DNA of 64,000 bases. Origin: a virus. Lineage: Duplodnaviria > Caudoviricetes. The notes beneath the pieces are model-generated. The model was given only the letters and a program-made list of their open reading frames with translations. It made no database searches and had not been told where the DNA came from. Positions 1 through 64,000 of this stretch are shown here, piece after piece; within the stretch, counting starts at the first letter, position 1, and each line of letters begins with the position of its first letter. The stretch is from the IMG/VR virus record IMGVR_UViG_3300023119_000004. One strand, written 5' to 3'. A program made the translations under genes and the position numbers.

Positions 1-1
1 T

Positions 2-292
2 ATGCGTGGTCGGACGTTTAAAAAAGCATTTATTGTTGCAGATGAGATGCAAAATGCCACACCTAACCAAATGAAAATGCTACTTACAAGAATAGGAGAA
101 GGTAGCCAAATGGCAGTAACGGGTGATTTAGCACAGGCAGATAGAATTAAGAGTAACGGACTTCTTGATTTTATTAAATCATTAGAGCATCACCATGCAA
201 CTAAGCACATTGACATAGTCAGATTTCATCAAAATGATATTGAGAGACATGAAGCAGTTAAGGAGGTGCTTGAAGTCTACGGAGACGAGTAA
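2..292 (+). CDS. phoH: PhoH-family ATPase, C-terminal part (5' end outside window)
   Basis: MRGRTF, IVADEMQN, KMLLTRIGEGS, TGDLAQAD, IERH motifs of PhoH. Confidence 0.93.
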   Translation: MRGRTFKKAFIVADEMQNATPNQMKMLLTRIGEGSQMAVTGDLAQADRIKSNGLLDFIKSLEHHHATKHIDIVRFHQNDIERHEAVKEVLEVYGDE

Positions 293-1039
293 TTAATTAT
301 CGCCAGGAAGGTCTGTATCGTTTCTATCTAAGATATAGGTCTTCTTGGCGTGTTGCCATTTAGACCAGCCATTAAAAATCATTTTTAATTGTTTGATAAT
401 GGCATTGTGCCTGTTAACGGCAGTTTCAGATAAGTCGCCTGAACGGGCAACTACGGGTTCTCTTCTAATTGGAATAACCTGTACTAAAGGTTCACCCATT
501 TTAATTTTAGTTAACTTAGGTTCTTTTAACATAATATTAATAGGACTAATAAGAGCACCTACATCATGATCAATAACCCCAGGAATTGCGTCCCAATTCT
601 TTTCTTCATGAAACCACATTGGTTGATATAGTAGACTCCAACCTGGTTTACTATATATTTTCCAAGGACAGTCCAGTTTTACTGCTGTTCTTACACCGTA
701 TTGTTTAATAAAACTATTACCTACTTGATCGGCAGGATGATAAGCACCGTTGTAATCGGGGTCTGAATATCGAGTTTCAACATATTGTCCGTCTGGTCTT
801 GGATTTATTTCTATATCGCACCAAGCAGGAATAACATATCCCATTTGCATATAGTCTCCGATACCTGGACAAGCACGAACGGTTTGATCGCTATCAATTT
901 TGTGTGTTTCTTTTTTAGTAAACACAGGAATATCTTTCCAAGCCTGTGGTAAAAATTCTTTTGCAGGTAAAATTGGAGCGTGTTTTCTTACAGCCCAATT
1001 TTCTGTTTCAAAGAATATTACAGGTTCTTGTTTACTCAT
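293..1039 (-). CDS. Hypothetical protein of a family common in marine phages (DUF6065-like)
   Basis: 248-aa ORF; CPG near N-terminus, IPGVID and GEPLVQVIP motifs; overlaps the thyX stop. Confidence 0.55.
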   Translation of the reverse strand: MSKQEPVIFFETENWAVRKHAPILPAKEFLPQAWKDIPVFTKKETHKIDSDQTVRACPGIGDYMQMGYVIPAWCDIEINPRPDGQYVETRYSDPDYNGAYHPADQVGNSFIKQYGVRTAVKLDCPWKIYSKPGWSLLYQPMWFHEEKNWDAIPGVIDHDVGALISPINIMLKEPKLTKIKMGEPLVQVIPIRREPVVARSGDLSETAVNRHNAIIKQLKMIFNGWSKWQHAKKTYILDRNDTDLPGDN

Positions 1040-1716
1040 ACTAATTCTTCTGCTAATGGAAAGATTTTTGCAATAACTTTAGCACAAGCATGAGCAATAT
1101 CCATGTGTTCTTGCTGTGTACCGTTAGCACCACGTAATTCAATGTAATGAATCCAAGAACGTAATGTACCGTTCATGTACAATCGTGTCTTAGTACATCC
1201 TTCTGGTAGTACAGCACGAGCCTGTTCTTTAGCAATGCCGTTATCAATTGCCCATTCGTATGCTTCTTTTGCGGCATCAATAACTTTTTGTTGTTGTGAT
1301 TCCCAATCGTTAATTAGATTCATCTCTTGTTGTGTAGTACCTAAGCCAATTGAGTTTTGTCTATTCTTTTCATCTTGTAATCGTGCTTCACGTAGCACAA
1401 ATTGATTACCAAACTCAGCAGGATCAGCATAACGCTGACTAAACTCTTGGAAACTAAATGAACGATGACGCACAATTTGATGTGCAATATCACGTGTAGT
1501 ATTAATTTCTAAACAAGCACTAACCATTTCTAGTGGAGACCAATGTGCGTGTTTGATCAAATACTTTATAAGTTTTTCCGAAGTCTCCTTGTTCATTTGA
1601 TTGCTAGGATTTGAAACTCTTGCACAATAGGCAATGAGATCCTGCATATTAGTTAAATGCTGTGCAGTTAAATCTTCAACTGGTGTTGAGTATGATACTA
1701 ATTTTACATCTGACAT
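1036..1716 (-). CDS. thyX: FAD-dependent thymidylate synthase ThyX
   Basis: RHRSFSFQEFSQRY signature, ARVSNP, QARAVLP, LRSWIHYIELR. Confidence 0.97.
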   Translation of the reverse strand: MSDVKLVSYSTPVEDLTAQHLTNMQDLIAYCARVSNPSNQMNKETSEKLIKYLIKHAHWSPLEMVSACLEINTTRDIAHQIVRHRSFSFQEFSQRYADPAEFGNQFVLREARLQDEKNRQNSIGLGTTQQEMNLINDWESQQQKVIDAAKEAYEWAIDNGIAKEQARAVLPEGCTKTRLYMNGTLRSWIHYIELRGANGTQQEHMDIAHACAKVIAKIFPLAEELV

Positions 1717-1720
1717 TAAT

Positions 1721-2056
1721 TTATCCTGTTCTCCATATTACGTGTACACCAAAAGGTGATACTACTGGGTGTGGTCCTAGTTCTCCAACTGGAATATTTA
1801 AACAAGCACTTGAAAATTCAATAGCCATTTCAGTTGGATCAAACCAACCAAGATCACCACCGTTTGTTTTGCTTGGACAAGCACTATTTTCTCTTGCCAT
1901 TTGATCAAAACTTACGCCGCCGCGTTTTAATTCAGCGGTAATTCTTTCGCCTTCTTGCATAGCGAAAGCAATACTTCTACTATGTGTAGAGTTTCTTGCA
2001 CCTTTAAATGACAACAAGATATGACTTGCTCTCATTTTACTTGGAAACTTAGACAT
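1721..2056 (-). CDS. Parvulin-type peptidyl-prolyl isomerase
   Basis: RASHIL, SACPS, GGDLGWF, SPFGVHVI motifs. Confidence 0.92.
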   Translation of the reverse strand: MSKFPSKMRASHILLSFKGARNSTHSRSIAFAMQEGERITAELKRGGVSFDQMARENSACPSKTNGGDLGWFDPTEMAIEFSSACLNIPVGELGPHPVVSPFGVHVIWRTG

Positions 2057-2388
2057 TATTGTCCTCCTGGCTTATCACTAAAATATTTTTCAAATTTACC
2101 TTCAACGCCTTGCCATTCTTCTGCATCTTCAGGTTCAGTACCTTTAACAGTAATGTTAGGCCATTCTTGACTGTATTTAAGATTTAATTGCATCCATTTA
2201 CCGTCATCCTGGCTTTCAGTGATAATTGCTTCTGCTGGACATTCTGGTTCACATACACCGCAATCAATACATTCGTCAGGGTTAATTACAAGCATATTTT
2301 CACCTTCATAAAAGCAGTCTACCGGACATACTTCTACGCAATCCATGTGTTTACATTTAATACACTTGTCGTTAACTAAGTAACTCAT
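2056..2388 (-). CDS. fdxA: FdxA-type (7Fe) ferredoxin
   Basis: [21 protein letters not shown] and [17 protein letters not shown] cluster motifs. Confidence 0.95.
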
Positions 2389-3302
2389 TATAACCTCGCA
2401 AGTTTAATTAGTGTTGCTGACAAGTTAATTTCTGGATCAACAACTAGTGTATGATCTACAAGTCCTTGTTTGATAATTAAAATTGCTTTATCTTGTGTTT
2501 CTTCATCGCCAAACAATTCAATATTGTCATACAACCAACGATAAATTTCTTCCATCTCTTCTGTACGAACTGTACCACAAAGAAGTTTACGTGCTTCTTT
2601 AATTTTGCCTGCTTTAAACAGTTCAACCATATCAAGTTTCCAGTCTGCTTCTGACTTATCACTTTCATTTGGTGCAAGTAACTTTCCATCTTGAGAATTC
2701 ATTTGTACCATATTGATACATTTACGCAAGTCCGGATATGTTGCTTTTACATAAGTGTCTAATGTATCTAAATCAGGTTGTACACCTTCTGTAATTAGAA
2801 TTTCTGCTACACGAGCAGTAAACTCTGTTTGATCTACTTTAGCAATATGGAATCCTTGACACCTACTGTGAATAGCAGGAATAATTCTGTTTGGGTAGTT
2901 ACAAGTTAAGATAAAACGTGCAGTAGTATGATATTCTTCCATTACACCACGTAGTGCCGCCTGTGCGTTTGGACTCAAGTAATCAGCCTCGTCTAGCAGT
3001 ACAACCTTAAACTCACCAAATGGAATCATTTGTACAAAGTTTACAATCTTATCACGAACGTCATCTACTGAGTTTGTTCGCGATGCGTTAATTTCTAGTA
3101 TGTCTAAGTCGTTAATTTCTAGTTCATTGAAAAGAATCTTAGCAAGTGTTGTTTTACCAATACCTGCATTACCACTAAACAACAAATGCGGAATTGTACC
3201 TTCTTTAATCCAGTTCTTTACTTGTGATTTTTGATGTTCATCTCTGAACACATAACCATCTACTGTTTTAGGACGATATTTTTCTACCCATAGTTCTTTC
3301 AT
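2388..3302 (-). CDS. Sliding-clamp loader AAA+ subunit (RFC / T4 gp44-like)
   Basis: WVEKYRP, Walker [17 protein letters not shown] motif. Confidence 0.95.
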
Positions 3303-3472
3303 TTATTTGCCTCTTCTTTTTTCTTTCGACGTTTTGTGTAAAATCCGCCTTTGTAATCTATATTATCAGAACGTTCGCCCGTTTCGCAATATGTAATCTT
3401 ACCACCTTTAGCCAAATATTCATCAATCATTCTTTGTGTTTCGTCATCTGTTTTACGAGGTACTGGGTTCAT
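3299..3472 (-). CDS. 57-aa basic protein with YLAKGGKI motif (SutA-like, tentative); not in ORF track
   Basis: Translated by hand: [57 protein letters not shown]; ATGA overlaps with both neighbours. Confidence 0.7.
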   Translation of the reverse strand: MNPVPRKTDDETQRMIDEYLAKGGKITYCETGERSDNIDYKGGFYTKRRKKKEEANK

Positions 3473-3876
3473 GCCTGTTCTATCCTTTTTCTTAGTCCAC
3501 TTGTACTAAATGAATGTTGACGTTTATTATAGTATATTTCTATGCCTTTGTCAACACAAATCTGTTTACCAGTAAAGTCATTATCTCTGTATTCTTCACC
3601 AATAAATCGTACATCAATTTGGTATGTTAATAATATATCAATTAAATCTTTTTCTGTTTCATAGGGAATAATTTGATCAATGTATTTGCACCCTTCAAGT
3701 TGAACGTAGCGTTCAAAAACACTTTGGATTGGTTTATTCTTTTCAGGCCGATCAATAGTTGGATCTGTTTGTAGTCCTACCATCATGTAATCACAGTTGT
3801 TACGTGCTTCTTTTAACATAGCAACGTGTCCGCTGTGAAATAAGTCAAATGATGAAAAAGTAATTCCTATCTTCAT
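3469..3876 (-). CDS. Cytidylyltransferase (TagD-like, HxGH family)
   Basis: FDLFHSGH, VGLQTD, RxHSFSTS motifs. Confidence 0.9.
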   Translation of the reverse strand: MKIGITFSSFDLFHSGHVAMLKEARNNCDYMMVGLQTDPTIDRPEKNKPIQSVFERYVQLEGCKYIDQIIPYETEKDLIDILLTYQIDVRFIGEEYRDNDFTGKQICVDKGIEIYYNKRQHSFSTSGLRKRIEQA

Positions 3877-4040
3877 TTTCTTTTAGGTGCCTGTTCTTCG
3901 CCTATACCCATAATAATCAATAATACATACAGCAAAGGCCATGCCCATCCTGTTAAATATCCTAAAATGTGTAAGACCATTAATGCTATACCGGTTGCAC
4001 CAGCAGTACCAATACCAGTATTTTTATTTTGAAAATACAT
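3873..4040 (-). CDS. 55-aa two-helix membrane protein; not in ORF track
   Basis: Hand translation MYFQNKNTGIGTAGATGIALMVLHILGYLTGWAWPLLYVLLIIMGIGEEQAPKRK; AGGAG RBS, promoter upstream, ATGA overlap downstream. Confidence 0.7.
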   Translation of the reverse strand: MYFQNKNTGIGTAGATGIALMVLHILGYLTGWAWPLLYVLLIIMGIGEEQAPKRK

Positions 4041-4059
4041 ATCTTCTCCTATTGTATAA

Positions 4060-4088
4060 ATTATATAATAAAACTAAGGAAAAGTCAA
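4060..4088 (-). promoter_or_regulatory. Sigma70-type early promoter TTGACT-17-TATAAT
   Basis: Near-consensus hexamers with 17-nt spacer upstream of 3873..4040. Confidence 0.85.
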
Positions 4089-4090
4089 GT

Positions 4091-4714
4091 CTAATTGTGA
4101 TTAGGAAATATCTTTTCTTGTTGATCTTTGAATATTGGCATTACAATATTTCTAGATTGTGCAAATGGTGTTGAACGACCACTAAAGACAAACCCAACAC
4201 TAGTTCTTGGTTCTATTTCTTTTGGTGGAATCCCTCTATGAATAAATTTACTTGGAAAAACAATGCAACGGCCTTCTTTATATAATACAGACTTGATCAT
4301 TTTACCACCGTTATCTGGGTTATCATCCCAAAAATCCATTCCACTGTCTCCGCTGACTAGATATACCATAGTATAAGCAGGTACATCTTCGCCGCTGTCG
4401 ACGTGCAATCCACCGACTAGATTCTTAGTTGTAATGTTTACTTGTACTTGATTTAATTGTAAGTCACCAATGTTATCACCTAGTTTATCTTTCTGTCCAT
4501 TGAATGCACTCCATACTGCTTTTAATTGCCATGGAGCATTTTCAAGTTCTTGGTGTGTCCATTGATTACTAAAAAATTGATGCCCTTGATACGGACCTAA
4601 TCCTCTATGTCCAAATGACACCTTAGTATGTGGAATTTCTGCAACTACTTCGTTATGCAACCAACTAGGTACAATATCATCTAATACTATAATGTCATCT
4701 GGATTATATTTCAT
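4091..4714 (-). CDS. 2OG-Fe(II) oxygenase-like protein
   Basis: HVD...H (LHVDSG, FIHRG) and distal R in a DSBH-like pattern. Confidence 0.7.
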   Translation of the reverse strand: MKYNPDDIIVLDDIVPSWLHNEVVAEIPHTKVSFGHRGLGPYQGHQFFSNQWTHQELENAPWQLKAVWSAFNGQKDKLGDNIGDLQLNQVQVNITTKNLVGGLHVDSGEDVPAYTMVYLVSGDSGMDFWDDNPDNGGKMIKSVLYKEGRCIVFPSKFIHRGIPPKEIEPRTSVGFVFSGRSTPFAQSRNIVMPIFKDQQEKIFPNHN

Positions 4715-4717
4715 TAA

Positions 4718-5131
4718 TTACAAATCGCCATCTTTACGATTTTCACTGTAATAAACATCAAACTCGCCACCAGGGTAACGTGCTTTAAGTTTGTTTACGT
4801 TTTCTGCAACTACCTCGTTAGGGTCCAAGCCAAGTGCCCTACAAGAATTAATCCAATACCACATAATATCGCCAAGTTCTCGTTTGCAATGAAAGACAGT
4901 TTCATCATCCATTGGTTTACCTTGGAAGATACATTTTTTAACAATTTCACTAAACTCTCCTCCTTCGGACGCAATACCGATTGCACCTGTTAGCAATAAT
5001 GCTACATTAACATTTGGGTTATTTGCTTCAATGTCTTTTGCCCTATAAAACATTTCAGACAATTGATTACTTTCTTTTGATGTGACTTGTTCTACAAATT
5101 CTTTGTATTTGTTTAAATCTACGTTACTCAA
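4718..5131 (-). CDS. MazG-like nucleotide pyrophosphohydrolase
   Basis: EGGEFSEIVKK, ELGDIMWY, NVNKLKARY motifs. Confidence 0.88.
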   Translation of the reverse strand: MSNVDLNKYKEFVEQVTSKESNQLSEMFYRAKDIEANNPNVNVALLLTGAIGIASEGGEFSEIVKKCIFQGKPMDDETVFHCKRELGDIMWYWINSCRALGLDPNEVVAENVNKLKARYPGGEFDVYYSENRKDGDL

Positions 5132-5142
5132 TTTAACCTCTT

Positions 5143-5580
5143 TTATCTTGGTCTGTCTGCAAAGTCCTCAGGACGAGGACCACCGCTATTAAAGTCAGTA
5201 TTAGTTCCGATTTGCAAATCTTCTGGCTCTTCTTCTTGCCAGGCTAATATTGCATTTACATCAATTAGTCTAACTTCAATTTCTCCCATATCGGGATCAT
5301 CTAAAATGATACCACGTGACCAACGTCCGTGTTCAACATAGATCCAGTTACCCACAGCATAGGGGTCTTTATTTTCATGTCCGATAGCATAAATTTTACA
5401 CCATCTTGGACGGATGCCTGCTTCTTGGCCGTCATCACTTGCGATAATAATACCACCTTTAGTAGTACGTTCTCCAAAGTTCATGTCATAAGCAAGTACG
5501 CCATCATGTATCGGTCTAAGTTTGCCAGTTGCCCTAGTTTTTAACTTAGGACCGGCTCCTAACATCTGCGTATCCATCAT
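5143..5580 (-). CDS. groES: GroES/Cpn10-like co-chaperonin (T4 gp31-like)
   Basis: LRPIHDGV, mobile loop ERTTKGGIII, ILAW C-terminal strand. Confidence 0.8.
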   Translation of the reverse strand: MMDTQMLGAGPKLKTRATGKLRPIHDGVLAYDMNFGERTTKGGIIIASDDGQEAGIRPRWCKIYAIGHENKDPYAVGNWIYVEHGRWSRGIILDDPDMGEIEVRLIDVNAILAWQEEEPEDLQIGTNTDFNSGGPRPEDFADRPR

Positions 5581-5584
5581 TTAA

Positions 5585-6001
5585 CTATTCACCTTTCTTT
5601 ACAAAGTTACCAGCATCGTCTTCAACCCACTCTGTACCAGTTTCTTCAGCCTCGGCATCAATATCTGCCATTTCTGCTTCTACTGAATTTGCAGGCGCTT
5701 CTTTCTTAACTGCTTCTACTTTAGGAGTAGGAGCCGCCGCTGGTGTTGATGTTGGAGTTGCTGTTTCTTTGCGAGGTGACTCATCTGGAACTGCTTGTGG
5801 ATGATCTCTATAATATTCGTCTAGAATATCATCACGACGCCTAATAATTTTACCACCTGGGCCTAATTCATCGCCACGTGCATTTACACGAGCATTTCCA
5901 ACCGCAGGAGTAAGTTCATTTTTTTGACGTAGTAAGTCCATGTCAACTTGCTTACCTTGCATTGACTTATAAACTTTACGTCCAGTTTGTTTCATCGCCA
6001 T
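5585..6001 (-). CDS. Hypothetical late protein with acidic/Pro-Ala-rich tail
   Basis: 138-aa ORF with AGGAG RBS and late-promoter motif upstream. Confidence 0.6.
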   Translation of the reverse strand: MAMKQTGRKVYKSMQGKQVDMDLLRQKNELTPAVGNARVNARGDELGPGGKIIRRRDDILDEYYRDHPQAVPDESPRKETATPTSTPAAAPTPKVEAVKKEAPANSVEAEMADIDAEAEETGTEWVEDDAGNFVKKGE

Positions 6002-6026
6002 ATTATCTTCTCCTTAATTATGTACG

Positions 6027-6034
6027 TATTTATC
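6027..6034 (-). promoter_or_regulatory. T4-late-like promoter GATAAATA
   Basis: nATAAATA motif about 25 nt upstream of 5585..6001. Confidence 0.65.
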
Positions 6035-6587
6035 TTAGGAACTCACGCCAATCGAGGTCAAAGTGGATTGAGTCTACCCTATGAATTCCAATAATATATA
6101 GCACATAACTTGCTACACTTGATCCTCTTCCGACACCCCATACAATATTGTTTTCACGCATATAATCAACCAAATATACCAAATATTGTAATAATGGATA
6201 CATTCCTCTTTCAAAAAACTCAGTTAATTCTTCGGTAATACGTATCCATTCCTTTGTATCACGTAATGCTACTGGATCATCAATTTGTAATTTTTCCATT
6301 AATTTTGCTTCAAGCCATTTGTTTGGATTTAATTGTTTATACTCTTCTGGCATAAACCATTCGCTTTGACAAACATTATCAAATTCTTTTTGTTCTACAT
6401 CTAATGGAATATATTTTTGTAATGGATTCATACCTTGTTCTTCCATTACTTTATTAAACTTATCAATATCGTCACTAGGGTCGCAGAGAACTACATGACA
6501 CTTGTCAATGTTTCCTGTATAGATCATTTCTATCAGGTCACGATTAGAAAATCGTGGTATTCCTAGAGAATCAGTTTTCATAAGCAT
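6030..6587 (-). CDS. Stand-alone fragment of a C-family DNA polymerase (DnaE palm N-terminal part)
   Basis: RITEEL...GVGRGSSVASYVLYIIGIHRVD...DWREFL matches the DnaE GxGRGS region; stops before the PDxDxD motif. Confidence 0.8.
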   Translation of the reverse strand: MLMKTDSLGIPRFSNRDLIEMIYTGNIDKCHVVLCDPSDDIDKFNKVMEEQGMNPLQKYIPLDVEQKEFDNVCQSEWFMPEEYKQLNPNKWLEAKLMEKLQIDDPVALRDTKEWIRITEELTEFFERGMYPLLQYLVYLVDYMRENNIVWGVGRGSSVASYVLYIIGIHRVDSIHFDLDWREFLR

Positions 6588-6597
6588 ATAGTATATT

Positions 6598-6822
6598 TTA
6601 ATCGATATTGATCAAATTGTCAAGATCTTTATCAGGATTATTGATAGTTTGTTTTACCAATCTGTCTCGTTGTTCTAATTTTAAATGGTCAAGAATGATA
6701 GTGATTTGACGTTTTGCGTCAGGATTTCTAGTTTGGAAATATTTTTTAGTTAGTGTGCTGATGTTAGCATCTAGATCTGCATCCGATAGATTTTCGGCGT
6801 TATTAAATAGCGGATGATCCAT
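6598..6822 (-). CDS. Hypothetical protein
   Basis: 74-aa ORF packed in operon, GAGG RBS. Confidence 0.6.
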   Translation of the reverse strand: MDHPLFNNAENLSDADLDANISTLTKKYFQTRNPDAKRQITIILDHLKLEQRDRLVKQTINNPDKDLDNLINID

Positions 6823-6832
6823 AAATTACCTC

Positions 6833-7396
6833 TTATGCAAACACGCCGACATATTGAGCATATACAGTTGTACCACCGTCATATGTCCAAAAGTCGACAA
6901 CTACTGGATTTTCGTTGCTGTTTACAACAAATGGTGCTGGGAAATCCGGTCCGTATTTAATTGAACCGTTATCAGTTGCCCAAGTTACTGTACGTGCAGT
7001 ACTATCACCTAGTGTATCTAGTAGTTGAATTCTAATTTTGCTTAGCCTATCTTCTGCAGGCCAATCTTGGAAAGTTAGTGTAACGTTATTACCAATAGTA
7101 AATGTTTGAAAATTACCATTATTGAAACTAATATTTTGAGGAGCAACAATAGTACCACCTGCGTAATGCTTTTCAGTATTACCAATTAAGTTAGCACCTG
7201 TTACGTCATTGCCAAGAAAGTTGTTTGTGGTGTTTAACTTTGCAGTATTTGTTTGTAGTTCTTCAATTTCGTTTTTTGCCGCAGTAAAGTTATTCTTAAT
7301 TGTGTTAAAATTATTTCTAAACCCCTGCGAATCATTATCCTGTCCTGCAACAGGAAATTGTGCATCAATACTTGTATTATCAATATTACTTGGCAT
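6833..7396 (-). CDS. Putative virion structural protein
   Basis: FPVAGQDNDSQGFRNNF N-terminus, beta-rich C-terminus, late promoter upstream, next to baseplate gene. Confidence 0.6.
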   Translation of the reverse strand: MPSNIDNTSIDAQFPVAGQDNDSQGFRNNFNTIKNNFTAAKNEIEELQTNTAKLNTTNNFLGNDVTGANLIGNTEKHYAGGTIVAPQNISFNNGNFQTFTIGNNVTLTFQDWPAEDRLSKIRIQLLDTLGDSTARTVTWATDNGSIKYGPDFPAPFVVNSNENPVVVDFWTYDGGTTVYAQYVGVFA

Positions 7397-7419
7397 ATTA
7401 GTTCCTCTCTAACTTAATA

Positions 7420-7427
7420 TATTTATC
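7420..7427 (-). promoter_or_regulatory. T4-late-like promoter GATAAATA
   Basis: Intergenic motif upstream of 6833..7396. Confidence 0.7.
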
Positions 7428-7430
7428 AGA

Positions 7431-10400
7431 TTACACATTATATCTGTAATTTCCGAAAGCGATATACTGCTCATTACTGTTGTTTTCAGTAGCATCGATA
7501 ATATATCTGTCAATTTCGAAGTCTATTTGTTTAAAATCAAACCCGCTATTCTGAATATTTAACAGTATTTGCTGGCTTGTCCCTGGCTTACAATAACACA
7601 ATGGAACAGCAGTAACATACCCTAGTTCTTGTACACCGTCACCCTGTGCAGTTGCCATCCATAACGGTAAGAAACTTGCTTCTGTAATACCCACCTGACT
7701 AATATTTTCACGCATATTGTCAACACTACTTAAAAAGCGTGTGTTGTCATTTGGATCACTAATTATTACAGCATCGCTGTCTACTTTAAGTGTATTATAG
7801 TCAGGTCTAAATCTAAATGGATCACTGCTTGTAGTAGCAATTTGACCTACATTTAATTCTTGCCCATTTCTTAGTGTTACTTGAATGCTTCCATTAGCAT
7901 CATATACAACAGTACCGGCTCTTGTAATAATTTCCAAGTCATTACCTAATGCTCTAACTTGAATAAGTTGACCAATACTATTTCTAATTTCAAATACTGC
8001 TAGACCAGCACCTTCTTTAGTTACATCGTCTCTTGTTTCTAATTCAATGCTATCAACAGTAATTTTATCTTTGTTGGCTATGCTAATTTTTGATCTTAAT
8101 TTGTTTTCATTTTCTATGTTCTTTAACGGATCAATTACATCAACATAAATTACTTCATATAATGTGTCGGTACTACCGATGTTTTTAGCAACAGCAGTTC
8201 TTAAAGCACCAAACTTAAATCTTTTTCTCTTATGATTCTTTCTACTTGCAGAAATATATTCTCTAATGTTTCTTGTTTCAATACCTGCATATACTAACAT
8301 TTTAATATCTTTTTGTAAACCAAATTGTGAGTCGTTTGGTCTGTAGATCGACCCTGGTAAAAAGATATTACTGTCACCGATAAAGTTTTTGTAAATTTGT
8401 CTTTGTGTTTCTTTTAAGAATGGTTTTACATATAAATTTGAATATGTAATATTATCTGGATCTGTTACAACAATATTAAATGTTTTCTTTGTAGCACTAA
8501 AGCCAAATCTGTCTCTTGCTTCGATAGTAAATGTAAACTTACGATCAATAGTCGAAGTACCGCCATCAAGTGTAAACAAGTTTTTATCAATTGTTGTCAA
8601 ACCTAAGTTACCGTCATTAGCAAACTGTCTTACTTTACCAACAATTTCGCCGTTAAGATTAATTGATAATCCCGGCGGAAGTCTACCTTCTGTCAAGTTG
8701 TATAATAGTGTTGCATTAGGTACGTTAGTTACAGCATTAACAGAGAATGTACTTGTAAAGTTTGCTTGAATAGTTCCTAAGTCTTCGACTGTAGTCCATT
8801 GGATAGTACTTTCAACTTCACCTAGTATTTTTACTGTAAATGTTTTTTTCTTTTCTGCTAAAATATCACTACCGATATCTGTATATCTAATAGCGTTTAC
8901 TGTAAACTTATATTCTTTTGTAATTGCTGGTTGATAAGGAATTCTACCTGCAACTTCTCCACTAATAGCATCGATGCTCATTCCTGGAGGAAGTATACTA
9001 GGACTTCCGTCATCATTAAGTGCTTCTAAATTGTATTGTAATTCGCCTAAAATTGTTTGTGGGTCAAATACTTCTAAGTAAATTGTAATATAATTGTTTG
9101 CTCTTTTGTATCCAAGATCTGCTGGTGTTAACCATACAGGTGCTCTAAGATACGTGTTATCAGCAGTGAATATTCCTGTACCTACTTGCATTACTGTGTT
9201 GTCTGATCTTAAGAAATCATCACCTACAACATAAATTTGGAAGGTACGTTTTTCAATAGTGTCACCGTCGCTTACACTTACTTTAAATTCATAATAACGA
9301 TTTAGTTTTTTACGACTTTGTGTTGCAATAGCATAATCATAACCTTGTGTGTCATAGTAGTAACTTTCAAAACCATTAGCACTTCTTAAACCAAAGTCAA
9401 ATGCATAAGCGTCAAACTGTGTTGTATCATAAAAGCCTTGTCCTGCATTTTTATCTAATGCTAAAATAGGATCGATAATACCTACAAGTCTACCGTCAAC
9501 TGTTAACTGTGTTCCTGGAGGTAATTCGCCGTCGCCGTCTGCTACATAATATTCTAAAGTGTCGCCTGCTGGTAAATCAGGATCAATTGCCGCAAGTTGA
9601 AAATCAATAATACTAGAATCTAAAACATAGAAACTGTTATTAGTACCAATAGGAAGTAGTCCTTCGTTCGTTGACCATACCGGTTCATCTGGACCTTGTA
9701 CTTCAATAATGAATGTTCTATCTCTAATACCGTCCTCATTAGTTGCTCGTAGAACAAACTCAAACTCAGTATTTCTAGCAACTTCAAATGGAGTACCAAT
9801 AATTTGACTGCTTGACAATCTCATTCCATCTGGTAATTTACCACTAATAAGTGTAATAACATCTGTGTTAAGTGTAATTGATGTTGCTGATCCAACATCT
9901 AAGTATACATCTTGTAAGTTATCTTGTGTATAAAGTAAAAAGTTAGAAACAATAGTTTTTTCAAAATCTTCAATAGTGTGTGTAGTACCTGTTTTATAAT
10001 GTAGTACTTGCCCTGACAAATATGAGTAATAATATGTTTGGAAAGCACCATAAAAGATACCGCCAACATCAGGAATTACATTTCCGTTATATCCTTGTGA
10101 TTTTGCCCAATAAAAGGTATTGTCTTGTGCTGGATAATAGTTATATCCGTCGGATGAAATTCCACCATTATAATCTATTGTTGTATCATTAATACCGTTA
10201 ATAGTTAAAATTCTTCTTCCTAAGATAGGTGAAGTTACAGTATCATAATTGGCATCGTTTAAACCAGTTGATAGATATGAACTTGGTTTATAAAACGTGT
10301 TAGTTCTAAACTGTGGATCAAAGAGTGCAGTTTTTACAAATACAAAAGTATCTACTGAACTATCGTCAATTTCAATTAATGCTCGTTGTGCTAAAGCACC

Positions 10401-10919
10401 ACCGTTGCCTACACCTAAGATTCTAATTTTAGTAGAGTCAACGTTTGAATAATTTTTTAGGTTAACAATTAATTCTTCAAGAAACTGTATATCAGGATGT
10501 TTGCTTTCAACAGCAATATTCCAATCTTGGTTAATACCTGTTGGAGCAATAAGAATATGATCACCTAAATAGTTTTGCCAGTCAGCAATCATGTTACTAC
10601 CACTACCGCCATTATCGTGTAGCAGTATACAAACCGGAACAAGTTTATTGTTTAGTGCCGGAATTGACGGAATTCTAATACTAATATTATCATACACGTG
10701 ATCAGTTACAGGATCATTTGGTGTATTAATTGTAATAGTTAAATCTGTTGTGTTAGTTACTTTAGGTACAGGATCTAAACTTAATGCACCTGTGCTAGGG
10801 TTAAAACCGCCACCTGCTTGTGTGGAAGGATCGAGCGGTAAGTCAATTGTAGTTGTTACCCTTTCTTGTAGGGTCGCTAACTTATATCCTGATTTTTGTG
10901 TCCAATTTGGTGCTGGCAT
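7431..10919 (-). CDS. Baseplate-wedge-like structural protein with Ig-like repeats and an inserted alpha/beta-hydrolase (LpqP/PHB-depolymerase-like) domain
   Basis: Repeated G-x-LPPG-x-x-L...G.I.G Ig-like units; residues ~90-330 with LLHDNGGSG, IAPTG, ILGVGNGG, INGIND, GTTH. Confidence 0.7.
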   Translation of the reverse strand: MPAPNWTQKSGYKLATLQERVTTTIDLPLDPSTQAGGGFNPSTGALSLDPVPKVTNTTDLTITINTPNDPVTDHVYDNISIRIPSIPALNNKLVPVCILLHDNGGSGSNMIADWQNYLGDHILIAPTGINQDWNIAVESKHPDIQFLEELIVNLKNYSNVDSTKIRILGVGNGGALAQRALIEIDDSSVDTFVFVKTALFDPQFRTNTFYKPSSYLSTGLNDANYDTVTSPILGRRILTINGINDTTIDYNGGISSDGYNYYPAQDNTFYWAKSQGYNGNVIPDVGGIFYGAFQTYYYSYLSGQVLHYKTGTTHTIEDFEKTIVSNFLLYTQDNLQDVYLDVGSATSITLNTDVITLISGKLPDGMRLSSSQIIGTPFEVARNTEFEFVLRATNEDGIRDRTFIIEVQGPDEPVWSTNEGLLPIGTNNSFYVLDSSIIDFQLAAIDPDLPAGDTLEYYVADGDGELPPGTQLTVDGRLVGIIDPILALDKNAGQGFYDTTQFDAYAFDFGLRSANGFESYYYDTQGYDYAIATQSRKKLNRYYEFKVSVSDGDTIEKRTFQIYVVGDDFLRSDNTVMQVGTGIFTADNTYLRAPVWLTPADLGYKRANNYITIYLEVFDPQTILGELQYNLEALNDDGSPSILPPGMSIDAISGEVAGRIPYQPAITKEYKFTVNAIRYTDIGSDILAEKKKTFTVKILGEVESTIQWTTVEDLGTIQANFTSTFSVNAVTNVPNATLLYNLTEGRLPPGLSINLNGEIVGKVRQFANDGNLGLTTIDKNLFTLDGGTSTIDRKFTFTIEARDRFGFSATKKTFNIVVTDPDNITYSNLYVKPFLKETQRQIYKNFIGDSNIFLPGSIYRPNDSQFGLQKDIKMLVYAGIETRNIREYISASRKNHKRKRFKFGALRTAVAKNIGSTDTLYEVIYVDVIDPLKNIENENKLRSKISIANKDKITVDSIELETRDDVTKEGAGLAVFEIRNSIGQLIQVRALGNDLEIITRAGTVVYDANGSIQVTLRNGQELNVGQIATTSSDPFRFRPDYNTLKVDSDAVIISDPNDNTRFLSSVDNMRENISQVGITEASFLPLWMATAQGDGVQELGYVTAVPLCYCKPGTSQQILLNIQNSGFDFKQIDFEIDRYIIDATENNSNEQYIAFGNYRYNV

Positions 10920-10941
10920 TATCTATCCTCTAACTTAGTAG

Positions 10942-10949
10942 TATTTATC
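10942..10949 (-). promoter_or_regulatory. T4-late-like promoter GATAAATA
   Basis: Intergenic motif upstream of 7431..10919. Confidence 0.7.
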
Positions 10950-10963
10950 GGATATTAATGTTA

Positions 10964-11842
10964 TTAAATTGAGCGTTGTTGTTTAGTTGATGGTCCTACA
11001 ATATAAGGATATACAGGCTGTAAACTAGCATTTACTGAAAGGTGATATGCATAAGTTCCATTTGGATATTCTGGAGTTTTTGCAAATCTACCATTATATT
11101 CATCTAGTGTTCCTGTACCAACTTGATACTCAAAGTCGTTTACAAATGTTCCGGCAGTTTTTTCTGCATATAAATATCCTCGGCCTGGGGGTTCACTTGA
11201 ATAAAATTGATATGAACTAGTCATTCTAGTAACAACTGATAACGGATCATTAAAATCTGAATAACCAAATGGACCGTAAATAGGATAACCGTCAAAACAG
11301 TAACCTAATATTTTACTGTGACCATCTGCGTGTCTAAAGTAATCACCACTAAAGTTTGTACCACTATAATATGTCGGAGTAGGTGTAGCAATAGTTGTAA
11401 TCATATTGTCATCCCATGCCGCACTTGCTTCTGAACTTCCTGTTGGTAGATTTAAAAACATACCAGACATATAATGATACTGTCCATTTGATTCAGGCCA
11501 GCCACCTGCATCATCACCACCGTAGTTTGATCTAAAGTTTACTGAGTTATATTCAAAACCTGTTCCAGGAGCATCGTCTTCAGCATCAAGACCCGGCGGA
11601 ACTTGACCAATACCTGCATTAGGAGCATAAAATACTACACCGTTATTAAAAACACCAATTGGAGATAGTGATGCAATTAACTGCGGATTGCTTGTATTTT
11701 CTCCACCTCTGTAAGTAAATGAAAAACTATAGTTTTGTGCTGTTGCTGTATTAGAACTTGGTGCAAATTGGTTTTGCCCAAATGGTTTTCCAAACTTTGC
11801 TGGATTAGGTAAACCGTTTGATGTAATTGTTAATGTTGCCAT
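10964..11842 (-). CDS. YHYH-domain protein (virion-associated, tentative)
   Basis: NGVVFY, GQYHY, DGYPIYGPFG, LDEYNGRF, YAYH, PVYPY motifs. Confidence 0.8.
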   Translation of the reverse strand: MATLTITSNGLPNPAKFGKPFGQNQFAPSSNTATAQNYSFSFTYRGGENTSNPQLIASLSPIGVFNNGVVFYAPNAGIGQVPPGLDAEDDAPGTGFEYNSVNFRSNYGGDDAGGWPESNGQYHYMSGMFLNLPTGSSEASAAWDDNMITTIATPTPTYYSGTNFSGDYFRHADGHSKILGYCFDGYPIYGPFGYSDFNDPLSVVTRMTSSYQFYSSEPPGRGYLYAEKTAGTFVNDFEYQVGTGTLDEYNGRFAKTPEYPNGTYAYHLSVNASLQPVYPYIVGPSTKQQRSI

Positions 11843-11850
11843 ATCTTATC

Positions 11851-12555
11851 CTATGCTAGTAACCCCGAATCAAATGTTCTATCATCTGGTAGTAACATTT
11901 GACCAAAATCAATATCTGTTTCGTATATTAACCAGTCACTTAGTCCTCTTACGTTGTTATCTAGTGTACCAAAATCAAAACCTGCTGTGTTTGGTTCAAT
12001 ACTACGAATGTCAATTCCATATACCAAACCGTTAACATTACCAGTTAGTACACCTTGTAAATTACTTGCTGTTAATGTATTTACATTAAAAATATCGTTA
12101 CCCGCGGCATCAAGGTTTGCACTTAATTCCGGAGATGAATCTGTTGAAAGTACAGTTGCTACATCAAAAATAACATCACTGCCAGCAACTCTAGTAGTTA
12201 CTCCAGTACCACCTGCAAGTCTAACGCTATCACCGTCAGCAAGTATAACACTTCCAGCATCTGATACAACAACTAATTGCTGTAATCCACCTGTAGCATT
12301 TACAGTAATACCTTGTGGTGAACTTGTTAACGAAACGTTTGAACCTGCAACTAATTTTTTAAGTTGAATTTCAGCACCAACTTTTTGTGAGAAAAGACCT
12401 TCCCCAATGTTTCCTACGTTGGTTACTGTAGTTGATTCCGGCGCTCTAAGATCTAGGTCATCAAAGTTTTGATTTACTTTAATAAACGCTTCACGGAGAT
12501 CGTCGCCAGTTCCGTCGTTTGCAAGTGTTCCAATGTTAATTGTTTGTAAAGCCAT
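11851..12555 (-). CDS. Baseplate/tail-fibre connector-like structural protein (T4 gp9/gp10-like N-terminus)
   Basis: N-terminal QTINIG..ANDGTGDDLREAFIKVNQNF shared with 18274 and 19122 ORFs. Confidence 0.7.
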   Translation of the reverse strand: MALQTINIGTLANDGTGDDLREAFIKVNQNFDDLDLRAPESTTVTNVGNIGEGLFSQKVGAEIQLKKLVAGSNVSLTSSPQGITVNATGGLQQLVVVSDAGSVILADGDSVRLAGGTGVTTRVAGSDVIFDVATVLSTDSSPELSANLDAAGNDIFNVNTLTASNLQGVLTGNVNGLVYGIDIRSIEPNTAGFDFGTLDNNVRGLSDWLIYETDIDFGQMLLPDDRTFDSGLLA

Positions 12556-12575
12556 TATATCTACCTTCTATAGTG

Positions 12576-12583
12576 TATTTATC
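12576..12583 (-). promoter_or_regulatory. T4-late-like promoter GATAAATA
   Basis: Intergenic motif upstream of 11851..12555. Confidence 0.7.
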
Positions 12584-12584
12584 C

Positions 12585-14219
12585 TTATCCTTTAGTGAAG
12601 CCACTTGAACTTGTATACTTAATTTTATCAGGTGAATTTAAAGGAAAATATACTACCTTATTTGTACCACCATATAACCGTGGTGTAGTATTTGCGTACA
12701 CATAATCATCTGGACCACCTGTGTCATATAATTCTTCTTGGGCTATATTTTGTAACCAGTCTTTAAATTGTTGAGCAGTTGCACCTGGATTTGCCTGCAT
12801 ATACAAACAACAAATTCCTGCAATTTGAGGAGCCGCCATGCTAGTTCCACTAATTCTTGCAATATAGTGTGCATTGCTTTCCGGGTGTGGTTGTTTTGTG
12901 CTATAAGTTGATTGTGTACCTGTGGCACTTGTAATTTGTGTACCAGCGGCATTAATATCTAATCTTTCGCCACGTTCACTTGATTCTGCTAACATTTCTT
13001 CACCGCCAAAATCTGTATTATCAATGTTGCCAACCCATACAGTATCTAATGAATGTGGTGAACTAGGTCTATTATAATATATAGGGTTACCTGCTACAAT
13101 GTAGCCGGCCCATGATTCATTAAGTGTGTAATAACTGTTATAACGTGTACTACCATATTGTCCTGAAGCCTGGCCAGCACAAGGATGATATCCATTACCT
13201 GCGGCTTTAATGCAAATAACACCAGCATCAGTTAATTGTTCTTGTTCAACATCTGCTGGAAGATATTCCATAGGGTGCCTTGAACCTGTACACCCATATT
13301 GTGCAAATGTTGCCGAACTAAATGTTTGTGGTGCTATGTTTTGGTTAACTCCTCTAAACCAAATAGTTTGAATATTTGGAGGAGTAAAAAAATCTCCGTT
13401 ATTGTAGTACCAACTGTAGCCCCAACTTTGATTTACTACTGTAGGACGTTTATAACCTGTTTTAGGATCTACTGGTTTTTGTTCGTGGAATAATCTTATT
13501 AGATCGTATCTATCAGTATCTATTCTATAACCAGTTCCGCCAAAAATTCTCATGCTGTATATAGTTGCGTTCTTTGCCCAGCCATACGTTTTACCTGCGG
13601 CAATACCACAACAATGGCTACCATGTGCGCCACCTGGGTTTGAGTCGTTGGAACCTGGCGAATAAAAGTTCGCAGGCATTGATCCTGCTAATCCGGTTAG
13701 TTCATACCAATCAACTTGTTGGAATCGTGTATTACCGTCTGCATCTTCCCATTCAGGATGTCCTGTTGGGTCAACACCGTCGTCTTGAATAATTAAATCA
13801 ACGCCAGTTCCGTCCAGTGTATATGTATAGTCTGCATTATTTGTTGTTGAAGTATCGTCAACAGCGCCTAGGGATTTTTGAATATGTCTCCATAATCCCC
13901 AGTTAACACTATTTTGTGCATTGTTAGTTGATCTTTGAAAATTTCCTGTTTGTGTTGCATAAAGTTCTTGTGTTTCGTCTAGTGGTCTAGTTGATACAGA
14001 TAAAATTCTTGGGTCTGTTGAAAGTGTTTGTGCTTCTTCGTCAGTCAAATTGTAGTGTGTCATTCTGTTGTTAAATTGACGAGCATTTACTACATCAACT
14101 GATCTATCAGGTATTGCATCTGAAACAGAATCGTCCATTGAAGTATCACGTTGTAGGTCTGCATCTAACTCTGCAACGTCAACACCTTTTACAGTTACTA
14201 CAATATATTCTTTTTCCAT
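12585..14219 (-). CDS. Subtilisin-like serine protease (S8) with prodomain
   Basis: IIQDDG (Asp), HGSHCCG (His), AAGN (oxyanion Asn), GTSMAAP (Ser). Confidence 0.9.
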   Translation of the reverse strand: MEKEYIVVTVKGVDVAELDADLQRDTSMDDSVSDAIPDRSVDVVNARQFNNRMTHYNLTDEEAQTLSTDPRILSVSTRPLDETQELYATQTGNFQRSTNNAQNSVNWGLWRHIQKSLGAVDDTSTTNNADYTYTLDGTGVDLIIQDDGVDPTGHPEWEDADGNTRFQQVDWYELTGLAGSMPANFYSPGSNDSNPGGAHGSHCCGIAAGKTYGWAKNATIYSMRIFGGTGYRIDTDRYDLIRLFHEQKPVDPKTGYKRPTVVNQSWGYSWYYNNGDFFTPPNIQTIWFRGVNQNIAPQTFSSATFAQYGCTGSRHPMEYLPADVEQEQLTDAGVICIKAAGNGYHPCAGQASGQYGSTRYNSYYTLNESWAGYIVAGNPIYYNRPSSPHSLDTVWVGNIDNTDFGGEEMLAESSERGERLDINAAGTQITSATGTQSTYSTKQPHPESNAHYIARISGTSMAAPQIAGICCLYMQANPGATAQQFKDWLQNIAQEELYDTGGPDDYVYANTTPRLYGGTNKVVYFPLNSPDKIKYTSSSGFTKG

Positions 14220-14227
14220 AATTTAAA

Positions 14228-15724
14228 TTAATCCTGTCTTAATGCTCTATGTCCTGCAAAAGGAAAATAAGCAATTCTATTCACACCGTTATATAAACTT
14301 CTTGTATTTGAGAAAAACGTAGACGCATTATTTTCGTCGGTATCACCTTGGAACATTAGGCCTTTAATACTACCTTGATTATGCCACCACTGTCTTGCTT
14401 GTGCTGGCGTCCACCCTGGGTTAAGTTGCATCAACAAACAAGTCATTCCACTAATTTGTGGTGTACTCATACTTGTTCCTGTATAGTTTGCTACGGCAGT
14501 CGGACTTGAATTATATGCACTAACAATATCAGTACCAGCAACCCACACATCAACCCTTGGACCTTTGTCGCTTGATGTTGCAGTTGCTTCTTCACCGTTA
14601 TATAATCCACTATCTAGATTACCACAAACAATAGTGTTTGGACCAATGTTGCCTGCACCTCTGTTATAGTAAATAGGACTTCCTGCTGTAATGCCGCCTG
14701 TTGTAATACTTCTAGTAATATAGTTGTTGTAATCGATGTCTCCAACGGAGCATAATTTTTGTCCTTGGTTACCTGCACTTTTTACATATATTACTCCAAC
14801 CTCTTCCATTTCTTCAACTTCAACATTTAGGTTATAAAGGTTAGCGTTAAATCTATTTGAAATATCTCCAATCATTCCATATTGTGATGATTTGACTGTG
14901 CCTACACTACTGCCTCTAAACACAATATCAGTTATGCTTGTAAAGTATGCTTTGTATCCCCAACTAGCACCAACTATGGTCGGACGCTTAACACCAGTAA
15001 TTGGGTCTGGTGTTTTTGCTTTGTGAAATTCTTTAATAGCATCAAACCAAGCACTTGAACTAATAGTGTTCATATCTAAGCAATAGATATTTGCATTCTT
15101 TGCCCAACCGTAATCTTTACCTACAGCCGTACCACAACAGTGGGTAGCATGATAACTTGATCCTGATATGTTGTCATAGTCCTGTGTTAACTCAGCACCC
15201 ATGTTTGGAAGTGTGTTCCATTGGAATCTTTGTAAACGACTATTACCGTCTTTATCTTCCCATTGTTCATGATCGTATCTAAATTTAGTTTCTTGGTGTA
15301 CATAATCAACACCAGTACCATCTAAATGGTAATCATAAGTTCCGCCAATATCACTAGTTACATTTGAGCCCCATGGATTGCTTTCATTTACGTGTCTAGT
15401 AAATGCCCAATTATCTCTAGTAGTGCTTGTACCATCTCTTTGGTTGTTTAATTCTTGTTGATAGTCTGCCCATTCATCGTCCCAAGTTAATGGTTCGTTT
15501 ACACCACCTACCCTTGGATCATTCATTAATGCTTCTGCTTCAGCATCAGATAATTCTACTTCAAAAATACGTTGACTTGACGGACGAGTATTTACATTAT
15601 CAACTTGTCTATCAGGAATAATATTACTATCAACCCAACTGTCGCTAGTTGTGTCTCTGTTTAGTTCGTCCATTATTTCTGATTTATCGTATCCTTTAAC
15701 TAAAGACACTACATAATGTTTCAT
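14228..15724 (-). CDS. Second S8 subtilase paralog with Glu at the catalytic Asp position
   Basis: DGTGVDYVHQETK, HATHCCG, SAGN, GTSMSTP; colinear with 12585..14219. Confidence 0.85.
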   Translation of the reverse strand: MKHYVVSLVKGYDKSEIMDELNRDTTSDSWVDSNIIPDRQVDNVNTRPSSQRIFEVELSDAEAEALMNDPRVGGVNEPLTWDDEWADYQQELNNQRDGTSTTRDNWAFTRHVNESNPWGSNVTSDIGGTYDYHLDGTGVDYVHQETKFRYDHEQWEDKDGNSRLQRFQWNTLPNMGAELTQDYDNISGSSYHATHCCGTAVGKDYGWAKNANIYCLDMNTISSSAWFDAIKEFHKAKTPDPITGVKRPTIVGASWGYKAYFTSITDIVFRGSSVGTVKSSQYGMIGDISNRFNANLYNLNVEVEEMEEVGVIYVKSAGNQGQKLCSVGDIDYNNYITRSITTGGITAGSPIYYNRGAGNIGPNTIVCGNLDSGLYNGEEATATSSDKGPRVDVWVAGTDIVSAYNSSPTAVANYTGTSMSTPQISGMTCLLMQLNPGWTPAQARQWWHNQGSIKGLMFQGDTDENNASTFFSNTRSLYNGVNRIAYFPFAGHRALRQD

Positions 15725-15733
15725 AGTTACTCC

Positions 15734-18247
15734 TTAAACAATAGTTAAATTACCAAGCATGGCTGAGTGAAGTGTACATTGATATACTAGTGCTGTATCA
15801 CTTGGTTCATGTGGTACTTCAAATATTTGTGTTCCTGTTTGCGATCCGCTTACTCCTTCACTAAATGTACTACCACCATCTTCTGTTCTAATTGCAAATG
15901 GATGTGAAGAACCTGTTGTATTTTTAAAGATATATGTTGCACCTCTGTAAAGTGTTAGATTCGGATTATCAGTTGTGTTGCTTACACCCGGACCTTCAAG
16001 TCTATAAGCAGTTGTACCACTGTTTGTAACTGTATAATGATAAACTGGTCCGCCAACAGCAACCCAGTTAGTGCCATTGTAATATGTCATGTCACCTTCA
16101 CTAGGACCAGTAACAACAACACCGCCTGCAATCGCGGCATTAACTGTAATATTACCTTCAGCGTCACTAGTTGTTGAAACGTTGTTACCACCAATAATTT
16201 TAATGCTTTCTTTATTTTCAACAGTACGCATTGTTGAATCATCTGCGCCAATAAAGAATGAATATGGTTGAGTTACTCCTTCAAATTGGGAACCGTTCCA
16301 CCATTGAATTTCACCAACTGATGAGTTATAAATTATATCACCTTTTTGTCCTACAAGAAGGTTAACACCGTCAGTATCAAAAATACCTAATCTTAATGGT
16401 GCTCTTTGAATTACAACAGCATTCGCGGCATCTAGTATCAAGTTACTTGCACTTGTTAATGTTGGAATACCTGTGCTTGATGAAACAATCTCATCTGCTG
16501 AAATTTGTGTAGCATTAATATTTGTAACTGCAAGTGTGTTAGTGTTTGCATCAAATGTGAAGTCTGCATCACCTGCTAACGATCCGCCATCATTATATTG
16601 TACTGTTCCACTAATACCACCCGGAGTGCTTCCACCTCCTCCAGTTGATGTAATTGTAATGCTATCTGCAACATTATCAGTTGTTAGTGTAATTCCAGAA
16701 CCTGCAACAAGTGTTAGTGTATCACTAATAGAATCTGCGGAAACTGTGTTTTGTCCTGCAACAGCAAAATTAACAAACGTATTTGTGCTTGAACTTACTG
16801 AAGTCCAAGATAATGTTCCGCTACCGTCTGTTACTAAAACTTGTCCGTTAAGTCCATCACCATTTGGTAAAATAAATGTTGTATTACCACTTAGTGTTGC
16901 CGGTGCTCTAAACGCTGAGTAGTTTTGATTATCACCAGCATAATATCTTACTTCACCTGCACTTGAAAGTTTAACATTATCATTAAATGTTACTTCGTTA
17001 CTAGTACCACTTACATTTCCGTTTACAGTAATATTTGTGGTAGTAAATGTTGTTGATGTTAGTACCTGTGTTGCAAGTGTGTTTGTACTAGGATTATATG
17101 TAATACCTGCGTCAGTATGTAATGTTTGCCCACCTGCACTACCTTGTGAAACAAAAGTTATAAACTGTGAAGTTGCAGTAGCATCAAACTGTGTGCTTAC
17201 AGTTGCCGCATCTAAGTTGTTTAGTGGTCTTGGTCTCCACTCACTATTACCGCCATTCCAACTTAATACATAATTGTCTTGTGGAGCAACAGTAATAACG
17301 TTTACATCATCTAAGTCACCAAGTTCTGCAATAGAACTAGAAACTGTACCCGGTTGCCATCTTTGATTTAAGTTACTCCAGATAAGTGCTTGTCCGTTGT
17401 TTGGACTTGCCGCATCTACATCTGTTAAATCATCTAATGCACCAACAGTAATTGTAACATTACCTTGTCCATCAGTTGTAGTAGTAATACCAGTACCACC
17501 TAAGAAACTAATTGTTTCATTGCTCGAAACTGTTTTTGCTTGTCCGTCATCACCAGCAGTTGACCAACCAGCAAACGCTGAGGATTCATTTTGTAAAGGA
17601 ACCCAAGAACCGCTGTGTGCAAAATATCCTTTGCCTGTTGCGTGTACATGAGCAAACATACCGTGGTATGTACTTGCATCTGGTAAATCTGCTTCTTCTG
17701 CAAATACGTTTGAGAAATAAACTTTACCAGTTGAATTAATATCTAGTTCAGTTGTATTACCTCTGCTTAAAATACTGTTTAGTGTATCTGCTTCTGTAAC
17801 AACGTTAGTTAATTTAAAGTTTCCTGAAGCATGATCGTAGTATAAAACTTTTCCATCATCTGTTGCACTAACATTATCAACATTAGATAAACTTGATAAC
17901 GTAGTACCTTGGATCCGAGCATCAACTCTAGCAGTTGAAAAATATAAGTTTGACAAGCCTTCATTAACTTGATCAGTAGTTGTACCAGCCGCTAAAAATC
18001 CTGTGTCGTTTGCAAACGCACTTAACGCTGTTGGTACAGTAGGAATAATTGGTTTGTTAGTAAGATCGTTATAGTCACCACTAAATGGATTGTTAAACGA
18101 AACTCCGTTAATTGTTACGTCAGTTGCATTAATTGATCCAACGTTAGTAACACCAGCACCACCTAGATCTAAATTATCACCTACCGGTAGTTCTTTAATT
18201 TTATTGTCATCGAGCGTGTCGACTATAAGTGGTATTCTATTTGCCAT
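15734..18247 (-). CDS. Tail-fibre-like protein with C-terminal cupredoxin-like domain
   Basis: Gly/Thr-rich fibre repeats (LDDLTDV, DTLTLVAGSGI); C-terminal SHPF...YQCTLHSAM. Confidence 0.75.
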   Translation of the reverse strand: MANRIPLIVDTLDDNKIKELPVGDNLDLGGAGVTNVGSINATDVTINGVSFNNPFSGDYNDLTNKPIIPTVPTALSAFANDTGFLAAGTTTDQVNEGLSNLYFSTARVDARIQGTTLSSLSNVDNVSATDDGKVLYYDHASGNFKLTNVVTEADTLNSILSRGNTTELDINSTGKVYFSNVFAEEADLPDASTYHGMFAHVHATGKGYFAHSGSWVPLQNESSAFAGWSTAGDDGQAKTVSSNETISFLGGTGITTTTDGQGNVTITVGALDDLTDVDAASPNNGQALIWSNLNQRWQPGTVSSSIAELGDLDDVNVITVAPQDNYVLSWNGGNSEWRPRPLNNLDAATVSTQFDATATSQFITFVSQGSAGGQTLHTDAGITYNPSTNTLATQVLTSTTFTTTNITVNGNVSGTSNEVTFNDNVKLSSAGEVRYYAGDNQNYSAFRAPATLSGNTTFILPNGDGLNGQVLVTDGSGTLSWTSVSSSTNTFVNFAVAGQNTVSADSISDTLTLVAGSGITLTTDNVADSITITSTGGGGSTPGGISGTVQYNDGGSLAGDADFTFDANTNTLAVTNINATQISADEIVSSSTGIPTLTSASNLILDAANAVVIQRAPLRLGIFDTDGVNLLVGQKGDIIYNSSVGEIQWWNGSQFEGVTQPYSFFIGADDSTMRTVENKESIKIIGGNNVSTTSDAEGNITVNAAIAGGVVVTGPSEGDMTYYNGTNWVAVGGPVYHYTVTNSGTTAYRLEGPGVSNTTDNPNLTLYRGATYIFKNTTGSSHPFAIRTEDGGSTFSEGVSGSQTGTQIFEVPHEPSDTALVYQCTLHSAMLGNLTIV

Positions 18248-18265
18248 TATGTTTTCCTATACTCA

Positions 18266-18273
18266 TATTTATT
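18266..18273 (-). promoter_or_regulatory. T4-late-like promoter AATAAATA
   Basis: Intergenic motif upstream of 15734..18247. Confidence 0.65.
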
Positions 18274-19122
18274 TTATACTGCATTTGCAATTTCTCTCCA
18301 AGCACCATTTAAGTAAACTACCATAGTTTGAACACCATTAGTCATTGGATCCCAACCACTGCCGTCTGCTATTGCTACCATACCGTCTGCTGGTGATGTC
18401 GGAGCCGATGTTAGTACAGATAGTTTTGCTAATCCAGTTATGGAAACACCATATGATACAGTATCTAATTTAACATTATTTTGATAACGTAATTCTACAC
18501 CTTGACCAACAAGAAATCTTGCAAGTGTTCCACCACTTGTTCCATCAATAACAAAAGAATCTGGTGTTCTAACATATATAAATCCTCGTGAGTTCTGTAA
18601 TCTTGCATTTGCTCCGTCATGATAAAAATCTAAGTCACTATCCGTTCCTAAAAACAAATGATCGCTATCTTGAAATATAATGTCATTTCCATTGGTATCT
18701 AAGTTTCCACCAAGTTGTGGGGTTGTGTCTGAACTTAATTCTACAGTTGTTAAATAATCAGTCCCTGCAACCGCCTGTGAAATATTACCAGCACCGTCTG
18801 CTTTTACTAATCCGTTAATAGCACCTACAACTGGATCTGTTTCTACAACACTAATACCTGTTAGTGCTGAACCATCTATTGCAGGTAAAGCACCTGATAA
18901 GTTTGCCGCTGGAATCTTAGCATTGATAGCATCTACAAGTAGTGTACTATCTTCTGCAAAAACATTTCCGCTAACATCTGTTGCAACGTGTCCATCTTCA
19001 AGTGCTGTAAGTTTTGTATAAACTTCTGTAAAGTTAGTGTTTACTTTATTAAAGGCAACTCTAATTGGATCGCCATCACCCTTATTTGCACTTGACCCAA
19101 TGTTTATAGTTAGTTGTGCCAT
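18274..19122 (-). CDS. Structural protein with gp9/gp10-like N-terminus
   Basis: QLTINIGSSANKGDGDPIRVAFNKVNTNF; DTTPQLGGNLD motif. Confidence 0.7.
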   Translation of the reverse strand: MAQLTINIGSSANKGDGDPIRVAFNKVNTNFTEVYTKLTALEDGHVATDVSGNVFAEDSTLLVDAINAKIPAANLSGALPAIDGSALTGISVVETDPVVGAINGLVKADGAGNISQAVAGTDYLTTVELSSDTTPQLGGNLDTNGNDIIFQDSDHLFLGTDSDLDFYHDGANARLQNSRGFIYVRTPDSFVIDGTSGGTLARFLVGQGVELRYQNNVKLDTVSYGVSITGLAKLSVLTSAPTSPADGMVAIADGSGWDPMTNGVQTMVVYLNGAWREIANAV

Positions 19123-22100
19123 TATACTCTCCCTACCACTGCTTCAATTACGCCATGTCCGGGATCGTCTTTGGCTTCTAGTGCTTTACCAATTACAGTA
19201 CCTACCTTAGCATTATTGTTTGCTATTGCAAATCCTGGAATACTTGCTGAAACTAACAAGTCTCCTTTCTTAACAATACCAACAACCTTAACTGGAGTAC
19301 GTCCTTGTAAAGCAACCGCTGTAACATGATTACCTTCTAACTGGCTGTTCATTAAGTGTGCAGGATTTTCTGAAACAACGCCTGCTACCCTTGTGTCGTC
19401 TTTCATCTTAGTAGTTGTAATTTCTTCTTCACCACCAAATATTAATACAGTACCTACTTCGTAATCTGCATCTGCTAGATAGTTCTCAGCCAAGTCAGCG
19501 TATCTTGCTTGTGTTGATGTTCCATCATAAACACCTGCGTAAAGTGTATTGTATCTTAATGAAGCAGTACCAATATTGTATGTGTTATTCTGACTTGGTT
19601 CAAATCCTGATGTTGTAGTTCTAAGAACCATTTCACCATCGGAAATTAATCCAATTTGTCCTGCGGCAGTATAACCTGTATTAGCACCAACTGATATACC
19701 TGTACTTGTTGCATCAAGTTCTCCTGGTGCTTCAATAAATGAACTGTGTATCCAATCTACAGCAAGTCTACTTTCACCTGCTAGTGCAGAGTTAGTTTGG
19801 AAGAATCCTTGTGTAACACCTGTGTTACCAATATTAACGCTTCCTGGAATTTCAACTGTTGGTGTAACTGTACCTGCTGATGAAAGGAATAATGCACCAC
19901 CAGGTGTAGTAAATTGAATTTCAGTACCACTAGTATCTGCAATCAAGTAACCATCAATCTTAAGTCCTTGCATATCAGCATTACCTAAGTTGTCAGTTTT
20001 AATTAATGAATTAATTGCACCAGTTGTTGTAACATTCTCTTGTACACCGCCACCTTCGTTAACGATTGTAGTAAATGGAATTTCTGTAACATCACCTGAA
20101 CTTGAATCACCACTTGCTCTACCTAGTGCAGTACCATCAGCAATATTAATAATTTTTCTGTAGTCTAATGCACCATTGTCAATAGTAATCCAGCCATTAT
20201 CTGCTGTAAAGATATCACTATCGAAACTAGCAACACCTAGGTCATTTTGTGTAATGCCTGTTGCGTTTGCTCTTGTACTTGCATTGTTAAGAGCAAGTTT
20301 AGTTTGTTGAATACCTGCGGCAGAATTAACGTCTGCATCAATAATACTGTCTGGTGCAATTCTGTATTCTACAGTTGCTCCATTAGCATCTCTCGATACT
20401 ACAATGTTAATATCACTTGCGGCATCTTCAACTAAGTTTGCCCATTCAAAGTGTGGACCGTCTTCCATCTGTGCCGAAACACCGCCGGTTGTTGTAATAA
20501 TATCTTGAGTATTAAATGTTCCACTTGCAGGAGTGTAAACTAACAAGTTGTAATTAACACCACCTACTGTAACATTTTCTACTGTAAGAATTGTACCAGT
20601 AGCATTTGTAAAGTTACCTGTAATAACATCGCCTGCTTGGAAGTTACCACCAATTGCTGGTTGTGTGTAAATTCTATATTTGCCTGTTGAACCAATTAAC
20701 TGATCAACATCTAAGTTGTTAAATTCAGTATCAACTAGTTCGCCAATTGTATCACCTTCTTTAATTAATCCATCAACATAAGATTTAGTTGCGGCATCCT
20801 GAGCACCTTGTGGATCACTTAGTGATTCAATTCTGTATCCACCAGCATTCAAGTTACCTGTCATTGATGTAGTACCATCACGTGCTAGTACACCTGGACC
20901 AATAATATTTGGATTTATATTTCCACCGTGGTCAAATCCTAAACGTCTAGTAACATAACCACGCACCGCTGATTCAACTGGAACTGTATCAGTTGAGTTG
21001 TCAGTCATGCCGTCATCGGCACTAAATTCTGCTACAACAACACCACGTTTAAATCCAATACCGTCCAAGTTACTTAATGCAATTGAAGCACTAAATGTAA
21101 CTGTACCAGTACCTTGGTCAACTGTAAAGAATCTACCTACGCGGAAGAAACCATCTTGGTCAGTTGATACGTAGAAACATCTACCTTTATCTCTTTCATC
21201 AACTTCTCTGTCTTGGTCTTTAGGTTGTGTTGCTTCACCTAGTACAACGTTCGGGAAGTTAGAAGTATTATAACCACCAGTACCAATATTTAGGAAGTCG
21301 TGTCCTGTTGCTCTACATAGTGAAATGTTAACAGTAATGTTACCACCTTCACCTGCGGCTAAACCTGCTCTTAGTGTTACGTTATTAGTTGCATTAACAA
21401 CAGTACTGTTTAGACCTGTACCAGCATAACTAGCATTAACGTTTGTACCAGCAACATCAGTAATTTGAATAGTACCATAACCAACACGTTGAGTATAATT
21501 TGTAATTTGATGTAGTTTACCATCCCAGGCAAAAATCATATCACCTGCGTTCAATCTATCAAGCACAGGTTGTGATAAGATACTAACAACAGCAATAACA
21601 ACGTCACCCTGTGTAGCACCCATTGTTGTTCCTACGCCTGCATAGGTATTAGTTGCGGCATTAGTATTATCAACAACTAGTTTAATGTATTCATATGGCG
21701 AATCAAATCTAGTAATCTTTTCTGTTCCTGGTAATGCATTACCTAACGCATCTGTTGTTCCAAATGATAATGTTCTATAAACTTTACCTGGGTTTTGGTC
21801 AAATATCAATGCTGAACTTGGTCTTGAACTTACTGACTCAACACCATCAATATGATGCGACAAGTTCATTCTAATCATACCAATTGAACCATCTACTGGA
21901 ACTGCTTTAAGTCCTGTTGTACTTGTACTATCTGTACCAGTTGTAGCAAGGTTTAATCTATAAACTGTGCCGTCAATGTATGCACTAGATTCAATCTGTC
22001 CTGTGTTTTGTACAGTTGTAATTTCGTAACGTGTTGTTCCTAATTGTCCACCATGGTCAATTTCAACTTCTGAGTTTGCTAGTGGTACAAATGGCAATTC

Positions 22101-25100
22101 GTACACATACATATAAAGTTGATCAAGAGCGTGTGTATAATCAGCACCGTCATCGTAAATTCTGATAGGACGTACCATGTCATGTTTAGTAGTAATAATG
22201 TCTGGTACTTCGTTTGGATCAGAGCCAGTTGCAACTAAACCGTATTCACCATATGCGTTAGAACCGTTTAGTGATCTAATTTCACCACCTTTGTCTGCGT
22301 AGTAAGCCGCTTGACAGTAGTAAGTAAATTGTGATACAAGTTCTGATAAACCAGTGTTAGTAACAACAGTACCGTAACCTAAGTCGTTAACCTGTGTAAA
22401 GTCGTTTGCCAACATTGATCTATTACCTGGTGTTTGTAATACAATGTGTGTTGGTAGTGGTTCACTAAATCCTGCACCACTGTTTGATGTTGGATCAAGT
22501 AATAGTGTAGCAGTACCTGCCTGCTGATCGTAATTTGTAAATGAGTTAACTTGGTAACGTTTACCTTGAATATAGAACGGACAAGGAACGTTTGGTTTCT
22601 TAATTCGTAAGCCTTCGCCTAATGCACTCTGTACGTTAATGCTGTATGCATTGTTAATGCCAGTTACAACAGTTCTCAAGTTACCAACGAAACCGTCGAT
22701 AAACATACCACCAGCAAACGTTTGTTTGTTTACTGATTTACTAAACGATGTACCAGTTTGCATATAAGGTGATTTAGTAAGCACAATACCTTCTGGATCT
22801 AGTACTGCCATAAATCCACCGTGTCCAGTAACACTCATATTTCTTAAGATAGTTGTGTCGTTCATTAAGAACACATCCATCTCATCGTTGTTCTTAGGTG
22901 GATTATAATCACTATCAAATGCGTATAATATTGATGTAATAAAGTTACTTACGATTGTTTGTACTGCTGTCGAAGATGCAATAACATTAGTATTGATGTA
23001 AGTTGCAATGTGTTGCATACCAGAACGACAGTCTGCGTCAATACCTGTTTGATTCCAGAACTTGCCTTGCATAGTAAGAACATTTTCTCTACCACCTTTG
23101 CGTAAGTCTGCAACAATAGCATCAACAATGTACCCTGTATCTCTTCTGCTCTTTGTTTCTTCAGTACCTGTTAGAACTCCAAGTGCATTAATGTGTGTAA
23201 CAACAGCGTCTTGGATATCTGATTTTGCTTCTGCAATAGCACTTGCTTCTGTATTATATCCGCCAGCATTAGTATATGAAGGACCAATGTCTGTTACAGA
23301 AGTATGATCTCTTAAGTAATGATAACCATAACTAGTTGAATCGAGTGCAGGTAAAACAGATAGACCATTTTGAATAACATTACTAATGATACCCATTAAT
23401 GTATCTACTTGTGTAGACGCCGCCGCTTCGCCGTTTGTACCAGAAATTGTTTGTGTAGTTTTAGACTGTAAAGATCCGTATGCAGTATTTGTTAAAATAT
23501 AATCTGTTACTAAATCTCTTGTAAAGTCAATTGCCGCCGCAGTTTGCCCTTCTTGTCCATTAATTAAACTTGAAGTACCTTCATAATAGCGTGAAGCATT
23601 AAAATGTGTCTTTTCATTTCCACCCCATTTTAGATCATAAATGATACCATCTAAAATAAGTCCTGTATCTCTTTCACATTTCTGTGCATCGTACGTAAAC
23701 CCTGACCAAATTCCTGTGTTTAAAGATATTTGGTAATTAATCCAAGCAATAGTTTCGTCTTTAATATATTCTTTATTATCTTCTAATAGTGAAATAGCAT
23801 CTGGATTGTAAGATGCTTTTAAATCCAATCCGTCAAACTCGGGCTCTCTATAGAAGTATGTTTCTGCCCAACGTGACTGTGAAACACCATCTTTTGGTTT
23901 AACAATAACACGTCTAAATTCGTCACCTTTTAGTGAAACACCTACTGGAACTTTAATTGGGAAGTGTTCAAAGTAAGTTCCACTTTCAATGTGGATACTA
24001 ATATTCTTAATTGTTAATCTACTGCCATATTGTAATTCTTCACCAACAACAAATTCTTTTGGTTCTAATAATTCAAGTTCAATAATATCAGCAACACCAA
24101 CATCACCGTCTCTGTCAACAGACACAATTCTACCAACTGCACCTGACTGCTTACCAATAATAAGTTTACCTGGAATTAAGTCTTGGTTTGTAACAACGTT
24201 TTGATCAACATAACCTTGTCCGCCATGTGAAATGTGTATTGTCCAAGTACTACCTTCAACAAGTTGTGGAGCCGCTGTTTTATAATCAGGACCAACAATA
24301 ATAGTTTTAATAATATCCCATTTAGCACCAACTGATGTTTGACCAACTAGATCGACAGTTTGGTTAGTGTCAACTTGTTGTGTATATGTAGATTGGTAAA
24401 GATTTGTTTCTAGTGTATTAGTAATAATTTTTGCGTGTAACTGTTTTGCAAAGTTAAGAGAAGCAATAGTTTCTGTTAACTGAGTTCTTCTTGCAATTTG
24501 ACCACTTGCTGAACTGTAGTATCTTAAACCAGCATTTCTACTGTGGTAGTTTGCAAGTGTGCTATCAAGAACATCAAGAACAATACCATCTGCAATAAGT
24601 CCTAGGTCTCTGCGGCATAGTTCTCTATCATATAACAACGATGGATATGTTTCATCGAGATATGCAATAGTTTCTTCAATTAAGAATTTTCTGTTTAGGT
24701 CTGTTAGAATTTTAACTTCTTCGTAACCGCTTGATGTAGTAACACCCGAATCTGTAACAAGACTTTTTCCTGCACCATTATTGTATGTAATGTCTTGTAC
24801 ATATGGTCCAACGCCCAATGGTGAAGTATCAATAATTTCTTCTGCTTTAGCACAGGCCGCCGCCAGTGTTTTGTAAGCATAGTTCCATGCTCTACCTTCT
24901 TGACCAACTGGAACATTAGCCATGCTGTCGTCACCACTTGTTGCAACATATAAATTAGCAACGGATGGAAACGCACTATTGTCTACATAAAGTTTTGTAG
25001 CCGCTTGTAAATCTGTTTCACCATTTGGTGTACCTGCACCTGCAAATGAACCTGGATGATCATGTAATGTTAATGCACCAACCATTGTGTCGCCTTGTCT

Positions 25101-25994
25101 ACGAACAACACTTTGTCTTGGCATTGCTTCTGTACTAATAAAGAAGCCTTGTAAACTTGAATCATACTCGGCATCAGTCATTGACTGCGTACCAGTACCT
25201 GTTCCTGTAGTTAAACTAATTTTAACTCTAGTTTCGTCGTCGTTATTTTGTGCTTCATCAAGAGTTGTATGAACACTTAATTGTGTGTCACTTACAAAGC
25301 GTAAGTAATATGTATTACCACTAACTAAACCAGTTGCATCAGTTCCTGTTGAATTATACTTGTATGCAATACCATTTGATGTAGAAGTAAATCCGTGTCC
25401 ACCATTAACAACAATATTACCATTTGCGTAACTGCTAATTACAAAAGTATAACTTGAAGCATCGGCAGGCTCTGTACGTACACGAACTTGTCCTTCAGCA
25501 CCTGGTGACCCAGCACTTCTTAAAAATCTACTATCTGCATACCCTTTGGTAATTACAAGATCATCAATATCAAAGTTAGTACCATGTGCAGAGTTTAACG
25601 AGTTTACAGCGGCTTGTGAAACTGCCGCGTTAGCAATAGCCTGGTTTGCCGCATTTAGAGGACCACCTAAACTTGGAACACCGTCTGTACTAACAACTGA
25701 ACTTGTATTTGAAATAACAATCTGTTCTGGACTTGTTGTTTGGATTGTCATACCTTGGCCAGCAACCAAAGTCTTCATTTCAATTGCACTACCTTGTGCG
25801 TTTGCCATTGGTACTGTATATGGTGTTAATACTGACGGAACATCACTTAAACTTGTAAAGTTAATTTGTCCACCGATACCAAATACTGCGTATAGTTCTG
25901 TAAAGTTTTCGTTTACTTTATTAAACGCTTCACGTATCGCGTCACCGGTATTATCGTTACCCTCTGTACCAATGTTAATAATCTGTTTTGCCAT
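19122..25994 (-). CDS. 2290-aa virion structural / tail protein (VrlC-like)
   Basis: gp9/gp10-like N-terminus; repeated CxRDxGxIxDxIxxD helical units; DAATKSYVD motifs; C-terminal RYADLAENY...GTVIGKALE domain. Confidence 0.75.
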   Translation of the reverse strand: MAKQIINIGTEGNDNTGDAIREAFNKVNENFTELYAVFGIGGQINFTSLSDVPSVLTPYTVPMANAQGSAIEMKTLVAGQGMTIQTTSPEQIVISNTSSVVSTDGVPSLGGPLNAANQAIANAAVSQAAVNSLNSAHGTNFDIDDLVITKGYADSRFLRSAGSPGAEGQVRVRTEPADASSYTFVISSYANGNIVVNGGHGFTSTSNGIAYKYNSTGTDATGLVSGNTYYLRFVSDTQLSVHTTLDEAQNNDDETRVKISLTTGTGTGTQSMTDAEYDSSLQGFFISTEAMPRQSVVRRQGDTMVGALTLHDHPGSFAGAGTPNGETDLQAATKLYVDNSAFPSVANLYVATSGDDSMANVPVGQEGRAWNYAYKTLAAACAKAEEIIDTSPLGVGPYVQDITYNNGAGKSLVTDSGVTTSSGYEEVKILTDLNRKFLIEETIAYLDETYPSLLYDRELCRRDLGLIADGIVLDVLDSTLANYHSRNAGLRYYSSASGQIARRTQLTETIASLNFAKQLHAKIITNTLETNLYQSTYTQQVDTNQTVDLVGQTSVGAKWDIIKTIIVGPDYKTAAPQLVEGSTWTIHISHGGQGYVDQNVVTNQDLIPGKLIIGKQSGAVGRIVSVDRDGDVGVADIIELELLEPKEFVVGEELQYGSRLTIKNISIHIESGTYFEHFPIKVPVGVSLKGDEFRRVIVKPKDGVSQSRWAETYFYREPEFDGLDLKASYNPDAISLLEDNKEYIKDETIAWINYQISLNTGIWSGFTYDAQKCERDTGLILDGIIYDLKWGGNEKTHFNASRYYEGTSSLINGQEGQTAAAIDFTRDLVTDYILTNTAYGSLQSKTTQTISGTNGEAAASTQVDTLMGIISNVIQNGLSVLPALDSTSYGYHYLRDHTSVTDIGPSYTNAGGYNTEASAIAEAKSDIQDAVVTHINALGVLTGTEETKSRRDTGYIVDAIVADLRKGGRENVLTMQGKFWNQTGIDADCRSGMQHIATYINTNVIASSTAVQTIVSNFITSILYAFDSDYNPPKNNDEMDVFLMNDTTILRNMSVTGHGGFMAVLDPEGIVLTKSPYMQTGTSFSKSVNKQTFAGGMFIDGFVGNLRTVVTGINNAYSINVQSALGEGLRIKKPNVPCPFYIQGKRYQVNSFTNYDQQAGTATLLLDPTSNSGAGFSEPLPTHIVLQTPGNRSMLANDFTQVNDLGYGTVVTNTGLSELVSQFTYYCQAAYYADKGGEIRSLNGSNAYGEYGLVATGSDPNEVPDIITTKHDMVRPIRIYDDGADYTHALDQLYMYVYELPFVPLANSEVEIDHGGQLGTTRYEITTVQNTGQIESSAYIDGTVYRLNLATTGTDSTSTTGLKAVPVDGSIGMIRMNLSHHIDGVESVSSRPSSALIFDQNPGKVYRTLSFGTTDALGNALPGTEKITRFDSPYEYIKLVVDNTNAATNTYAGVGTTMGATQGDVVIAVVSILSQPVLDRLNAGDMIFAWDGKLHQITNYTQRVGYGTIQITDVAGTNVNASYAGTGLNSTVVNATNNVTLRAGLAAGEGGNITVNISLCRATGHDFLNIGTGGYNTSNFPNVVLGEATQPKDQDREVDERDKGRCFYVSTDQDGFFRVGRFFTVDQGTGTVTFSASIALSNLDGIGFKRGVVVAEFSADDGMTDNSTDTVPVESAVRGYVTRRLGFDHGGNINPNIIGPGVLARDGTTSMTGNLNAGGYRIESLSDPQGAQDAATKSYVDGLIKEGDTIGELVDTEFNNLDVDQLIGSTGKYRIYTQPAIGGNFQAGDVITGNFTNATGTILTVENVTVGGVNYNLLVYTPASGTFNTQDIITTTGGVSAQMEDGPHFEWANLVEDAASDINIVVSRDANGATVEYRIAPDSIIDADVNSAAGIQQTKLALNNASTRANATGITQNDLGVASFDSDIFTADNGWITIDNGALDYRKIINIADGTALGRASGDSSSGDVTEIPFTTIVNEGGGVQENVTTTGAINSLIKTDNLGNADMQGLKIDGYLIADTSGTEIQFTTPGGALFLSSAGTVTPTVEIPGSVNIGNTGVTQGFFQTNSALAGESRLAVDWIHSSFIEAPGELDATSTGISVGANTGYTAAGQIGLISDGEMVLRTTTSGFEPSQNNTYNIGTASLRYNTLYAGVYDGTSTQARYADLAENYLADADYEVGTVLIFGGEEEITTTKMKDDTRVAGVVSENPAHLMNSQLEGNHVTAVALQGRTPVKVVGIVKKGDLLVSASIPGFAIANNNAKVGTVIGKALEAKDDPGHGVIEAVVGRV

Positions 25995-26003
25995 TTGCTA
26001 TTC

Positions 26004-26327
26004 CTAAAGTCCTATTGATTCCCCACAACCGCAACTTGATGTTGAAGCAGGATTTGTAATGTTGAAGTAAGATCCAAATAATTCTTTTTTGTAATCAACT
26101 GTTGATCCTATCAAATACATAATACTTGTACTATCTATAGCAAACTTGCCATTTTCTAGATCAATTACTTCATCGTTATCTTCTAGCGTGTCCTCTAATG
26201 ACCAATCATACATGAATCCTGCACAGCCACCACCTTTTAAGGATAGTTTTACGGCTGGTTTTTGATGCTCTTTAAGCATACTGTTTAGATGTTCTTTTGC
26301 AGAATCAGTTAATGTTACTACTGTCAT
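26004..26327 (-). CDS. iscA: HesB/IscA A-type Fe-S cluster carrier
   Basis: GGGCAG and CGCGES motifs. Confidence 0.92.
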   Translation of the reverse strand: MTVVTLTDSAKEHLNSMLKEHQKPAVKLSLKGGGCAGFMYDWSLEDTLEDNDEVIDLENGKFAIDSTSIMYLIGSTVDYKKELFGSYFNITNPASTSSCGCGESIGL

Positions 26328-26379
26328 TTTTAAAACCTCTCATTGTTATTTACCTTTATTTCTATAATCTTAATGTAAT

Positions 26380-26387
26380 TATAAATA
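26380..26387 (+). promoter_or_regulatory. T4-late consensus promoter TATAAATA
   Basis: Exact T4 late -10 box just upstream of plus-strand ORF 26396. Confidence 0.65.
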
Positions 26388-26395
26388 TATGTGTT

Positions 26396-26686
26396 ATGTT
26401 TTTAAGAACCGAGCAAAAAATTCAGTACTACCTACGTAAAGGTAAGAAGGGTCAGCACCATCCTTATAAACGTAAGAAGACGATTGTGTTCTTCGAATGT
26501 GATAATTGTCACGAAGAATTTACCCGTGACAAAGGACAAGTAGATCCTAAACGTTTAAATGATGATTATTCACACGTTTGCCCTAAGTGTGATCCTAAAA
26601 GATTTGCACAGAAAAAAGGTGTGCAACAACGAAAGAAATTAAACTTGCCTGTAGATAGTATGGACGTTGACATTAGCAGTCTATAA
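26396..26686 (+). CDS. Basic zinc-ribbon protein
   Basis: CDNC and CPKC pairs; start moved to the ATG at 26396. Confidence 0.65.
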   Translation: MFLRTEQKIQYYLRKGKKGQHHPYKRKKTIVFFECDNCHEEFTRDKGQVDPKRLNDDYSHVCPKCDPKRFAQKKGVQQRKKLNLPVDSMDVDISSL

Positions 26687-26714
26687 CTTTTTAATGCCAA
26701 CTCCATTTAACTAA

Positions 26715-26879
26715 TTATTCGGACTTCCAAATAGTCCAAGCACCGTATGCGATTGCCCCGTATGCGAATAGAGCCGCGATAGGTTTAAAAATAAGAAAAG
26801 TTAGTCCGGCTACTACTAATACTACACCGTCTAATGTTGTACGCTCTTTTAAACGAGCATTAATCCATTTTTGTAACAT
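26715..26879 (-). CDS. 54-aa membrane protein; not in ORF track
   Basis: Hand translation MLQKWINARLKERTTLDGVVLVVAGLTFLIFKPIAALFAYGAIAYGAWTIWKSE; GGAG RBS; TATAAATA upstream. Confidence 0.7.
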   Translation of the reverse strand: MLQKWINARLKERTTLDGVVLVVAGLTFLIFKPIAALFAYGAIAYGAWTIWKSE

Positions 26880-26902
26880 AAGTATCTCCTTTTGTGTAGA
26901 AA

Positions 26903-26910
26903 TATTTATA
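26903..26910 (-). promoter_or_regulatory. T4-late consensus promoter TATAAATA
   Basis: Exact motif upstream of 26715..26879. Confidence 0.7.
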
Positions 26911-27930
26911 TTAGATAGATTCGTACAATTTAATGCTGGCTAAGTTTTTGGCTTTAGATTCTACCATAATATCTGCACGATCACGGAATGAAAGAGCCCA
27001 TTCGTTAACTGCCGAATTCCACATAAAGTCGGAGTGAGCACGTAGTTTCTGCTTCTTATAACCGTTCATAAGCAGATATTCCATATCAGGCATTTCATCT
27101 GTAGGCCATTCTGTAAGTAGATCTTCACGTGATACTGAGTAGTGAATAACAGGACGCACACCACGCCAACTATCAATTATGCGATCAAATCTACGATCGG
27201 TGGGTTGAATGTATTCTCCACTAGCGACCCAGTGGTGGTGTATGTCAAGAACGAGTGCGACGTGGTTGGCAAGTTCCAGGCTGGCGTCGATGCCCCAGGA
27301 CATTTCGTCATTTTCAATTGTAATACAGTTTCGTGCTTCTGGAGACAGTCTTGGAAGGACGTCGATGATACCGGCTGGACCTTGTCTGCCTGAGATGTGG
27401 ACGTTACACTTGAAGTCTTGCCAATTGTTACCGTAACCCATCCACCTGGCGATGTCAATGTGATACTCAAATTCTTCTATGCTCCGTTCAACGATATCAG
27501 GATTATCTGACGCAAGTACAGTAAACTGACCAGGATGCATAGAAAGCCTAACATCCAGTTCACGAGCCTTTGCGCCGACGTGAGCCAAGTTCCTTTCACA
27601 ATATTGTCGTACATCAGGCTTGCGCCAGAAATAACTCCAAGTAGGCTCAGTATAAACAGGTAGGACGTCACTTCCCAACCTAACCATACGTAATTCATTC
27701 GGTAGTCCTCCTACATAGTTAACAAGGTTCCAATAACTTTGTATGTTATGAACCATAATGTCCCATAGACGCTGTTCAGCAACATCACGTGTTTGCCTAT
27801 TCAACCAAGCAACAGTTGTTGCTTTTGTATTTAACGGTCGTTGAATCTCCTCTAGCAGTTTCTTCTTCTGCGTTTGATCAGGATGCATATATTTGCAGGC
27901 AAAGCCTATACGTTTCGTAGTCGATTCCAT
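26911..27930 (-). CDS. uvsE: UV damage endonuclease UvsE/UVDE
   Basis: RIGFAC, RLSMHPGQFTVL, TIENDE, LDIHHH, HYS, LRAHSD, MVESKAK. Confidence 0.93.
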   Translation of the reverse strand: MESTTKRIGFACKYMHPDQTQKKKLLEEIQRPLNTKATTVAWLNRQTRDVAEQRLWDIMVHNIQSYWNLVNYVGGLPNELRMVRLGSDVLPVYTEPTWSYFWRKPDVRQYCERNLAHVGAKARELDVRLSMHPGQFTVLASDNPDIVERSIEEFEYHIDIARWMGYGNNWQDFKCNVHISGRQGPAGIIDVLPRLSPEARNCITIENDEMSWGIDASLELANHVALVLDIHHHWVASGEYIQPTDRRFDRIIDSWRGVRPVIHYSVSREDLLTEWPTDEMPDMEYLLMNGYKKQKLRAHSDFMWNSAVNEWALSFRDRADIMVESKAKNLASIKLYESI

Positions 27931-28607
27931 GTGTCTTCCCAGTTTTTAATATTATAGCAAATTCCTAGATCGTTGTCAATGATTTGTTTTTTCAAAGGAT
28001 AGTCATTTCCTTCAGGATACATAGCATCACCAAAAAAGTGTAGTGTATCATTTGGACTAAAATCTCTTAAGATTTGTGATTTGTCATTGCCTTTTGGAAA
28101 AACATCAATGCCTGTTTCACCGCCAACCTTAGCACTTATCTCTGGGAACATAGTTTCGAACGCTCTTGCTATTCTATCTCGTTCGTTTATCCTTAAATCA
28201 TGCTCTACATATAGTTTACGTTCACCCACAGTAGCATTACGTCCTACTACACTAAAATTACACATACCAGGTCTATGCTCAAAGTGTAGTCCTGTACGTA
28301 GTGGGAATTCGCTTTCGTTCATGCATTGTGTTAAAAACTGTTCTGCTATTTCAGGTAATTTCCAATCTGTTGTATAAACATTAGTTCCTGCTTCGTAAAC
28401 ATCACTGCCTGAACAGTTGTAAACTTTTTTAACATTTTCGCAAATGTCAGAACCAATTTGTTCAACAGTTTTTTCGTAATCACTGCCTGTTACAAGATAT
28501 ACATTATTTGAATATGTAAATTCTAAAAACCAACGTTGAAACTCAACGTTCATTTTTTGACGACTCGGAGTCAGAGTACCGTCCACGTCAAATATGAATC
28601 TTTCCAT
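27906..28607 (-). CDS. HAD-superfamily phosphomannomutase (eukaryotic PMM type)
   Basis: FDVDGTLTPSR, TGSD, NFSVVGRNA, GGETGIDVFP, FFGD...GND. Confidence 0.85.
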   Translation of the reverse strand: MERFIFDVDGTLTPSRQKMNVEFQRWFLEFTYSNNVYLVTGSDYEKTVEQIGSDICENVKKVYNCSGSDVYEAGTNVYTTDWKLPEIAEQFLTQCMNESEFPLRTGLHFEHRPGMCNFSVVGRNATVGERKLYVEHDLRINERDRIARAFETMFPEISAKVGGETGIDVFPKGNDKSQILRDFSPNDTLHFFGDAMYPEGNDYPLKKQIIDNDLGICYNIKNWEDTWNRLRNV

Positions 28608-28760
28608 TTACTGCTTTTTCCTTACTTGTGGCTTAGGTTTACGTTCTTGCGGTTTTTCTAAAATGTTACGAATTGTATAAAGTTGTTCAATAACATCTTC
28701 AACTAGGTCTATGTCACTTGGCTTGTCTGTATCAAGATCAAGTTCTATTTTAATTTTCAT
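28608..28760 (-). CDS. 50-aa hypothetical protein; not in ORF track
   Basis: Hand translation MKIKIELDLDTDKPSDIDLVEDVIEQLYTIRNILEKPQERKPKPQVRKKQ; fills the gap exactly. Confidence 0.55.
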   Translation of the reverse strand: MKIKIELDLDTDKPSDIDLVEDVIEQLYTIRNILEKPQERKPKPQVRKKQ

Positions 28761-29415
28761 TTTGTTGTCCGTCTAAATATATATGAATTTTCTTTGCTCT
28801 ATCTTTTACAAGTGTTGTATAATCAGGATTAGTACTCCACTTGTTTAAAAAATCTATTTGTTTATCTATATCAAAATTGTGATCGTTAAATTGTTTTACA
28901 CGTTCTGCTCTAAATTCTGTGTAAGCCGGATGGGTGTTAATAATTCTAATCATGTCTTTAACACTTGCACATTTACTTCTATACTTTTTAACACCAAAGT
29001 CGGCATCAGGTAAGTCAATCGGTTTTAATTGAGGTACGTTAGGATCCCAGGTTCTAATGCCAAAAAGGTTATTTCCATCTCTTGCAAATCTACTTTTGCC
29101 ATAGCCTGTTTCAAGCACAGCCATTGCTATAATAATATCTCTATGAATTCTTTCTCTAGGTTCAATACCTAAGTTCCAAAAGTCAACACAACGAGCAACA
29201 CCTTTAACAAATTGTTCGTCGGTAGTATAATCAATTGCAGGTTCTAAAAATCCAAACTCAGACCATTCGTTTGCAAATGCTTTTTGCATTTTAGCAGTCC
29301 ATTTGTCTGTAATCCAATGATTAGGAAACCAAGTGCCTAGCCCAAATGTAGAAATAATCACAACTACACCTGCAAGAAAATATGTTATTTGTTTTTTGAC
29401 TTTTTTACTAATCAT
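28750..29415 (-). CDS. Membrane-anchored GH73 glucosaminidase (Bax/FlgJ-like)
   Basis: N-terminal TM; AVLETGYGKSRF, NNLFGIRT, WSTNPDY. Confidence 0.85.
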   Translation of the reverse strand: MISKKVKKQITYFLAGVVVIISTFGLGTWFPNHWITDKWTAKMQKAFANEWSEFGFLEPAIDYTTDEQFVKGVARCVDFWNLGIEPRERIHRDIIIAMAVLETGYGKSRFARDGNNLFGIRTWDPNVPQLKPIDLPDADFGVKKYRSKCASVKDMIRIINTHPAYTEFRAERVKQFNDHNFDIDKQIDFLNKWSTNPDYTTLVKDRAKKIHIYLDGQQNEN

Positions 29416-29423
29416 ATGACTAT

Positions 29424-29452
29424 ATTATAACTAACTTTGTTTGAAAAGTCAA
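29424..29452 (-). promoter_or_regulatory. Sigma70-type early promoter TTGACT-17-TATAAT
   Basis: Consensus-like hexamers upstream of the GH73 gene. Confidence 0.85.
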
Positions 29453-29455
29453 GTC

Positions 29456-30157
29456 CTATTTCCAATTTTCTTTGCACCAAGGATCAATGCAATCTTTTGG
29501 ATTCGGATCACCATGAAAAACTGCAACACTTGTTTCGGGTAGAATTTTTGGTACGCCAGGAGAGACAAAGTTGCGTTTACCTGTAATACGTGTCATTTCG
29601 GGTCTGCCACGCATTTCCCATTTATAACTTTGTATCCATTCGTCAGGCCAAAAGTTAAATTCTGAACGAACATTTTCATATAGCCAATCTTGATCTCCAT
29701 GATATCTTTTTGAATGATATCCAGGCTGTTCCATAAACCTTTGATATACAACCTTGTGTTGTCCTGTTTCTAATCTAAATATACTAGAGTTCATTCGAGA
29801 CCATGTCGATTGCATTGATCTATTAAAATCTCTAATAACACAGAACTCACCTGCCTTATATGTAAACAGTTTATCTATGTTATCAAAGATAATAACATCT
29901 AGATCAATATAAAGTACTGTACCATGTATTCCTAAATTAGGATTAAAGAACATAGTCTTGTACCACCAACCATTAATTTCAGGATGCTTTTGAATAGGCA
30001 TAACTTGTATGCCCGGGTTAATTCCTGTAGCATCTTCTGTAAAGCAGACAAAGGTATGAGGTACTGTTAGATTACGACTAACCATACTATGCAAAGTGTT
30101 TACATACTCAGCACTATATTTGTTACCGTATTTTAAGCAAACAACATAGTTAGCCAC
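29456..30157 (-). CDS. Glycosyltransferase-like protein (GT-A, DxD)
   Basis: CLKYGNKY, GWWYK, YIDLDVII, NSS, GDQDW, FHGDPNP. Confidence 0.75.
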   Translation of the reverse strand: MANYVVCLKYGNKYSAEYVNTLHSMVSRNLTVPHTFVCFTEDATGINPGIQVMPIQKHPEINGWWYKTMFFNPNLGIHGTVLYIDLDVIIFDNIDKLFTYKAGEFCVIRDFNRSMQSTWSRMNSSIFRLETGQHKVVYQRFMEQPGYHSKRYHGDQDWLYENVRSEFNFWPDEWIQSYKWEMRGRPEMTRITGKRNFVSPGVPKILPETSVAVFHGDPNPKDCIDPWCKENWK

Positions 30158-30167
30158 TGTGCCCTCC

Positions 30168-30719
30168 TTACATTGATGTATTTACTGGACCGTATGATTT
30201 AGTATTCATTGCTTTCATAGGATTAGCACCCAAACTTAACGTTACCCTTGGACCTATAATCATAGGTTTGTGATTTGTTAGTCTTGGTAATAAAATTGCA
30301 TCACCCGGATTTAGTGTGTAGATTGTTTTTTCTTGAGTATCTTTATCAGTTACTAAGTAAGCAACCTGTCCGTATCCTTGAATTAGTAATACAGTTTCAT
30401 AGTCATTATGAAGCATTAAACTATTGTGTGTGTCACTCATGCTGTAAAATAAACTAGCATTGAAGTGAGTTTCAGTTTCGTGTCGATCATAGTTTGATTG
30501 GAAGTCAAGCATATACTTTTGCAATCTCTTATCAGATCCAACATCGGGCAAGTGCGATCCGCCTCTTGCTAATTCATCGACATTAGTAATTGTTGCTTTG
30601 TATTGATTTACTTCTACAAGAGTTTCAAAATTAATATCGTTTTTTGCATCGGGAAAAGCATTACGATAAACAGCAACGTTTAGATTTTTACGATCTTCGT
30701 TTACTTGACTCCAATCCAT
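30168..30719 (-). CDS. Cupin/JmjC-like oxygenase
   Basis: HND...LIQGYG...LNPGDAILLP...H; start moved to ATG 30719 (GAGG RBS) to avoid the queD overlap. Confidence 0.65.
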   Translation of the reverse strand: MDWSQVNEDRKNLNVAVYRNAFPDAKNDINFETLVEVNQYKATITNVDELARGGSHLPDVGSDKRLQKYMLDFQSNYDRHETETHFNASLFYSMSDTHNSLMLHNDYETVLLIQGYGQVAYLVTDKDTQEKTIYTLNPGDAILLPRLTNHKPMIIGPRVTLSLGANPMKAMNTKSYGPVNTSM

Positions 30720-30720
30720 C

Positions 30721-31170
30721 TTACGCCTCGTAGATTGCAGAGTTAGCACCGTGTTCTGCACATTCTACCTTAACGCAATAACAACGATTATCTGTCTTTT
30801 CTCTAATTAGTTTGTCTGCAAAATTAAATGCGTGTTCTGCAAACTTCTCTGCACCAACACCATCAAATATTCTTAGTTCTGCTAGACCCAGTGCTTCTAG
30901 TTTTTGTAATTCTTCTAAAAATGGATCTGCTCGATCTACTGCTACCTTGTGATCAAAACTATCTTCTAGCCAAGCCTTTAGTGGTTTTAGTCCTCCAAAG
31001 TCTACTGCCCAGTTTTTGTTATCTAGTTCATCACAACCAAATGTGAATGTAAATGCTAGACTGTAACCGTGTAGTAGATGGCAATGTGAATGATCTGCGT
31101 TTGGTTGTCTAAAGACTGCCGATAGGCCAATATTATGACCATAATGTTTTGTACTGTAATGTTTACCCAT
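30721..31170 (-). CDS. queD: QueD / 6-pyruvoyl-tetrahydropterin synthase family protein
   Basis: HCHLLHGY, VDFGGLK, FDHK, EKFAE motifs. Confidence 0.88.
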   Translation of the reverse strand: MGKHYSTKHYGHNIGLSAVFRQPNADHSHCHLLHGYSLAFTFTFGCDELDNKNWAVDFGGLKPLKAWLEDSFDHKVAVDRADPFLEELQKLEALGLAELRIFDGVGAEKFAEHAFNFADKLIREKTDNRCYCVKVECAEHGANSAIYEA

Positions 31171-31236
31171 TATTAACTCCTATATATAATGGCGGCAGAA
31201 TTAGAAGGGGTGACGCCAAGTCCTATATTAAACATA
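31171..31236 (-). ncRNA. Candidate structured 5' leader (possible H-type pseudoknot) of queD
   Basis: UAGGA/UUCUA stem with loop UGGCG complementary to downstream CGCCA, between a sigma70 promoter and the queD RBS. Confidence 0.35.
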
Positions 31237-31242
31237 TTGTAT

Positions 31243-31271
31243 AGTATATACAATTTATTTGCTTTTGTCAA
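31243..31271 (-). promoter_or_regulatory. Sigma70-type promoter TTGACA-17-TATACT
   Basis: Hexamers upstream of the queD leader. Confidence 0.8.
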
Positions 31272-31866
31272 GTCTTTTGTGGTACGTATTAAAACTTATA
31301 GTTACTCGTTTTGTAGTTGTGTTTGGTGTTGAATAGTGATACAACCAACTAGGAAACAGTATTAACAGTTCGCTTCTAGGTTGAAACTCCATATTATTAG
31401 TTGTATAATACGTAGCCTTGTTGTGTATTTCAGCCATTTTAGGTCCAAGTATAGGACTTTCAAATACTAGTGGCGCACTACCTTCTTCAACAATTGGATA
31501 ATATGCTCCGCTAATAATTGATAACTCGTGCCTGTGTTTGTTGATTACACCTTGTTCCTCTTGTATGTTAAGCCAACTCTTTCCAAGTTCTACAATGTCA
31601 AGACCTGCATCTTCACAATACTCGTCAAGACAATCCTGAATGCCTGTTCTTACTTTTGTTAATTCTTTCGAATGTAGAAAGTTCATTTCATGTTGGCTAG
31701 AAGTTTTACCATTGCCAATATCATCAGGCCATACAGTTAGGTCTTTGTAGTTGTTTAGATATTCTTTTTCTTCAGTGCCAAAAGGAACTTGGTACACCTG
31801 TACTAGTGTAGGAAAGATATCATATGTTGCTTTTCTAAACGTTCCGTCAACTATCGACGCTCTCAT
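31255..31866 (-). CDS. 2OG-Fe(II) oxygenase (TIGR02466-like)
   Basis: KSWLN, HRH, ISGAYY, LFPSWLYH, RVTISFN. Confidence 0.82.
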   Translation of the reverse strand: MRASIVDGTFRKATYDIFPTLVQVYQVPFGTEEKEYLNNYKDLTVWPDDIGNGKTSSQHEMNFLHSKELTKVRTGIQDCLDEYCEDAGLDIVELGKSWLNIQEEQGVINKHRHELSIISGAYYPIVEEGSAPLVFESPILGPKMAEIHNKATYYTTNNMEFQPRSELLILFPSWLYHYSTPNTTTKRVTISFNTYHKRLDKSK

Positions 31867-32497
31867 GCTTTTCCATCCTATAATCTCTTAGAGTAGAGTA
31901 GTAATCTCTGTCCATGTGTCGAACTGTATTAAAACTAATTGTATATCTTTTTTGTGTAGGATTTCTAGGAACACTATGTCGCAACCAACTTGGGAAAATA
32001 ACTAATAGTCCTGTCTTTGGCATACATTCAATTTCGTAACGATTATAATTTGTAAGGTTGATACTGTTAGTGTTCATAAAGTTTGCTTGAATAGGACTTT
32101 CAAGAATTAAAGGCGAACTGCCTGGATCAACATAAGGATAGTATGCTCCACTAATAACACTTCTTTCGTGTCTGTGAGCATCAACTAAACCACCTTCATA
32201 CAAACAATTAAACCAACTAGTACTAAGCAATGTATAATCAATACCTGCTTCTTGTGTATAAATGTCACAGCACTCTTGAATTGTTTTCCATAGGTCTGTT
32301 AGTCTTTTGTCATTTAGGAATTGTTCGTCACCTTTAATATAACTACTTTGGCCTTCGTGAACTAATCTATGATTTCCTGTTGCTTCGAACTTTTCGATTA
32401 ATTCTAAAACTGTTTTTTCATCTTTGTGTCCTTCTAATTCAAAAGTTGAGATTAGAGTAGGAAAAGCCTGATGATGAACAAAATCAATTGCTGACAT
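31847..32497 (-). CDS. 2OG-Fe(II) oxygenase (TIGR02466-like), tandem paralog
   Basis: SWFN, HRH, ISGAYY, IFPSWLRH, RYTISFN. Confidence 0.82.
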   Translation of the reverse strand: MSAIDFVHHQAFPTLISTFELEGHKDEKTVLELIEKFEATGNHRLVHEGQSSYIKGDEQFLNDKRLTDLWKTIQECCDIYTQEAGIDYTLLSTSWFNCLYEGGLVDAHRHERSVISGAYYPYVDPGSSPLILESPIQANFMNTNSINLTNYNRYEIECMPKTGLLVIFPSWLRHSVPRNPTQKRYTISFNTVRHMDRDYYSTLRDYRMEKHESVDS

Positions 32498-33056
32498 TAA
32501 AAACTCCTATATCTAAATTCTTTAAGTTACTGTACTTATCGGGCCAGATTTTTTTATTGTAATTCCTGAACTTAATATTGGGAAAGTTCTCTATTACTTT
32601 GCCTATTTGGTAAATCCAATAACTTGGATCAACAGGCTTTTTGGTTTCGGCATCGTAGTTTTTAGTTCCTTTATAAATGTTGTTTACAAACTTTGTTTCG
32701 CTATAAAGATCAAATCCGATTAGATCTACAGTATCTTTGGTTAGCATAGCACCAAGCAATACTGCATAAGGTCCGCTACCCCAATGCCACGGGTCATCTG
32801 GCCTAATCCATTCTGATCCACTATAAGGTAATTGCGGTAGTGTATGCACTTCATTAAATTGATTACTCCAGTCTTTCCTAGTCCAGATCACGCCTTTATA
32901 ACCACCAGTTTGTGCTTCAATAACCATGCGTTTATCACAGCATACTAGATGATCAACAGCATAGTCTCGATATACTGCATTACATCCTACTTTAATACCA
33001 GTATATTGTCCTATGTCAATACCTTTTCTAGACTCTCCGTTGCCAATTACAAGCAT
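32484..33056 (-). CDS. Conserved phage protein with Rossmann-like GNGESR start (glycosylation-related, tentative)
   Basis: VIGNGESR, GCNAVYRD, WGSGPYA, LIGFDL; start set at ATG 33056. Confidence 0.55.
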   Translation of the reverse strand: MLVIGNGESRKGIDIGQYTGIKVGCNAVYRDYAVDHLVCCDKRMVIEAQTGGYKGVIWTRKDWSNQFNEVHTLPQLPYSGSEWIRPDDPWHWGSGPYAVLLGAMLTKDTVDLIGFDLYSETKFVNNIYKGTKNYDAETKKPVDPSYWIYQIGKVIENFPNIKFRNYNKKIWPDKYSNLKNLDIGVFNVSN

Positions 33057-33066
33057 AGCAATATTT

Positions 33067-33074
33067 AATAAATA
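33067..33074 (+). promoter_or_regulatory. T4-late-like promoter AATAAATA
   Basis: Upstream of the plus-strand tail-fibre pair. Confidence 0.65.
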
Positions 33075-33100
33075 CAATAGTTACAAGGAATAATACTGAA

Positions 33101-35221
33101 ATGACAGCGGCATATTACGATTTTTTTAGACAAATAAGACTCTTTAGTCAAGATGGTACTCTACTGCATACTATGGAAGCAGATAGTACTACAGACTATG
33201 TAGATATCCTACCTGGTGAAGGTGTACGTTGGAACAACGTAAATGACTCAACAGTTGATGGGTTTGTTCTTGATGTCCAGTATAACTTCGAAGTACCCCT
33301 TGCTTCAACTACTTTACGATTGTCAGATGTAAATGCAAATGCTAAAGATATTGAATTAGTTGCAGGAACTAATATTAGTATTGTTCGTAACAATAGTGGT
33401 AGATTAACATTTTCAGCACTAGTTGGTGGTGTTAGTAAAAGTATTCAAACTATTACCACAACAAATCCAGTTAGAATTACAACAGTTAATCAACACGACT
33501 TTGCGGAAGGTACTCCGGTAACTATTGTAGATGTTGTTGGTACAACAGAATTGAACGGTAATGAATACTTTATGGACATTATCGATTCAACAACATTTGA
33601 TTTATACACAGACGAAGATAGAACTGTTCCACTAGATGGTACAGCATTTACAGCATACGTTTCGGGTGGTGTTGCTACTGCTGACTATGGTGGTGCAAAA
33701 CAAGCATTTAAAACAATCGCTGTTACAGGGCAATCTCCTATAGTAGCAGACAACGTTCAAGACACGTTAACAATCACTGGCGGCGGAGGTATTGATATTA
33801 CAACATTCCCCGGTAGTGATGCAATGACTATCGAAATTGACACAAACGTTATTACATCAACAGGTAGTCAAACACTAGTAAACAAAACACTAGCATTCCA
33901 AAACAACACGATTACAATGTTGTTAAGTGAATTAAACACGGCAGTTACTGATACAGATGTTGTTGGTATTGATGAAACACAAACACTTACAAACAAAACA
34001 CTAACAGCACCAGTTATTTCAAGTATTAGTAATACAGGTACGTTAACACTTCCAACAGATACTGATACACTAGTTGGTAGAGCAACAACAGATACACTTA
34101 CAAATAAAAGTATTGACTTTAATGATAATACTGTTACAATGACGTTTGCTCAGTTGAATACTGCAATAAGTGATGCAACAGTTGTTGATCTAGATGATTC
34201 TCAAACACTTACAAATAAGTCAATTGATGCAAGTAACAATACACTTTCAAACATTGCAAACTCGTCATTAACAAACAGCAGTATTACTTTTAGTGACGGT
34301 ACTACTACAGACGCAACAGCATTAGGCGGAACATTTACAGTTACCGGAGGTACAGGACTTACGTCAACTGTAAGCACTGGTGCAGTAACACTTGCTATTG
34401 ATACTACAGTTGTTACATTAACAGGAACACAAACACTGACAAACAAATCAATTGATGCGAGTCAGTTAACAGGCACAGTTGATAATGCTAGACTTGACCA
34501 ACAATTACAAGATGTTGCAGGAATGACTCCAACAGACAGTAATTTTATTGTTGGTGACGGTACAAACTTTGTATTAGAATCTGGTGCAACAGCAAGAACA
34601 AGTTTAGGTTTAACTATTGGTACAGATGTACAAGCCTGGGACGCAGACCTTGATGCACTTGCTGGGTTAACTTCTGCGGCAGATAAAGGAATTTATTGGA
34701 CTGGTGCTAATACTGCTGGTACATTTGATTTTTATAACATTGGTAGAACATTCTTAGGTGCAACTAACGTAGGTAATGCCGCTGGTTCACAGCGTAAGTT
34801 ATTAGGTTTAGATAATGACGACAATGTTACACACGGTAGTTTAGGTGTTGGTACTACAGCAAGTGGTACAGCAGGTGAGATTAGAGCCACAGATAACATC
34901 ACAGCATACTATTCATCAGACATGGCACTAAAAGAAAATATAACAGTTATTGATAATGCACTTGATAAACTTAAACAGTTAAACGGTGTGTTCTTTGACT
35001 GGACAAAAGAATATATGGATAAACGTGGAGGCGAAGATGGATACTTTGTCAAGAAGAAAGACACAGGTATTATTGCACAAGACGTAGAAAAAGTATTACC
35101 TGAAATTGTAAGAACCAAACAAGACGGGTTCAAAGGCGTACAATACGAAAAACTTGCTGGATTACTAATCGAAGCAATTAAAGAACTAAACGAAAAAGTA
35201 GATAATTTGAGGAAGTCATAA
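33101..35221 (+). CDS. Tail fibre with QTLTNK repeats and C-terminal intramolecular chaperone (peptidase S74-like)
   Basis: At least five (Q/D)TLxNK(T/S) repeats; AYYSSDMALKENI...GIIAQDV...YEKLAGLLIEAIKEL. Confidence 0.85.
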   Translation: MTAAYYDFFRQIRLFSQDGTLLHTMEADSTTDYVDILPGEGVRWNNVNDSTVDGFVLDVQYNFEVPLASTTLRLSDVNANAKDIELVAGTNISIVRNNSGRLTFSALVGGVSKSIQTITTTNPVRITTVNQHDFAEGTPVTIVDVVGTTELNGNEYFMDIIDSTTFDLYTDEDRTVPLDGTAFTAYVSGGVATADYGGAKQAFKTIAVTGQSPIVADNVQDTLTITGGGGIDITTFPGSDAMTIEIDTNVITSTGSQTLVNKTLAFQNNTITMLLSELNTAVTDTDVVGIDETQTLTNKTLTAPVISSISNTGTLTLPTDTDTLVGRATTDTLTNKSIDFNDNTVTMTFAQLNTAISDATVVDLDDSQTLTNKSIDASNNTLSNIANSSLTNSSITFSDGTTTDATALGGTFTVTGGTGLTSTVSTGAVTLAIDTTVVTLTGTQTLTNKSIDASQLTGTVDNARLDQQLQDVAGMTPTDSNFIVGDGTNFVLESGATARTSLGLTIGTDVQAWDADLDALAGLTSAADKGIYWTGANTAGTFDFYNIGRTFLGATNVGNAAGSQRKLLGLDNDDNVTHGSLGVGTTASGTAGEIRATDNITAYYSSDMALKENITVIDNALDKLKQLNGVFFDWTKEYMDKRGGEDGYFVKKKDTGIIAQDVEKVLPEIVRTKQDGFKGVQYEKLAGLLIEAIKELNEKVDNLRKS

Positions 35222-36786
35222 TGCCCCTTCCTACCACCGGCGCACTATCACTAGACGACATTCAACAAGAATATAAACAGGCCGCAAGTGGCACTGAAGT
35301 TGCTCTTAATGATTATAGAGCCTACTATGACACATCAAAAATCTTTGTATTTTTAAGCCTTACAAATGGCAAACTAGCAATTGGTAGTTTTACCGCAGAT
35401 CAAGATGTTTATTATCCATTTAATCGAATTGAAATAGTTATTAGAGCAGATTCTACACTTACAGGCATTCCGGTCAGGATTAGCAGTAGTGACGAAAATG
35501 GCAATGCTGATCTAATAAGTTCTACAAATGGTGTAACAAATAACAATGCAGACACAGGAAATACTATGATTGCTGTTGACGGAACAAACAGTTATTTTGA
35601 TAGTTTAACATCAGCCGGGCCAAGCACTAACTCTTTTTATGTAAAAACTGATACTGCTAGTCACGGATCTTTTAAATTTAGATTTTATCCTGATGTTCCA
35701 AGTGGAAATTTAGTATATAGGCACTCACCTAGTTGTGTAATTAATATTCCAACAAACATTCTCGGAGGCAGTGAACTTACTTTAGCAAACAACGGTAATT
35801 ATTTTGCTATTGATAGTAATACTAGTTTTGCTTCAATGTTAAAGAATGGAAGATCCTGGTCATTCCAGATGACGTGTGATCCTATTCCTAGTTTATATAG
35901 TGGGGGATCATATCTTGCAGTATACATTGGACCATTCTATCTTGCGACAGCAACTGGCGCGGCACCATACACATACTCATTTGGCACAGCATTTAATATG
36001 GCTTGGCGACAAACAGGCAGTTATGTTGGGGGCGGCGGATTAGCCAACAACGCTAATAACGTAGCACAGGTTATTGCGGCTAACACAGGCCAGGCAACAC
36101 TCGGTGGTGCTGTTACTGGAATAACGCTATCATGGACGCGAAGCAACTCTTTATTAACCGGCACTATTACAAACAACAGTGGAAGTGATTACTTGGTTGG
36201 AAAATATACAGGAGGCGGCACTAATAGATTTATGCCTTGTACTGTTGCTTATACCGATGCAAACACAGCGAATACATTTACTAATAGTAGTACTACTTGG
36301 GGAGACCCTCATGTTAGACAAGCATACGGAAGTTCTTTAAGTTTTCAAGTCCAATTAACATATACCGATCAAGGTAGTCAACAAACTCAGTATGTTAGAA
36401 CAGTTAATTGTCCCCATGGTGCAACATTTGGTACTGTTAGAACAACTATTAAAGAAGCCCTTAAAGAAGTTTATTATACCGGTGATCCTAGATCAATAAA
36501 TCCGCCACAAGCAGATTATCCTATTTTTGATTTTGAAGATGTAGCAGGTGGATTAAAAGTAACAAGAGTTGGTGGTAGAGGAACACTAACAGGAACAATA
36601 ACTTTTATTGATACAAGTCTTGCAACAGTACAACTTTCAAATGATGTAACAACAGGCGCGGCAAATACCGGCATTACTTACACAGCCGCAGGAAGTCTAC
36701 AAGCAGACGTTACCAATAACAATGTTGAAAGATCACTTTTAAATATGTCAGTTGAAGATTATAGGGGAGGTGCAATTGATGTATAA
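35221..36786 (+). CDS. Putative tail/receptor-binding protein
   Basis: MPLPTTGALSLDDIQQEY N-terminus typical of genes following S74 fibres; Gly/Thr/Asn-rich; 1-nt overlap with the fibre gene. Confidence 0.6.
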   Translation: MPLPTTGALSLDDIQQEYKQAASGTEVALNDYRAYYDTSKIFVFLSLTNGKLAIGSFTADQDVYYPFNRIEIVIRADSTLTGIPVRISSSDENGNADLISSTNGVTNNNADTGNTMIAVDGTNSYFDSLTSAGPSTNSFYVKTDTASHGSFKFRFYPDVPSGNLVYRHSPSCVINIPTNILGGSELTLANNGNYFAIDSNTSFASMLKNGRSWSFQMTCDPIPSLYSGGSYLAVYIGPFYLATATGAAPYTYSFGTAFNMAWRQTGSYVGGGGLANNANNVAQVIAANTGQATLGGAVTGITLSWTRSNSLLTGTITNNSGSDYLVGKYTGGGTNRFMPCTVAYTDANTANTFTNSSTTWGDPHVRQAYGSSLSFQVQLTYTDQGSQQTQYVRTVNCPHGATFGTVRTTIKEALKEVYYTGDPRSINPPQADYPIFDFEDVAGGLKVTRVGGRGTLTGTITFIDTSLATVQLSNDVTTGAANTGITYTAAGSLQADVTNNNVERSLLNMSVEDYRGGAIDV

Positions 36787-36890
36787 CAAAGAGCATGAAG
36801 AATTTTTAAAAGAAAGAAAAAGAATAGCAGAAGAATCTAAAAGAAATCAACCATTCCTTCCTCCATTGCTACTTCCTGATCAAGAAGAAT

Positions 36891-37187
36891 CTACTTCTTC
36901 TCTTCCCGCTTCAGATCTCGACGAATAGTTTTAAGTTCTTTAACAACTTCAAGAAATTTTAATCTATTATCTTCAAGCATATCTGTTAAACTTTTTACAG
37001 CATAGATAACCCACCACCACCAAGTAAAGGCAGTAACGCCAAATCCAACTGCTATAATGAGTAATACCCAATCGTAAAAATGTGCTATGTCAAAGATTAG
37101 TACTAGTATTAGTGCGAAAAGTGCTGTTAAAGGAAGCACCCGTCCCATCCACGCCCATATTTTGACGTGCTTTTCAAATTTGTTCAT
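36891..37187 (-). CDS. Two-TM membrane protein with C-terminal coiled coil
   Basis: Two hydrophobic spans, WWWW motif, charged tail. Confidence 0.65.
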   Translation of the reverse strand: MNKFEKHVKIWAWMGRVLPLTALFALILVLIFDIAHFYDWVLLIIAVGFGVTAFTWWWWVIYAVKSLTDMLEDNRLKFLEVVKELKTIRRDLKREEKK

Positions 37188-37188
37188 T

Positions 37189-38307
37189 CTATGCTCCTAT
37201 TGTGCCAAATGGTTTCCATTCGCCTGGGGTTCCTTCGCGAATGCAAACCCAACCAACATATCCTGTTGGGGTTGGATGTTCATTCCAAACAATATCGCCT
37301 CTTGCGTAGATACCAGTTGACGGAGCCTCATTTCCAATTTCGAATTTTTTACCTTGAAATTTAATAGGTCCACCTACACTTAGTGGAGCATCAGGATTGT
37401 TTACGCCAATCCCTAGTTTACCTTTTACAGTAACCTGTGCTTCTACATCTGTTCCTAGTTCAATCTTTCCGTTAGCCTTAACTTTAATTCTAACTTGATC
37501 GTCTGTAACTATTTCCAGATCGTGTGTTGTGTATGTTCCTGTTTTTACACTATTGTAATCAGGGTCGACAATGTATTCAACTTCATTGCTACAAACACTT
37601 AATTGACCGTTAGCGGCTTCAGTACCAATACCAAGACGCATACCATCTCCATCATAGAAGATAAATTGATCAATTATTAAGTTGCCTTCAGTTCTTAAGT
37701 TTCTTAGTGTGCCTACTGATCTTAGGCTACTGTCTTGAATAGACTCACCTAATGCTGTTTCACTAATTGCTGTTTTATTGTTAATTTTGTATTCTTTACC
37801 CTCACGTAGATCAAAGTCTTCAGTAGACCATAATCTATCTGGGTGAGCCTGCATTACAAGTTGCCTAGTGTAATCTACTCCAGTCCACATAAGGCCCTTG
37901 CCGTATAAACTTTCTTCTTCACAGTTAAAAGTTAAAGGACTAGTTCTTTCATTACGGACGTCTGCTTGGAGTTCGTTTACTATCATCTTCTGAGCGTGTA
38001 CAGTACCTACAACGTTTAAGTTACGTTCTACTTGTACATCTCCAAGAAGTTTAACAGTATCAATACTGTCAACTGAAATCTTACCATTCTCAACAATCAA
38101 TGACTGCTGACTAGCACGGTCCTGAATACCTACACTAGTAAAATGGCTGATCATACCACCGTGTACCCAATCGCCACTAATTTCATCATTAGTGAACGTT
38201 GCCTTAGGTGGCTGTCTATTCGCTAGGGTGTCAATTGCTTGACCTAACTGCTGAAGGCCGTTTTTAACGGCTAGGATTTCTGTTTCTTGAAGATCATTAT
38301 TGCTCAT
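37189..38307 (-). CDS. Putative virion protein with beta-repeat and GDIVWN C-terminal domain
   Basis: LGIGT/LGIGV repeats; GDIVWNEHP...GWVC; late promoter upstream. Confidence 0.55.
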   Translation of the reverse strand: MSNNDLQETEILAVKNGLQQLGQAIDTLANRQPPKATFTNDEISGDWVHGGMISHFTSVGIQDRASQQSLIVENGKISVDSIDTVKLLGDVQVERNLNVVGTVHAQKMIVNELQADVRNERTSPLTFNCEEESLYGKGLMWTGVDYTRQLVMQAHPDRLWSTEDFDLREGKEYKINNKTAISETALGESIQDSSLRSVGTLRNLRTEGNLIIDQFIFYDGDGMRLGIGTEAANGQLSVCSNEVEYIVDPDYNSVKTGTYTTHDLEIVTDDQVRIKVKANGKIELGTDVEAQVTVKGKLGIGVNNPDAPLSVGGPIKFQGKKFEIGNEAPSTGIYARGDIVWNEHPTPTGYVGWVCIREGTPGEWKPFGTIGA

Positions 38308-38312
38308 ATTAT

Positions 38313-38320
38313 TATTTATC
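38313..38320 (-). promoter_or_regulatory. T4-late-like promoter GATAAATA
   Basis: Intergenic motif upstream of 37189..38307. Confidence 0.65.
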
Positions 38321-38327
38321 TAGATTG

Positions 38328-39635
38328 CTACAGTATGGCTTTTAGCAAAATAGTTTCAGCATTAATACGGCCGTTTAGTTTGATGTCTACTGCATTGATT
38401 TCATCTAAGAATGTAACTATTTTACGTTTACCAGCATCTTGAAACTCTTTAAGTTTCTCTTCTGGTTTACGTAGTGTTTTTTGAATACTCTTTTCTTCAT
38501 CAAAGTCTTGTATAGTAGTACCTTTAACACTTAATCCACTACCTTCTCTTCCTTGGTGTAATGGATCAATAACTCTAGCAACATACTTGCCTAGTTTACG
38601 TGTTTTAATGTTAAACACCCACAACTCACTAGCACCAATAATATCCTGTGGATTGATACTTACTAGTTGGAACTTGTCATCATTAACTGCATACTTCATT
38701 TTAGCAACCATCTTTTCCTTACTACGGATACGTTTACGTGGTTTTCTATTTGCTTTAGCAGTATTGATAATAACATCTAAAGCACCGTTAAGTGAATCTA
38801 GTGCTTTAACTTTAACTTGAATTTGTTTTTTAGGATATACAGAGTATGCTTCACTAAGTTGATTCCAATCTTCTTGTTCATCTTCGCTTAGTTTAGCAAT
38901 GGCCGCTTTGGTAGGAATATCTAATACTTTTTGTAATTCCTCTTGTTCAGGAATATAAAACTCTTTCATCTTACGAGCGTGTGCCTGTGTACAGTTTACT
39001 TCTCGCAAATGCTTGGCAATATCAAACCCTTTTGGATTAAACTTAGCAAAATCTTCTAACCACACTTCTAGCCATTCGTCAATCTTTTCACTCATTTGAT
39101 AAGACTGGAGTCGGATACGATCCTGTATGCTCATTTTTACAGGTGCTTCTTTCTTTTCTTTTTCTTCTTCTGCTTTTTTAACTTCTTCTACCATACTCTC
39201 CGCTTGTGTATATAACTCGCTAAGGAATTTATTTACCGATTCTGATAGCGGTTTAGGAGTACCCATAGTTCCTGCAAGGCTTTCCCAGTACTTATTGTAT
39301 GCCTCGTGTACATCTGGACATCCTAATGTGAGCATATGACACAATCCACCAACTGTGGAACCAAAACGACTGTCAGGCAGTTTGGATAATGTTTTAGCCT
39401 TTGATTTCCATTGCTCGTTATTTTTACACCATTCAAGAACCCAACGTTTGTAGTCGCTACCCTTGTACTCCAAACGATAGTTGTCAAACGCAGATTGCTT
39501 TAGTCGACCATATGCTTCGCCACTAAGTTCGGCCGCACCAGAAAAATCAATATCAAAATTCTTATTGGCTCCGCGACGTGCAACAGTTCTTTTTTTCTTC
39601 CTAGGGGATCCTTTTAATAGGTTCTTACCTGCCAT
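38328..39635 (-). CDS. Conserved hypothetical protein of T4-like phages
   Basis: 435 aa, basic N-terminus, C-terminal LWVFNIKTRKL...KTLRKP...NGRIN motif. Confidence 0.65.
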   Translation of the reverse strand: MAGKNLLKGSPRKKKRTVARRGANKNFDIDFSGAAELSGEAYGRLKQSAFDNYRLEYKGSDYKRWVLEWCKNNEQWKSKAKTLSKLPDSRFGSTVGGLCHMLTLGCPDVHEAYNKYWESLAGTMGTPKPLSESVNKFLSELYTQAESMVEEVKKAEEEKEKKEAPVKMSIQDRIRLQSYQMSEKIDEWLEVWLEDFAKFNPKGFDIAKHLREVNCTQAHARKMKEFYIPEQEELQKVLDIPTKAAIAKLSEDEQEDWNQLSEAYSVYPKKQIQVKVKALDSLNGALDVIINTAKANRKPRKRIRSKEKMVAKMKYAVNDDKFQLVSINPQDIIGASELWVFNIKTRKLGKYVARVIDPLHQGREGSGLSVKGTTIQDFDEEKSIQKTLRKPEEKLKEFQDAGKRKIVTFLDEINAVDIKLNGRINAETILLKAIL

Positions 39636-39665
39636 TTCATCTCCAATACTGTGTGATTAGTTAAA

Positions 39666-39693
39666 ACTATATAGCCTAATGTAAAAAAGTCAA
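39666..39693 (-). promoter_or_regulatory. Sigma70-type early promoter TTGACT-16-TATAGT
   Basis: Same TTGACTTTT -35 context as the other early promoters. Confidence 0.65.
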
Positions 39694-39720
39694 GCAGAAA
39701 AAGAATGTTTTTTGTTCTTT

Positions 39721-41034
39721 TTATAATTTTTCACCTACATCAAAGCCGCGAAATGTTTTGAATCTTGGAAAACGCAAACTGTAAGTACCGTCCTGATTTT
39801 GTGTAATTGCGTCTGCTCGTACTTCTACAATATTGCCAATAAGTGTGCTACGATCATTCCAAAAATTATCACGATCGCTGTCGCTAAACCCACTCCCAAC
39901 ATTAACTTTGATATCTCTTCCGTCATCAAGTCCTTCACAAACGAGTGCACCAAGTTTACCAACATTCCGTCCTGTTCCTTCTTCGACATCTTTTACCTCC
40001 AATGATACCTCAATAAATGGTTTCATCTTTAACCAACTATGAGATCGTTTACATTCATAAGGAGCATCAACGTCCTTAATCATAACTCCTTCATAACCAC
40101 CGTCTACAGCCGCTTTATTTAGGTCTACAAAGCGTTTTTCGCCTTCAGGAGTACTTAGGTCTACCTCTTCCCAGTCCAACGCTTGTACGTGCTTTAAAAC
40201 GCTACTATGCTGGTCTACCCAAGCCTTAACTGCTTGGCTTCTAAACGATTGTGGTTTGTCCCAGCCACCTTCCAAAAACTTATCCAAAGGACACATATCA
40301 AATAAATGGAGAACTGCGTCTGTGGCATTGCCTCCACTCTTTCTGTGTACCTGCTTCATTAAGTCTTGGAAGTTAGCACTCATTACTTCTCCGTCTAGCA
40401 CAAGATCGTATGGTGCAGGGTTATCCTTTAATACTGTTTCAAGTTCTTCAATGATGTGTCCAAAGTTGTGAAACTGTTTACCATTACGGCTAAACGTTTC
40501 AACTTTACCATTCTTGCATACTGCAAGAACCCTAACACCATCTAGTTTGATTTCGATCTGTTTCTTGCCAACCATTTTCTTTTCATGCTTGGCAGAGTCG
40601 TGTGCGAGTTGACAAGTAAACACAGGAACACAACCTGGTACTATTTTGTTTACTGTCTTTTCACTTACTCCACAACGTAAATCTTTGATAAGAATTCTAC
40701 GATACCAACCATTCCATTGTTCTGCTGTTGCAACACTCATAGACAATTCAATAGCATCACGTGCCGCATGACCGGTTAGTTCTCGATTTTGTAATTTTTC
40801 AGCAAGTTCTTTAAACACATTCCAAGCAAGTCCTTGTGCTGATAATACTTCGTTCTCTGCTTTTTCTGGAACTTGTTTCACACCAAATGTTACAAGTGCG
40901 TCAAGACACATACGTACACCATCAAAGAACTCTGGTAGTCCTTCATCGTGTGCTTTTTGTAGGATTGCTTCTTTGCCCAAACGTGAGTTGTCTGCTTCTA
41001 GTTGAGCGATAATATCTTGTGGTTGTGTTCTCAT
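39721..41034 (-). CDS. lig: ATP-dependent DNA ligase
   Basis: KLDG adenylation motif, LDGEV, EGVMIK, WLKMKP, SLRFPRF. Confidence 0.95.
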   Translation of the reverse strand: MRTQPQDIIAQLEADNSRLGKEAILQKAHDEGLPEFFDGVRMCLDALVTFGVKQVPEKAENEVLSAQGLAWNVFKELAEKLQNRELTGHAARDAIELSMSVATAEQWNGWYRRILIKDLRCGVSEKTVNKIVPGCVPVFTCQLAHDSAKHEKKMVGKKQIEIKLDGVRVLAVCKNGKVETFSRNGKQFHNFGHIIEELETVLKDNPAPYDLVLDGEVMSANFQDLMKQVHRKSGGNATDAVLHLFDMCPLDKFLEGGWDKPQSFRSQAVKAWVDQHSSVLKHVQALDWEEVDLSTPEGEKRFVDLNKAAVDGGYEGVMIKDVDAPYECKRSHSWLKMKPFIEVSLEVKDVEEGTGRNVGKLGALVCEGLDDGRDIKVNVGSGFSDSDRDNFWNDRSTLIGNIVEVRADAITQNQDGTYSLRFPRFKTFRGFDVGEKL

Positions 41035-41067
41035 ACTTGCCTCTCAGTTGCCTTATTAATAGTTTAT

Positions 41068-41096
41068 ATTATATATTAAACACATCTAAAAGTCAA
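41068..41096 (-). promoter_or_regulatory. Sigma70-type early promoter TTGACT-17-TATAAT
   Basis: Consensus-like hexamers upstream of the ligase. Confidence 0.85.
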
Positions 41097-41669
41097 CTAA
41101 AAATTATCCAAAAATTGTTCTTGCATTTTTATTTTAGCCTCTTTGTAGGATTCTACTTCTACATTTTGAATTTGGATATCACTTGGCAAAAACACATACG
41201 TAATAATTGAACTTGGTAATTTACTAGTTTTAAGTCCGTCACCTGCAGATATACAGTATTTGGTTAGTGTTTGTTTATCAATTACTGCGGCACTATTATT
41301 ATCGCATATAAGCAAGAAGTCTGCATAACTTTCTGGTAAATCTCTACCCTCACTTGATCCTCTGCTATTCATAAGTTGTAGATCTGATACGTGCTTTTTT
41401 TGTTTCTGTGTTTTGCTGGTAAACAAACAATCTTGTGTGTATTTCATTTCAACTGTTGTACCGTCGGGCAATACATGATCAATACCTTCAACATTAATAT
41501 AACGCATTTGACCATTGCTGAATTTTTCTAACGATTTTTCAAACAAGTCGCTTTTATCAAAACGTAACTTACGTTCATTTAGTTCATCACCGACTGTTGA
41601 AACAAGTGTGCAGAACCTACTCCACTCTATATTTGATCTAAGCCAATCTGCTAATTCATTAGTGTTCAT
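41097..41669 (-). CDS. PD-(D/E)xK nuclease-like protein
   Basis: GIDH...VEMK motif spacing. Confidence 0.5.
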   Translation of the reverse strand: MNTNELADWLRSNIEWSRFCTLVSTVGDELNERKLRFDKSDLFEKSLEKFSNGQMRYINVEGIDHVLPDGTTVEMKYTQDCLFTSKTQKQKKHVSDLQLMNSRGSSEGRDLPESYADFLLICDNNSAAVIDKQTLTKYCISAGDGLKTSKLPSSIITYVFLPSDIQIQNVEVESYKEAKIKMQEQFLDNF

Positions 41670-41697
41670 TAACTACTCCATCCACTAATTACTTATT

Positions 41698-41774
41698 TGG
41701 CGCACTCGAAGAGATTCGAACTCCTGGCCTCCAGTTCCGCAAACTGGCGTTCTATCCAACTGAACTACGAGTGC
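41698..41774 (-). tRNA. tRNA-Arg, anticodon GCG, CCA encoded
   Basis: GCACTCG/CGAGTGC acceptor, D-loop GGA (A20), CCAGT-TTGCGGA-ACTGG anticodon arm, TTCGAAT T-loop, G73, 77 nt. Confidence 0.93.
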
Positions 41775-41783
41775 GTAATTATT

Positions 41784-41812
41784 ATACTACAATATTCTTT
41801 GGTGAAAGTCAA
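41784..41812 (-). promoter_or_regulatory. Sigma70-type promoter TTGACT-17-TAGTAT driving tRNA-Arg
   Basis: Hexamers directly upstream of the tRNA. Confidence 0.75.
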
Positions 41813-41822
41813 GAGAAAAAAA

Positions 41823-41843
41823 TAGGCGACATAAAGCCGCCTA
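41823..41843 (-). terminator. Rho-independent terminator
   Basis: TAGGCG...CGCCTA stem followed by a T7 tract on the minus strand. Confidence 0.75.
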
Positions 41844-41873
41844 CTTTCTTTAAGATTGAAATAAGGATTTAGA

Positions 41874-42116
41874 TTATACTAAACCTTTTGCCATTGCTTT
41901 GTAACCAGCGGCTACAACTGCTCTTGACGGAGTACCTAATCTGTACTTCTTAACACCTTTTTTAGTGTTTAGGTACACAGGGTATCCTGCAAATCTTAGT
42001 GATTGAATAACTGCTTGTGGGTTACCAGCACCAAATTTAGAAGCAATTTGCTCTGAAGTTAGTTCTTTACCGTTTTGTAAAGCAGTTAATACGCTATCTT
42101 GAATAGTAGTTTTCAT
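41874..42116 (-). CDS. Small winged-HTH-like DNA-binding protein
   Basis: LTSEQIASKFG...AVIQSLR...YRLG pattern; own promoter, AAGGAG RBS and terminator. Confidence 0.6.
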   Translation of the reverse strand: MKTTIQDSVLTALQNGKELTSEQIASKFGAGNPQAVIQSLRFAGYPVYLNTKKGVKKYRLGTPSRAVVAAGYKAMAKGLV

Positions 42117-42180
42117 TAATTTTCTCCTTAATTAAGTTTCAATTAGCAATGAACAGGGAAAGTCTCCATGTTCTTTATAT

Positions 42181-42209
42181 ATAATACACTAAAAATTTAA
42201 TAAAGTCAA
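42181..42209 (-). promoter_or_regulatory. Sigma70-type early promoter TTGACT-17-TATTAT
   Basis: Hexamers upstream of 41874..42116. Confidence 0.8.
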
Positions 42210-42224
42210 CGACTTATTTGCCAA

Positions 42225-42824
42225 TTACACAAAATCGGGTCCATGTACCCATCCAACTAATGACTTTCGGATGCCTTTAGTTACAGGTGTTACTTTGTGT
42301 GGCAAATAACTTGGGAAGAAACAGATTTGATTGTATTGTAGATCACAGTTAATGCCTTTGTAGTCTACATCAAGAATTAGATCGCCACCTTCAAACTCGT
42401 TTGGATCGTTCAATAGCAAACTAAAACTTAGTTTTCGTGTATCACCATTTTGTCCTTTAAGGGCACCATCGCAATGTGTTACATAATGACCTTTCTTTTC
42501 TGCGGTATATACACTATACTGGCAAGGTTCTAAATAGGTAATAGCAAATTTGTATAATGTATTATTTGCATAATGCACAGCATCGCCTAACCTTGCATAA
42601 ATTTCTGGAAAACGGTTTGTGTCAATCCAACTAATATCAGTTGATCGAACAGTATCGTTTGAGCCTACTGCATTGTCATCCTCGATAAATCCAGCGGGTT
42701 CTAATGGGTTCTCTTTGTTCACATAGTCAGCCAATTCTTGTATTTGTTCTGGTATTAGAACATTGTCTAACTTAAAATGCGGAAATGGATTGCTGTTAAT
42801 TAATGGTGGAACTAAATTATACAT
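42225..42824 (-). CDS. PKHD-type 2OG-Fe(II) hydroxylase
   Basis: HCD, RKLSFSLLL, FEGGDL, FPSYLPHKVTPVTKGIRKSLVGW. Confidence 0.9.
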   Translation of the reverse strand: MYNLVPPLINSNPFPHFKLDNVLIPEQIQELADYVNKENPLEPAGFIEDDNAVGSNDTVRSTDISWIDTNRFPEIYARLGDAVHYANNTLYKFAITYLEPCQYSVYTAEKKGHYVTHCDGALKGQNGDTRKLSFSLLLNDPNEFEGGDLILDVDYKGINCDLQYNQICFFPSYLPHKVTPVTKGIRKSLVGWVHGPDFV

Positions 42825-43338
42825 TTGTTGCTCTAATCTGTAGTGTTACTCTTGTCTGTTTTGCCCACGGAGTAATACTAGTAACCGAGTGCATAACAGG
42901 CTTTTCCATTCTATTAATCAAGATCATTTTGTTGTAATTTGGTTCTTCGGCAATAATTTTTCCTAGTGTGCTATCTCTATATAAAAACAATCCACCATCG
43001 TTAAAATCCCAATCATGATTAAGATAAACTGTTGCACTAGCACCATACCCCATATCATCGTGCCAATCTAGCATACTGTTTCTATTCCAAAGGTACACGT
43101 ATGATTTAAAATCGTAATCTTTTAATCTTGGATCTACTTCAACAATAAGTTTTTTAAGTTCTTCGTTAAACTCGTCAATTAAAGTCATATTAAAACTAGT
43201 TGAGCCTTCGTGAACAATGTTATCAACACTATGGCTTGTCATCCAAGCAAATGAATTGCTTTGAATTTTTTCTTTGATATGAAGAGCAATATCTTCAATC
43301 ATTTTTTGAGGTAGAAAGTTTTCTTTAATTGTAATCAT
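42817..43338 (-). CDS. 2OG-Fe(II) prolyl-hydroxylase-like oxygenase
   Basis: WHDD, YLN..W...DGG, HSV, R.TLQ. Confidence 0.82.
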   Translation of the reverse strand: MITIKENFLPQKMIEDIALHIKEKIQSNSFAWMTSHSVDNIVHEGSTSFNMTLIDEFNEELKKLIVEVDPRLKDYDFKSYVYLWNRNSMLDWHDDMGYGASATVYLNHDWDFNDGGLFLYRDSTLGKIIAEEPNYNKMILINRMEKPVMHSVTSITPWAKQTRVTLQIRATNV

Positions 43339-43625
43339 ATTATTGTTTTTATAAACCCTATTCCATCTATTCCTAAGTATATAACATACATTAGTGTGAA
43401 GCCGAACGATTTCCGGCTATATGCGGCGGTCATTAACAATACACTAGCCAGTATAAAAAACAAGTAGGCCCAAAACATAGGTGGGTTTGGTGAGTACCAC
43501 ATTAAGATTAAACTAGCAATTAAATTGCTAACCATACCTACAACTTCGTAGGCAAATCGTTTTGGGTTTGATCTAAAGTCTTTCTTGATCCAGTTTAATG
43601 TATCCTTACGACCTATACGACTCAC
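43335..43625 (-). CDS. Three-TM membrane protein
   Basis: Three hydrophobic spans; coupled overlaps on both sides. Confidence 0.65.
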   Translation of the reverse strand: MSRIGRKDTLNWIKKDFRSNPKRFAYEVVGMVSNLIASLILMWYSPNPPMFWAYLFFILASVLLMTAAYSRKSFGFTLMYVIYLGIDGIGFIKTII

Positions 43626-44356
43626 ACCTGCCTTTCTGCAATGTACTTGTTAGAGTTTACTTGAACAAAGTAACTTCTAGCAATCATATCGCAAAAACGT
43701 TGGAATTCTAATCCAAGACGAGCAGTAGCAGTCATGTATCCTGCTCTTGTTGTTTTACTTTCGTTAATAATTTGATATTTGTATCGAGGATTGATTAGAT
43801 ACACACCACCCTCAATCATTGGCATTGATCCGCAGTTTTCAACAACTAGTTTACAATCTTTGCCAGGCATTCTAACAGCACAAAGAATTGGTAATGCATC
43901 ATCAAGAAAATCAAATGCATTGTTAATATTATATTCTTTATCCTGTCTTGGCTCTATTGAACTTTCAGCATCCAAAAATTCATATTTAATCCAACCAAAT
44001 CTTTCAGATGGGAAACGTGTTTCCCACCATTCTCTTGTGTATGGAACTTCGTATGTTGTTGCAGGTCTATACTGTCCATTGGTTGCTAAGAACACTTCGT
44101 TTCGTCCTGGAAACTTTTGCTCAATCTTTTCTAGTTCAATACGTCCTCGGTAGTCTTGTCCTAATGGAATGAATTCTGGACTGTTAACAGATCGAACAGC
44201 AAGATTAATCCATCCAATGTCCTGCTTTATCATTTGTTCCAAATACCATTTAGCAACGTGAAATCCTTGATGTGGGTCAACGTCCTCAGGTAAAGGCGGA
44301 AAGATTATTTCTTTATCTTTATGTTCGTTATAAAAGTCTGTCATTTTTTCTAGCAC
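43622..44356 (-). CDS. Hypothetical protein (possibly degenerate Asp/Asn-hydroxylase-like DSBH)
   Basis: 244-aa ORF; FERFGWIKY...IEPRQD pattern without a clear HxD. Confidence 0.45.
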   Translation of the reverse strand: MLEKMTDFYNEHKDKEIIFPPLPEDVDPHQGFHVAKWYLEQMIKQDIGWINLAVRSVNSPEFIPLGQDYRGRIELEKIEQKFPGRNEVFLATNGQYRPATTYEVPYTREWWETRFPSERFGWIKYEFLDAESSIEPRQDKEYNINNAFDFLDDALPILCAVRMPGKDCKLVVENCGSMPMIEGGVYLINPRYKYQIINESKTTRAGYMTATARLGLEFQRFCDMIARSYFVQVNSNKYIAERQV

Positions 44357-44521
44357 TTATAAGTTGCCTTTGCAACCTAAATATTTCTTCCTTAACTAAC
44401 TGTTGCTTCTGAAACTTAACATTACGCTTTTGCATTTTAGTAAGTTCATTAATCTTTTCTTGAATCCTTTTTTCAAGAGCGTTTATTAAGTTCTGATCCA
44501 TACTATATTTAATACAATGTT

Positions 44522-44595
44522 TGGTGCCCAGTGACAGAATCGAACTGCCAATAGATGATTACAAATCAACTGTTATACCATTTAACTAACCGGGC
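44522..44595 (-). tRNA. tRNA-Thr, anticodon UGU, CCA encoded
   Basis: GCCCGGT/ACTGGGC acceptor, TTTGTAA anticodon loop, GGCAG-TTCGATT-CTGTC T-arm. Confidence 0.88.
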
Positions 44596-44954
44596 AAAAT
44601 TTGAACTGCTGTAATACGATCGTAGCGGAAACTACGGAAACCTTTTGATTCAGTGGCCCATACAGCAATTACTTTATCTGAAATTTCTCGGACTTTCTTT
44701 TGAGTTAACGGCTCGTCTTTTTTAGCGGGTGGTAGCATACTAGGAATTAGTGTGCAAGGCATTACACGTTTATCGCCGTCTAGTTTAGTAAAGGTTACTT
44801 CAACTACGTTTTCCCTTAGCATTTTCAGAAGATCGTCCTTTGTCGGAATCCCCTTCATTTCTGCGATCTTTTTTTCCAAAGATTCTGTCGTATCCTTCTG
44901 CGTATTTTGCATCGTCTGCACCTTTTCTTCTTCCACTACCTTTGCCTCCGTCAC
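44586..44954 (-). CDS. SH3-fold (WYL_2-like) phage protein; start uncertain
   Basis: VEVTFTKLDGDKRVM.CTL...VWATESKGFRSFR. Confidence 0.7.
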   Translation of the reverse strand: MTEAKVVEEEKVQTMQNTQKDTTESLEKKIAEMKGIPTKDDLLKMLRENVVEVTFTKLDGDKRVMPCTLIPSMLPPAKKDEPLTQKKVREISDKVIAVWATESKGFRSFRYDRITAVQILPG

Positions 44955-45215
44955 TCAATTCAACGTCCTCTTATTTTTAAGTTTATCTTCTTCTGGAATA
45001 TCCCATGCCATCTGTTCTTCAATAGCATAACGAGCACCTTCGATATAATCTCGATCTTCGTCGTCTAACGCACTCCAAAACTTACTTACTGTTTGAATGT
45101 GTTCTTCAACAACTTCAGGACGTTTTAAATGATAATTATCCTCCATCCACATTTGGAGAATATCCATACGTTGTTTAATTTTTTCTCTTACACTCAAATC
45201 AAAATCCTCGACCAT
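44955..45215 (-). CDS. Hypothetical protein
   Basis: Start set at ATG 45215 to limit overlap with the upstream gene. Confidence 0.55.
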   Translation of the reverse strand: MVEDFDLSVREKIKQRMDILQMWMEDNYHLKRPEVVEEHIQTVSKFWSALDDEDRDYIEGARYAIEEQMAWDIPEEDKLKNKRTLN

Positions 45216-45432
45216 TTGTGATCTTGTATTCCTGTGGTCCAGGTGTTGTAAACTCCATGCCCATTTTATTTCCGACATAAACTTTACCATTCCATTGCAT
45301 CTTGATTTGATTTTGCACCATGAATACTTCGACAAACTTTCCTTTTTCAAATCTGTCTACATCTGCTGTAATAGTCTTGTCATTATCTGTACAAGTTACT
45401 ACACACGTTTTATCATGTTCTGTTCTAATCAT
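45199..45432 (-). CDS. Hypothetical beta-rich protein
   Basis: 77 aa, AAGGAG RBS and early promoter upstream. Confidence 0.65.
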   Translation of the reverse strand: MIRTEHDKTCVVTCTDNDKTITADVDRFEKGKFVEVFMVQNQIKMQWNGKVYVGNKMGMEFTTPGPQEYKITNGRGF

Positions 45433-45433
45433 G

Positions 45434-45619
45434 TTATCTCCTTTTTAAATTATTATATTGTAAGTAGATCAAAAAGTCAACTATTAAAAAATTAAAAAAC
45501 AATCCTGTAGTAGTAAGCATCACTCCAAAAAGCATAGGGATAATAATTAGGAACAATCCTAGTTTAATAAGATAATCAAAGGCTAATTCAACCGGAACTG
45601 TCCAAAACAACCAAGTCAT
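45434..45619 (-). CDS. Small membrane protein
   Basis: 61 aa, hydrophobic; ATGA overlap with the upstream gene. Confidence 0.6.
   Translation of the reverse strand: MTWLFWTVPVELAFDYLIKLGLFLIIIPMLFGVMLTTTGLFFNFLIVDFLIYLQYNNLKRR
45452..45480 (-). promoter_or_regulatory. Sigma70-type early promoter TTGACT-17-TATAAT
   Basis: Consensus-like hexamers, inside the 3' end of 45434..45619. Confidence 0.8.
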
Positions 45620-46050
45620 ACAGTATACTCGAAATTATTTGATTCAGTGTTTTCACTGACCCATTCAGCACCATTGCGTAGATGAAACTTCATTGCCATT
45701 TCAGTCTTAGGACTAAGAGTAACATATCGTTTAACATTCTTAGTGTTCTTAATATGATCCGCGGCACGTAATACCATGTCACGCCCTGCACCTTTTGCAT
45801 AACTCCATACTGTATAGAATATTGCAATATCACCATCAACTGTACTAAACTCTGTTAGTTCTTGTTCATTAGTTGGAACTTTGTTTGCATAGGCAACACA
45901 AATAACCGCTTGTATTACACTATCTTCGTTTTCGAGTGCATAAACTTCTCTACCATTACTAATTCGATATGCTAACGGTAAGTGGCCTCGAACAGGATCG
46001 TCGGAACAGTGACCAATGTTCCAGTCATCTTGAATTTGAATTAATTCCAT
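45616..46050 (-). CDS. GNAT-like acetyltransferase fold protein
   Basis: FYTVWSYAKGAGR (acetyl-CoA loop-like), TLSP...AMKFHLRNGA. Confidence 0.55.
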   Translation of the reverse strand: MELIQIQDDWNIGHCSDDPVRGHLPLAYRISNGREVYALENEDSVIQAVICVAYANKVPTNEQELTEFSTVDGDIAIFYTVWSYAKGAGRDMVLRAADHIKNTKNVKRYVTLSPKTEMAMKFHLRNGAEWVSENTESNNFEYTV

Positions 46051-46694
46051 TATTTGATTCCTAATATCAGTTTGACCCTGCGTAAATCACTTTCTGGATT
46101 GCACACAGGAATTCTATTGTACTTTTCGTAGTACTTAACCATCAAAGCCATCTCATGATCTTTGACCTGACTGCTATGCATTGGCAAGTATGCTTGATAG
46201 CAATGATCGATATCTGCTTTATCAAAGTTTTCTTTAAATGCTGTACCACAACCGTAAGGCGAAAGCCTTTCGTTTCGTACTGTGCCTTTAAAGTCTGTAC
46301 GGCGACCGAGCATACAATTACGTGTTACTGCTCTACTTTCGCCAATATAAATTACACCTTCATGTAGGAAGTCTGCAGGACCAGTTGGAGGACCGTCCTT
46401 ATATAATCCGTAAACATAACAACCAGCATCTTTTTTATCAAAACCCCAATTAGCACTCCAAGATTCGTCGATGTGATGCCATTTAGTAAACTCTAAACTC
46501 CAAGGGTCAACAAGTGTCATTTCTTGGGTACTAAATGCATCTAGGCCACTAGTTGTGAAAACTTTCTTGAACGTATAACATAGTTCTTCAAGTTTATCTT
46601 CGTGTTGTGTAAAAATGGACTCTAGTACTTCTTGTTTGAGTCCATGTCCTCCACTAGCCTTTGCAATGTTTTCTGCGAGTATCTTCGCTTTCAT
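46050..46694 (-). CDS. GIY-YIG nuclease-like protein
   Basis: CYVY...IYIGES...R...HE...CN spacing. Confidence 0.55.
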   Translation of the reverse strand: MKAKILAENIAKASGGHGLKQEVLESIFTQHEDKLEELCYTFKKVFTTSGLDAFSTQEMTLVDPWSLEFTKWHHIDESWSANWGFDKKDAGCYVYGLYKDGPPTGPADFLHEGVIYIGESRAVTRNCMLGRRTDFKGTVRNERLSPYGCGTAFKENFDKADIDHCYQAYLPMHSSQVKDHEMALMVKYYEKYNRIPVCNPESDLRRVKLILGIK

Positions 46695-46702
46695 GTTACA
46701 CC

Positions 46703-46900
46703 TTACATCTTTGCTTCGCGTTCTTTACGAGCCTTGTTTGCTCTAGCAATACCACGCTTCTTGTCAAGTCTTTTTTGCTCACTTGGCTTAGTATAGTATT
46801 GACGTTCTTTAAGTTCAACTAGTAATCCGCTTTTTTTAATTTTACGTTTAAGTTGTCTTAATGCTTTTTCAACGTTATTATTTTTTACTATTACTTGCAT
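46703..46900 (-). CDS. rpsU: Ribosomal protein bS21 (copy 1)
   Basis: V.VKNNNVEKALRQLKRK...ELKERQYYTKPSE. Confidence 0.92.
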   Translation of the reverse strand: MQVIVKNNNVEKALRQLKRKIKKSGLLVELKERQYYTKPSEQKRLDKKRGIARANKARKEREAKM

Positions 46901-46916
46901 ACTCCTCCTTTCCGTG

Positions 46917-47138
46917 TTAATGGAGCGTTCTCATTGCTCCTTCATCATTTAAATCAATTCCAAAGTATTCTTCACAAATTGTAACGATACTTTCTGGAAC
47001 TAAATCTTCTTCTTTACCTGCTGGTATATACAAGCCTTTCAAATCTCCATCAGCACTAATAATTAGTGCCCAGTCATCATCTTCCATGGCTTCACCAAGT
47101 TCAAAATATTCTTGGTTGTCTTGCATTGTACACTCCAT
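46917..47138 (-). CDS. Acidic hypothetical protein
   Basis: 73-aa ORF, ATTAAATA late-like motif upstream. Confidence 0.55.
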   Translation of the reverse strand: MECTMQDNQEYFELGEAMEDDDWALIISADGDLKGLYIPAGKEEDLVPESIVTICEEYFGIDLNDEGAMRTLH

Positions 47139-47168
47139 AACTAAATTATATACTATTACTATTTAATG

Positions 47169-47963
47169 TCAACCTATTTTTACATAATTGATCATTGTTT
47201 CGGGGTATTTGGTAATAAAGTTTTTACCGTGGCCTTTTACTTTGCCTTTTATTTTGAACGTAGTATCTACTTTTGGCAGTTGCTTAGTTTGATCAAAGTT
47301 TTTAAAGAAACTGACAAGGTTACCATCAAGTGATCCATTTAATACATGGCAACCGAAACGTTCTACAAAACGAATTTCATTAAGTGTAAACATACCAAAC
47401 ACTTGTTCACCAATACGCCCAATGTGTTTACTTTCACTAAAGTCGTTTTTAATCTTTTTCTTTAGTTCTTTCTTTTCGAAACTATCAAAATATACTTTTG
47501 GAAGAACTGCTACAACACCAAAGTCGGAACGTTTCAAAGTACTTTTAGTAATAGATTCAAGTAGTGACTTCATAAAGTCGTTTAACGAATCAGCAATTAC
47601 GGCAAATGCGTTTTCTTTGTGCAAATACTCTACACTTTTACGAGCATTCTCACGGTCTTCATCAATTACTGTAATAGGCTGGAAGTCCGGAGGGTTCATA
47701 CCGTACGGTGCTAATTGGCATAACATTGATTCTTTATTAGAGAAAAGTGTAGGATTGTCTTCTGAAAACCTACGTGTATCTCTATAATAGCCACCGTTGT
47801 GTCGATGTGTTGCAAATGCAACAGACAATACTTCTAGAGTATCGTATTCTTTTTTCTTTGTATTCGCCACGGGTTTTACCTTGCCTTCGTTTCTAAGTTC
47901 AAATGCTAGTTCTTGTGTTTTGAACTCTTTCTTTGTCATATCGCCTATCATTAGAAGCCTCAT
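47169..47963 (-). CDS. Hypothetical protein with C-terminal OB-fold-like region
   Basis: SKHIGRIGEQ...IKGKVKGH...ETMINYVK; early promoter upstream. Confidence 0.55.
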   Translation of the reverse strand: MRLLMIGDMTKKEFKTQELAFELRNEGKVKPVANTKKKEYDTLEVLSVAFATHRHNGGYYRDTRRFSEDNPTLFSNKESMLCQLAPYGMNPPDFQPITVIDEDRENARKSVEYLHKENAFAVIADSLNDFMKSLLESITKSTLKRSDFGVVAVLPKVYFDSFEKKELKKKIKNDFSESKHIGRIGEQVFGMFTLNEIRFVERFGCHVLNGSLDGNLVSFFKNFDQTKQLPKVDTTFKIKGKVKGHGKNFITKYPETMINYVKIG

Positions 47964-47983
47964 TACCTAAGTGTTATAGTGTT

Positions 47984-48012
47984 ATAATAACACAAAGTAT
48001 TATATTTGTCAA
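47984..48012 (-). promoter_or_regulatory. Sigma70-type early promoter TTGACA-17-TATTAT
   Basis: Hexamers upstream of 47169..47963. Confidence 0.8.
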
Positions 48013-48023
48013 CCAAAAAAATA

Positions 48024-48590
48024 TTAAAATATGTGATCTGCAATACCTAAATCAACCATTTGTTTGGCTGTGTAATATTGATCACTTGGGTTCTTAATAA
48101 ATTTGTTACGTACTTCTTGGATTGTCATTCCGCTGGCATCTTTTAATATTTGTAAACAACGCATTTCACAGTTTTGGTTTTCTTTCATCTGTGCTTTCAT
48201 GTCGTGTACTTTGGCTTCCATTGAGTCGGAATGTTGATGATTCATTGAACCTGCATTTTTACCAACATAACGCTCACCCTGTTTGCCACTAGCAAAAATT
48301 AAAAAGCCAGCACTCATAACAGCACCAATACCGATAGTGCTAATGTTATGATAACTGTTCTTCATTACATCAATCAAAGCAAATGCTTCGTATAGGTCTC
48401 CGCCATATGTGTTAATGTAAAGTTTAAGGGTACGTTTTGGTTTCTTGTTTAAGTTTGCAGAAAGAATCCATTTGATTGCTTCACCTACATTTTCACTAGC
48501 AATGTCGCCGTGCAGATAATGGATATCACTGTCCAACAGACTTTTATCAATGGCGTCACTTGCAGTCCAATTATCGTATTTTGTAGGCAT
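48024..48590 (-). CDS. clpP: ClpP-family serine protease
   Basis: YINTYGG, GAVMSAG (Ser), MNHQ (His), DQYYTA (Asp), GIADHI. Confidence 0.85.
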   Translation of the reverse strand: MPTKYDNWTASDAIDKSLLDSDIHYLHGDIASENVGEAIKWILSANLNKKPKRTLKLYINTYGGDLYEAFALIDVMKNSYHNISTIGIGAVMSAGFLIFASGKQGERYVGKNAGSMNHQHSDSMEAKVHDMKAQMKENQNCEMRCLQILKDASGMTIQEVRNKFIKNPSDQYYTAKQMVDLGIADHIF

Positions 48591-48616
48591 ATTTTATTCT
48601 ATTAGTTATGTACGTA

Positions 48617-48624
48617 TATTTATT
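48617..48624 (-). promoter_or_regulatory. T4-late-like promoter AATAAATA
   Basis: Upstream of clpP. Confidence 0.6.
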
Positions 48625-49096
48625 CGATTGCCCAGGCTTTGTGACCAAGATCGTTTTGCTCGGCCCATCTAACAAATAGGCCTATTTCACGACCCATTGC
48701 TTCAATTTCCCATGGATAATCCCAGTAACTCATTTTGTCACGGTTGTATTCTACTCCGTCAAATTTAACATATTGACGTCCTTTCATCAGATCCTTCATT
48801 TGACCTGTTGCGAACTGTTTGACGTGTACCATTTCGTGACACACTGATTCTAGTGCTTTACGTAGTGGTTGTGATTTGTCAATTTCTATAGTAAATTCCT
48901 TAGGACGAGTATTATCATCTTCCCACATACAAGTACCGCACTCGTTGTGTTTTTCATACATATCTTTTGTGTATCGTACTGTAACTTCTAGTGAGTTTGT
49001 CATTCGCTTAGACATAAGCATATATGCACAGAAATGAACTAGGCTTTCTGTGTATTTCTTTTGACTGCGATTAGCATTTACTACGGTAACTTGCAC
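48620..49096 (-). CDS. HEXXH zinc metallopeptidase-like protein
   Basis: CHEMVHVKQ, YWDYPWEIEA. Confidence 0.8.
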   Translation of the reverse strand: MQVTVVNANRSQKKYTESLVHFCAYMLMSKRMTNSLEVTVRYTKDMYEKHNECGTCMWEDDNTRPKEFTIEIDKSQPLRKALESVCHEMVHVKQFATGQMKDLMKGRQYVKFDGVEYNRDKMSYWDYPWEIEAMGREIGLFVRWAEQNDLGHKAWAIE

Positions 49097-49098
49097 TA

Positions 49099-49293
49099 TT
49101 ACTTTTCCTCTTGTTTAGTGTATGCACTTCTGTCTTGTGAAACCAGATAACAATCGGCTTGTATCTGTGCAATTAGATTATCAATTTCTAAATTTGAACC
49201 CTTGACTGCACCATATTTTAGTTCTCTTAATCTGTCGGCATCTTTTTTAATACCATCAATCTTGTCGCACATTTGGCTAATTTTATGAAGCAT
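49099..49293 (-). CDS. Hypothetical helical protein
   Basis: 64 aa, GGAGG RBS, early promoter upstream. Confidence 0.65.
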   Translation of the reverse strand: MLHKISQMCDKIDGIKKDADRLRELKYGAVKGSNLEIDNLIAQIQADCYLVSQDRSAYTKQEEK

Positions 49294-49315
49294 TGATCCC
49301 TCCTTATTTTTAAAC

Positions 49316-49351
49316 TATAAATAGTTTAACAGAACGAAAGGCAAAAGTCAA
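49316..49351. promoter_or_regulatory. Overlapping divergent promoters: late TATAAATA (+, 49316-49323) and early TTGACT-17-TAAACT (-, 49323-49351)
   Basis: Both motifs read directly in the 49294-49351 intergenic region. Confidence 0.7.
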
Positions 49352-49714
49352 GTGGAAATTTTCCTATTTTTAATGATAAAACACGCTATTGTTGACCTTG
49401 GTTTTCAACCATTTGGTCTCGGTAGTTCCAAAAAATATTATTTTGGTTGGCCCGCTCACAAACAACATTATGTCCCACACGGACTCTTAACCGTGCTTGT
49501 AATGGCGTCTTACACGCACATAAACGTCGCTGTAGCGTTGGGAATACTAGATTATATACTACACTGGCATACAGACTTTACTAAGACTAAAATACGTAAT
49601 TATTTTGAATGGACTAGCAAAGACAGACAGTTTTGGATTTTGAATGCTGTAGATCAAATACTACACTTTACTGGATACTATATAATTGTGTTGATTGCTA
49701 CTTCACAAATTTAA
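49352..49714 (+). CDS. DUF3307-like His-rich membrane protein
   Basis: KHAIVD, H...H, HWHTD, DQILH motifs in TM helices. Confidence 0.75.
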   Translation: MEIFLFLMIKHAIVDLGFQPFGLGSSKKYYFGWPAHKQHYVPHGLLTVLVMASYTHINVAVALGILDYILHWHTDFTKTKIRNYFEWTSKDRQFWILNAVDQILHFTGYYIIVLIATSQI

Positions 49715-51065
49715 ACGCAAACTTACCGCCAATACGTGAACTATAATAATTCTTAGAACCATCTAGTGCAACAGTACCTTGGAAGTTTGGAGGGTAAACA
49801 GCCTGGAAGCCAGTTACACGAATGTCGTCACCCTTCTTACCAACTTTGGTATAAAGTTGTATAATACTTGCTGTGTTTAATAATGAAATTGCTTCTGTAG
49901 AAAATTTTGGATTTTCGTTTACCTTGAGTGCAACCTTTTTAGCCAACGCACTTGTGATAGCATATCCGGTATTAAACCCTTGAACAGTCATATCAAAGTT
50001 AACACCTTCAACCATTTTAGTTGCTTCGTCACTCATGTTTTCAAAGTCTTGTTTACCTTGCTTCATATACTCGTCTGCTTCTTTTCTTAGTGCAGGAGTT
50101 GATAACTGAAACTTTTCGCCTAAATCAAAAGGTGCTTCTTTTGCACTCTTAGTTGCAATAGTTGTAACTATGTCTGCAACAAACTTTGTATTTGACATTA
50201 GTTCGGCATTGTCTTTGTTCTTTTGTAAAGAGTCATACAAGTTCTTTGCACTAGCAGATGCACCAGCGCCACCTTTAGAACTAATACCAATCTCTTTGCC
50301 GTCTGGAGCAAGGAACACGCTATCGACTAAGTTGTAGTTCATTGCCATAGGCCAAAAGATATTAAGGTCTTTCCAGTTAGCGCCACCGGCTAACTCTTGT
50401 CTTGCCTGTTCGGCGTCACCTTGTACAAGGCCACCCATCATAGCAACCGGACCCATAATTTCACCAAAGTAATCTCTAATAGATTCTAGTTTTTCAATCT
50501 GCCCTGGGAACTCAGGCATTTGTCCATTAGATGCTGATTCAAGTGCAGTTACAAGAACTTCACCTTCCTGGCCAGCATTAGTTCTTACAGTTTGAATAAT
50601 CTGTTCTGGACCTTTAAATTTGTTTTGAGATTTAATTAGTGTTTGTGGATCTAAACCAGTATCAATCTTTAACGCACCCTTGGTACCTAATTTCCAACCT
50701 GATGGAATTTGACTGTTACCCCAAACACCCATTAGGTCTGCACCTACTTGTCTAAGATATCTACCCCAGTAAATGTCTTTACCATCGCTAGTTCTAATCT
50801 GTGCAATACCAAATGCTAGTGTTCCTGCGTTAGCAGTATTAACCCATTCAATTTTAGCATTGTTATTTTTTTCAAACTCTGCAATGGCTTCGTCACGTTC
50901 TTCTGCTGTAGCAAATTTACCACCTTGTGAAAGATCTGGAATTGCAATCGCTTGTACGAACTCTGCCTTTTCGCCATTGTCGTGGATATATGGCTCTCCA
51001 GGTTTACGCCCGAAAATGCCTTTAGACTCTATTACTTGTGTTTGTTTAAATTCGAAAAACCTCAT
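49698..51065 (-). CDS. Hypothetical late protein (possible internal head protein)
   Basis: MRFFEF N-terminus; CATAAATA late motif at 51074-51081. Confidence 0.55.
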   Translation of the reverse strand: MRFFEFKQTQVIESKGIFGRKPGEPYIHDNGEKAEFVQAIAIPDLSQGGKFATAEERDEAIAEFEKNNNAKIEWVNTANAGTLAFGIAQIRTSDGKDIYWGRYLRQVGADLMGVWGNSQIPSGWKLGTKGALKIDTGLDPQTLIKSQNKFKGPEQIIQTVRTNAGQEGEVLVTALESASNGQMPEFPGQIEKLESIRDYFGEIMGPVAMMGGLVQGDAEQARQELAGGANWKDLNIFWPMAMNYNLVDSVFLAPDGKEIGISSKGGAGASASAKNLYDSLQKNKDNAELMSNTKFVADIVTTIATKSAKEAPFDLGEKFQLSTPALRKEADEYMKQGKQDFENMSDEATKMVEGVNFDMTVQGFNTGYAITSALAKKVALKVNENPKFSTEAISLLNTASIIQLYTKVGKKGDDIRVTGFQAVYPPNFQGTVALDGSKNYYSSRIGGKFAFKFVK

Positions 51066-51076
51066 AGCACTAGTAT

Positions 51077-51772
51077 TTATGCTATTTTTGGAAATAATGC
51101 GTTAGTGCAGAATTCGTCAACATCTGCTTCATTAAGTCCTAATGACTTCATAACTCTAGGTGTATGTGGATTTTGTTGCTGGTTATGGCAGTAGTAGTTT
51201 TGAGCACCTGCTGTAATATCTACACTAGCATTGCCTGTATACTCAGGAACACTATCAAACCATACACGCAGGTTTTCTAAAGCAAGATCTACAATAGCAG
51301 TTGCTTCTTCTTCTGTGCGAACATTACCTGCGGCAACCATTCCTGGTGAAAAGATGTTCTGTGCCCATTCGGGTAGTTCACGTTGTTTACTAGGAATAAA
51401 ATCTTTAACAGCATCTAAGTACCATTCTACAAGAGGATGTTCTTCACCGCCTGAACTTGCTGAAAAATCATGAAATGCACCTGTCATTTTATTCTTACCT
51501 GCAATAACATCAAAGCCGTAAATAGGACCATCATTTGATAACACAGGAAAACAACATACGTGCATCATCCACAGTCCGTGCGAGTCTCTTGCGTCTACAA
51601 CATCAATGTGTGCTCTGCGTACATGATCATTTGCCCATACTCTGTTGATCCAACCGTTCTCAGGCTGATTAAATTTGTTTAATCCTTTTTCTTCTATTTC
51701 AGTGGCTTTCTCATCAAAGATGTTTAATATTTCATTTTGGCATTCAATTAGTTTATCCCAAATGACACTCAT
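51077..51772 (-). CDS. pcyX: Ferredoxin-dependent bilin reductase, PcyX type
   Basis: NRVW, RRAHID, LWMMHVC.FP, GFDVIAG, AFHDFS, YCHNQQQNPHT; start at ATG 51772 gives an ATGA overlap with the halogenase stop. Confidence 0.88.
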   Translation of the reverse strand: MSVIWDKLIECQNEILNIFDEKATEIEEKGLNKFNQPENGWINRVWANDHVRRAHIDVVDARDSHGLWMMHVCCFPVLSNDGPIYGFDVIAGKNKMTGAFHDFSASSGGEEHPLVEWYLDAVKDFIPSKQRELPEWAQNIFSPGMVAAGNVRTEEEATAIVDLALENLRVWFDSVPEYTGNASVDITAGAQNYYCHNQQQNPHTPRVMKSLGLNEADVDEFCTNALFPKIA

Positions 51773-53289
51773 GATCTGTTTCCCCAATCTCTATTATACA
51801 TACCAGGTGTTGTCCAATCAACATCGTCTTTGTTCATCTTTTCTAAAAGTTCCATGGCTTTGTCTTTTTCTAATCCTGGTGATGCTGTTTTAATTCCTGT
51901 TGTGTTAAGCCATAGTTTCCAATTCATCTCAGCAAAGATTTCTGTATTACGGGGGAAAAACTGATAGTCATCGTCCCACATAACTGTAGGTGTATAGTTA
52001 TGTTTAAAGTTTGTTGCAATCTCTGTAAGTTTATCTGTTTCCTTAAAGTTTTTATAAACGTGTTCCCAAAACTTACCTTTACGTGGATTATTAAAATAAT
52101 GTAGTGCTACAAAGTTCATAGTATCTTCATAGACTGCTGTCATATCTTCGTTAAACTTTAATCTATCTTCTTCAGTATAACTTAGTTTTTCTAAAACTTT
52201 TAGGCCACTAGCACCAATTGTAAGTAATGCAAGTCCTGTTGATTCTAACGGTTCAATAAATCCACTAGCAAGTCCTACACTAAAACAGTTGCCTCTCCAG
52301 TTGTTTGCATTATATTCTGGCTTGAAAGGAACATGATTAAACTGTCCTGTTCTTAGTCTGTGTTCACCCCAATGCTGTACAAAGAAATCTTCTGCTTCTT
52401 GTTTAGTGGTAAGTTCACTGTTGTAACATAGTCCACTACCAATACGATCTTTAACAGGTGTTTTCCAAATCCAACCTAGGTCACACGCCTGTGCAGTAAC
52501 GTATGGAAGTTGTACTTCATCTTCTGTTTCGTAATCTATTTGACTTGCTACTGCGGCATTAGTAAACAGCATATGACTTCTGTCAATCCATTTACTGTCG
52601 GGCAATGCATTTGAAAGTAAACGTTTAAAGCCAGTACAGTCTACAAAAAAATCTGCTGTAACTTTTGTACCGTCATCTAATGTTACATATTCAATAACAC
52701 CATCAGTAACCTTTGGAGCATCAATGTGTTTTTGAATATGTGTTAGTCTTGGATACTTCTTATTAAGATAATCAGATAAGAAGTTTGCTAGTTTAACAGC
52801 ATCTAAATGATATCCTACATGAGCAGTACCACCGCAAGGTGTTGTGTTATTTGGAATCTTTTTATCTACAACAGAAACTTTATGCCAAGCAATATATTTT
52901 TCTAATTCAACCTCATTAATGCCGCCGTCACGAGCAAGGTCAATGCTATCAAGTGTTCCGTGTTCTGTATGTGTTACAGGAAAAAAGAATGGTTGCCAAA
53001 TGTTAATGCCGTCGCCCTTCCAGTTTGGAAAGTAAGTCCCTGTTTTAATAGTTGCGTCACAAGCCTTTGTCCATAGTTCTCTAGGAATATTACAATCGTC
53101 TAAAAAATGATCAAACCCTAAAATAGTTGCTTCACCTACGCCAACAATAGGAACATTAGGACTTTCAATAAGTGTGATTTGTGTTTCGGGTAAGTTTGAT
53201 AATGCATAAGCGGCCGTAAGCCAACCAGCACTTCCTCCACCTACAATACAAATGGACCTAGCACGGCTACGACCTACTACTTCAGTCAT
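51769..53289 (-). CDS. Flavin-dependent halogenase (PrnA/tryptophan halogenase family)
   Basis: GGGSAGW, VGVGEAT, ATIKTG (catalytic Lys), GWIWKTP, GFIEPLESTG. Confidence 0.9.
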   Translation of the reverse strand: MTEVVGRSRARSICIVGGGSAGWLTAAYALSNLPETQITLIESPNVPIVGVGEATILGFDHFLDDCNIPRELWTKACDATIKTGTYFPNWKGDGINIWQPFFFPVTHTEHGTLDSIDLARDGGINEVELEKYIAWHKVSVVDKKIPNNTTPCGGTAHVGYHLDAVKLANFLSDYLNKKYPRLTHIQKHIDAPKVTDGVIEYVTLDDGTKVTADFFVDCTGFKRLLSNALPDSKWIDRSHMLFTNAAVASQIDYETEDEVQLPYVTAQACDLGWIWKTPVKDRIGSGLCYNSELTTKQEAEDFFVQHWGEHRLRTGQFNHVPFKPEYNANNWRGNCFSVGLASGFIEPLESTGLALLTIGASGLKVLEKLSYTEEDRLKFNEDMTAVYEDTMNFVALHYFNNPRKGKFWEHVYKNFKETDKLTEIATNFKHNYTPTVMWDDDYQFFPRNTEIFAEMNWKLWLNTTGIKTASPGLEKDKAMELLEKMNKDDVDWTTPGMYNRDWGNRS

Positions 53290-53821
53290 TATCGACCTCC
53301 ATCATTTCTTTGAATGTTTCTGTAGCAAAGTCAAAACATATCTTTGCTTCTTCAGCCATATCATCGTTCAACTGTTCTCTTATGGCTGTTTTCAGTTCGT
53401 CAACAGGAGCATCAAATTGATACAATCTTCCTTCTCCTGGAATTTTCTTTTTAATCATTTGTCCACCGCTTAGGTCACCCATGTGTCTAACATATACGTG
53501 AGCCATGACTTTATCTGGATCTCCCATAATTGTTCTCATATGTTCTAGATACTTTTCTGTTACTTTTAAAGTTTTAGGCATTTCTTGTTTAGGCCATAAC
53601 TCTTTAAAATCATCTAGTATGCTCGGGGAACGTCTAATAGCAGGATGAGGCAATAAGCCATGTGTCATTGCTATTGCTTCTAAAATATTGTATTGAATAT
53701 GTTGATTATATAAAAATGTTGCATAAAGTTCTTTGTCAATTTTACCTGACATTAAAACTTTTACAAATGCTTGGCGTTCTGCGTTCTTATGGTGTTCCCA
53801 CGTTGCTTCTTTTAAGTTCAT
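53282..53821 (-). CDS. hemO: Heme oxygenase (phage HemO/Ho1 type)
   Basis: LKEATWEHH..AE, AHVYVRHMGDLSGGQ, EEAKICFDF. Confidence 0.92.
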   Translation of the reverse strand: MNLKEATWEHHKNAERQAFVKVLMSGKIDKELYATFLYNQHIQYNILEAIAMTHGLLPHPAIRRSPSILDDFKELWPKQEMPKTLKVTEKYLEHMRTIMGDPDKVMAHVYVRHMGDLSGGQMIKKKIPGEGRLYQFDAPVDELKTAIREQLNDDMAEEAKICFDFATETFKEMMEVDND

Positions 53822-54126
53822 TCTTTTTCCACTTTGATCTGCAATGGGAATCCGTTTGCTCTGCTCAAAGTGGTTGCTTCTACGCTTTTTTGTTCTGCAA
53901 TTTCAAATGCGTAAACGCCAACTACTGCACTTCCATCTTCATGAATTTGTAGAGTTAGATTTTTTGCTGTGTCAACAGAATGCTTAAAAGTAGTTACTAG
54001 CACATCGATCACGAAATCCATTGGTGTTTGGTCATCATTAATAAAAATAACTGAGTACCTTTCGGGCTCAGCAATTTTTATCTTAATCTTTTCGTCAATT
54101 TGTACATCCATATTATTACTTATCAT
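53818..54126 (-). CDS. clpS: ClpS N-degron adaptor
   Basis: YSVIFINDDQTPMDFV, IHEDG, AEQK, GFPL; start moved to ATG 54126 (GGAG RBS). Confidence 0.9.
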   Translation of the reverse strand: MISNNMDVQIDEKIKIKIAEPERYSVIFINDDQTPMDFVIDVLVTTFKHSVDTAKNLTLQIHEDGSAVVGVYAFEIAEQKSVEATTLSRANGFPLQIKVEKE

Positions 54127-54154
54127 TGTATGATCTCCTACCAGTAAATAATGA

Positions 54155-54176
54155 TAGTGGGGATTGCTCCCCACTA
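54155..54176 (-). terminator. Perfect 9-bp hairpin with GCAA tetraloop after hsp20 (weak U-tract)
   Basis: TAGTGGGGA-loop-TCCCCACTA. Confidence 0.6.
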
Positions 54177-54193
54177 CCGACCTTTTAAGTGTA

Positions 54194-54643
54194 TTACTTA
54201 ACTTCGATTGATCTTGCTTTTTTAGCCTCTGGAATAATTCTTTCCAAAGCAATTCTAAGCAAGCCATCTTTTAGTTCAGCACCTTGTACTACTACATCGT
54301 CTGCAATAGTAAATGATTTAGTAAAGTGCCTTTTACTAATACCTCTGTATTGTACACCATCCGCTTCATCGTCAGTTTTTGACTCTTGGATTGATTTAAC
54401 AGTTACCACACCGTCTTCGTATGATACGTCAATATCCTTTTTGCCAAAACCAGCAAGTGCTAATTCAATATCGTAAGTATAGTCGCCTGTTTTTACAATA
54501 TTGTATGGCGGATAGTTAGTGTTAAAAGTAGGTGCATTGAAGAAGTCGTCTTCAATCATTCTTTCGAATCTATCAAAGATAGGATCGAACCCTACTGATA
54601 CGGGTCTTAGTTGGTTAAAGATTGATAGTGATTTGTTTGTCAT
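54194..54643 (-). CDS. hsp20: Small heat-shock protein Hsp20 (IbpA-like)
   Basis: SVGFD, YPPYNI, LALAGF, YRGISKRHF, A.LKDGLL.I. Confidence 0.95.
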   Translation of the reverse strand: MTNKSLSIFNQLRPVSVGFDPIFDRFERMIEDDFFNAPTFNTNYPPYNIVKTGDYTYDIELALAGFGKKDIDVSYEDGVVTVKSIQESKTDDEADGVQYRGISKRHFTKSFTIADDVVVQGAELKDGLLRIALERIIPEAKKARSIEVK

Positions 54644-54713
54644 TTGTTTTCTCCTTATTAAGCAAGTTGTTTGTCATGTAAGACCTATCAAGCATCTTAC
54701 AATCTTATTTATC
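54644..54713 (-). promoter_or_regulatory. hsp20 leader: late promoter GATAAATA, covarying hairpin, ROSE-like SD-occluding hairpin
   Basis: UGUAAGA-UGCUUGAUAGG-UCUUACA then CUUGCUU-AAU-AAGGAG; same architecture as the dnaK leader. Confidence 0.7.
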
Positions 54714-56597
54714 TACCTCTTCAAACTCGGCGTCTACAACGTTTTCATCTTTCTTAGATGTTGTTTCTGCTTCTTCTGAAGTGTTAGATTCTTGTTGTGC
54801 CTTGTAAACTGCTTCACCTAACTTCATTGCCACTTGTGATAGTGCTTCTGTTTTAGATTTAATATCTTCAACATTGTCACCTTTAAGTGCTTCTTGTAAG
54901 TTAGTCTTAGCATCTTCAATTGATGTTTTAATATCTTCCGATACTTTATCACCGTGTTCTTTTAACTGTGATTCAACTGAGTGTACAAGACCGTCAGCAT
55001 TGTTTCTAGCATCTACGGCTTCTCTCTTTTGTTTGTCAGCCTCTTTATTTGCTTCTGCATCTTTGACCATTTGTTCAATTTCTGCATCACTCAAACCGCC
55101 GTCTGATTTAATAGAGATTGTTTGTTCTTTGCCTGTGCCTTTATCTTTTGCTGATACGTTAACAATACCGTTTGCGTCAATATCAAATGTTACTTCAATT
55201 TGAGGCATACCTTTTGGTGCTGGTGCAATACCTTCTAGATTAAAGAGACCAAGTTCTTTATTATCTACAGCCATTTCACGCTCACCTTGTAATACCTTAA
55301 TAGTAACTGCTGATTGATTATCTTCCGCAGTACTAAACACTTGTGATTGTTTAGTTGGGATTGTTGTATTCTTTTCAATTAGTTTAGTAGTAACACCGCC
55401 TAGTGTTTCAATACCCAATGAAAGCGGAGTAACGTCAAGTAGCAATACATCTTTAACATCACCACTTAATACACCTGCTTGAATTGCGGCACCTAGTGCT
55501 ACAACTTCATCTGGGTTAACACCTTTGTTTGGATCTTTACCAAAGAATGTTTTAACAGTTTCTTGTACCTTAGGCATACGTGTCATACCACCTACTAGTA
55601 CAACGTCTGTAATATCACCTTTGCTTACACCTGCGTCTTTAAGAGCAGTTTCACAAGGTTTAATTGAACGTTGGATTAGTTCGTCTACAAGACTTTCAAA
55701 CTTAGCACGAGTAATTTTTAAATTCAAGTGCTTAGGTCCAGAAGCATCTGCTGTAATAAATGGTAGACTGATGTCAGTTTGTGTTGTGCTTGACAATTCA
55801 ATCTTTGTTTTTTCAGCCGCTTCACGTACACGTTGTAGTGCTAGTTTGTCTGTTGAAATATCTACACCAGACTCTTTCTTAAACTCGTCTACAATGTATT
55901 GTGTAAGAACAGCATCAAAGTCTTCACCACCTAATGCTGTGTCACCGTTTGTTGAAAGTACTTCAAATACTCCGTCACCGAGGTCAAGTACTGATACGTC
56001 AAATGTACCACCACCTAAGTCATACACAACAATCTTGCCTGACTCTTTTTTATCTAGTCCGTAAGCAAGTGCCGCCGCTGTTGGTTCATTTACAATACGT
56101 AAAACTTCTAGTCCTGCAATTTTACCTGCATCTTTAGTTGCTTGACGTTGTGCATCGTTAAAGTATGCTGGTACTGTAATAACTGCTTGTGTTACAGTTG
56201 AGCCTGTATACTTTTCAGCAGTTTCTTTCATCTTGGTTAATACTTCTGCTGATACTTGTTGTGGGGAAAGTTCTTTACCTTTTGTTTCTACCCACGCATC
56301 ACCGTTCTTTGCTTCTACAATTTTGTATGGAAGCGTTTTAGCATCACGTGTGATTTCTTTTGATTTAAACTTACGTCCAATTAGACGCTTTGACGCATAG
56401 ATTGTGTTCTCTGCGTTAGTAACTGCTTGACGCTTTGCTGATACACCTACAAGTGTACCATCGTCAGTATAGGCTACAATACTAGGTGTAGTTCTATTAC
56501 CTTCTACGTTTTCAATTACTTGGGGATCTTTGCCGCTTAGTATAGCAACACATGAATTTGTGGTACCCAAATCGATACCAATAACTTTATTAGCCAT
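54705..56597 (-). CDS. dnaK: Chaperone DnaK (Hsp70)
   Basis: [44 protein letters not shown]; start at ATG 56597 after AAGGAG. Confidence 0.98.
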
Positions 56598-56668
56598 TTT
56601 TTTCTCCTTATTAAGCAAGTTTTAATTACAAAACCTATTCAGCATTTTGTAACATATAAGTATTTATC
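56598..56668 (-). promoter_or_regulatory. dnaK leader: late promoter GATAAATA, covarying hairpin, ROSE-like SD-occluding hairpin
   Basis: UUACAAAA-UGCUGAAUAGG-UUUUGUAA then CUUGCUU-AAU-AAGGAG. Confidence 0.7.
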
Positions 56669-56718
56669 ACTTATATAGTATATATAGTGTTAAATCGACT
56701 ATTTTTCAAGTCTAAATG

Positions 56719-57279
56719 TTACCGATTTATAAAATAAAACTGATTGATACTATATCTACCACTTCCTATACACCTAGATACACTATGTTGTAAAAAACTT
56801 GGAAATAATATAGTTGTATTATTTTTTAATGTAGGCTTATATCCAAAGTCTGTAAACTCTAAATCTCCACCTTCAAATGCTTTTGGTTCTTTCCATAAAA
56901 CTGTCACGGCAGATAATGTGCCATGATCAGCATGATGATCATATACTGCTCCGTTTCCATAATAGTTTACCTGTGTTACATCATGGTTAGTGTAAGGTAA
57001 GTATCCTGCAAACGGATTGTCTTTTAGTTGCTCTTGCAAATAAAATAGTTTCCTATTAAAGTTCAAGACGTAACTTTTTTCTCTGTTATCTTTATAGTGT
57101 GTATCCATGTGAATAGCACACATTTTATCATTTGCTCTAGGGTCGCCAGTTTCTGCTGACGGTCTAAAGTATGCGTCTAGTGAATTAATCTCTACAAGGA
57201 TTTCTTTTAGTTCCCACGGTTCGTAAAAATCGTAGATGATACTATGATGAAAAGGTTCATGTAGATTCTTAACAAGCAC
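56719..57279 (-). CDS. 2OG-Fe(II) oxygenase
   Basis: HHAD, FEGGDL, FPSFLQHSV, RYSI. Confidence 0.85.
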   Translation of the reverse strand: MLVKNLHEPFHHSIIYDFYEPWELKEILVEINSLDAYFRPSAETGDPRANDKMCAIHMDTHYKDNREKSYVLNFNRKLFYLQEQLKDNPFAGYLPYTNHDVTQVNYYGNGAVYDHHADHGTLSAVTVLWKEPKAFEGGDLEFTDFGYKPTLKNNTTILFPSFLQHSVSRCIGSGRYSINQFYFINR

Positions 57280-58430
57280 TAGTTACCTATTGTGTTTTTT
57301 TCGTATACAGTATTGTGTGTTTGTGTACAACGTACAAATGTAGCACATCTACTTAGATGTTTAAGTCTTATTGCGCCAGCATAAGTACAAGCAGAACGCA
57401 ACCCACCCAAGATATCTTGAACAGTAGTAGCCACTGCTCCTCGGTAAGGCACAAGAATTTCTCTTCCTTCACTGCTTCTATACTCCTTAAGGCCTCCAAA
57501 GTGTTTGTCGTTCGCGGCCTTCGAACTCATTCCGTAGAATTGTACAAACTTTTTTTCTTCAATTTTATTTTGTATACCACCTTGATCAAAAGTAACTTCA
57601 TCTGTAGTATACATTTTAGTAATTACTTCTCCACCACCTTCATCGTGCCCGGCGAGCATTCCTCCAAGCATAACAAAATCTGCTCCTGCGGCAAAAGCCT
57701 TTGCAACATCTCCAGGCGATACGCATCCTCCATCGGCAATAATGTGTCCACCGAGACCGTGTGCGGCGTCGGCACATTCAATGACTGCGGAGAGTTGTGG
57801 GAATCCAACCCCAGTTTGAATCCTAGTAGTACACACGCTCCCGGGACCAATACCCACCTTAACAATATCCGCTCCACTTAAAATTAACTCCTCTGTCATT
57901 TCTCCGGTAACTACATTACCTGCAATAATTACAATATGTGGATATAAACGTCTAAACTCTGCAACAAAGTCACGGAAACGATTTGAATATCCGTTAGCAA
58001 CATCGATACAAACATAACGTAACTTATCACCTGTTTGTTCATATACTTGACGAAACTTTTCATGATCGTGATCAGTAATACCAATGCTCATTGCTACATA
58101 CTGGGTACGTTCATCGTATTCACTATCAAAGTAACATACTAGATCATTTACACTATATGTCTTTTTAAGACAGGTAAACATTTTTACTTCAGCAAGTTTG
58201 TCTGCAACTTCAAATGTTCCTACACCATCCATGTTAGCGGCCATAATAGGAATACCCCGCCAGTGTCTATGATCAGGTCGGATTTGCTCCATGCTCATAT
58301 CTTGTGGCTTCCAGTTACGCCAAGTAAATCCTCTTTCAAGATCTACTTCTTTACGACTTCCTAAAGTTGAACGTTTAGGACGTAGTAATACATCTTTGTA
58401 GTCGAGTTTAATGTCTTGGTCGATTCGCAC
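57279..58430 (-). CDS. guaC: GMP reductase
   Basis: KLDYKDVLLRPKRSTL, ANMDGVG, CIDVANGYS, KVGIGPGSVCTTR, EGR; GTG start 58430 after GGAG. Confidence 0.93.
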   Translation of the reverse strand: MRIDQDIKLDYKDVLLRPKRSTLGSRKEVDLERGFTWRNWKPQDMSMEQIRPDHRHWRGIPIMAANMDGVGTFEVADKLAEVKMFTCLKKTYSVNDLVCYFDSEYDERTQYVAMSIGITDHDHEKFRQVYEQTGDKLRYVCIDVANGYSNRFRDFVAEFRRLYPHIVIIAGNVVTGEMTEELILSGADIVKVGIGPGSVCTTRIQTGVGFPQLSAVIECADAAHGLGGHIIADGGCVSPGDVAKAFAAGADFVMLGGMLAGHDEGGGEVITKMYTTDEVTFDQGGIQNKIEEKKFVQFYGMSSKAANDKHFGGLKEYRSSEGREILVPYRGAVATTVQDILGGLRSACTYAGAIRLKHLSRCATFVRCTQTHNTVYEKNTIGN

Positions 58431-59028
58431 TTTTAACTCCGTAGTTAAACGATACTGCAATACGTTCGTTGTTGCTTTTGTTTTGTGTTACTTCATGTTT
58501 TGCCCAGCCAGGAAATATTGCTACCATGCCAGGTTTAGGCGGATATGTTGCCATTGTGCTTGTGATAGTATTATACTGACTTAGATTATCGGGAATATAA
58601 TACTGTGCATCATCAGGACGATAAAATCTTAAATCACCCATATTCTCATCTGGTACATCAATGTAGAATACTCCACTTAGTAATGCATCTTGATGATTGT
58701 GTAAAGTGTGATATGCTCCTGGTCCATTAATGTTAATCCAAAAGTTTTGAAATTCAACTTCTGGCAATCCGCAGACTTTAGATACATACGCCATAGCCTC
58801 ATCTAATTCTGTTACAAATTTTCTAAGTACTGGAACGTACTGTGGATCTACTAGATCAACATTTTCAATACTACGACTGTGCCACCCACCTTGATTGCTG
58901 TTACCATGCAAGTCTGGTTCTTTAGTTCTCCAGTCATGTGCAATATGTTTCATAGCATTTCTGTCTACCTTTTCTAAATAGCCGGCAAACACAAATTGCG
59001 GAAACCATAAGTCTGCTTTAAATTCCAT
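58408..59028 (-). CDS. 2OG-Fe(II) oxygenase (TIGR02466-like)
   Basis: GGWHS, FWININ, HNH, LSGVFY, HEV, RIAVSFN. Confidence 0.85.
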   Translation of the reverse strand: MEFKADLWFPQFVFAGYLEKVDRNAMKHIAHDWRTKEPDLHGNSNQGGWHSRSIENVDLVDPQYVPVLRKFVTELDEAMAYVSKVCGLPEVEFQNFWININGPGAYHTLHNHQDALLSGVFYIDVPDENMGDLRFYRPDDAQYYIPDNLSQYNTITSTMATYPPKPGMVAIFPGWAKHEVTQNKSNNERIAVSFNYGVKSANRPRH

Positions 59029-59273
59029 TAATAACCAAATTCCCTTTCTTTACGGCGAACTTCTTTAAGCCAACGGGCACGACCTGCCGCTTTTGCTTTC
59101 TTACGTCTTTCACTAGGTTTAATATAGTGTTGACGTTCACGTAGTTCTTGGAGTACTCCATCTTGTGAAACTTTTCTTTTGAATGTTCGTAGTGCTTTAT
59201 TAAAGTCGCCATTTTTTACTTCGACGGTTAACCCTTTGAAATGGTTATCGTCTTTCTTCCGTTGTCTTGACAA
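59028..59273 (-). CDS. rpsU: Ribosomal protein bS21 (copy 2, N-terminally extended)
   Basis: VEVKNGDFNKALRTFKRKV...ELRERQHYIKPSERRK. Confidence 0.9.
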   Translation of the reverse strand: MSRQRKKDDNHFKGLTVEVKNGDFNKALRTFKRKVSQDGVLQELRERQHYIKPSERRKKAKAAGRARWLKEVRRKEREFGY

Positions 59274-59649
59274 AATACTGTTCTCCTTCTGCTATCTGTC
59301 GAAGATCGTAGACTCTATTATTACTAATTAAATTATATGGTCTTTCGTTGTTACTTGTCAAGTAAAAAGTTTTAGATAATGGAAGAAGATATCCAATAAG
59401 CCAAACACAACTACTAGGCACATTATCTACATCAATAATAATGTAATCTACGTAATTAGAAACCTCAATAACCCAATCCTGTTCTTCTTTGCTATCAAAA
59501 AGGTACAGATTAATATCCGCTTTAATATTCTTTGCAACTTCATTAAACTGTTCTTTTATATTGTCGCTAGGATTAACCAAAAGAAAACTTAAATTATTAT
59601 TCATAAGTTTATCTGGAGGTGTGATCAGATTAATAATAGGTTCACTCAT
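59245..59649 (-). CDS. Hypothetical protein
   Basis: 134-aa ORF starting ITPPD... Confidence 0.6.
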   Translation of the reverse strand: MSEPIINLITPPDKLMNNNLSFLLVNPSDNIKEQFNEVAKNIKADINLYLFDSKEEQDWVIEVSNYVDYIIIDVDNVPSSCVWLIGYLLPLSKTFYLTSNNERPYNLISNNRVYDLRQIAEGEQYFVKTTEERR

Positions 59650-59739
59650 AACAAAATTACTTATTTAATTATTTGTGGATCTTGTGCCAAACTGAATTAT
59701 CAGTTTGTTCGGAATTTTGAACGTATGTGTCTGGTTCAA

Positions 59740-61440
59740 TTACTGTTGTGAAGTTGGGTCTTGTTCTTCCGGCTGTGTTTTCTTGCGGATTTGTTTGTTT
59801 TCTACTTTGGTTATGTACGAGGTTGCGTTCGCTCTTTTTTTTTGAAACTCTGGTGTTAACTCTTCTGCGTAAAAAATTCTATTCTTAGTATCTGGAATAT
59901 CACTTTCTTCTGTTTCTTTTTCTGCTTCTTTGTTTGCGGCGTCAACCCATTCATTCCATTTGTCTAAGTCTGATGTCATATTAACTTCAGGTTCAAGTTC
60001 TTTTTGTTCTTCTTCAAAGTTAGGTGGTTCGTTAACTGCTATCTTTTCAGCACGAATTTTTTCATACTCGTCAAAGTTTACTTCTTTATTGTCATCATCT
60101 TGTACTTCAACTTGTTCCATTCGCTGATCATGTTCAGTTGTGTTGGAAGTATCATCCTCTGGTACCACAGTTCCGTCATCTGCATCTGCATCATAACTAG
60201 GGTCTTGTAAATCTCTATCATCGTCATTATCCTTGTTTGGACCTTCTGGGTCTGACTTTGGGGGCAAACTACCTCCTTTGTCCTCACGGTACCAATTGAA
60301 TGTGTACTGTGATGCAATTAGAAGCAATACTGCTAATGGGTCAAACACAAAGATAATAATAATGATTACCCAACGTACTGCCGCTTCTAATAATGTTTGA
60401 TCTGCTTGTTCACCGTAGATAAATTCTGCAATATACTTAATAGGTCCTACTTCTGCTTCTAGTTTACGATATTCGCCTTCAATTTTATATTTCTGTTCTA
60501 CTAGTGTATCTATTTCTGTATTAGCATTTTTAATTCTTAATGTTTGTGTATCTATTTCTGCGTCAATGCTATCTGCTTTATCTGTATTACCTAACTGCTT
60601 ACGTAATCTGTCAATAAGAGCATTTGATTGTTTAACTTGATCTTCAGCAGTCTTACGTAGACGTTTAATTTCTTCAGCGGCCGCTTTAGCCTGTGGATTA
60701 TTTGTTGCTTCTTCAATCTTTTTAATTAGTGCTAAACGTTCTTTCTGTTTTTCGTCTTGCCAGTCGCCAATTTTATCTGCTGTCTTTTTACCAAAGATGC
60801 CATCTGCACTAGCACCAATCATTTGTTGTGCTTTTTTAGTTTCGCCGTTGTCAATATAACCTTGTAGTGTTTCAATTTCGGCATCTATTTTAGCAAGTTC
60901 ACTACGCCATAATGATGCTTGGCTATCAATTATAGCCTGTTGTTCATCGATGGCAGGTTGAATTCTTTTATAAGCATTGTCGATACGTTCTTGTTCTTTG
61001 TCAATTTGTGATTGTATGTTAGCGTCAGAACCTGTACCGCTTGATTCTAGTTTTTTAATTTGATTTTCTGCACGAACAATAATATCTTCGTTTCGTTTAA
61101 TTTCGTTCTCAATACGTTCTACTTGTGCAATACTTTCTGTACCTGCACTAGTTTGTTCAATATGTGCTTTAGATAGGAATCCAAAAATACCCATACTTGT
61201 AATAAACATTAATACGAGTACTGCTATAGATAGATACGTCTTAAGCCACCATGCGGCTCTTTCCCAGTTTCGGTGTAACCATACTGCTGTAACTAGTTTA
61301 CCTACTTCTAAAGATACACCCATTACAATAATGGGAATTGCGGCCGCGGCAAATATAGCCACTAAGCCTGCGACACTATAATATATTGCTACTGCTGAAA
61401 TTGTCAGAGCAGAAAAGAATGTTAAAAAACCTAATACCAT
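59740..61440 (-). CDS. Multi-TM, long coiled-coil membrane protein with a PG-binding-like motif
   Basis: Three N-terminal TMs, coiled coil, QQMIGASADGIFGKKT, AEVGPIKY, C-terminal TM, acidic tail; start set at 61440. Confidence 0.65.
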   Translation of the reverse strand: MVLGFLTFFSALTISAVAIYYSVAGLVAIFAAAAIPIIVMGVSLEVGKLVTAVWLHRNWERAAWWLKTYLSIAVLVLMFITSMGIFGFLSKAHIEQTSAGTESIAQVERIENEIKRNEDIIVRAENQIKKLESSGTGSDANIQSQIDKEQERIDNAYKRIQPAIDEQQAIIDSQASLWRSELAKIDAEIETLQGYIDNGETKKAQQMIGASADGIFGKKTADKIGDWQDEKQKERLALIKKIEEATNNPQAKAAAEEIKRLRKTAEDQVKQSNALIDRLRKQLGNTDKADSIDAEIDTQTLRIKNANTEIDTLVEQKYKIEGEYRKLEAEVGPIKYIAEFIYGEQADQTLLEAAVRWVIIIIIFVFDPLAVLLLIASQYTFNWYREDKGGSLPPKSDPEGPNKDNDDDRDLQDPSYDADADDGTVVPEDDTSNTTEHDQRMEQVEVQDDDNKEVNFDEYEKIRAEKIAVNEPPNFEEEQKELEPEVNMTSDLDKWNEWVDAANKEAEKETEESDIPDTKNRIFYAEELTPEFQKKRANATSYITKVENKQIRKKTQPEEQDPTSQQ

Positions 61441-61463
61441 GCTGTTCCTTTTTATATACATTA

Positions 61464-61471
61464 TATTTATC
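61464..61471 (-). promoter_or_regulatory. T4-late-like promoter GATAAATA
   Basis: Upstream of 59740..61440. Confidence 0.65.
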
Positions 61472-61501
61472 GACGCTTTTGATATTAGATAAGTGCTATT
61501 T

Positions 61502-61942
61502 TTATCGAATAAAACGCCAACCCTTATGTCCTGACTCTTTACAAGCCGTTTCTTTAAAGTTTCTAGTTTTGCCTTTATATAACAATGTACTTGCTAGGGT
61601 ACGACAATACCCGCTACCTTGCGGATAAGTGGATAGAACTAACACTTTGCCGTTAGTTCCTGTTTGATTATTGTACCATGATGACTCTTCGCCATTCTCT
61701 AGTGTGTTAAGAGCAAAAAAGATAGATTGTTCTTGTTTTAATCTATCTTCTTGTGGAAGTCTATACCAATGCCACTTACCTAGATTAACTAGGATACCTA
61801 CATACCCGTTGGACGGTTGATATGTTGACTCTACACTAGATAGTGTGCTATCACTTCTATGATATGTATCTTGTGATGTTGTTGAACACGCCCCTAAAAA
61901 ACTAGTAAGGACTATTAACAATATACCATCGCGAAGTTTCAT
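61502..61942 (-). CDS. Lipoprotein of the RT0821/17-kDa surface antigen type
   Basis: Lipobox FLGAC; W.N..TG..G.V...YCR...TAC. Confidence 0.75.
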   Translation of the reverse strand: MKLRDGILLIVLTSFLGACSTTSQDTYHRSDSTLSSVESTYQPSNGYVGILVNLGKWHWYRLPQEDRLKQEQSIFFALNTLENGEESSWYNNQTGTNGKVLVLSTYPQGSGYCRTLASTLLYKGKTRNFKETACKESGHKGWRFIR

Positions 61943-62240
61943 AACTGTTACCCTTTACTAGACAAGCATAGCCTTTACGTTCGACCATTTGTCCATTAAT
62001 GTTAACTTCATACCAATGTTCTCTACAACTTTCTGCTAGACCCATTTTAGGCGGTAGCATCTTTTTAACTACATTGTCACTACATTGGACAATAGTATTA
62101 CTAGATACTGTCTTACCATCCTTTATTTGGATTGTTTCGTCTGTTTGGCAGTATTGTGGTATATGACTTTTTGTTGCCACTTGACCTGTACTGCTACACG
62201 CCGACATCAGAATTACAGATAGTAGAAGAACATACTTCAT
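61902..62240 (-). CDS. Cys-rich lipoprotein
   Basis: Lipobox LMSAC; four further Cys. Confidence 0.7.
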   Translation of the reverse strand: MKYVLLLSVILMSACSSTGQVATKSHIPQYCQTDETIQIKDGKTVSSNTIVQCSDNVVKKMLPPKMGLAESCREHWYEVNINGQMVERKGYACLVKGNSYETSRWYIVNSPY

Positions 62241-62241
62241 A

Positions 62242-62733
62242 TTACTGAGCCTGCTTTGATTCTAGAATCAGTCTATCAAATACCTCTAAAGGCATTTTAA
62301 TACGAACGTATGTATGAACCCTATTAGTACTTGCTAACTGATAAGAGTACTTCTTAACTTCAAGATGTTCTCTAATAGTTGTGTCCTTAACAAGGTGTTC
62401 AACTCTTGTTGAATCGTTTCGTGTGTCGTTTTTAATGTCAACAACTGTAGATGAATTTACAGTTCCGTTGATTCTTTCTGCAAAGCCTTTTACTGCGAAT
62501 GCATAAGCCTGTGATTCACTTGCTTGTTCGTATAGACTTTCGCCCATACCACACGCATAAGCATAATCAGTTTTCCAGAATAAAAATCCTTCTGCACCAA
62601 TTTGCTCACAGTCAGCATACCAATTTGGATTTGCCTTTGTTTCTCTAACTTCGAGTGTCTTCATCGATGTACAAGCACCTAACATAGATGCAACTACACC
62701 AATTAGTAACACATTCTTTAATGTGCCTTTCAT
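62242..62733 (-). CDS. Lipoprotein (LPP20-like, tentative)
   Basis: Lipobox MLGAC; P.WY; own promoter. Confidence 0.65.
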   Translation of the reverse strand: MKGTLKNVLLIGVVASMLGACTSMKTLEVRETKANPNWYADCEQIGAEGFLFWKTDYAYACGMGESLYEQASESQAYAFAVKGFAERINGTVNSSTVVDIKNDTRNDSTRVEHLVKDTTIREHLEVKKYSYQLASTNRVHTYVRIKMPLEVFDRLILESKQAQ

Positions 62734-62775
62734 AAATTTAAGCCTCCTTAGCCTATTCGTTTAATTTACTATTAC

Positions 62776-62804
62776 AGTATATACAAATATAAATCAAAAG
62801 TCAA
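62776..62804 (-). promoter_or_regulatory. Sigma70-type early promoter TTGACT-17-TATACT
   Basis: Hexamers upstream of the lipoprotein cluster. Confidence 0.8.
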
Positions 62805-62820
62805 GTGGAAATTTGCCAAT

Positions 62821-63279
62821 TTAATTTCGACGCATTTGTGCGATTTCTGTGGCTTGTTTCTTACCATTACCGCTATCGTCTTCAAAAATTGGAACCATAT
62901 TACTTTTGTGCATTGTAGCAATGCCCAAAAGTTTTCTTTCACCTGTGTACTGCATTGGTTCCTTTTTAGTACAGGGTGAAAAACTTGCTGACGTTTGTAA
63001 ACTTGGAATGTGTTTTGTTTCACGGGTAACAGTTGGGCCACTATAGTGCCACGGTGTATTGATAACAGTTTCTGTTTTGGTTTTTGGTTTGTATTCTCCG
63101 TGAATGTAATCAATGTACTCGTCCAAAGTCATCATTAGTTTATGAAGTCCTTGTTTCTTGTATTCTTTATTTCGAATACGTAAATCTTCTTTCCAACGAT
63201 CTAACTTTGCCTGTGTAATTTTACGCTTCTTCTTAGTTGTGTTAAGAGTAGTTAAGCCTCGAGCCAAATGCATTGTCAT
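62821..63279 (-). CDS. Conserved basic phage protein
   Basis: MHLARGLTTLNT...YTGERKLLGIATMHKSNMVPIF. Confidence 0.65.
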   Translation of the reverse strand: MTMHLARGLTTLNTTKKKRKITQAKLDRWKEDLRIRNKEYKKQGLHKLMMTLDEYIDYIHGEYKPKTKTETVINTPWHYSGPTVTRETKHIPSLQTSASFSPCTKKEPMQYTGERKLLGIATMHKSNMVPIFEDDSGNGKKQATEIAQMRRN

Positions 63280-63310
63280 ATTGTCACCTTTATGTTACAT
63301 TAACACACTT

Positions 63311-63339
63311 ATTGTAGTATATAGATGACAAAAAGTCAA
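63311..63339 (-). promoter_or_regulatory. Sigma70-type early promoter TTGACT-17-TACAAT
   Basis: Hexamers upstream of 62821..63279. Confidence 0.8.
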
Positions 63340-63353
63340 GTGAAATTTAGCCA

Positions 63354-63376
63354 AAAAAATAGGGCCCGAAGGCCCC
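63354..63376 (-). terminator. Rho-independent terminator with C(UUCG)G tetraloop
   Basis: GGGGCC-TTCG-GGCCCT followed by ATTTTTTT, downstream of the porin gene. Confidence 0.85.
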
Positions 63377-63392
63377 ATCTTTTATTTTAGTA

Positions 63393-64000
63393 TTAGAATT
63401 TGTATTTGACGCTTGCCAATACTTGCTGTGTTTCAGCGTGTTCGGCACCAGTAAATACGGAACGTCCACCTTTATCGTGGTAGTAAAGTCCCATTTCCAA
63501 CCCGTCCTGTTTGTCAGAACGTTTTGAAGGATCGTAGTTTGTTGCTAGGTTATATACTACACCGTAGTAGTTACCATCATATCCTAAGTCATCATTTTCA
63601 GTTCTGTGTGCTGTAACATAAACGTTTTTGTTTACGTTATACATTACACCGTAATCTAAACGATCGTCTTTTGTATATGTGCCTGTATTCTTATCGTCCC
63701 ACAGTTCAACACCCCAAACTAATGGAACGTTCCATCTGTATAAACTACCACCAATTGAATAACCTTCTTGGTCACCTTTGCCTGAATCTTCAGGAGAAGT
63801 AATACGCATATAAGATACATCTGCATAACCCATTAAACTAATTGTACCTGTTGCATAACCTACGTTTCCGTCGTTATCCCAACCAAGTGAAACACCCCAA
63901 GGCTGTTCTTTCTTTAGTCTATATGAATCAAAATCAAATTCGTTGTCATATTCCCAACCACCAAATGTTAACACAGTTTTTTCTCTGTGATCAATTCTGT
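63393..64000 (-). CDS. Outer-membrane porin-like beta-barrel (5' end outside window)
   Basis: Amphipathic beta strands, terminal VKYKF (BAM signal); frame open to the window edge. Confidence 0.7.
   Translation of the reverse strand, partial: RIDHREKTVLTFGGWEYDNEFDFDSYRLKKEQPWGVSLGWDNDGNVGYATGTISLMGYADVSYMRITSPEDSGKGDQEGYSIGGSLYRWNVPLVWGVELWDDKNTGTYTKDDRLDYGVMYNVNKNVYVTAHRTENDDLGYDGNYYGVVYNLATNYDPSKRSDKQDGLEMGLYYHDKGGRSVFTGAEHAETQQVLASVKYKF

Follow-up and report, generated by a model that had tools for sequence, protein, structure and literature searches.

What is the role of a short, GC-rich leader that separates a dedicated promoter from a queD gene in a phage genome? This question was raised by a locus in the 64,000-nt stretch of phage DNA analysed here (the window, which always means the stretch as a whole). 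An initial annotation of the locus had pointed out a pseudoknot-like structure in this leader and had considered it as a candidate riboswitch.

The queD locus and its promoter

The leader region is on the minus strand. Reading from 31320 to 31140, we observed a promoter, a leader of ~67 nt, a GGAG sequence and the ATG of queD, in this order (Table 1). The dedicated TTGACA-17-TATACT promoter that had been described before queD is present on this strand and matches 11 of the 12 consensus positions. The stop codon of the upstream 2OG-Fe(II) oxygenase gene is at 31257-31255, and from the position of the promoter the queD transcript is predicted to start near 31236-31237. The leader sequence had been quoted exactly, and the pseudoknot core is GC-rich as claimed (49%, versus 37% for the whole window).

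Table 1. Positions of the features of the queD leader region in the window, in the order of transcription
Feature	Position	Strand	Remarks
-35 hexamer TTGACA	31266..31271	(-)	Within the final codons of the upstream 2OG-Fe(II) oxygenase ORF
Inverted repeat TTGTATA-TAC-TATACAA, perfect	31237..31253	(-)	Overlaps the -10 of the queD promoter
-10 hexamer TATACT	31243..31248	(-)	17 nt from the -35
P1, 5′ strand, AGG	31222..31224	(-)	Alignment by family model R2
Loop L1, ACU	31219..31221	(-)	In the family, first base variable, CU nearly invariant
P2, 5′ strand, UGGCG	31214..31218	(-)	Pairs with CGCCA, 31190..31194
Loop L2, UCACC	31209..31213	(-)	C31209 is the conserved cytosine immediately 5′ of the P1 3′ strand
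P1, 3′ strand, CCU	31206..31208	(-)	Relatives and model R2
Loop L3, UCUAAUUCUGC	31195..31205	(-)	Ends in the family-conserved UCUGC; 4 nt longer in the long variant
P2, 3′ strand, CGCCA	31190..31194	(-)	Covariation in relatives
Start-masking helix, 5′ strand, CCAUUAU	31186..31192	(-)	C31192, C31191 and A31190 common to P2
Shine-Dalgarno (SD), GGAG	31177..31180	(-)	Sits in the loop of the start-masking helix
Start-masking helix, 3′ strand, AUAAUGG	31167..31173	(-)	Includes the AUG, 31170-31168
QueD/PTPS-like gene, 149 aa	30721..31170	(-)	Pfam PF01242; phrog_2389 'QueD-like', E 2e-39

The inverted repeat may serve as an operator or form a 5′-terminal hairpin of the transcript, and comparable palindromes flank the -10 in some of the relatives. 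A sigma-70-type promoter was found in 68 of 79 distinct upstream contexts of the compact variant of the motif (the variant present in the window), the -10 ending 5–19 nt before P1. Many leaders of the long variant (e.g. L103, L112, L136, L140 and L147) have apparent TATAAATA-like T4 late-promoter motifs, and not sigma-70-type ones. If these late promoters are real, one aptamer would serve different temporal classes of genes.

The window DNA occurs in salt-marsh metagenomes of 2018. The locus is also present in salt-marsh metatranscriptome runs as assembled contigs, which carry no information on transcription or its strand, 5′ end or level, and the patchy contig cover over the leader in these runs carries no evidential weight. 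A contig from one RNA library (run X19) tracks the window as far as the motif's 5′ edge at 31226, beyond which the two sequences differ; the contig appears to come from a related strain that has queD and the motif in common and a different promoter region.

A covarying pseudoknot in the leaders of related phages

The core of the leader in the window (31187-31226) is an H-type pseudoknot ahead of the QueD/PTPS-like gene. Its P2 helix has 5 bp (U31218 to G31214 with C31194 to A31190; -5.3 kcal/mol as an isolated helix), and only three P1 pairs are secure in the window's compact variant (A31224, G31223 and G31222 with C31208, C31207 and U31206). P2 is separated from the GGAG by 9 nt. In a nested single-sequence fold, the stability of the window leader was not above that of shuffled sequences (z +1.47), and hence the support for the structure comes from the relatives and not from thermodynamics.

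It had been proposed that the upstream regions of homologous phage queD genes be compared. We searched IMG/VR with the window QueD protein, obtained more than 595 relatives and used the best 80 (86–99% identity). A conserved, covarying motif was recognisable between the promoter and the SD in 73 of these 80 loci. Among the seven exceptions, one locus is cut inside the motif and six lack it, being either operonic junctions or, as in L027, a case where the promoter is placed directly before the SD. This protein-derived set of loci is unbiased, and the anchored parses used below impose part of the consensus.

In the family consensus, P1 is NNNGG/CCNNN, and L1 is N-C-U followed by a variable stretch. 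The 5′ strand of P2 varies freely and its 3′ strand matches it, over a length of 3–7 bp. L2 is U-C-(A/G)-N-C, nearly invariant, and the A/U-rich L3 terminates in U-C-(U/C)-G-C, again nearly invariant. Thus, in the aligned relatives the loops are nearly invariant while the stems vary. The anchored parse yielded GGCG/CGCC, GGCAU/AUGCC, GACGC/GUGUC, AUGC/GCAU, GACUU/AAGUC, AUGGCAU/AUGUCAU, GGUG/CACC, AACG/CGUU and other versions of P2. The frequent G-U pairs in P2 indicate that the transcribed strand is the queD strand.

Next, we quantified the covariation in two alignments. In the 16 ungapped examples (A3), P1 was paired in 100% of the cases with four of its five pairs changed on both sides, and P2 in 85% with all five pairs so changed. 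Over both the helices, 9 of the 10 pairs were doubly changed, and the covariation score was 0.77, compared with 0.22 for shuffled alignments (0/500 reach it). The second alignment (A4) had 67 distinct sequences and was made with a model that was given P1 only. Here P1 was 98% paired with 4/5 pairs covarying, all five P2 pairs covaried, and the overall pairing was 87.9% (covariation 0.53 versus 0.16 shuffled, 0/500). Sliding the 3′ partners by 1–3 columns reduced the pairing from 88% to 35–54%. The closing pair of P1 was G-C in all the 67 sequences. At the level of sequence comparison, this analysis demonstrates the pseudoknot of the queD leader and its conservation, and the covariation in the helices excludes a chance origin.

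These alignments also bear on the fold as it had been drawn originally. The H-type topology and the UGGCG/CGCCA pairing of P2 were right. The P1 register, UAGGA/UUCUA, was not: it can be drawn (+0.2 kcal/mol), but positions 31221 and 31225 vary without compensation, and the relatives support AGG/CCU instead.

The first family model (R1) was made from the long variant only. It gave the copy in the window a score of 4.6 bits and thus overlooked it, owing to the 4-nt deletion in L3 and the shorter L1. With the rebuilt model (R2), this copy reached 29.4 bits (E 1e-8), and no other real match was present in the 64 kb. Another match in the window, at 2581-2617 on the plus strand (R2, 14.1 bits), is without the conserved L2 core and is probably due to chance.

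Distribution of the motif and its association with queD

The exact compact consensus was present in at least 117 IMG/VR contigs. We also scanned IMG/VR DNA with a pattern that is blind to genes and filtered the output with the model, which left 38 confirmed matches. Thirty-six of them sit immediately before a QueD homologue, and many of these proteins are only 33–50% identical to that of the window; the longer variant was found ahead of QueD proteins with just this degree of identity. The predicted pseudoknot is kept, with compensating changes, before queD in hundreds of uncultured phages.

The two remaining matches were a doubtful one and a degenerate copy before a methyltransferase-like ORF. 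The latter copy (L105:8-54) precedes an ORF of 309 aa and is directly upstream of a normal motif followed by queD. Another contig has two identical copies (L066:634-679 and L066:1431-1476). The first is ahead of an ORF of 236 aa that matches nothing in Pfam or PHROG, the second is ahead of queD, and a radical-SAM fragment is located upstream. This double copy suggests that the regulon may sometimes include a second gene. We also examined five large contigs of related phages, including one of 356 kb that is 96% complete; each of these contigs has exactly one real copy, before queD. A second, weak model match in one of them (G005, 71863-71896) was spurious, being antisense inside an ORF and without the core.

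We ran a strict pattern for the long variant over 185,579 prokaryote genomes, one per species. Among the ten matches four were real, all on short contigs of metagenome-assembled genomes (MAGs) in Bacteroidota-type bins. In the two with enough downstream sequence a QueD homologue follows, and the other two are cut just past the start codon. These four copies are probably mis-binned phage DNA. The pattern matches in Idiomarina (L208) and Flavobacterium (L210) had no P1 pairing and no gene after them.

Using blastn, we found no match to the region, the window leader or the long-variant leader in 50,697 GenBank phage records. Similarly, Synechococcus phage BUCT-ZZ01 and Achromobacter phage Motura, the nearest relatives in culture, have no copy of the motif at their queD loci, even when these were searched with filters off. 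Therefore, as far as the genomes searched can tell, the element appears to be essentially restricted to phages, and so far to uncultured ones. Our literature search for phage queD, preQ1 or 7-deazaguanine riboswitches, whose coverage was incomplete, found no description of this motif.

The QueD protein, its pathway and the gene neighbourhood

The QueD-like protein of the window matches the QueD equivalog TIGR03367 weakly. Its nearest cultured relatives (52–55% identical) are the QueD proteins of phages with 7-deazaguanine gene clusters, and the HSHC..HGY motif is common to them. Genes for FolE and for a radical-SAM protein resembling QueE (phrog_2076) are present in the related large contigs. 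In G001 (135000-146000, locus L204), G002, G004 and G005, folE adjoins the phrog_2076 gene in a cluster far from queD, and in G001 a gene of the HIT family lies near this cluster. Pfam searches of these large contigs detected no QueC and no TGT/DpdA; a weak 'QueC' match in one of them was an NAD synthase. A pathway with FolE, QueD and QueE but without QueC would end with CDG. In the 78-kb record that contains the window, which is only ~21% complete, we detected neither FolE nor QueC.

Just upstream of queD are tandem paralogues of 2OG-Fe(II) oxygenases (PF13759; 31255-31866 and 31847-32497, both on the minus strand). Downstream of it are a JmjC/cupin-like ORF (30168-30761), a glycosyltransferase gene (29456-30157; phrog_1962) and a phosphomannomutase-like ORF (27906-28607). 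Glycosyltransferase or sugar-modifying genes follow queD also in the relatives L066, L105 and L205.

Elsewhere in the window, we noted a full-length DnaK/Hsp70 gene (54705-56618, minus strand; ~65% identical to proteobacterial DnaK by tblastn) and a tryptophan halogenase-like gene (51769-53289, minus strand; phrog_2928, E 4e-99). Tryptophan halogenase is an auxiliary gene of marine T4-like phages. Two tRNA genes are present at 41701-41774 and 44525-44595, both on the minus strand (Rfam RF00005, 67.8 and 61.3 bits). Two adjacent paralogous ORFs (12585-14219 and 14228-15724, minus strand) match phrog_9158 and, more weakly, proteases; this pair adjoins baseplate and tail-fibre genes and an ORF of 2290 aa (19122-25994).

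The 3′ strand of P2 can alternatively mask the start of translation

The initial annotation had not noticed that the 3′ strand of P2 (P2b), together with the bases that follow it, can pair with the start-codon region. In the window, C31192 to U31186 can pair with A31173 to G31167. This start-masking helix has 7 bp and a stability of -5.0 kcal/mol, so that it is nearly isoenergetic with P2. As C31192, C31191 and A31190 belong to both the helices, P2 and the masking helix cannot coexist, and without these three bases only four A-U pairs of the masking helix remain. When the bases of the aptamer were blocked in the computed fold, the unpaired probability of three of the four SD bases increased from ~0.6 to 0.97. 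Regardless of the state of the aptamer, the AUG of the window can also be paired in a hairpin within the coding sequence, which is weak (-2.7 kcal/mol).

In the nested folds of 101 distinct leaders, we observed that the 3′ strand of P2 and the next bases recurrently pair with the start-codon region. In one lake-type lineage this strand pairs with the SD instead (CCUAUG/CAUAGG). We then compared the duplexes that 'P2b + 7 nt' can form with the stretch from the SD to AUG+8. The best alternative duplex included at least two P2b bases in 94% of the 101 leaders, and its mean stability was -8.5 kcal/mol, compared with -5.9 for partners exchanged between lineages and -4.3 for a shuffled strand. For the 66 distinct platforms of the compact variant the mean was -8.03, against -6.29 +/- 0.21 for swapped partners (0/500 swaps reach it). 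In this variant the sequence of P2b does not change, but covariation is seen between the bases that follow it and those immediately before the AUG, as in CAUAU/AUAUG, CAUUAU/AUAAUG, CAUUAUUA/UAAUAAUG and CCCAUAA/UUAUGGG. In the CGUU and GCAUCAAACUU sub-lineages, the pairing of P2b with the start region is only weak, and these must use other masking pairings.

As the 3′ strand of P2 is common to the pseudoknot and to a covarying helix that masks the start codon or the SD, folding of the knot should unmask initiation, which points to an ON switch. The motif is modular: it stands behind sigma-70-type or, apparently, TATAAATA late-type promoters, and the expression platforms joined to it differ in masking either the AUG or the SD. 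A conserved structure in the 5′ leader of a metabolic gene, variable platforms and mutually exclusive pairings are features of riboswitches in general, and the queD leader has all of them.

A proposed model of the switch and its possible effector

We consider it probable that the queD leader is a cis-acting translational switch built on the ~40-nt H-type pseudoknot. According to this model, an effector, most probably a small metabolite bound at the P1/P2 junction, would stabilise the pseudoknot, which would leave the AUG and the SD free for the translation of QueD (ON). When the pseudoknot is not stabilised, the masking helix would form and block initiation. Ligand binding, the identity of the ligand and the direction of the switching are putative components of the model.

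The near-equal stabilities of the two folds in the window raise the question of whether any effector is involved, since temperature or kinetics could decide between folds that are nearly isoenergetic. The leader might then function without a ligand, as a stabiliser of the 5′ end, an enhancer or standby site for translation, or a thermosensor or kinetic timer with a fold governed only by temperature or transcription. The location of the motif within ~10–20 nt of the predicted 5′ end would suit such a function. However, invariant loop bases and an exclusive association with a single enzyme gene in many phage lineages are not required for a stabiliser or a thermometer, and close relatives of the L027 type have lost the motif and kept the promoter and the SD, as expected for an optional regulator. 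We regard this possibility as quite improbable.

A protein effector has to be weighed more seriously, and is still an unlikely one in our judgement. The pseudoknot would then be a translational operator, where QueD or another phage or host protein shifts the equilibrium between P2 and the masking helix in the manner of T4 gene 32. Autogenous control through a leader pseudoknot is an established mechanism in T4, and the phage of the window looks T4-like, with PHROGs for a baseplate wedge connector and tail fibres; moreover, some of the relatives have the apparent TATAAATA late-type promoters. The conservation, the covariation and the alternative helix suit a protein effector equally well. On the other hand, the element resembles small metabolite aptamers in its length of only ~40 nt and in the near-invariance of the single-stranded loops at its helix junction, and the motif has been kept even though QueD has diverged to 33–50% identity. 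To our knowledge, T-fold enzymes such as the QueD-like proteins have no RNA-binding role.

We infer a metabolite as the stabiliser of the pseudoknot because the element is tiny, its junction loops are nearly invariant, its promoters and platforms are modular, and it is tied exclusively to one enzyme gene. Candidate ligands may be compounds of the pathway that present a guanine-like face, namely dihydroneopterin triphosphate (H2NTP) or GTP, CPH4, CDG, preQ0 and preQ1. It is tempting to speculate that the conserved C reflects a ligand with a guanine-like face, and that the ON logic reflects the sensing of a demand signal or of a precursor such as H2NTP or GTP, and not of an end product. As a counterpoint, an ON switch on a biosynthetic gene would be unusual unless its ligand is such a precursor or demand signal.

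The comparative evidence suggests that the queD leader is most likely a new, phage-restricted riboswitch candidate. The more specific proposal is that it represents a new, phage-confined class, whose aptamer is preQ1-I-like but distinct, senses a GTP-derived metabolite of the pterin/7-deazaguanine pathway and turns on the translation of QueD; the odds of this whole proposal are, in our estimate, about even. We know of very few phage riboswitches, all of them copies of cellular classes. If the proposal holds, this would be a widespread and apparently phage-restricted class with its own consensus and ON logic, and jumbo and T4-like phages could use it to time their own modified-base or pterin pathway. 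The switch would add a layer of regulation to the 7-deazaguanine/pterin metabolism of phages, which is linked to the modification of DNA and to escape from restriction. It would also offer a natural ON switch of ~40 nt for RNA engineering.

Comparison with known RNA systems

We scanned the whole window against Rfam 15 with cmscan at the gathering score, and the region 30900-31500 together with 20 diverse relatives at E ≤ 10, and obtained no riboswitch match. This bears out the earlier impression that the leader belongs neither to preQ1-I nor to ZTP. Chance matches were obtained to Spd-sr07, which was due to the inverted repeat at the -10, and to a miRNA family.

The T4 gene 32 leader also has an H-type pseudoknot near the 5′ end of the mRNA of a T4-like phage, which governs the translation of the downstream gene. 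There is no sequence likeness between the two. Gene 32 relies on a single-strand-binding protein that spreads along an unstructured leader, whereas the queD element has a strand common to the knot and the masking helix, and its gene product is a T-fold enzyme.

The ZTP (pfl motif) and THF riboswitches regulate folate- and pterin-related genes as well, and ZTP, which acts as an ON switch, relies on a pseudoknot whose pairing is rich in G/C. However, the queD element has no Rfam match to these classes and differs from them in size, architecture and conserved bases. The SAM-II/SAM-V, guanidine-III and fluoride riboswitches are likewise aptamers of ~40–50 nt, in which the ligand is placed at or along a pseudoknot with loop–helix triples. 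The queD element does not match their models and has other conserved loops, and most of these riboswitches sequester the SD upon binding.

The closest resemblance to be considered is with preQ1-I (RF00522; types I–III, e.g. those of B. subtilis queC, T. tengcongensis and E. coli). Both are small H-type pseudoknots in the 5′ leader of a gene of the queuosine/7-deazaguanine pathway. In both, P1 has ≤5 bp with a conserved G-C as its closing pair, the 3′ strand of P1 is immediately preceded by a conserved C (C31209 in the window), and L3 begins A/U-rich and crosses P1. In preQ1-I, this cytosine (the specificity base) and the closing G-C pair contact the ligand (PMC11625349).

These shared features, along with the position upstream of a queuosine-pathway gene, would be expected if the element were a divergent true member of preQ1-I that senses preQ1 and represses queD. 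We find this very hard to reconcile with the other properties of the element. Neither the window nor the 20 diverse relatives matched RF00522 or any other preQ1-class model at E ≤ 10. The first base of L1 is a conserved U in preQ1-I, whereas it is A, U or C in the queD element. The adenine-rich L3 of preQ1-I has a last A that contacts the ligand; here L3 is longer and terminates in UC(U/C)GC, without an A-run. L2 is UC(A/G)NC, and P2 is longer (3–7 bp) and free to vary. In preQ1-I the SD is within P2 or abuts it, so that binding represses, whereas in the queD element it is outside the knot, 8–25 nt downstream, and P2b competes with the helix that masks the start codon or the SD. The opposite polarity, ON and not OFF, is predicted from this wiring. 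The two also differ in that the queD element has been found almost only in uncultured phages.

Judged by sequence and predicted fold, the queD element would therefore work like a preQ1-I-type pseudoknot and is not a member of that class. If this is true, a comparison of the two would be instructive about how tiny pseudoknots shift their specificity and polarity.

Follow-up and report, generated by a model that had tools for sequence, protein, structure and literature searches.

An uncultured marine T4-like giant phage of a jumbo-phage lineage encodes two divergent copies of ribosomal protein bS21, here termed A and B, and the pair is conserved across a clade of its relatives. Such a conserved pair of divergent bS21 genes in one phage clade appears unreported; no earlier report of two bS21 genes, or of a conserved pair, in a phage was found in the literature, and the deposited phage records with matches contain one bS21 locus each. 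Phages with one bS21 gene are familiar, and bS21 is the commonest ribosomal protein encoded by viruses. We hold with moderate confidence that A and B are functional, non-redundant isoforms, which most likely replace the exchangeable bS21 of the host early in infection. The DNA analysed is a stretch of 64,000 nucleotides (the window), and the whole 78-kb contig, out of a genome of about 300-370 kb, contains exactly two bS21 matches, A and B. The positions of the genes and associated features are collected in Table 1.

Membership of both proteins in the bS21 family is established. Copy A scores 53.9 bits against PF01165 and 53.7 bits against TIGR00030, and copy B 68.7 and 65.5 bits, where the curated bS21 cut-offs are 27 and 28.95 bits, respectively; both are thus scored as equivalogs. 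The failure of one copy in a bS21 HMM, which a preliminary description of this DNA had named as grounds for abandoning its reading, is therefore not seen. That description had claimed two bS21 genes about 12 kb apart, sharing the pattern ALRxxKRK...ExxERQxYxKPSE and differing widely elsewhere, the 81-aa copy with a basic N-terminal extension. All of this holds: the pattern is present in both, identity is 52% across 64 residues, the spacing is 12.1 kb and the extension comprises 14 residues. The location of both ORFs on the minus strand is a detail absent from that description. Lysine and arginine make up about one third of the residues of each protein. AF2 models each as two helices (pLDDT 87 for A and 77 for B, with about 52 in the N-terminal extension of B), and the top Foldseek matches of these models are nearly all bS21 or bS21m chains, at weak E-values of 7e-3 to 5e-2. 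Sequence matches in the PDB to chains from solved ribosomes (35 distinct ones for A, 34 for B) are all bS21, bS21m or bS21c, and the best E-value is 1e-7 in the case of A and 2e-10 in that of B.

Table 1. Features of the two bS21 loci in window coordinates; Shine-Dalgarno sites are read from the sequence.
Feature	Position	Strand	Remarks
bS21 copy A	46703..46900	minus	65 aa, ATG start; compact, without N-terminal extension and without aromatic C-terminus
bS21 copy B	59028..59273	minus	81 aa, TTG start; 14-aa basic N-terminal extension, invariant Trp68, C-terminal Gly-Tyr
Predicted sigma-70 promoter of A unit, perfect TTGACA-N16-TATAAT	47145..47172	minus	12/12 match; heads small ORF, then copy A
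Predicted sigma-70 promoter of B, perfect TTGACA-N18-TATAAT	59332..59361	minus	12/12 match; -10 ends 58 nt before B start
Extended Shine-Dalgarno of A, AAGGAGGAG	46902..46910	minus	1 nt before ATG
Shine-Dalgarno of B, AAGGAG	59283..59288	minus	9 nt before TTG
Late-type ATAAATA	48617..48623	minus	before clpP, 1.7 kb upstream of A
Late-type ATAAATA	61464..61470	minus	before membrane-protein gene, 2.2 kb upstream of B
Terminator-like hairpin, 11-bp stem	54153..54178	minus	after hsp20, between the bS21 units; best-scoring terminator-like site of the scan
Small acidic ORF	46917..47138	minus	73 aa (69 aa from second ATG); immediately upstream of A
2OG-Fe(II) oxygenase gene	58408..59028	minus	PF13759, 85.7 bits; ATG overlaps B stop codon (TAATG)

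The two copies represent two distinct types of protein. In an alignment of more than 170 sequences about 20 columns are type-specific and about 22 are common to both, and both termini differ consistently between the A type and the B type. Trp68 is invariant in the B family, the C-terminal residue is aromatic in 95 of its 120 members, and the N-terminal extension has a median length of 13 aa (range 3-25). The extension of copy B contains five K/R residues together with His and Phe, and B is the only one of the two to carry the kind of extension described for huge phages. Since its conserved Gly14-Leu15 lies 5' of every alternative start codon, the extension must be translated. These features also bear on an off-ribosome role, whereby one copy, being small and basic, would bind a phage RNA or be the partner of a phage RNP. 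One study reports that the OLE RNP contains bS21 (PMC12054373), yet both copies retain all of the approximately 22 shared bS21 core residues and score as equivalogs, and no RNA element was found adjoining either A or B, such that this role is highly improbable. An Rfam search of the window returned one tRNA and, for the ROSE-like leader that precedes dnaK, no more than a ROSE_3 match of 32.3 bits, which is below the threshold of 43.

The pair is a trait of the clade rather than an oddity of a single assembly. It occurs in 10 IMG/VR contigs representing seven distinct lineages, always on the same strand and 10.7-12.8 kb apart; both genes are present in every one of the 10 contigs long enough to include the two sites, while the three contigs that have A as their single copy each end short of the expected B site. 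Two copies with identical timing as a routine feature of the clade had been put forward as an observation that would speak against a special use of the pair, and the copy-number half of this is indeed what is found. More than one divergent bS21 gene is kept under selection in a single genome: in a comparison of two relatives (G001 and G002, dS 0.63) dN/dS is 0.093 for A and 0.093 for B. Copy A homologues in two-copy contigs are 77-82% identical, and no lineage has lost the pair in spite of saturated synonymous divergence. In each of the six relatives that were compared, including those with B only, copy B lies in the same conserved syntenic slot, and A, which is absent from G003, G005 and G006, is restricted to the two-copy subclade. 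On this distribution B is judged to be the older, ancestral gene of the jumbo-phage lineage, and A to be an addition that dates from the ancestor of a single subclade and has been inherited together with B since; the sister pairs in the A and B trees are congruent. In six of the seven two-copy lineages a phase of rapid change in B (stem 0.38, support 100/98) was followed by renewed strong constraint, a pattern suggestive of a functional shift.

This history is relevant to an explanation by dosage or robustness, according to which both copies do the same job and simply supply more bS21 or a backup, e.g. against degradation or blocking of one form by the host, their divergence being kept because their origins differed. 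The equal dN/dS values and strong purifying selection on both genes would also fit a dosage benefit, and both genes lie among protease and chaperone genes. Nevertheless, some 20 positions fixed by type and differing termini in more than 170 sequences, the burst of change in B and the persistence of the pair beyond synonymous saturation all argue against a mere duplicate supply, which we consider unlikely, although it carries some weight.

A and B form separate clades in the trees, so that the phylogeny proposed in the preliminary description distinguishes the copies without deciding their origin. AU tests reject neither the monophyly of A and B (p = 0.535) nor the nesting of A with B sequences from two-copy genomes (p = 0.249), about 69 columns being too few to choose between duplication and transfer. 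The main split (95/76) puts copy A together with HTVC008M and Mosig, within a polytomy for which the AU tests reject no alternative placement. The nearest cultured relative of A is the bS21 of HTVC008M (61% identity over 51 aa), and that of B is the one of PA5oct (56% over 48 aa). A scan of named genomes for a cellular donor yielded seven loci, the best from a Porticoccaceae MAG; this candidate was discarded, as the locus is a mis-binned T4-like phage contig. No cellular bS21 close to A was found among 401 sampled Pseudomonadota genomes, the best real match being at most 52% (the tally includes one unpublished genome, G395, with a 38% match, on which no claim is based). Neither copy is near cellular bS21, which indicates that both types have long evolved within phages. 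The same observation weighs against a host-range explanation, in which A and B would suit the 30S subunits of different host species and allow ribosome takeover in more than one host. Phage bS21 is often host-like and serves host prediction (PMC7162821, PMC6375957), the nearest cultured relatives of A infect SAR11, and B groups with bS21 of phages that infect gammaproteobacteria, yet with the distance of A and B from cellular proteins, and the nearest "cellular" match being of phage origin, this explanation is distinctly unlikely.

The regulatory design of the two genes is the same. Each has its own perfect sigma-70 promoter, and these sites are conserved: that of B, located within the 3' end of the preceding ORF, matches the consensus at 12/12 positions, with unchanged spacing, in 12 of the 14 related genomes, and at the position of the A promoter all other two-copy lineages have TTGACA and a near-consensus -10 (10-11/12). 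The window contains four perfect sigma-70 sites against 0.12 expected, two of which precede the bS21 genes and two the clamp-loader and endonuclease genes. As predicted from their consensus alone, the promoters of A and B would be of the early type. Most genes of this phage have a Shine-Dalgarno site. The duplex energy is -11.6 kcal/mol for A (rank 5 of 81 genes) and -8.8 kcal/mol for B (rank 14 of 81); AGGAGG or AGGAGA precedes A in all lineages, and a strong site combined with a TTG start recurs across lineages for B. With these ranks neither copy has the uniquely strong site of the rpsU type known from autoregulation in Bacteroidota (McNutt et al. 2023). No structured leader was detected for A or B (both z = -0.54).

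The strict T4 late motif TATAAATA was not found near A or B, nor was the shorter ATAAATA directly upstream of either gene. The latter motif is depleted overall in the window (16 found, 28.7 expected) and located before gene starts, and late read-through into both genes from copies 1.5-2.2 kb upstream is possible. The placement of A and B in different operons, as previously described, is upheld by prediction, i.e. by their own conserved promoters and by the hairpin and several late-type motifs between the two units. The accompanying idea that the copies are used at different stages of infection, one early and the other late, fares less well. In other phages, Chen et al. (2022, PMC9723584) tied the expression of bS21 to late replication, late-type motifs do lie upstream of both genes, and the weak TTG start of B versus the ATG of A means that their outputs could differ. 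However, conserved sigma-70 promoters stand directly upstream of both genes and the late motif in that position of neither, no sequence feature separates the timing of A from that of B, and the shared layout leaves a temporal division without support and very unlikely. The shared layout would also suit the dosage explanation, as would the lack of a distinct second mRNA class in the window, which at the same time counts against isoforms with separate roles: Shine-Dalgarno strength is no different for genes preceded by late motifs (p = 0.54), and the leaderless late mRNA signal TAAATA-N5-ATG is not enriched (4 found, 1.98 expected). The other idea of the preliminary description, a tuning of ribosomes for different mRNA classes, is neither favored nor disfavored by these results.

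The genomic setting of both copies is one of protease and chaperone genes. Copy B heads a putative sigma-70 unit that continues with the oxygenase, GMP-reductase-like and DnaK genes; the oxygenase gene adjoins B in G001, G002 and G004 and not in G003. The small acidic ORF upstream of A, probably co-transcribed with it, is 54% identical in G001 and G002 and 37% in the B-only G005 and G006, and it has no Pfam or PHROG family match. Apart from the oxygenase at B, PHROGs and Pfam assign no function to the ORFs flanking A or B.

In the ribosome, bS21 sits on the platform of the 30S subunit, beside the anti-Shine-Dalgarno tail of the 16S rRNA, its termini have been described as facing the mRNA and the 3' tail of the 16S rRNA, and the host bS21 is loosely bound and exchangeable. 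In the mechanism that we favor, replacement of host bS21 by two non-redundant isoforms, the sigma-70 RNA polymerase of the host would transcribe A and B soon after infection, each from its own strong promoter, and their mRNAs would be translated from strong Shine-Dalgarno sites. By analogy with the HTVC008M protein, both would then most likely join the host 30S subunit and displace its bS21, B as the huge-phage type with basic N-terminal extension and aromatic C-terminus, and A as the compact pelagimyophage-like form. From the approximately 20 type-conserved differences and the differing termini we infer that infected cells would have phage-modified ribosomes of two kinds, which differ in their initiation properties, instead of a mere double dose of bS21. 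More tentatively, and with clearly less than even expectation, the virus may divide the ribosomes of its host into two pools, both programmed by the phage and each with its own start-site preferences; the rapid change of the older copy B after the arrival of the second copy in most lineages is consistent with this.

A clade with two selected isoforms offers a built-in comparison of bS21 function. If the isoforms act differently on ribosomes, this would show directly that the viral protein tunes mRNA choice and is not a spare part, and the concept of paralog-specialised ribosomes would be extended from bacteria to viruses, as a viral counterpart of the Francisella proposal. The A-type protein is found on hundreds of marine metagenome contigs, which indicates that the phages concerned are abundant.

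Several known systems share parts of this arrangement. In Francisella tularensis the paralogs bS21-1, bS21-2 and bS21-3 give rise to heterogeneous ribosomes (PMC9578407); other bacteria with such sets are listed in PMC9976891, which also reports that the C-terminal part of bS21 contacts the 16S 3' tail. There, as here, several divergent bS21 genes are present per genome and substitution in the 30S subunit is hypothesized to bias mRNA choice, yet the present paralogs are viral and would act on a foreign ribosome that has its own bS21. HTVC008M, a T4-like phage whose bS21 gets incorporated into ribosomes (Mizuno et al. 2019, PMC6375957), has a compact bS21 like copy A, encoded among Hsp20 and 2OG-oxygenase genes, and S21 belongs to the core genes of the pelagimyophages (PMC7029224). 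Exactly one bS21 gene is present in the complete genome of HTVC008M, as in those of four other cultured phages, whereas here a second type coexists and is co-conserved. The basic N-terminal extension of copy B, 11-21 aa long across its family in this comparison, is shared with the huge-phage/PA5oct type, and RNA binding has been proposed for such extensions (Al-Shayeb et al. 2020, PMC7162821). PA5oct and SCTP-2 also have their bS21 with Hsp20 and ClpS genes, as does copy B, but phages of this type carry the B-like form alone, and the PA5oct-type gene lies behind clpX, unlike copy B. The freshwater Bacteroidota phages of Chen et al. (2022, PMC9723584) are likewise large, their clades keep bS21 and ribosome takeover has been proposed for them; they have one copy, located among structural genes and expressed late, in contrast to the two copies described here, which have early-type sigma-70 promoters and lie among proteostasis genes.

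The preliminary description stated that this phage carries two bS21 paralogs, perhaps serving different infection stages or mRNA classes, and the presence of the pair is borne out: both open reading frames lie on the minus strand, and both score far over the curated bS21 thresholds, with 53.9 (copy A) and 68.7 bits (copy B) for Pfam PF01165 (cut-off 27 bits) and 53.7 and 65.5 bits for TIGR00030 (cut-off 28.95 bits). The proteins share 52% identity. Among chains of solved ribosomes each matches bS21 only; for both, a fold of two helices is predicted, and nearly all top Foldseek matches of the two models are to bS21 or bS21m chains, with weak E-values. An off-ribosome role for one copy is judged very unlikely. 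The surrounding IMG/VR contig (77,990 bases, CheckV completeness 21%) represents ~78 kb of a roughly 300-370-kb genome and contains exactly these two bS21 matches. Contigs of 312-338 kb likewise encode these proteins. The phage is T4-like, with a gp44-type clamp loader, T4-type baseplate and fibre proteins and a DNA ligase.

Features of the bS21 region (window positions)
Feature	Position	Strand	Basis or remark
bS21 copy A	46703-46900	-	ORF, 65 aa
bS21 copy B	59028-59273	-	ORF, 81 aa, TTG start
ATAAATA sites, among others	61464, 56661, 54706, 51074, 48617, 38313	-	motif match
Terminator-like hairpin	after hsp20	-	terminator scan
ROSE_3 match over dnaK start	56592-56651	-	Rfam, sub-threshold
TATAAT and small-ORF start	47126-47172	-	
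ORF 3' of copy A	46050-46694	-	214 aa
tRNA-Arg(GCG) and tRNA-Thr(TGT)	41698-41774 and 44522-44595	-	

IMG/VR was searched with both copies and with their versions from contig G002, and entire records were then scanned with HMMs. Both genes occur in ten contigs (G000, that of the studied phage, and G001, G002, G413-G417, G419 and G422), which represent seven distinct lineages by sequence. The two copies share a strand and are separated by 10.7-12.8 kb. Three contigs have copy A as their only match, and these stop short of where copy B would be expected. The bS21 pair is thus a fixed trait of a clade. Three relatives (G003, G005 and G006) retain copy B at the syntenic position and lack copy A though their contigs span the corresponding region, which argues that copy B is older and that one subclade gained copy A later. 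The A and B trees show concordant sister pairs, a sign of co-inheritance. Among 50,697 deposited phage records, tblastn detects no second bS21 locus even at E <= 1 (44 records, 44 places), and HMM scans of five complete cultured phage genomes give one copy each. No published report of two bS21 genes in one phage was found.

In trees, the A and B clades stand apart, with cultured-phage and cellular sequences in between. AU tests on ~69 usable columns reject neither monophyly of A and B (p = 0.535) nor an origin of the pair by duplication inside the two-copy subclade (p = 0.249, delta lnL 22.9). Since copy A resembles pelagimyophage bS21, its acquisition by transfer from a pelagimyophage-like phage would be the more economical explanation. 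Close cellular relatives are lacking for both types: among 401 sampled Pseudomonadota genomes (a tally that takes in one unpublished genome, G395, with a match at 38%, on which no conclusion rests), identity to copy A is 52% at best. Given this distance from cellular sequences, the alternative that each isoform fits the ribosomes of a different host seems quite unlikely. The best named-genome match was rejected as a cellular donor: this 118.7-kb contig of a Porticoccaceae MAG (L052, NZEU01000035.1) codes for CobS, HNH, bS21, Hsp20, the gp45 clamp and the gp44 clamp loader, and is thus a mis-binned T4-like phage. A B-type bS21 is found on a 16-kb contig of a Coraliomargarita MAG (L053, PAAN01000001.1), probably likewise of phage origin; each of these two MAGs has two bS21 genes.

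Between G001 and G002, dN/dS is 0.093 at dS = 0.63 for copy A and copy B alike, and hence neither copy is decaying. A comparison of 55 A-type and 120 B-type sequences (the families around each copy) shows ~22 columns common to both types and ~20 in which each type has a conserved residue of its own. The B-type exhibits an N-terminal extension (median 13 aa), an aromatic C-terminal residue (95 of 120) and a Trp68 that is invariant save in the B copies of six two-copy lineages, all of which the A-type lacks. That the pair provides dosage or backup is considered rather unlikely. The C-terminal part of bS21 lies against the 16S 3' tail (PMC9976891) and its N-terminal helix is placed in the literature over the anti-SD, from which we infer that the A/B differences occupy sites with a potential influence on initiation.

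In six of the seven two-copy lineages (G001, G002, G413, G415, G419 and G422; loci L046, L047 and L173-L185), copy B is without the otherwise invariant Trp and its ELRERQ core is altered. These B copies form a long-stemmed clade in the careful tree (support 100/98, stem 0.38) and are now under strong purifying selection, while the studied phage's copy B groups with ordinary B sequences. The pattern points to a burst of change in copy B of the six lineages after the arrival of copy A. The GMP-reductase-like gene beside copy B behaves in the same way, with 50% identity to G001/G002 versus 73-81% to the B-only relatives.

Perfect TTGACA-N16-18-TATAAT sites number four in the window, versus 0.12 expected, all on the coding strand. 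One, with its predicted -10 hexamer at 59332, ends 58 nt upstream of the copy B start; another, with the hexamer at 47145, heads the small-ORF/copy-A unit. The remaining two stand before genes of typical early function, namely the clamp-loader region and an endonuclease gene. The B promoter (12/12 match, N18 spacing) is retained in 12 of 14 genomes despite its position inside a diverging coding region, and the A-unit promoter keeps its position and a 10-12/12 match in all two-copy lineages. The late-type motif ATAAATA is depleted (16 observed versus 28.7 expected), and the copies present immediately precede gene starts, among them those of dnaK, hsp20 and clpP. Such sites behave as predicted late promoters interleaved with sigma-70-type early ones. 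None stands directly before copy A or copy B, the nearest being 1.5-2.2 kb upstream of each. As these layouts match, the two copies have one design, an early-type promoter of their own with possible late read-through, and the promoters give no support to the suggested use at different infection stages; a temporal division of labour is judged highly unlikely. At the small ORF, the TATAAT of the perfect promoter is only 6 nt before the ATG at 47138, so that its mRNA could be leaderless; alternatively, the real start may be a second ATG at 47126, preceded by GGAG.

In copy B, a strong SD is paired with a weak start codon, which is TTG in seven lineages and apparently ATC in G415; ATG is confined to G003 and G005, which have a single copy. 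In copy A, the SD is extended and the start codon is ATG (GTG in G415). Their SDs rank 5th (copy A) and 14th (copy B) among 81 genes, strong and not unique. Neither copy has a structured leader, and no second mRNA class is seen in the window. The ROSE_3 match (32.3 bits versus a gathering score of 43, E = 0.0025) lies just downstream of the ATAAATA at 56661-56667. Taken together, there is about an even chance that the copies are two non-redundant isoforms, which would both be produced early in infection and take the place of the host's exchangeable bS21, yielding two kinds of phage-modified ribosome.

Both copies belong to one long minus-strand array rich in proteostasis functions. In transcription order it comprises a membrane coiled-coil protein, a 134-aa ORF, bS21-B, a 2OG-Fe(II) oxygenase (its start and the copy B stop overlapping as TAATG), the GMP-reductase-like gene, a second 2OG oxygenase, DnaK, Hsp20, ClpS, heme oxygenase, halogenase, bilin reductase, several ORFs, ClpP, two ORFs, bS21-A and a 214-aa ORF. 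The last has no Pfam or PHROG match and no homolog at this position in G001/G002, and is an insertion specific to the studied genome. Downstream of the copy A unit, at a distance of a few kb, the phage has two tRNA genes. Repeatedly, bS21 occurs beside proteostasis genes (Hsp20, ClpS, ClpX, DnaK, ClpP) in unrelated large phages, namely HTVC008M, PA5oct, SCTP-2, L052 and the studied phage (44500-62500; loci L088-L091). The single bS21 genes of cultured phages keep company similar to that of copies A and B: the order is CobS, bS21, Hsp20, 2OG oxygenase in the pelagimyophage HTVC008M; ClpX, bS21, Hsp20, ClpS in PA5oct; ClpX, bS21, ClpS in SCTP-2; and IF-3, bS21 and a ClpS-like gene in a Vibrio jumbo phage.

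Follow-up and report, generated by a model that had tools for sequence, protein, structure and literature searches.

The closest described relative of the locus reported here is the two-gene phage hemO-pcyX cassette (Ledermann et al. 2016, 2018; described in PMC11480375 and PMC13446030), for which a three-gene variant is also known that adds alaS and not a halogenase (PMC11480375). The present locus resembles this cassette in that the same two enzymes are encoded in the same order in marine T4-like phages; however, it differs in that a 1.5-kb halogenase gene is placed in between and overlaps both of them. The encoded reductase is comparable to the phycoerythrobilin (PEB)-forming PcyX in retaining the equivalent of Asp55, the residue that distinguishes PcyX from PcyA, and the accompanying HemO keeps its heme-binding motifs. 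In the literature on PcyX, pelagimyophages, tryptophan (Trp) halogenases, and phage heme oxygenase, no paper was found that describes a hemO-halogenase-pcyX layout.

On the halogenase side, the bacterial Trp halogenases Thal, RebH, PrnA, and PyrH match best in both sequence (E = 1e-61 to 1e-48) and structure (TM = 0.83–0.88 over the full length), and the GxGxxG motif, the WxWxIP motif, the catalytic Lys, and the Glu of EPLES are common to these enzymes and the halogenase here; unlike them, the latter shows ~25% structural-alignment identity, has the His of the H-x-F motif replaced, and lies outside any secondary-metabolite cluster. VirX1 (6QGM) and the cyanophage halogenases are similar in being viral proteins of marine T4-like phages with the Trp-halogenase fold and conserved Lys and Glu, but VirX1 is ~31% identical to the present halogenase and belongs to a different clade. 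The halogenase gene of cyanophage Syn10 lies among tail-fibre-like genes, and the cyanophage relatives, which are often tandem paralogues, never adjoin hemO or a ferredoxin-dependent bilin reductase gene. Similarly, the halogenase of Pelagibacter phage HTVC008M comes from the same broad phage group and the same protein family; its sequence, however, is 27% identical, its gene is located between terminase subunit genes and adjoins a phytanoyl-CoA dioxygenase gene, and no pcyX was found in this phage. With a halogenase this distant and differently located in HTVC008M, an identity of the window with that phage was rejected. The nearest sister clade of the hemO-linked halogenases adjoins 2OG oxygenase genes.

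Organization of the Locus

The window is a stretch of 64,000 nucleotides from the IMG/VR virus record IMGVR_UViG_3300023119_000004, in which clpS, hemO, the halogenase gene, and pcyX form a single overlapping run on the minus strand, as read from the open reading frames (ORFs) and the sequence. The run is headed by clpS (53818..54126, minus strand; 102 aa; Pfam ClpS, 2.1e-27), followed by hemO for a short phage heme oxygenase (53282..53821, minus strand; 179 aa; Pfam Heme_oxygenase, 1.2e-22), the gene for a flavin-dependent halogenase of the Trp-halogenase family (51769..53289, minus strand; 506 aa; Pfam Trp_halogenase, 1.7e-89), and pcyX for a ferredoxin-dependent bilin reductase of the PEB-forming phage type (51077..51772, minus strand; 231 aa; Pfam Fe_bilin_red, 2.8e-17). 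The clpS stop and the hemO start have ATGA in common (GAATGAAC), hemO and the halogenase gene overlap by 8 nt (ATGACTGA), and the halogenase gene and pcyX overlap by 4 nt, again sharing ATGA (TCATGAGT). Because the 1,521-nt halogenase gene separates hemO from pcyX, the canonical direct adjacency of the two is absent here. The preliminary description of this DNA, made from the letters alone, had named the four genes and read them as one coupled minus-strand run; the names are borne out by the Pfam matches, and the run with its overlaps by the ORF coordinates and the sequence. Gene overlaps such as those at hemO, the halogenase gene, and pcyX are not unusual, since translational overlap is the norm of this genome: by crude longest-ORF calls, the window has 69 same-strand junctions, of which 15 show overlaps of 1, 4, or 8 nt and a further 16 leave at most 10 nt between the genes.

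The upstream context consists of hsp20 (54194..54643, minus strand; Pfam HSP20, 8.7e-16), which is syntenic in nearly all related loci, and dnaK/Hsp70 (54705..56597, minus strand), which is recognized from its translation and tblastn synteny, whose homologues have Pfam HSP70, and whose order relative to hsp20 varies among relatives. Between hsp20 and clpS, just upstream of the four-gene run, a pattern scan places a terminator-like site (54153..54178, minus strand) with a GC-rich hairpin and a T-rich tail; it is a consensus match only and is not significant by itself, because the region has three sites of this kind where shuffled sequence would be expected to give 3.4. Scanning the region for sigma-70 promoters was uninformative (12 sites against 17.8 expected). 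Directly after pcyX lies a gene for a 455-aa protein (49698..51065, minus strand) of a family that is hypervariable but keeps the N-terminus MRF(F/Y)EFK. No match to this protein was found in Pfam, NCBIfam, or PHROG, an Atlas search with it returned viral hypothetical clusters only, and its homologues come after pcyX in many loci. Genes for a flavin reductase and a 2Fe-2S ferredoxin were not found in the 78-kb record, a fragment (CheckV, 21%) in which their absence is uninformative.

Features of the Encoded Enzymes

HemO scores 81.2 bits against Heme_oxygenase PF01126 (cut-off 23) and carries the proximal-His motif HKNAE, with H11, and the distal Gly-rich motif GDLSGGQ; H11, G119, and G120 show no variation among 35 relatives, nor among 69, and H11 would be the proximal ligand by the reading of its motif. 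PcyX matches the solved PcyX EBK42635 (5OWG_A) at E = 9.2e-82 over residues 3–230, and PcyA chains match it at 1e-11 or weaker. The preliminary description had equated Asp55/Met67/His69/Cys71/Asp86 of PcyX with D57/M69/H71/C73/D88 here, and the alignment to 5OWG confirms exactly this correspondence (native numbering equals query minus 2); the five residues are invariant in 70 distinct relatives. D57, H71, and D88 are the equivalents of the PcyA Glu76 position (PcyX Asp55), His88, and Asp105, and the roles of these Asp/His/Asp residues have been described (PMC11480375, PMC13446030). The protein may thus be assigned, by its sequence, to the PEB-forming phage reductases of the PcyA/PcyX lineage.

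The halogenase matches Trp_halogenase PF04820 with 301.2 bits (cut-off 21; E = 1.7e-89; residues 13–468) and PHROG 2928, "tryptophan halogenase", at 3.5e-99. Its FAD-binding GxGxxG motif reads GGGSAG (residues 17–22), within VGGGSAGW, and its WxWxIP-type motif GWIWKTP (residues 272–278); 64 relatives all share G18, G19, W23, G272, and W273, W275 is almost invariant among them, and P278 is invariant in the 12 closest relatives. K82, within ATIKTG, aligns with the catalytic lysine column of Thal ("ASYKMA"), and FIEPLESTG, with E346, aligns with FVEPLESTG of Thal; K82, E346, P347, L348, E349, and S350 are invariant in the 64 relatives. The catalytic residues correspond to K79 of PrnA and to PrnA E346, the Glu of the FxEPLESxG motif. 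All four motifs that the preliminary description had listed (GGGSAG, the Lys in ATIKTG, the tryptophan motif, and FIEPLES) can be read in the translation, and the enzyme looks catalytically competent.

The solved relatives that match the halogenase best are Thal (1.5e-61), RebH, VirX1 (1.5e-53), and PrnA. An AF2 model (pLDDT 93.7, pTM 0.92) superimposes in Foldseek on Thal, PrnA, and RebH with TM = 0.86–0.88 over ~530 columns, and the predicted structure has the two-module fold of an FAD-binding box and a C-terminal helical substrate module. In the H-x-F indole-stacking motif, F101 is invariant, but the His is replaced by Q99 here and by S, A, or E in relatives; moreover, a sequence search of the PDB with the C-terminal 127 residues (380–506) gave no match even with E relaxed to 10. 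The lost His and the C-terminus without a solved match suggest that tryptophan is not an obvious substrate either. Only four positions, W135, P180, L182, and K296, are fixed in the hemO-linked clade and rare outside it.

Distribution and Evolution of the Cassette

At least 35 contigs, drawn from IMG/VR, metagenomes, and assemblies, have the hemO-halogenase-pcyX layout; they fall into three deep subclades and span halogenase identities down to 44–47% and PcyX identities down to 50–55%. Every halogenase relative of ≥44% identity with readable context lies exactly between hemO and pcyX, and in all three subclades the start and stop codons at either end of the halogenase gene overlap or touch those of its neighbours. 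The hemO-linked halogenases form one clade (100/99 support), with a single change of state in 100% of bootstrap trees; their nearest sisters adjoin 2OG oxygenase, tail-fibre, or ClpP/ligase genes, and neither hemO nor pcyX was found near more distant halogenases in 67 IMG/VR loci, 66 metagenome loci, or 80 cellular loci. The linkage therefore extends beyond the one genome of the preliminary description, and the enzyme belongs to a clade of its own and not among the scattered phage halogenases with which that description had allowed it might group. Metatranscriptome (RNA-library) contigs bridge both the hemO/halogenase and the halogenase/pcyX junctions. The HemO proteins from halogenase-bearing loci cluster together (27 rows, 24 of them with a halogenase), which suggests that hemO and the halogenase gene travel as a unit and that the halogenase is rarely lost once present. 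The locus is a real and conserved version of the phage hemO-pcyX bilin cassette, extended to three genes and present in RNA libraries. The phages that carry it make up a clade of uncultured T4-like phages related to pelagimyophages, and the host is probably a SAR11-type bacterium.

At the same time, among the 80 PcyX loci closest to the present one, 61 are without the halogenase, and Pelagibacter phage Mosig, the only cultured relative with pcyX, has a cassette without it. Of 69 distinct related loci, only 25 have hemO and pcyX directly adjacent (≤60 nt), and the other 44 hold something between the two genes; the inserts include a CN_hydrolase of the nitrilase superfamily, 2OG-Fe(II) oxygenases, a second HO-like gene, two unknown 305-aa genes, and small ORFs, and in subclade B a CN_hydrolase gene follows the halogenase gene. 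The hemO|pcyX junction is an insertion hot spot, and a hypervariable region has been described in pelagimyophage genomes (PMC7029224). The 160–630-nt spacers of halogenase-free loci gave no halogenase relics at E up to 1. As for the clpS|hemO junction, 63 of 67 distinct related loci keep it tight.

Adaptation of the partner enzymes was sought in alignment columns that track the presence of the halogenase. In PcyX, one conservative L/I/V column does so; in HemO there are six such columns against ten in the unrelated ClpS control, and because the control exceeds HemO, these columns point to shared ancestry and not to co-adaptation. Whether or not the halogenase is present, the five PcyX residues and the proximal His of HemO do not vary. 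A predicted complex of HemO, PcyX, and the halogenase, based on custom alignments, scored 0.00 in both runs, which speaks neither for nor against binding.

Possible Roles of the Halogenase

With a probability of roughly 0.5, the halogenase is an unrelated auxiliary gene that was fixed at a plastic junction and has its own small substrate; such an unrelated insertion is slightly likelier than bilin halogenation. A Trp-halogenase-type enzyme would have been captured once between hemO and pcyX in the ancestor of a T4-like phage clade and then inherited with hemO, with few later losses. From what is common to the family, host-supplied FADH2, O2, and a halide would give hypohalous acid, which K82 and E346 would steer onto an electron-rich carbon of the molecule bound in the divergent C-terminal helical domain. 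This would be a small substrate of its own, as with other marine phage halogenases such as VirX1, and HemO and PcyX would go on converting heme to biliverdin and this to the pink bilin phycoerythrobilin, so that the position between their genes would be a frozen accident at an insertion-prone junction and not a pathway step. We infer the halogenating activity, the substrate class, and the independence from the bilin pathway alike. The frozen accident is favoured because the association arose once and was never independently replicated. Passive synteny is possible because clpS abuts hemO so regularly and overlaps are frequent among the junctions of the window; to our knowledge clpS has no link to bilins, and as it is equally fixed beside hemO, adjacency here need not mean shared function. 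The plastic junction with its many other inserts, the lack of any sign of adaptation in PcyX and HemO, the majority of cassettes that do without the halogenase, phage Mosig among them, and the unrelated contexts of sister halogenases in related phages all argue for the auxiliary gene. What it explains less readily is a placement shared by every readable clade member across three deep subclades, which persists despite fast turnover of the junction and rearrangement of dnaK and hsp20 upstream.

The same persistence favours the alternative, which has a lesser though real chance of being right, that the halogenase tailors the heme/bilin pathway by acting on biliverdin, the dihydrobiliverdin intermediate, or PEB; the infected cell would then make a halogenated linear tetrapyrrole. 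The exclusive, clade-wide, and long-lived placement between pathway genes, the monophyly of the linked halogenases, the co-inheritance with hemO with rare loss, the overlapping or abutting junctions kept on both sides, and the RNA-library contigs that span both of them are consistent with tailoring, and the first, third, and fourth of these count against an auxiliary gene. The junction also gathers other enzymes that are candidates for tailoring (CN_hydrolase, 2OG oxygenases, and the second HO-like gene), resembling a tailoring island, and the substrate-binding parts are unlike those of Trp halogenases, with W135 fixed in the clade, the His of H-x-F lost, and a C-terminus that cannot be aligned. 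Bilins, however, have no free pyrrole C–H and are without the free aromatic C–H positions usually attacked by flavin-dependent halogenases, so that a methine bridge or a vinyl/ethylidene carbon would have to be the site. We know of no flavin-dependent halogenase that acts on bilins, and the literature searched reported neither such an enzyme nor a natural halogenated bilin. Some flavin-dependent halogenases do act on olefins, for instance AetF (PMC9772203). Against tailoring stand also the single evolutionary origin of the association, the equally conserved clpS-hemO adjacency, the missing compensating changes in PcyX or HemO, the many cassettes without a halogenase, and the flavin reductase and ferredoxin genes not found in the 78-kb fragment. 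Of the preliminary proposal that a halogenase set between hemO and pcyX acts on a bilin, the placement, the motifs, and the coupling hold; the bilin substrate gained no specific support, in view of the single origin, the equally fixed clpS, the common overlaps, the other inserts, and the residue tracking that does not exceed the ClpS control. The full three-step pathway, in which heme is converted to biliverdin, halogenated, and reduced to a halogenated phycoerythrobilin-type bilin in abundant marine T4-like phages that probably infect SAR11 or other Alphaproteobacteria, is put forward as doubtful. In its broader form, the hemO|pcyX junction would be an evolving tailoring island that diversifies phage-made linear tetrapyrroles.

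It is improbable that the enzyme has some other role, either the halogenation of Trp or Tyr in a phage or host peptide or protein, or a function as a non-halogenating flavin monooxygenase or binding protein. Several related phage halogenases do lie among tail-fibre genes and others adjoin 2OG oxygenases of the protein-hydroxylase type, the run starts with clpS after chaperone genes, and the canonical region that binds the amino acid tryptophan is not recognizable; but none of the halogenase-defining motifs varies within the clade, not even WxWxIP, the motif credited with blocking monooxygenation in the Trp-halogenase family, the predicted fold is the complete type that acts on free substrates, and no gene for a carrier protein or peptide precursor is seen nearby.

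Significance

Two questions meet at this locus, namely of what use a phycoerythrobilin pathway is to phages that infect heterotrophs, whose hosts are without phycobiliproteins, and what the natural substrates are of the halogenases so common in marine phages, and both are set side by side in one conserved cassette present in RNA libraries. As the flanking enzymes can already be assayed in vitro and a crystal structure is available, the link between the halogenase and bilins is open to experiment. If the halogenated-bilin pathway is true, it would assign the first natural substrate to a viral flavin-dependent halogenase and provide the first halogenated bilin described, as far as we know. If the link is not real, the cassette would be a documented case of tight, long-lived, coupled gene order in T4-like phages without a shared pathway; if it is real, pigments or metabolites of a new class would be added, together with a type of reaction new to flavin-dependent halogenases.

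Organization of the locus and its RNA-library contigs

On the minus strand, four open reading frames occupy 54126-51077 with zero intergenic non-coding bases: clpS (54126-53818, 102 aa), hemO (53821-53282, 179 aa), a flavin-dependent halogenase gene of the tryptophan-halogenase family (53289-51769, 506 aa), and pcyX (51772-51077, 231 aa), all with Pfam scores well over the curated cut-offs. The clpS/hemO and halogenase/pcyX junctions are common ATGA overlaps and the hemO/halogenase junction is an 8-nt overlap (ATGACTGA), exactly as the preliminary description had read them from the sequence. Such overlapping stops and starts are ordinary for this genome: of the 69 same-strand junctions in the window, 15 have a 1-, 4-, or 8-nt overlap and another 16 have a gap of at most 10 nt. 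The run is flanked upstream by hsp20 and dnaK and downstream by a 455-aa gene of no assigned family, several small genes, and clpP; the GC content is about 37% across the window without a compositional break at the locus, and the window lies within a 77,990-nt IMG/VR record that is itself a fragment (21% complete by CheckV).

The stretch was found in six salt-marsh metatranscriptome runs, four of which contain junction-bridging contigs identical to the window (e.g., 51168-53765 in run X19, 51775-54156 in X20, and 52170-54235 in X21); RNA libraries may contain DNA, and a contig spanning two genes is not proof of a single transcript. Between hsp20 and clpS, a GC-rich hairpin with an 11-bp stem and a T-rich tail is predicted (54153-54178, minus strand), which could act as a terminator or attenuator separating the four-gene run from the chaperone genes; RNA-contig depth, a poor measure, is nominally higher upstream of it. 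The gene right after pcyX (49698-51065, minus strand) is a member of a hypervariable family (365-559 aa) that shares the N-terminus MRF(F/Y)EFK and whose members follow pcyX in many of the compared phage loci (e.g., L007:5708-7297, L028:5465-7063, and L043:5472-7151) and gave zero matches in Pfam, NCBIfam, and PHROG. The combination of a conserved N-terminal tag and a variable body is reminiscent of T4 internal proteins with their capsid-targeting sequences.

Condition of the three enzymes

PcyX of the window matches the solved PcyX 5OWG with an E value of 9.2e-82, against 1e-11 or weaker for PcyA chains, and the residue correspondence given in the preliminary description holds in this alignment: D57, M69, H71, C73, and D88 equal native D55, M67, H69, C71, and D86 (native = query minus 2). 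Asp55 separates the phycoerythrobilin-forming PcyX from the PCB-forming PcyA (PMC11480375), and the PcyX equivalents of PcyA Glu76, His88, and Asp105 have been described (PMC13446030). HemO retains the HKNAE histidine and the GDLSGGQ motif, and the halogenase translation contains every motif named earlier, i.e., GGGSAG, K82 in ATIKTG, GWIWKTP, and FIEPLESTG, invariant or nearly so across 64 relatives; judged by sequence, all three enzymes look intact. Because its confident AF2 model (pLDDT 93.7) superposes at full length on the tryptophan halogenases Thal, PrnA, and RebH (TM 0.86-0.88), the halogenase appears to be a complete enzyme of the free-substrate type. Its substrate-binding parts differ from those of the classical tryptophan halogenases: Q99 stands in place of the H-x-F histidine (relatives have S, A, or E there), the phenylalanine F101 never varies, and residues 380-506 had no detectable sequence match among solved chains.

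Distribution and history of the layout

Relatives of the window PcyX are encoded in 255 IMG/VR stretches, and in the nearest 80 of these loci the order hsp20/(dnaK)/clpS/hemO/[X]/pcyX is conserved, X being the halogenase in 19. Querying IMG/VR with the halogenase showed linkage, meaning a location between hemO and pcyX, for 13 of 13 loci at ≥50% identity, as opposed to 0 of 67 at ≤37%; likewise, 14 of 14 relatives at ≥45% were linked in JGI metagenomes and 0 of 66 under 45%. [quoted passage not shown] The linkage is thus not unique to this genome, since at least 35 contigs, forming three subclades, share the layout: A, with halogenases about 66-72% identical to the window enzyme; B (about 50-54%), with an extra nitrilase-superfamily CN_hydrolase gene between halogenase and pcyX; and C (44-47%, with PcyX only 50-55% identical), with CsgF/CsgG curli-type genes downstream. 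The searched literature contained no paper linking PcyX, or pelagimyophages, with a halogenase, and hence the layout is, as far as can be told, a previously undescribed variant of a known cassette.

The subclade B CN_hydrolase genes (L023:4102-4887, L028:3989-4756, L043:3990-4763, and L167:3010-3771) share a 4-nt overlap with the stop of the halogenase gene. In subclade C, CsgF and CsgG follow the FDBR gene directly in L163 (8259-9545) and after one intervening gene in L169 (8823-10469) and L174 (8757-10211), accompanied by FecR in L163 and L174; curli genes have already been described in pelagimyophages (PMC7029224). In one metagenome contig (L180:4488-5178), the pcyX behind the halogenase matches as two pieces (4488-4673 and 4684-5178), which may reflect a frameshift or an assembly error.

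Whether the linked halogenases form their own clade, a question raised at the outset, is answered affirmatively by a quick tree of 81 sequences (99 SH-aLRT) and a careful tree of 48 (100 UFBoot/99 SH-aLRT); in the latter, the linked/unlinked state changes once in 100% of 200 bootstrap trees, and a check of gene context in all three of the deepest branches showed every one to be linked. The nearest sister clade adjoins 2OG-Fe(II) oxygenase genes; more distant sisters are surrounded by tail-fibre genes or flanked by clpP and a DNA ligase gene. The halogenase of the cultured pelagiphage HTVC008M is 27% identical and located between terminase genes. The cultured phage Mosig has no halogenase, and its hemO and pcyX are direct neighbors. 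The nearest cellular homologues are at most 36% identical, and none was found near hemO or pcyX.

Tandem arrays of two or three halogenase paralogues are frequent on marine phage contigs, and in HTVC008M and the nearest sister clade a 2OG-Fe(II)/phytanoyl-CoA dioxygenase gene immediately precedes the halogenase gene, a pairing that may be recurrent (loci for both observations: L096-L162 of IMG/VR, L172:4430-6389, and L175:4418-6479). Several unlinked phage halogenases also sit among tail-fibre-type genes (Peptidase_S74, gp37/gp38-like, and giant proteins of >3000 aa) in L165, L171, L173, and the 39%-identical representative, some as the sole gene on the opposite strand.

In the PcyX tree, lineages without the halogenase split the halogenase-bearing loci into three groups (at least 3 changes). 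The HemO tree places subclades A and B and two of three C representatives in one 27-sequence clade (support 90), 24 members of which come from halogenase-bearing loci; the other three have probably lost it later, one of these still retaining the CN_hydrolase. The two genes have thus for the most part been inherited as a pair, and the halogenase, once acquired, is seldom lost. Taken overall, the comparative evidence comes down to a single evolutionary event followed by inheritance, and no independent recurrence of the association was found in cyanophages, other phages, or bacteria among the IMG/VR, metagenome, and cellular loci.

Role of the halogenase

The hemO-pcyX junction is an insertion hot spot, occupied in 44 of 69 distinct loci. 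Besides the halogenase, its inserts comprise small ORFs of 69-84 aa, a 2OG oxygenase, two 305-aa genes of no assigned family, and a trio of CN_hydrolase, a second HO-like gene, and a 2OG oxygenase. Locus L027 has such a series without a halogenase: a CN_hydrolase (1707-2618) 54% identical to that of subclade B, then another, divergent gene resembling heme oxygenase, and then a 2OG-Fe(II) oxygenase. A hypervariable region in pelagimyophage genomes has been described by the pelagimyophage survey (PMC7029224). Upstream, dnaK-hsp20-clpS is the order in the window (54126-56618), subclade C, and L067, and hsp20-dnaK-clpS that in L002, L004, and L012; in L184, the closest relative of the window, dnaK immediately precedes clpS, and in many loci dnaK is altogether missing at this place.

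The reading preferred here, at a probability of roughly one half, is that the halogenase would be an auxiliary enzyme independent of the bilin pathway that became fixed between hemO and pcyX at this plastic junction. The observation of the preliminary description is confirmed, and the halogenated-bilin pathway proposed there has partial support, bilin halogenation not being accepted as the likeliest reading. That the enzyme tailors heme or bilins is a tentative reading, favored by its exclusive placement, which was kept through deep divergence at a junction otherwise turning over and alongside a dnaK/hsp20 order that is not shared even by the closest relative of the window, by the co-inheritance with hemO, by the other inserts at the junction being enzymes as well, and by a substrate module unlike that of tryptophan halogenases. 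Set against these points, the association traces to one event without recurrence, overlapping junctions are commonplace, and the junction itself attracts insertions. Moreover, clpS lies immediately next to hemO in 63 of the 67 distinct loci, overlapping it in the window, and we know of no link between ClpS and heme cleavage; conserved adjacency here therefore does not imply a shared function.

Nor is adaptation visible in the partner enzymes, as neither the HemO histidine nor any of the five PcyX residues varies, whether the halogenase is present or not, and alignment columns that tell loci with the halogenase from those lacking it occur no more often in HemO and PcyX than in the ClpS control. 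The chemistry likewise counts against bilin halogenation, since bilins offer no free pyrrole C-H and the target would be a methine bridge or a vinyl/ethylidene carbon, for which no precedent on a bilin is known to us. The flavin-dependent halogenase AetF is reported to halogenate olefins (PMC9772203). Other roles for the enzyme, beyond independent auxiliary function and bilin tailoring, are improbable. The three-gene layout poses a cheap and well-defined bench question on the link between the halogenase and bilins.

Follow-up and report, generated by a model that had tools for sequence, protein, structure and literature searches.

The window analysed here, a 64-kb stretch of phage DNA, bears two chaperone genes on its minus strand, dnaK (54705–56597) and hsp20 (54194–54643). 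The first codes for a protein of 630 amino acids, which starts at the ATG at 56597 and is 72% identical to the DnaK of SAR11 (Pelagibacterales), with blastn matches that overlap dnaK annotations; relatives of this protein are encoded in 165 viral contigs. The TTG at 56618, which sits within the anti-Shine-Dalgarno (anti-SD) segment of the leader, is not the start codon of dnaK. The second gene codes for an IbpA-family small heat-shock protein (sHSP) of 149 amino acids, which is 58–68% identical to the IbpA proteins of Pelagibacterales and was also placed in a tree. Sixteen nt past the hsp20 stop codon, an intrinsic-terminator-like hairpin followed by a T run (54153–54178, minus strand) closes the dnaK-hsp20 unit. 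The source contig is a fragment (CheckV estimate 21%) in which T4-like baseplate and tail-fibre genes are present. The stretch that contains the locus recurs at 100% identity in salt-marsh metatranscriptome contigs, some of which bridge the dnaK-hsp20 junction; these contigs come from RNA libraries but are no proof of transcription, and they are silent on strand, transcript starts and ends, and levels.

Architecture and promoters of the two leaders

The hsp20 leader (54644–54705) lies 5′ of the IbpA-family gene and a second copy lies 5′ of dnaK. Both follow the order reported in a preliminary description of this DNA: the motif GATAAATA, read directly in the sequence at 54706–54713 and 56661–56668, comes first, followed by a hairpin (hairpin I) and by an identical block of exactly 22 nt (54647–54668 and 56600–56621), the flanking bases of which differ on both sides. 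The stems of hairpin I indeed have different sequences and are each complementary (UGUAAGA/UCUUACA in one leader, UUACAAAA/UUUUGUAA in the other). What had been described as conserved 11-nt loops (UGCUUGAUAGG and UGCUGAAUAGG) are identical at 9 of 11 positions, as claimed, but they are mostly paired: a U·G pair, a bulged G, a C-G pair and a U-A pair close a loop of 4 nt, and the supposed loop is instead a second bulged-G helix core. In the dnaK leader, hairpin I (56626–56652, minus strand) comprises 11 pairs, a bulged G at 56643 and the 4-nt loop GAAU; it is supported by its fold, by a match of 71.2 bits to model R1, a search model built on the leader element itself, and by covariation. That of the hsp20 leader (54677–54701, minus strand), with 10 pairs, a bulged G at 54693 and the 4-nt loop UGAU, appears in both the MFE and the centroid fold, matches R1 at 73.1 bits and is likewise supported by covariation.

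Within the 22-nt block, CUUGCUU can pair with AAGGAG, leaving out a bulged G, in agreement with the preliminary description. This second hairpin (hairpin II) occupies 56604–56619 in the dnaK leader (anti-SD CUUGCUU at 56613–56619, loop AAU, SD AAGGAG at 56604–56609, bulged G at 56616) and 54651–54666 in the hsp20 leader (anti-SD CUUGCUU at 54660–54666, loop AAU, SD AAGGAG at 54651–54656, bulged G at 54663), on the minus strand in both cases. The apex of hairpin I repeats the core of hairpin II, Y-G(bulge)-C-Y/R-G-G, which is nearly invariant in both. A scan of the 64 kb with R1 gave the two leaders at 71–73 bits and a next match at 12 bits, and the 16-mer CUUGCUUAAUAAGGAG has exact matches only at the two leaders, in the 64-kb window as in the whole 77,990-bp contig. 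The single-sequence folding energy of the leaders is not unusual relative to shuffled sequences (z = −0.52 and +0.15). General homogenisation within the genome as the origin of the 22-nt identity is not supported: the hairpin II segments differ in nine other contigs with two leaders. The hairpin I of each leader resembles that of same-gene leaders in other phages (GCUGAAAAGG being of the dnaK type and GCUUGAUAGG of the hsp20 type), and the duplication of the leader is therefore old.

The GATAAATA motif of dnaK is located 9 nt ahead of the first pair of hairpin I, and that of hsp20, which shares bases with the final dnaK codons, TAA stop included, is separated from hairpin I by 4 nt; both are on the minus strand and have the features of a T4-type late promoter, i.e., a TATAAATA-like −10 element located a short, fixed number of nt upstream of the transcript. 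Their designation as late promoters gains support from related leaders: ATAAATA, counted within 30 nt upstream of hairpin I, occupies a conserved position in phage leaders (43 of 53 distinct ones), its distance from the hairpin falling into two classes, 4 nt (the mode) and 9 nt; it occurs in 0.8% of background windows and in front of 2 of 32 host leaders. By plain count, KATAAATA is not over-represented in the window (12 sites vs. 13.2 expected), the support being positional instead: all nine minus-strand sites lie at gene junctions. Transcription from the GATAAATA promoters would presumably occur late. Upstream of dnaK, TTGAAA (56704–56709), a 17-nt spacer and TATATA (56681–56686) form a candidate sigma-70-like promoter of the early or host type (56681–56709, minus strand), and many related contigs have TTGxxx-N17-TATAAT-like motifs ahead of their leaders; a consensus promoter scan did not list this candidate because its second hexamer ends in A. 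A sigma-32-type promoter was also considered for the CTTGAAA-N-TATATA that precedes dnaK and was rejected, the distance to the CYTATNT-like box being 19 nt instead of 17 and the motif being indistinguishable from a sigma-70-like early promoter.

Family membership, distribution and covariation

ROSE elements are defined by a 3′ hairpin that contains U(U/C)GCU, a bulged G and the SD (PMC3669281, PMC11182007). The ROSE signature recognized in the preliminary description corresponds to this definition, all three components being found within the 3′ hairpin; both copies read UUGCU, imperfectly paired with AGGAG. Judged by sequence, the leaders have every feature of a short two-hairpin ROSE-like thermometer. 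Among the Rfam ROSE families, ROSE_3 (RF02523) matches both leaders, but at 32.3 and 25.5 bits against a gathering cut-off of 43. In a scan of 3.2 kb, ROSE_3 matches exactly the two leaders (E = 4e-4 and 0.023), at full length and with the start codon and each of the hairpins correctly aligned; the matches disappear in a scan of the whole window, and RF02523 returned nothing at E ≤ 1 when run on the contig from which the window comes. ROSE and ROSE_2 gave no match to either leader, and none of the leaders at 20 phage loci (gathering cut-off) and 20 host loci (E ≤ 0.1) reached a listed Rfam score. The bona fide ROSE of E. coli ibpA, used as a control, scores 100.4 bits on ROSE_2 and only 20.8 bits on ROSE_3; the Rfam ROSE models are therefore lineage-narrow.

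Model R1 locates the element in dozens of viral contigs, where it precedes hsp20, dnaK or both, and in SAR11, where it precedes ibpA; the presence of the same leader on SAR11 ibpA bears out the alphaproteobacterial link first drawn from the ROSE signature. Many uncultured T4-like and jumbo phages from marine and fresh water carry members of the family on their chaperone genes, and the same leader precedes hsp20 in a cultured relative, Pelagibacter phage Mosig EXVC030M. Five whole phage genomes (141–328 kb) contain one or two copies each, always at hsp20 or dnaK, and the carrying SAR11 genomes (27 of 61 sampled) contain exactly one, located behind CTTGAAA…CCCATAT. The genes downstream of the hits in a pattern scan of viral contigs are almost only sHSP genes. 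UYGCU…GGAG is present in 35 of 61 distinct upstream regions of phage dnaK; the other 26 are devoid of the element, which is thus not obligatory. Upstream of SAR11 dnaK lies CTTGCAA…CCCCATAT, a sigma-32-like promoter, with no ROSE motif, and the leader on dnaK is therefore phage-specific. One related group of phages has a third, middle hairpin in its leader.

The element is conserved in relatives, and the covariation of hairpin I, initially proposed from the two leaders of the window, is strong when related leaders are aligned. Among 86 distinct sequences, 98.1% of the cells pair, compensatory changes are found at 8 of the 10 pairs of hairpin I, and the closing pair of its apex loop covaries (C-G in 43 sequences, U-A in 40). 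The covariation score is 0.522, compared with 0.20 in shuffled alignments (none of 500 reaching 0.522) and 0.04–0.14 in slid controls; a MAFFT alignment, which is independent of the model fit, gave 0.813 vs. 0.284. RNAalifold recovers the same two-hairpin consensus structure, and the pair counts agree. Because its stems covary, hairpin I appears to be maintained by its structure. The core of hairpin II, CU(U/C)GCU and AGGAG, lies in a non-coding region and is invariant in the 86 relatives save the variable U/C (U in 72, C in 14) and the bulged G opposite the SD (G in 84, A in 2), and the linker and loop bases next to CU(U/C)GCU vary freely. The changes observed in this hairpin occur in phage and host lineages: 14 sequences have C-G in place of U·G, and in 3 the innermost U-A is turned into A-U; as evidence of pairing, they amount to one-sided changes and three double changes, not to rich covariation.

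Candidate mechanisms of translational control

We propose that both leaders, which are homologous to the ibpA 5′ UTR of SAR11, serve as short ROSE-like elements with two hairpins that control translation and are located behind a phage late promoter, a reading that we consider probable. The phage would have put the leaders behind its own T4-type late promoter (NATAAATA), replacing the sigma-32-type promoter of the host, and the late transcript would begin with hairpin I or very close to it. The anti-SD UUGCU of hairpin II would pair imperfectly with the SD AGGAG around the bulged G and probably occlude the SD in vivo; this hairpin is predicted to be only marginally stable, so that ribosome access would grow with temperature. 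By a nearest-neighbour estimate, its ΔG is −3.5 at 4°C and about −2.1 to −2.2 at 15°C, and the same crude model gives −0.2 at 30°C and leaves the hairpin without stability at 37°C (+0.7 kcal/mol). The predicted zero crossing, obtained from the energy of the consensus helix, lies at ~32°C here, with medians of 36.5°C for phages and 39°C for SAR11 and a value of 69°C for the E. coli ibpA core; a zero crossing near 32°C would fit a set-point for cool water. A “melting temperature” based on how probable a completely unpaired chain is was discarded, being inflated by unrelated weak structures. Taken together, family resemblance and the crude nearest-neighbour model suggest that the leaders gate translation by temperature. 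The phage, unlike its host, would have placed the same leader on dnaK as well as hsp20, which would couple DnaK and Hsp20 synthesis to one post-transcriptional signal that is independent of the host sigma-32. This suggests that phages can control chaperone synthesis post-transcriptionally without the host heat-shock sigma factor.

The IbpA-like phage Hsp20 may add feedback by binding both leaders. In E. coli, IbpA represses its own translation and that of ibpB by binding ROSE-like 5′ UTRs; its R93 is irreplaceable and an aromatic residue is required at Y34, both being reported as conserved in alphaproteobacterial IbpAs (PMC10474464, PMC10410725). In an alignment with E. coli IbpA and IbpB, the window Hsp20 has R105 at the position of R93 and Y44 at that of Y34, i.e., the essential arginine and the aromatic residue of self-regulated IbpA-type sHSPs, and K109 at that of R97, where K is tolerated; K98 is not kept, S110 standing in its place. 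The preliminary description had surmised that a protein might bind the conserved loop; if any protein binds the leader, it is most plausibly the IbpA-like Hsp20 itself, and repression by this protein would be an equally live or additional mechanism beside temperature sensing.

Taken further, repression leads to an alternative in which the leader is chiefly a protein operator: oligomers of phage Hsp20 (or host IbpA) would repress translation of hsp20 and dnaK until misfolded or aggregating proteins, e.g., during massive capsid synthesis, titrate the sHSP and free both mRNAs, an aggregation sensor that may act together with thermosensing, as in E. coli. The conservation of R105, Y44 and K109 speaks for it, as do the shared Y-G(bulge)-C-Y/R-G-G core, which is conserved beyond the needs of a helix and provides two similar sites, and the fact that R1 also recognizes, at 16.8 bits, the leader of E. 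coli ibpB, on which IbpA is known to act. The replacement of K98 by S110 weighs on the other side, and the distant three-hairpin phage group has K at the R93 position, a residue inactive there in E. coli, yet keeps the leader. Moreover, the 5′ UTR of dnaK is not a target of IbpA in E. coli (PMC10410725), and binding is known solely for gammaproteobacterial proteins. As the chief function of the leader, we find the operator rather unlikely.

Less credible still is the view that the leader is a mere relic of its host origin that acts constitutively, free of any conditional regulation, with hairpin I stabilizing the 5′ end against 5′-end-dependent RNases and the conserved block providing a strong ribosome-binding context that came over with the host gene. 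In its favour, hairpin I adjoins the predicted transcription start in phage and host alike, hairpin II is predicted to be very weak, and thermoregulation in Pseudomonas works without hairpin I (PMC3669281). This view leaves unexplained why the upstream CU(U/C)GCU is constant among 86 sequences beside freely varying linker and loop bases, why the innermost pair is swapped from U-A to A-U, and why the element has spread independently to dnaK in many phage lineages; we regard it as improbable. A generic phage intergenic motif (a genome-wide repeat, or a promoter-associated stem-loop of the kind that occurs in T4-like marine phages) or a chance resemblance is barely conceivable, the generic motif being rejected by copy number and by restriction to hsp20 and dnaK: KATAAATA is common at gene junctions in the window, but the element has only two copies in the 64 kb and the 78-kb contig and one or two per whole phage genome, always at hsp20 or dnaK, recurs on the single ibpA of the host, and in the viral pattern scan precedes almost only sHSP genes.

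The reading of both leaders as ROSE-like control elements can be extended, tentatively and with considerable doubt, to a sigma-32-independent post-transcriptional mini heat-shock regulon, in which ibpA and its leader were taken from the host, the leader was copied onto a separately acquired dnaK, and Hsp20 binds the twin bulged-G cores as an aggregation sensor. If this were true, the amounts of DnaK and Hsp20 made would follow both the folding demands of virion assembly and the temperature of the water, and the leader would be the first host cis-regulatory RNA known to have been adopted by a virus and applied to a further target gene. On the main reading, an auxiliary gene entered the virus together with its RNA regulator, a phage late promoter took the place of the original one, and the regulator was then redeployed on dnaK, a gene under sigma-32 in bacteria. 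The element is carried by ibpA of SAR11, the ocean's most abundant heterotroph. Its low predicted melting point offers a testable link between sea or marsh temperature and the protein-folding capacity of phages, and the twin bulged-G cores could provide a handle on RNA recognition by IbpA-type proteins.

Comparison with known thermosensors

Literature searches returned no publication on ROSE-like elements in phages, and the SAR11 ibpA element is unannotated by Rfam and absent from a 2009 survey of structured RNAs in Pelagibacter (PMC2704228) and from the other literature searched. The closest parallels are found in bacterial sHSP genes. Like the phage leaders, the ibpA thermometers of Pseudomonas (Krajewski et al., 2013, PMC3669281; ROSE_3, RF02523) consist of two hairpins in a 5′ UTR of ~60 nt, with the SD in the 3′ hairpin imperfectly paired with U(U/C)GCU, an unpaired start codon, and a hairpin I with a conserved GAYGCC…GGGUC-like core; ROSE_3 is the sole Rfam family that aligns both phage leaders end to end. 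Unlike them, the phage leaders are AT-rich and score below the ROSE_3 cut-off, their hairpin II lacks the flanking G-C pairs emphasized in Pseudomonas and is predicted to be much weaker, they have a phage late promoter in place of sigma-32, and they precede dnaK as well as an sHSP gene. The lineages differ as well, SAR11 (alphaproteobacterial) or phage here vs. Pseudomonas.

In E. coli, ibpA and ibpB (ROSE_2, RF01832) are likewise IbpA-family genes behind a hairpin in which UCGCU faces AGGAG and a G is bulged, and the ibpB hairpin ACUCGCUU…AAGGAG is the same as in many phage copies. In contrast with the phage leaders, the E. coli elements have three to four hairpins, ROSE_2 misses the phage leaders, the core hairpin is predicted to be far more stable (−4.6 kcal/mol at 37°C vs. 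+0.7 for the phage), and dnaK is outside ROSE/IbpA control. ROSE1 of Bradyrhizobium japonicum hspA and the other rhizobial ROSE elements (RF00435) share the occlusion of the SD by UYGCU, the bulged G and the association with an alphaproteobacterial sHSP; unlike the phage leaders, the classical rhizobial elements are ~100 nt long and GC-rich with four hairpins, and RF00435 gives no match here. Non-canonical pairs have been seen in ROSE1 by NMR. The RNA thermometers so far described from phages number just three: those of lambda cIII and SPbeta blyA (fourU) and a sigma-70 fourU element (PMC11182007). These are, like the leaders described here, cis-acting structures in phage mRNA leaders for which temperature-set translation is proposed; none of them is ROSE-like or located on a chaperone gene, and they are single cases, whereas the present element recurs in many environmental phages.

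Architecture of the two chaperone leaders

The chaperone leader of this virus is a real, conserved and probably host-derived ROSE-like element, which precedes two minus-strand genes of the window, dnaK (56597 to 54705, start set by homology) and hsp20 (54643 to 54194). In both leaders GATAAATA (minus strand, 56661-56668 and 54706-54713) is followed by a hairpin (hairpin I), a short linker and an identical 22-nt block (minus strand, 56600-56621 and 54647-54668). This block contains CUUGCUU-AAU-AAGGAG, in which the anti-SD strand CUUGCUU pairs with the Shine-Dalgarno sequence (SD) as hairpin II, 7 or 8 bases 5′ of the ATG; the exact 16-mer has only these two sites in the window, and no others across the 77,990 bp of the viral contig. 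The element order and the exact identity of the block claimed in the preliminary description stand, as do the differing yet pairing stems, the outer stems having no common sequence and each being self-complementary. The supposed 11-nt loop does not hold as an open loop, because its ends pair (U.G, bulged G, C-G, U-A) and leave a tetraloop. The core common to both hairpins is Y-G(bulge)-C-Y opposite R-G-G; since the SD hairpin core recurs in the apex of hairpin I, the leader carries the bulged-G motif twice. Among 86 distinct leaders, this apex (window 54686-54694 and 56636-56644) consists of Y, a bulged G (83/86), an invariant C-G and a covarying C-G/U-A. An ORF lister placed the dnaK start at TTG 56618, inside the anti-SD, and was overruled by homology, which gives ATG 56597.

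The viral contig (an IMG/VR record with an estimated completeness of 21%) carries T4-like baseplate and tail-fibre genes, and two tRNA genes lie on the minus strand of the window (41701-41774 and 44525-44595; 67.8 and 61.3 bits). Window DNA was found in salt-marsh metagenomes, and salt-marsh metatranscriptome contigs match it at 100%, some spanning the dnaK-hsp20 junction, which is proof of neither transcription nor transcript ends. Over 51000-60000, contigs of four such libraries cover dnaK, hsp20 and most neighbours at 100% identity; their summed depth, which cannot rank genes, drops over 56719-57922, 5′ of the dnaK promoter region, in 4/4 runs, which is only a hint.

Conservation and covariation

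The order NATAAATA, hairpin with YGCY...RGG apex, CUYGCUU...AAGGAG is found 5′ of hsp20 in nearly all of 62 related viral loci, is kept in the hsp20 leader of the cultured pelagimyophage Mosig EXVC030M (whose hsp20 gene has 71% DNA identity to the window hsp20) and recurs at many phage dnaK genes; searches of viral contigs show the pattern to be widespread. R1, a covariance model of the two-hairpin structure built from seven sequences, detects only the two leaders in the window (73.1 and 71.2 bits; next match 12.4 bits) and yielded 88 matches over phage and host loci, 86 of them distinct. In the alignment of these 86, 98.1% of the pairing cells pair, and hairpin I covaries as had been anticipated, with two-sided changes at 8/10 pairs; the covariation score is 0.522 against 0.20 in shuffles, none of 500 reaching it, and 0.04-0.14 in slid controls. 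RNAalifold recovers both helices, and a MAFFT alignment of 47 phage leaders, independent of R1, gives 96.2% pairing and a covariation of 0.813 against 0.284.

In hairpin II, C-U-[U/C]-G-C-U and A-G-G-A-G are invariant across the distinct sequences, apart from U.G becoming C-G in 14, the innermost U-A becoming A-U in three from phage and host lineages, and the bulged G becoming A in two. The linker and loops vary freely. As ribosome binding already constrains the SD strand, the main evidence that the anti-SD strand is functional is its invariance amid a freely varying leader.

Several related loci depart from the standard form. Both leaders of one viral contig (L121:1440-1499 and L121:3414-3475) have A for the bulged G, a natural CUUACUU variant that would lend itself to reporter assays. 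About 60 nt 5′ of dnaK in L142 and L144 (locus ~1440-1500), hairpin I is kept and the anti-SD before AGGAG is UUUGUUU, a U-rich strand that recalls fourU thermometers; L096 has CUUGUUU. A distant phage Hsp20 clade (L042-L064) has a three-hairpin hsp20 leader, in which an additional middle hairpin of the CCGAUGGGUA...ACCAUCAG type separates hairpin I from the SD hairpin, and its proteins have lysine at the position of R93 in E. coli IbpA. The dnaK genes of L072, L074, L076, L080 and L083 have the SD hairpin (CUYGCUU...AGGAG) alone, directly 3′ of a TTGACA-N17-TATAAT promoter, hairpin I and ATAAATA being absent from these upstream regions. Neighbouring elements include tRNAs directly 5′ of the chaperone leaders (L042, L066), a clpS-like gene after hsp20 in a 148-kb relative (L209:703-1008) and a glutamine riboswitch (RF01739, 67.3 bits) ~60 nt 3′ of hsp20 in a related viral contig (L029:3500-3550).

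Distribution, promoters and origin

In complete phage genomes (141-328 kb) the leader is present in one or two copies, each at hsp20 or dnaK. Five genomes of the host lineage, SAR11 (Pelagibacterales), carry exactly one apiece, at ibpA, and of 61 sampled Pelagibacterales genomes, in which part of the candidates were scored, at least 27 hold a single copy and two copies were seen in none. UYGCU...GGAG occurs in 35/61 distinct phage dnaK upstream regions.

The late-promoter motif said to be shared by the leaders is supported, as ATAAATA precedes 43/53 distinct phage leaders; the figure is 2/32 for host leaders and 0.8% for background windows. The gap from ATAAATA to hairpin I has a mode of 4 nt (4 nt for hsp20 and 9 nt for dnaK in the window). 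All nine minus-strand KATAAATA sites of the window lie at gene junctions, mostly ~20-25 nt before the ATG, and the chaperone leaders measure 62-63 nt because the element is inserted. SAR11 ibpA leaders are preceded by a sigma-32-type promoter, CTTGAAA-N-CCCATAT; a sigma-32-like promoter, CTTGCAA...CCCCATAT, also precedes SAR11 dnaK, whose leader is plain.

The closest cellular relatives of the window Hsp20 are Pelagibacterales IbpA proteins (58-68% identity), and in a tree its phage clade is interleaved with SAR11 proteins in one well-supported group (98/88), outside of which fall IbpA of E. coli, Hyphomicrobiales and Micavibrio. Phage and SAR11 DnaK are 72% identical. It is parsimonious that ibpA entered phages together with its leader, that the promoter was then replaced and that the leader was redeployed on dnaK; we infer that transfer ran from host to phage. 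Two loci from cellular bins appear to be mis-binned DNA of phages or SAR11: L178, a contig in a Rickettsiales MAG whose ATAAATA and hairpin closely resemble viral loci L037 and L090, and L147, from a Parcubacteria bin, whose Hsp20 shares 67% identity with that of the phage.

Temperature, Hsp20 and the ROSE family

Nearest-neighbour folding, which leaves out the non-canonical pairs known from ROSE1, gives the consensus hairpin II a dG of -3.5 kcal/mol at 4 °C, -2.1 to -2.2 at 15 °C, -0.2 at 30 °C and +0.7 at 37 °C. The predicted zero crossing is ~32 °C for the window phage, with medians of 36.5 °C for phages and 39 °C for SAR11, and 69 °C for the E. coli ibpA core. From family resemblance and this modelling we infer that the leader would sense temperature, and the predicted stabilities fit a hairpin II acting as a switch set for water that is cool and variable.

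Feedback by Hsp20 may be a putative second mechanism, compatible with thermosensing and suggested by analogy with E. coli, in which IbpA binds the ROSE-like leaders of ibpA and ibpB and represses translation until aggregates titrate it, which depends on R93 and on an aromatic side chain at residue 34 (PMC10474464, PMC10410725). The window Hsp20 keeps both (R105 for R93, Y44 for Y34), and R1 also detects the leader of the IbpA target ibpB. IbpA is without effect on the E. coli dnaK leader (PMC10410725); the phage dnaK bears an ibpA-type leader, so that any reader of the leader would control dnaK and hsp20.

ROSE-like thermometers lie in the 5′ UTR of small heat-shock genes and comprise 2-4 hairpins, of which the last holds the SD in imperfect pairing with U(U/C)GCU and a predicted bulged G (PMC3669281, PMC11182007). 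All these features are present here, among them the claimed hallmark of U(U/C)GCU pairing with a bulged G. Pseudomonas ibpA has a short two-hairpin form, in which hairpin II alone is enough for thermoregulation (PMC3669281). Its Rfam model, ROSE_3, is the sole family that aligns both window leaders, full length and in register. At 32.3 and 25.5 bits, the matches from the proposed Rfam search stay below the cut-off of 43, and both are gone in a whole-window scan. Among 20 phage and 20 host loci, no leader appeared at a listed score of any Rfam family, and standard annotation would overlook the element. E. coli ibpA, as a control, scores 100.4 bits on ROSE_2 and 20.8 on ROSE_3; each Rfam ROSE model is therefore narrow in the lineages it covers, and from a sister subfamily a ROSE_3 cross-match below the threshold is to be expected. 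The GAYGCC...GGGUC core of hairpin I is also in the ROSE_3 consensus, and the E. coli ibpA leader has a GCC-UGAU-GGG apex. No paper on ROSE-like elements in phages or SAR11 was found in the literature, and of the three phage RNA thermometers counted in 2024 none was ROSE-like (PMC11182007); a phage, a late promoter and dnaK are a new setting for a ROSE-like leader.
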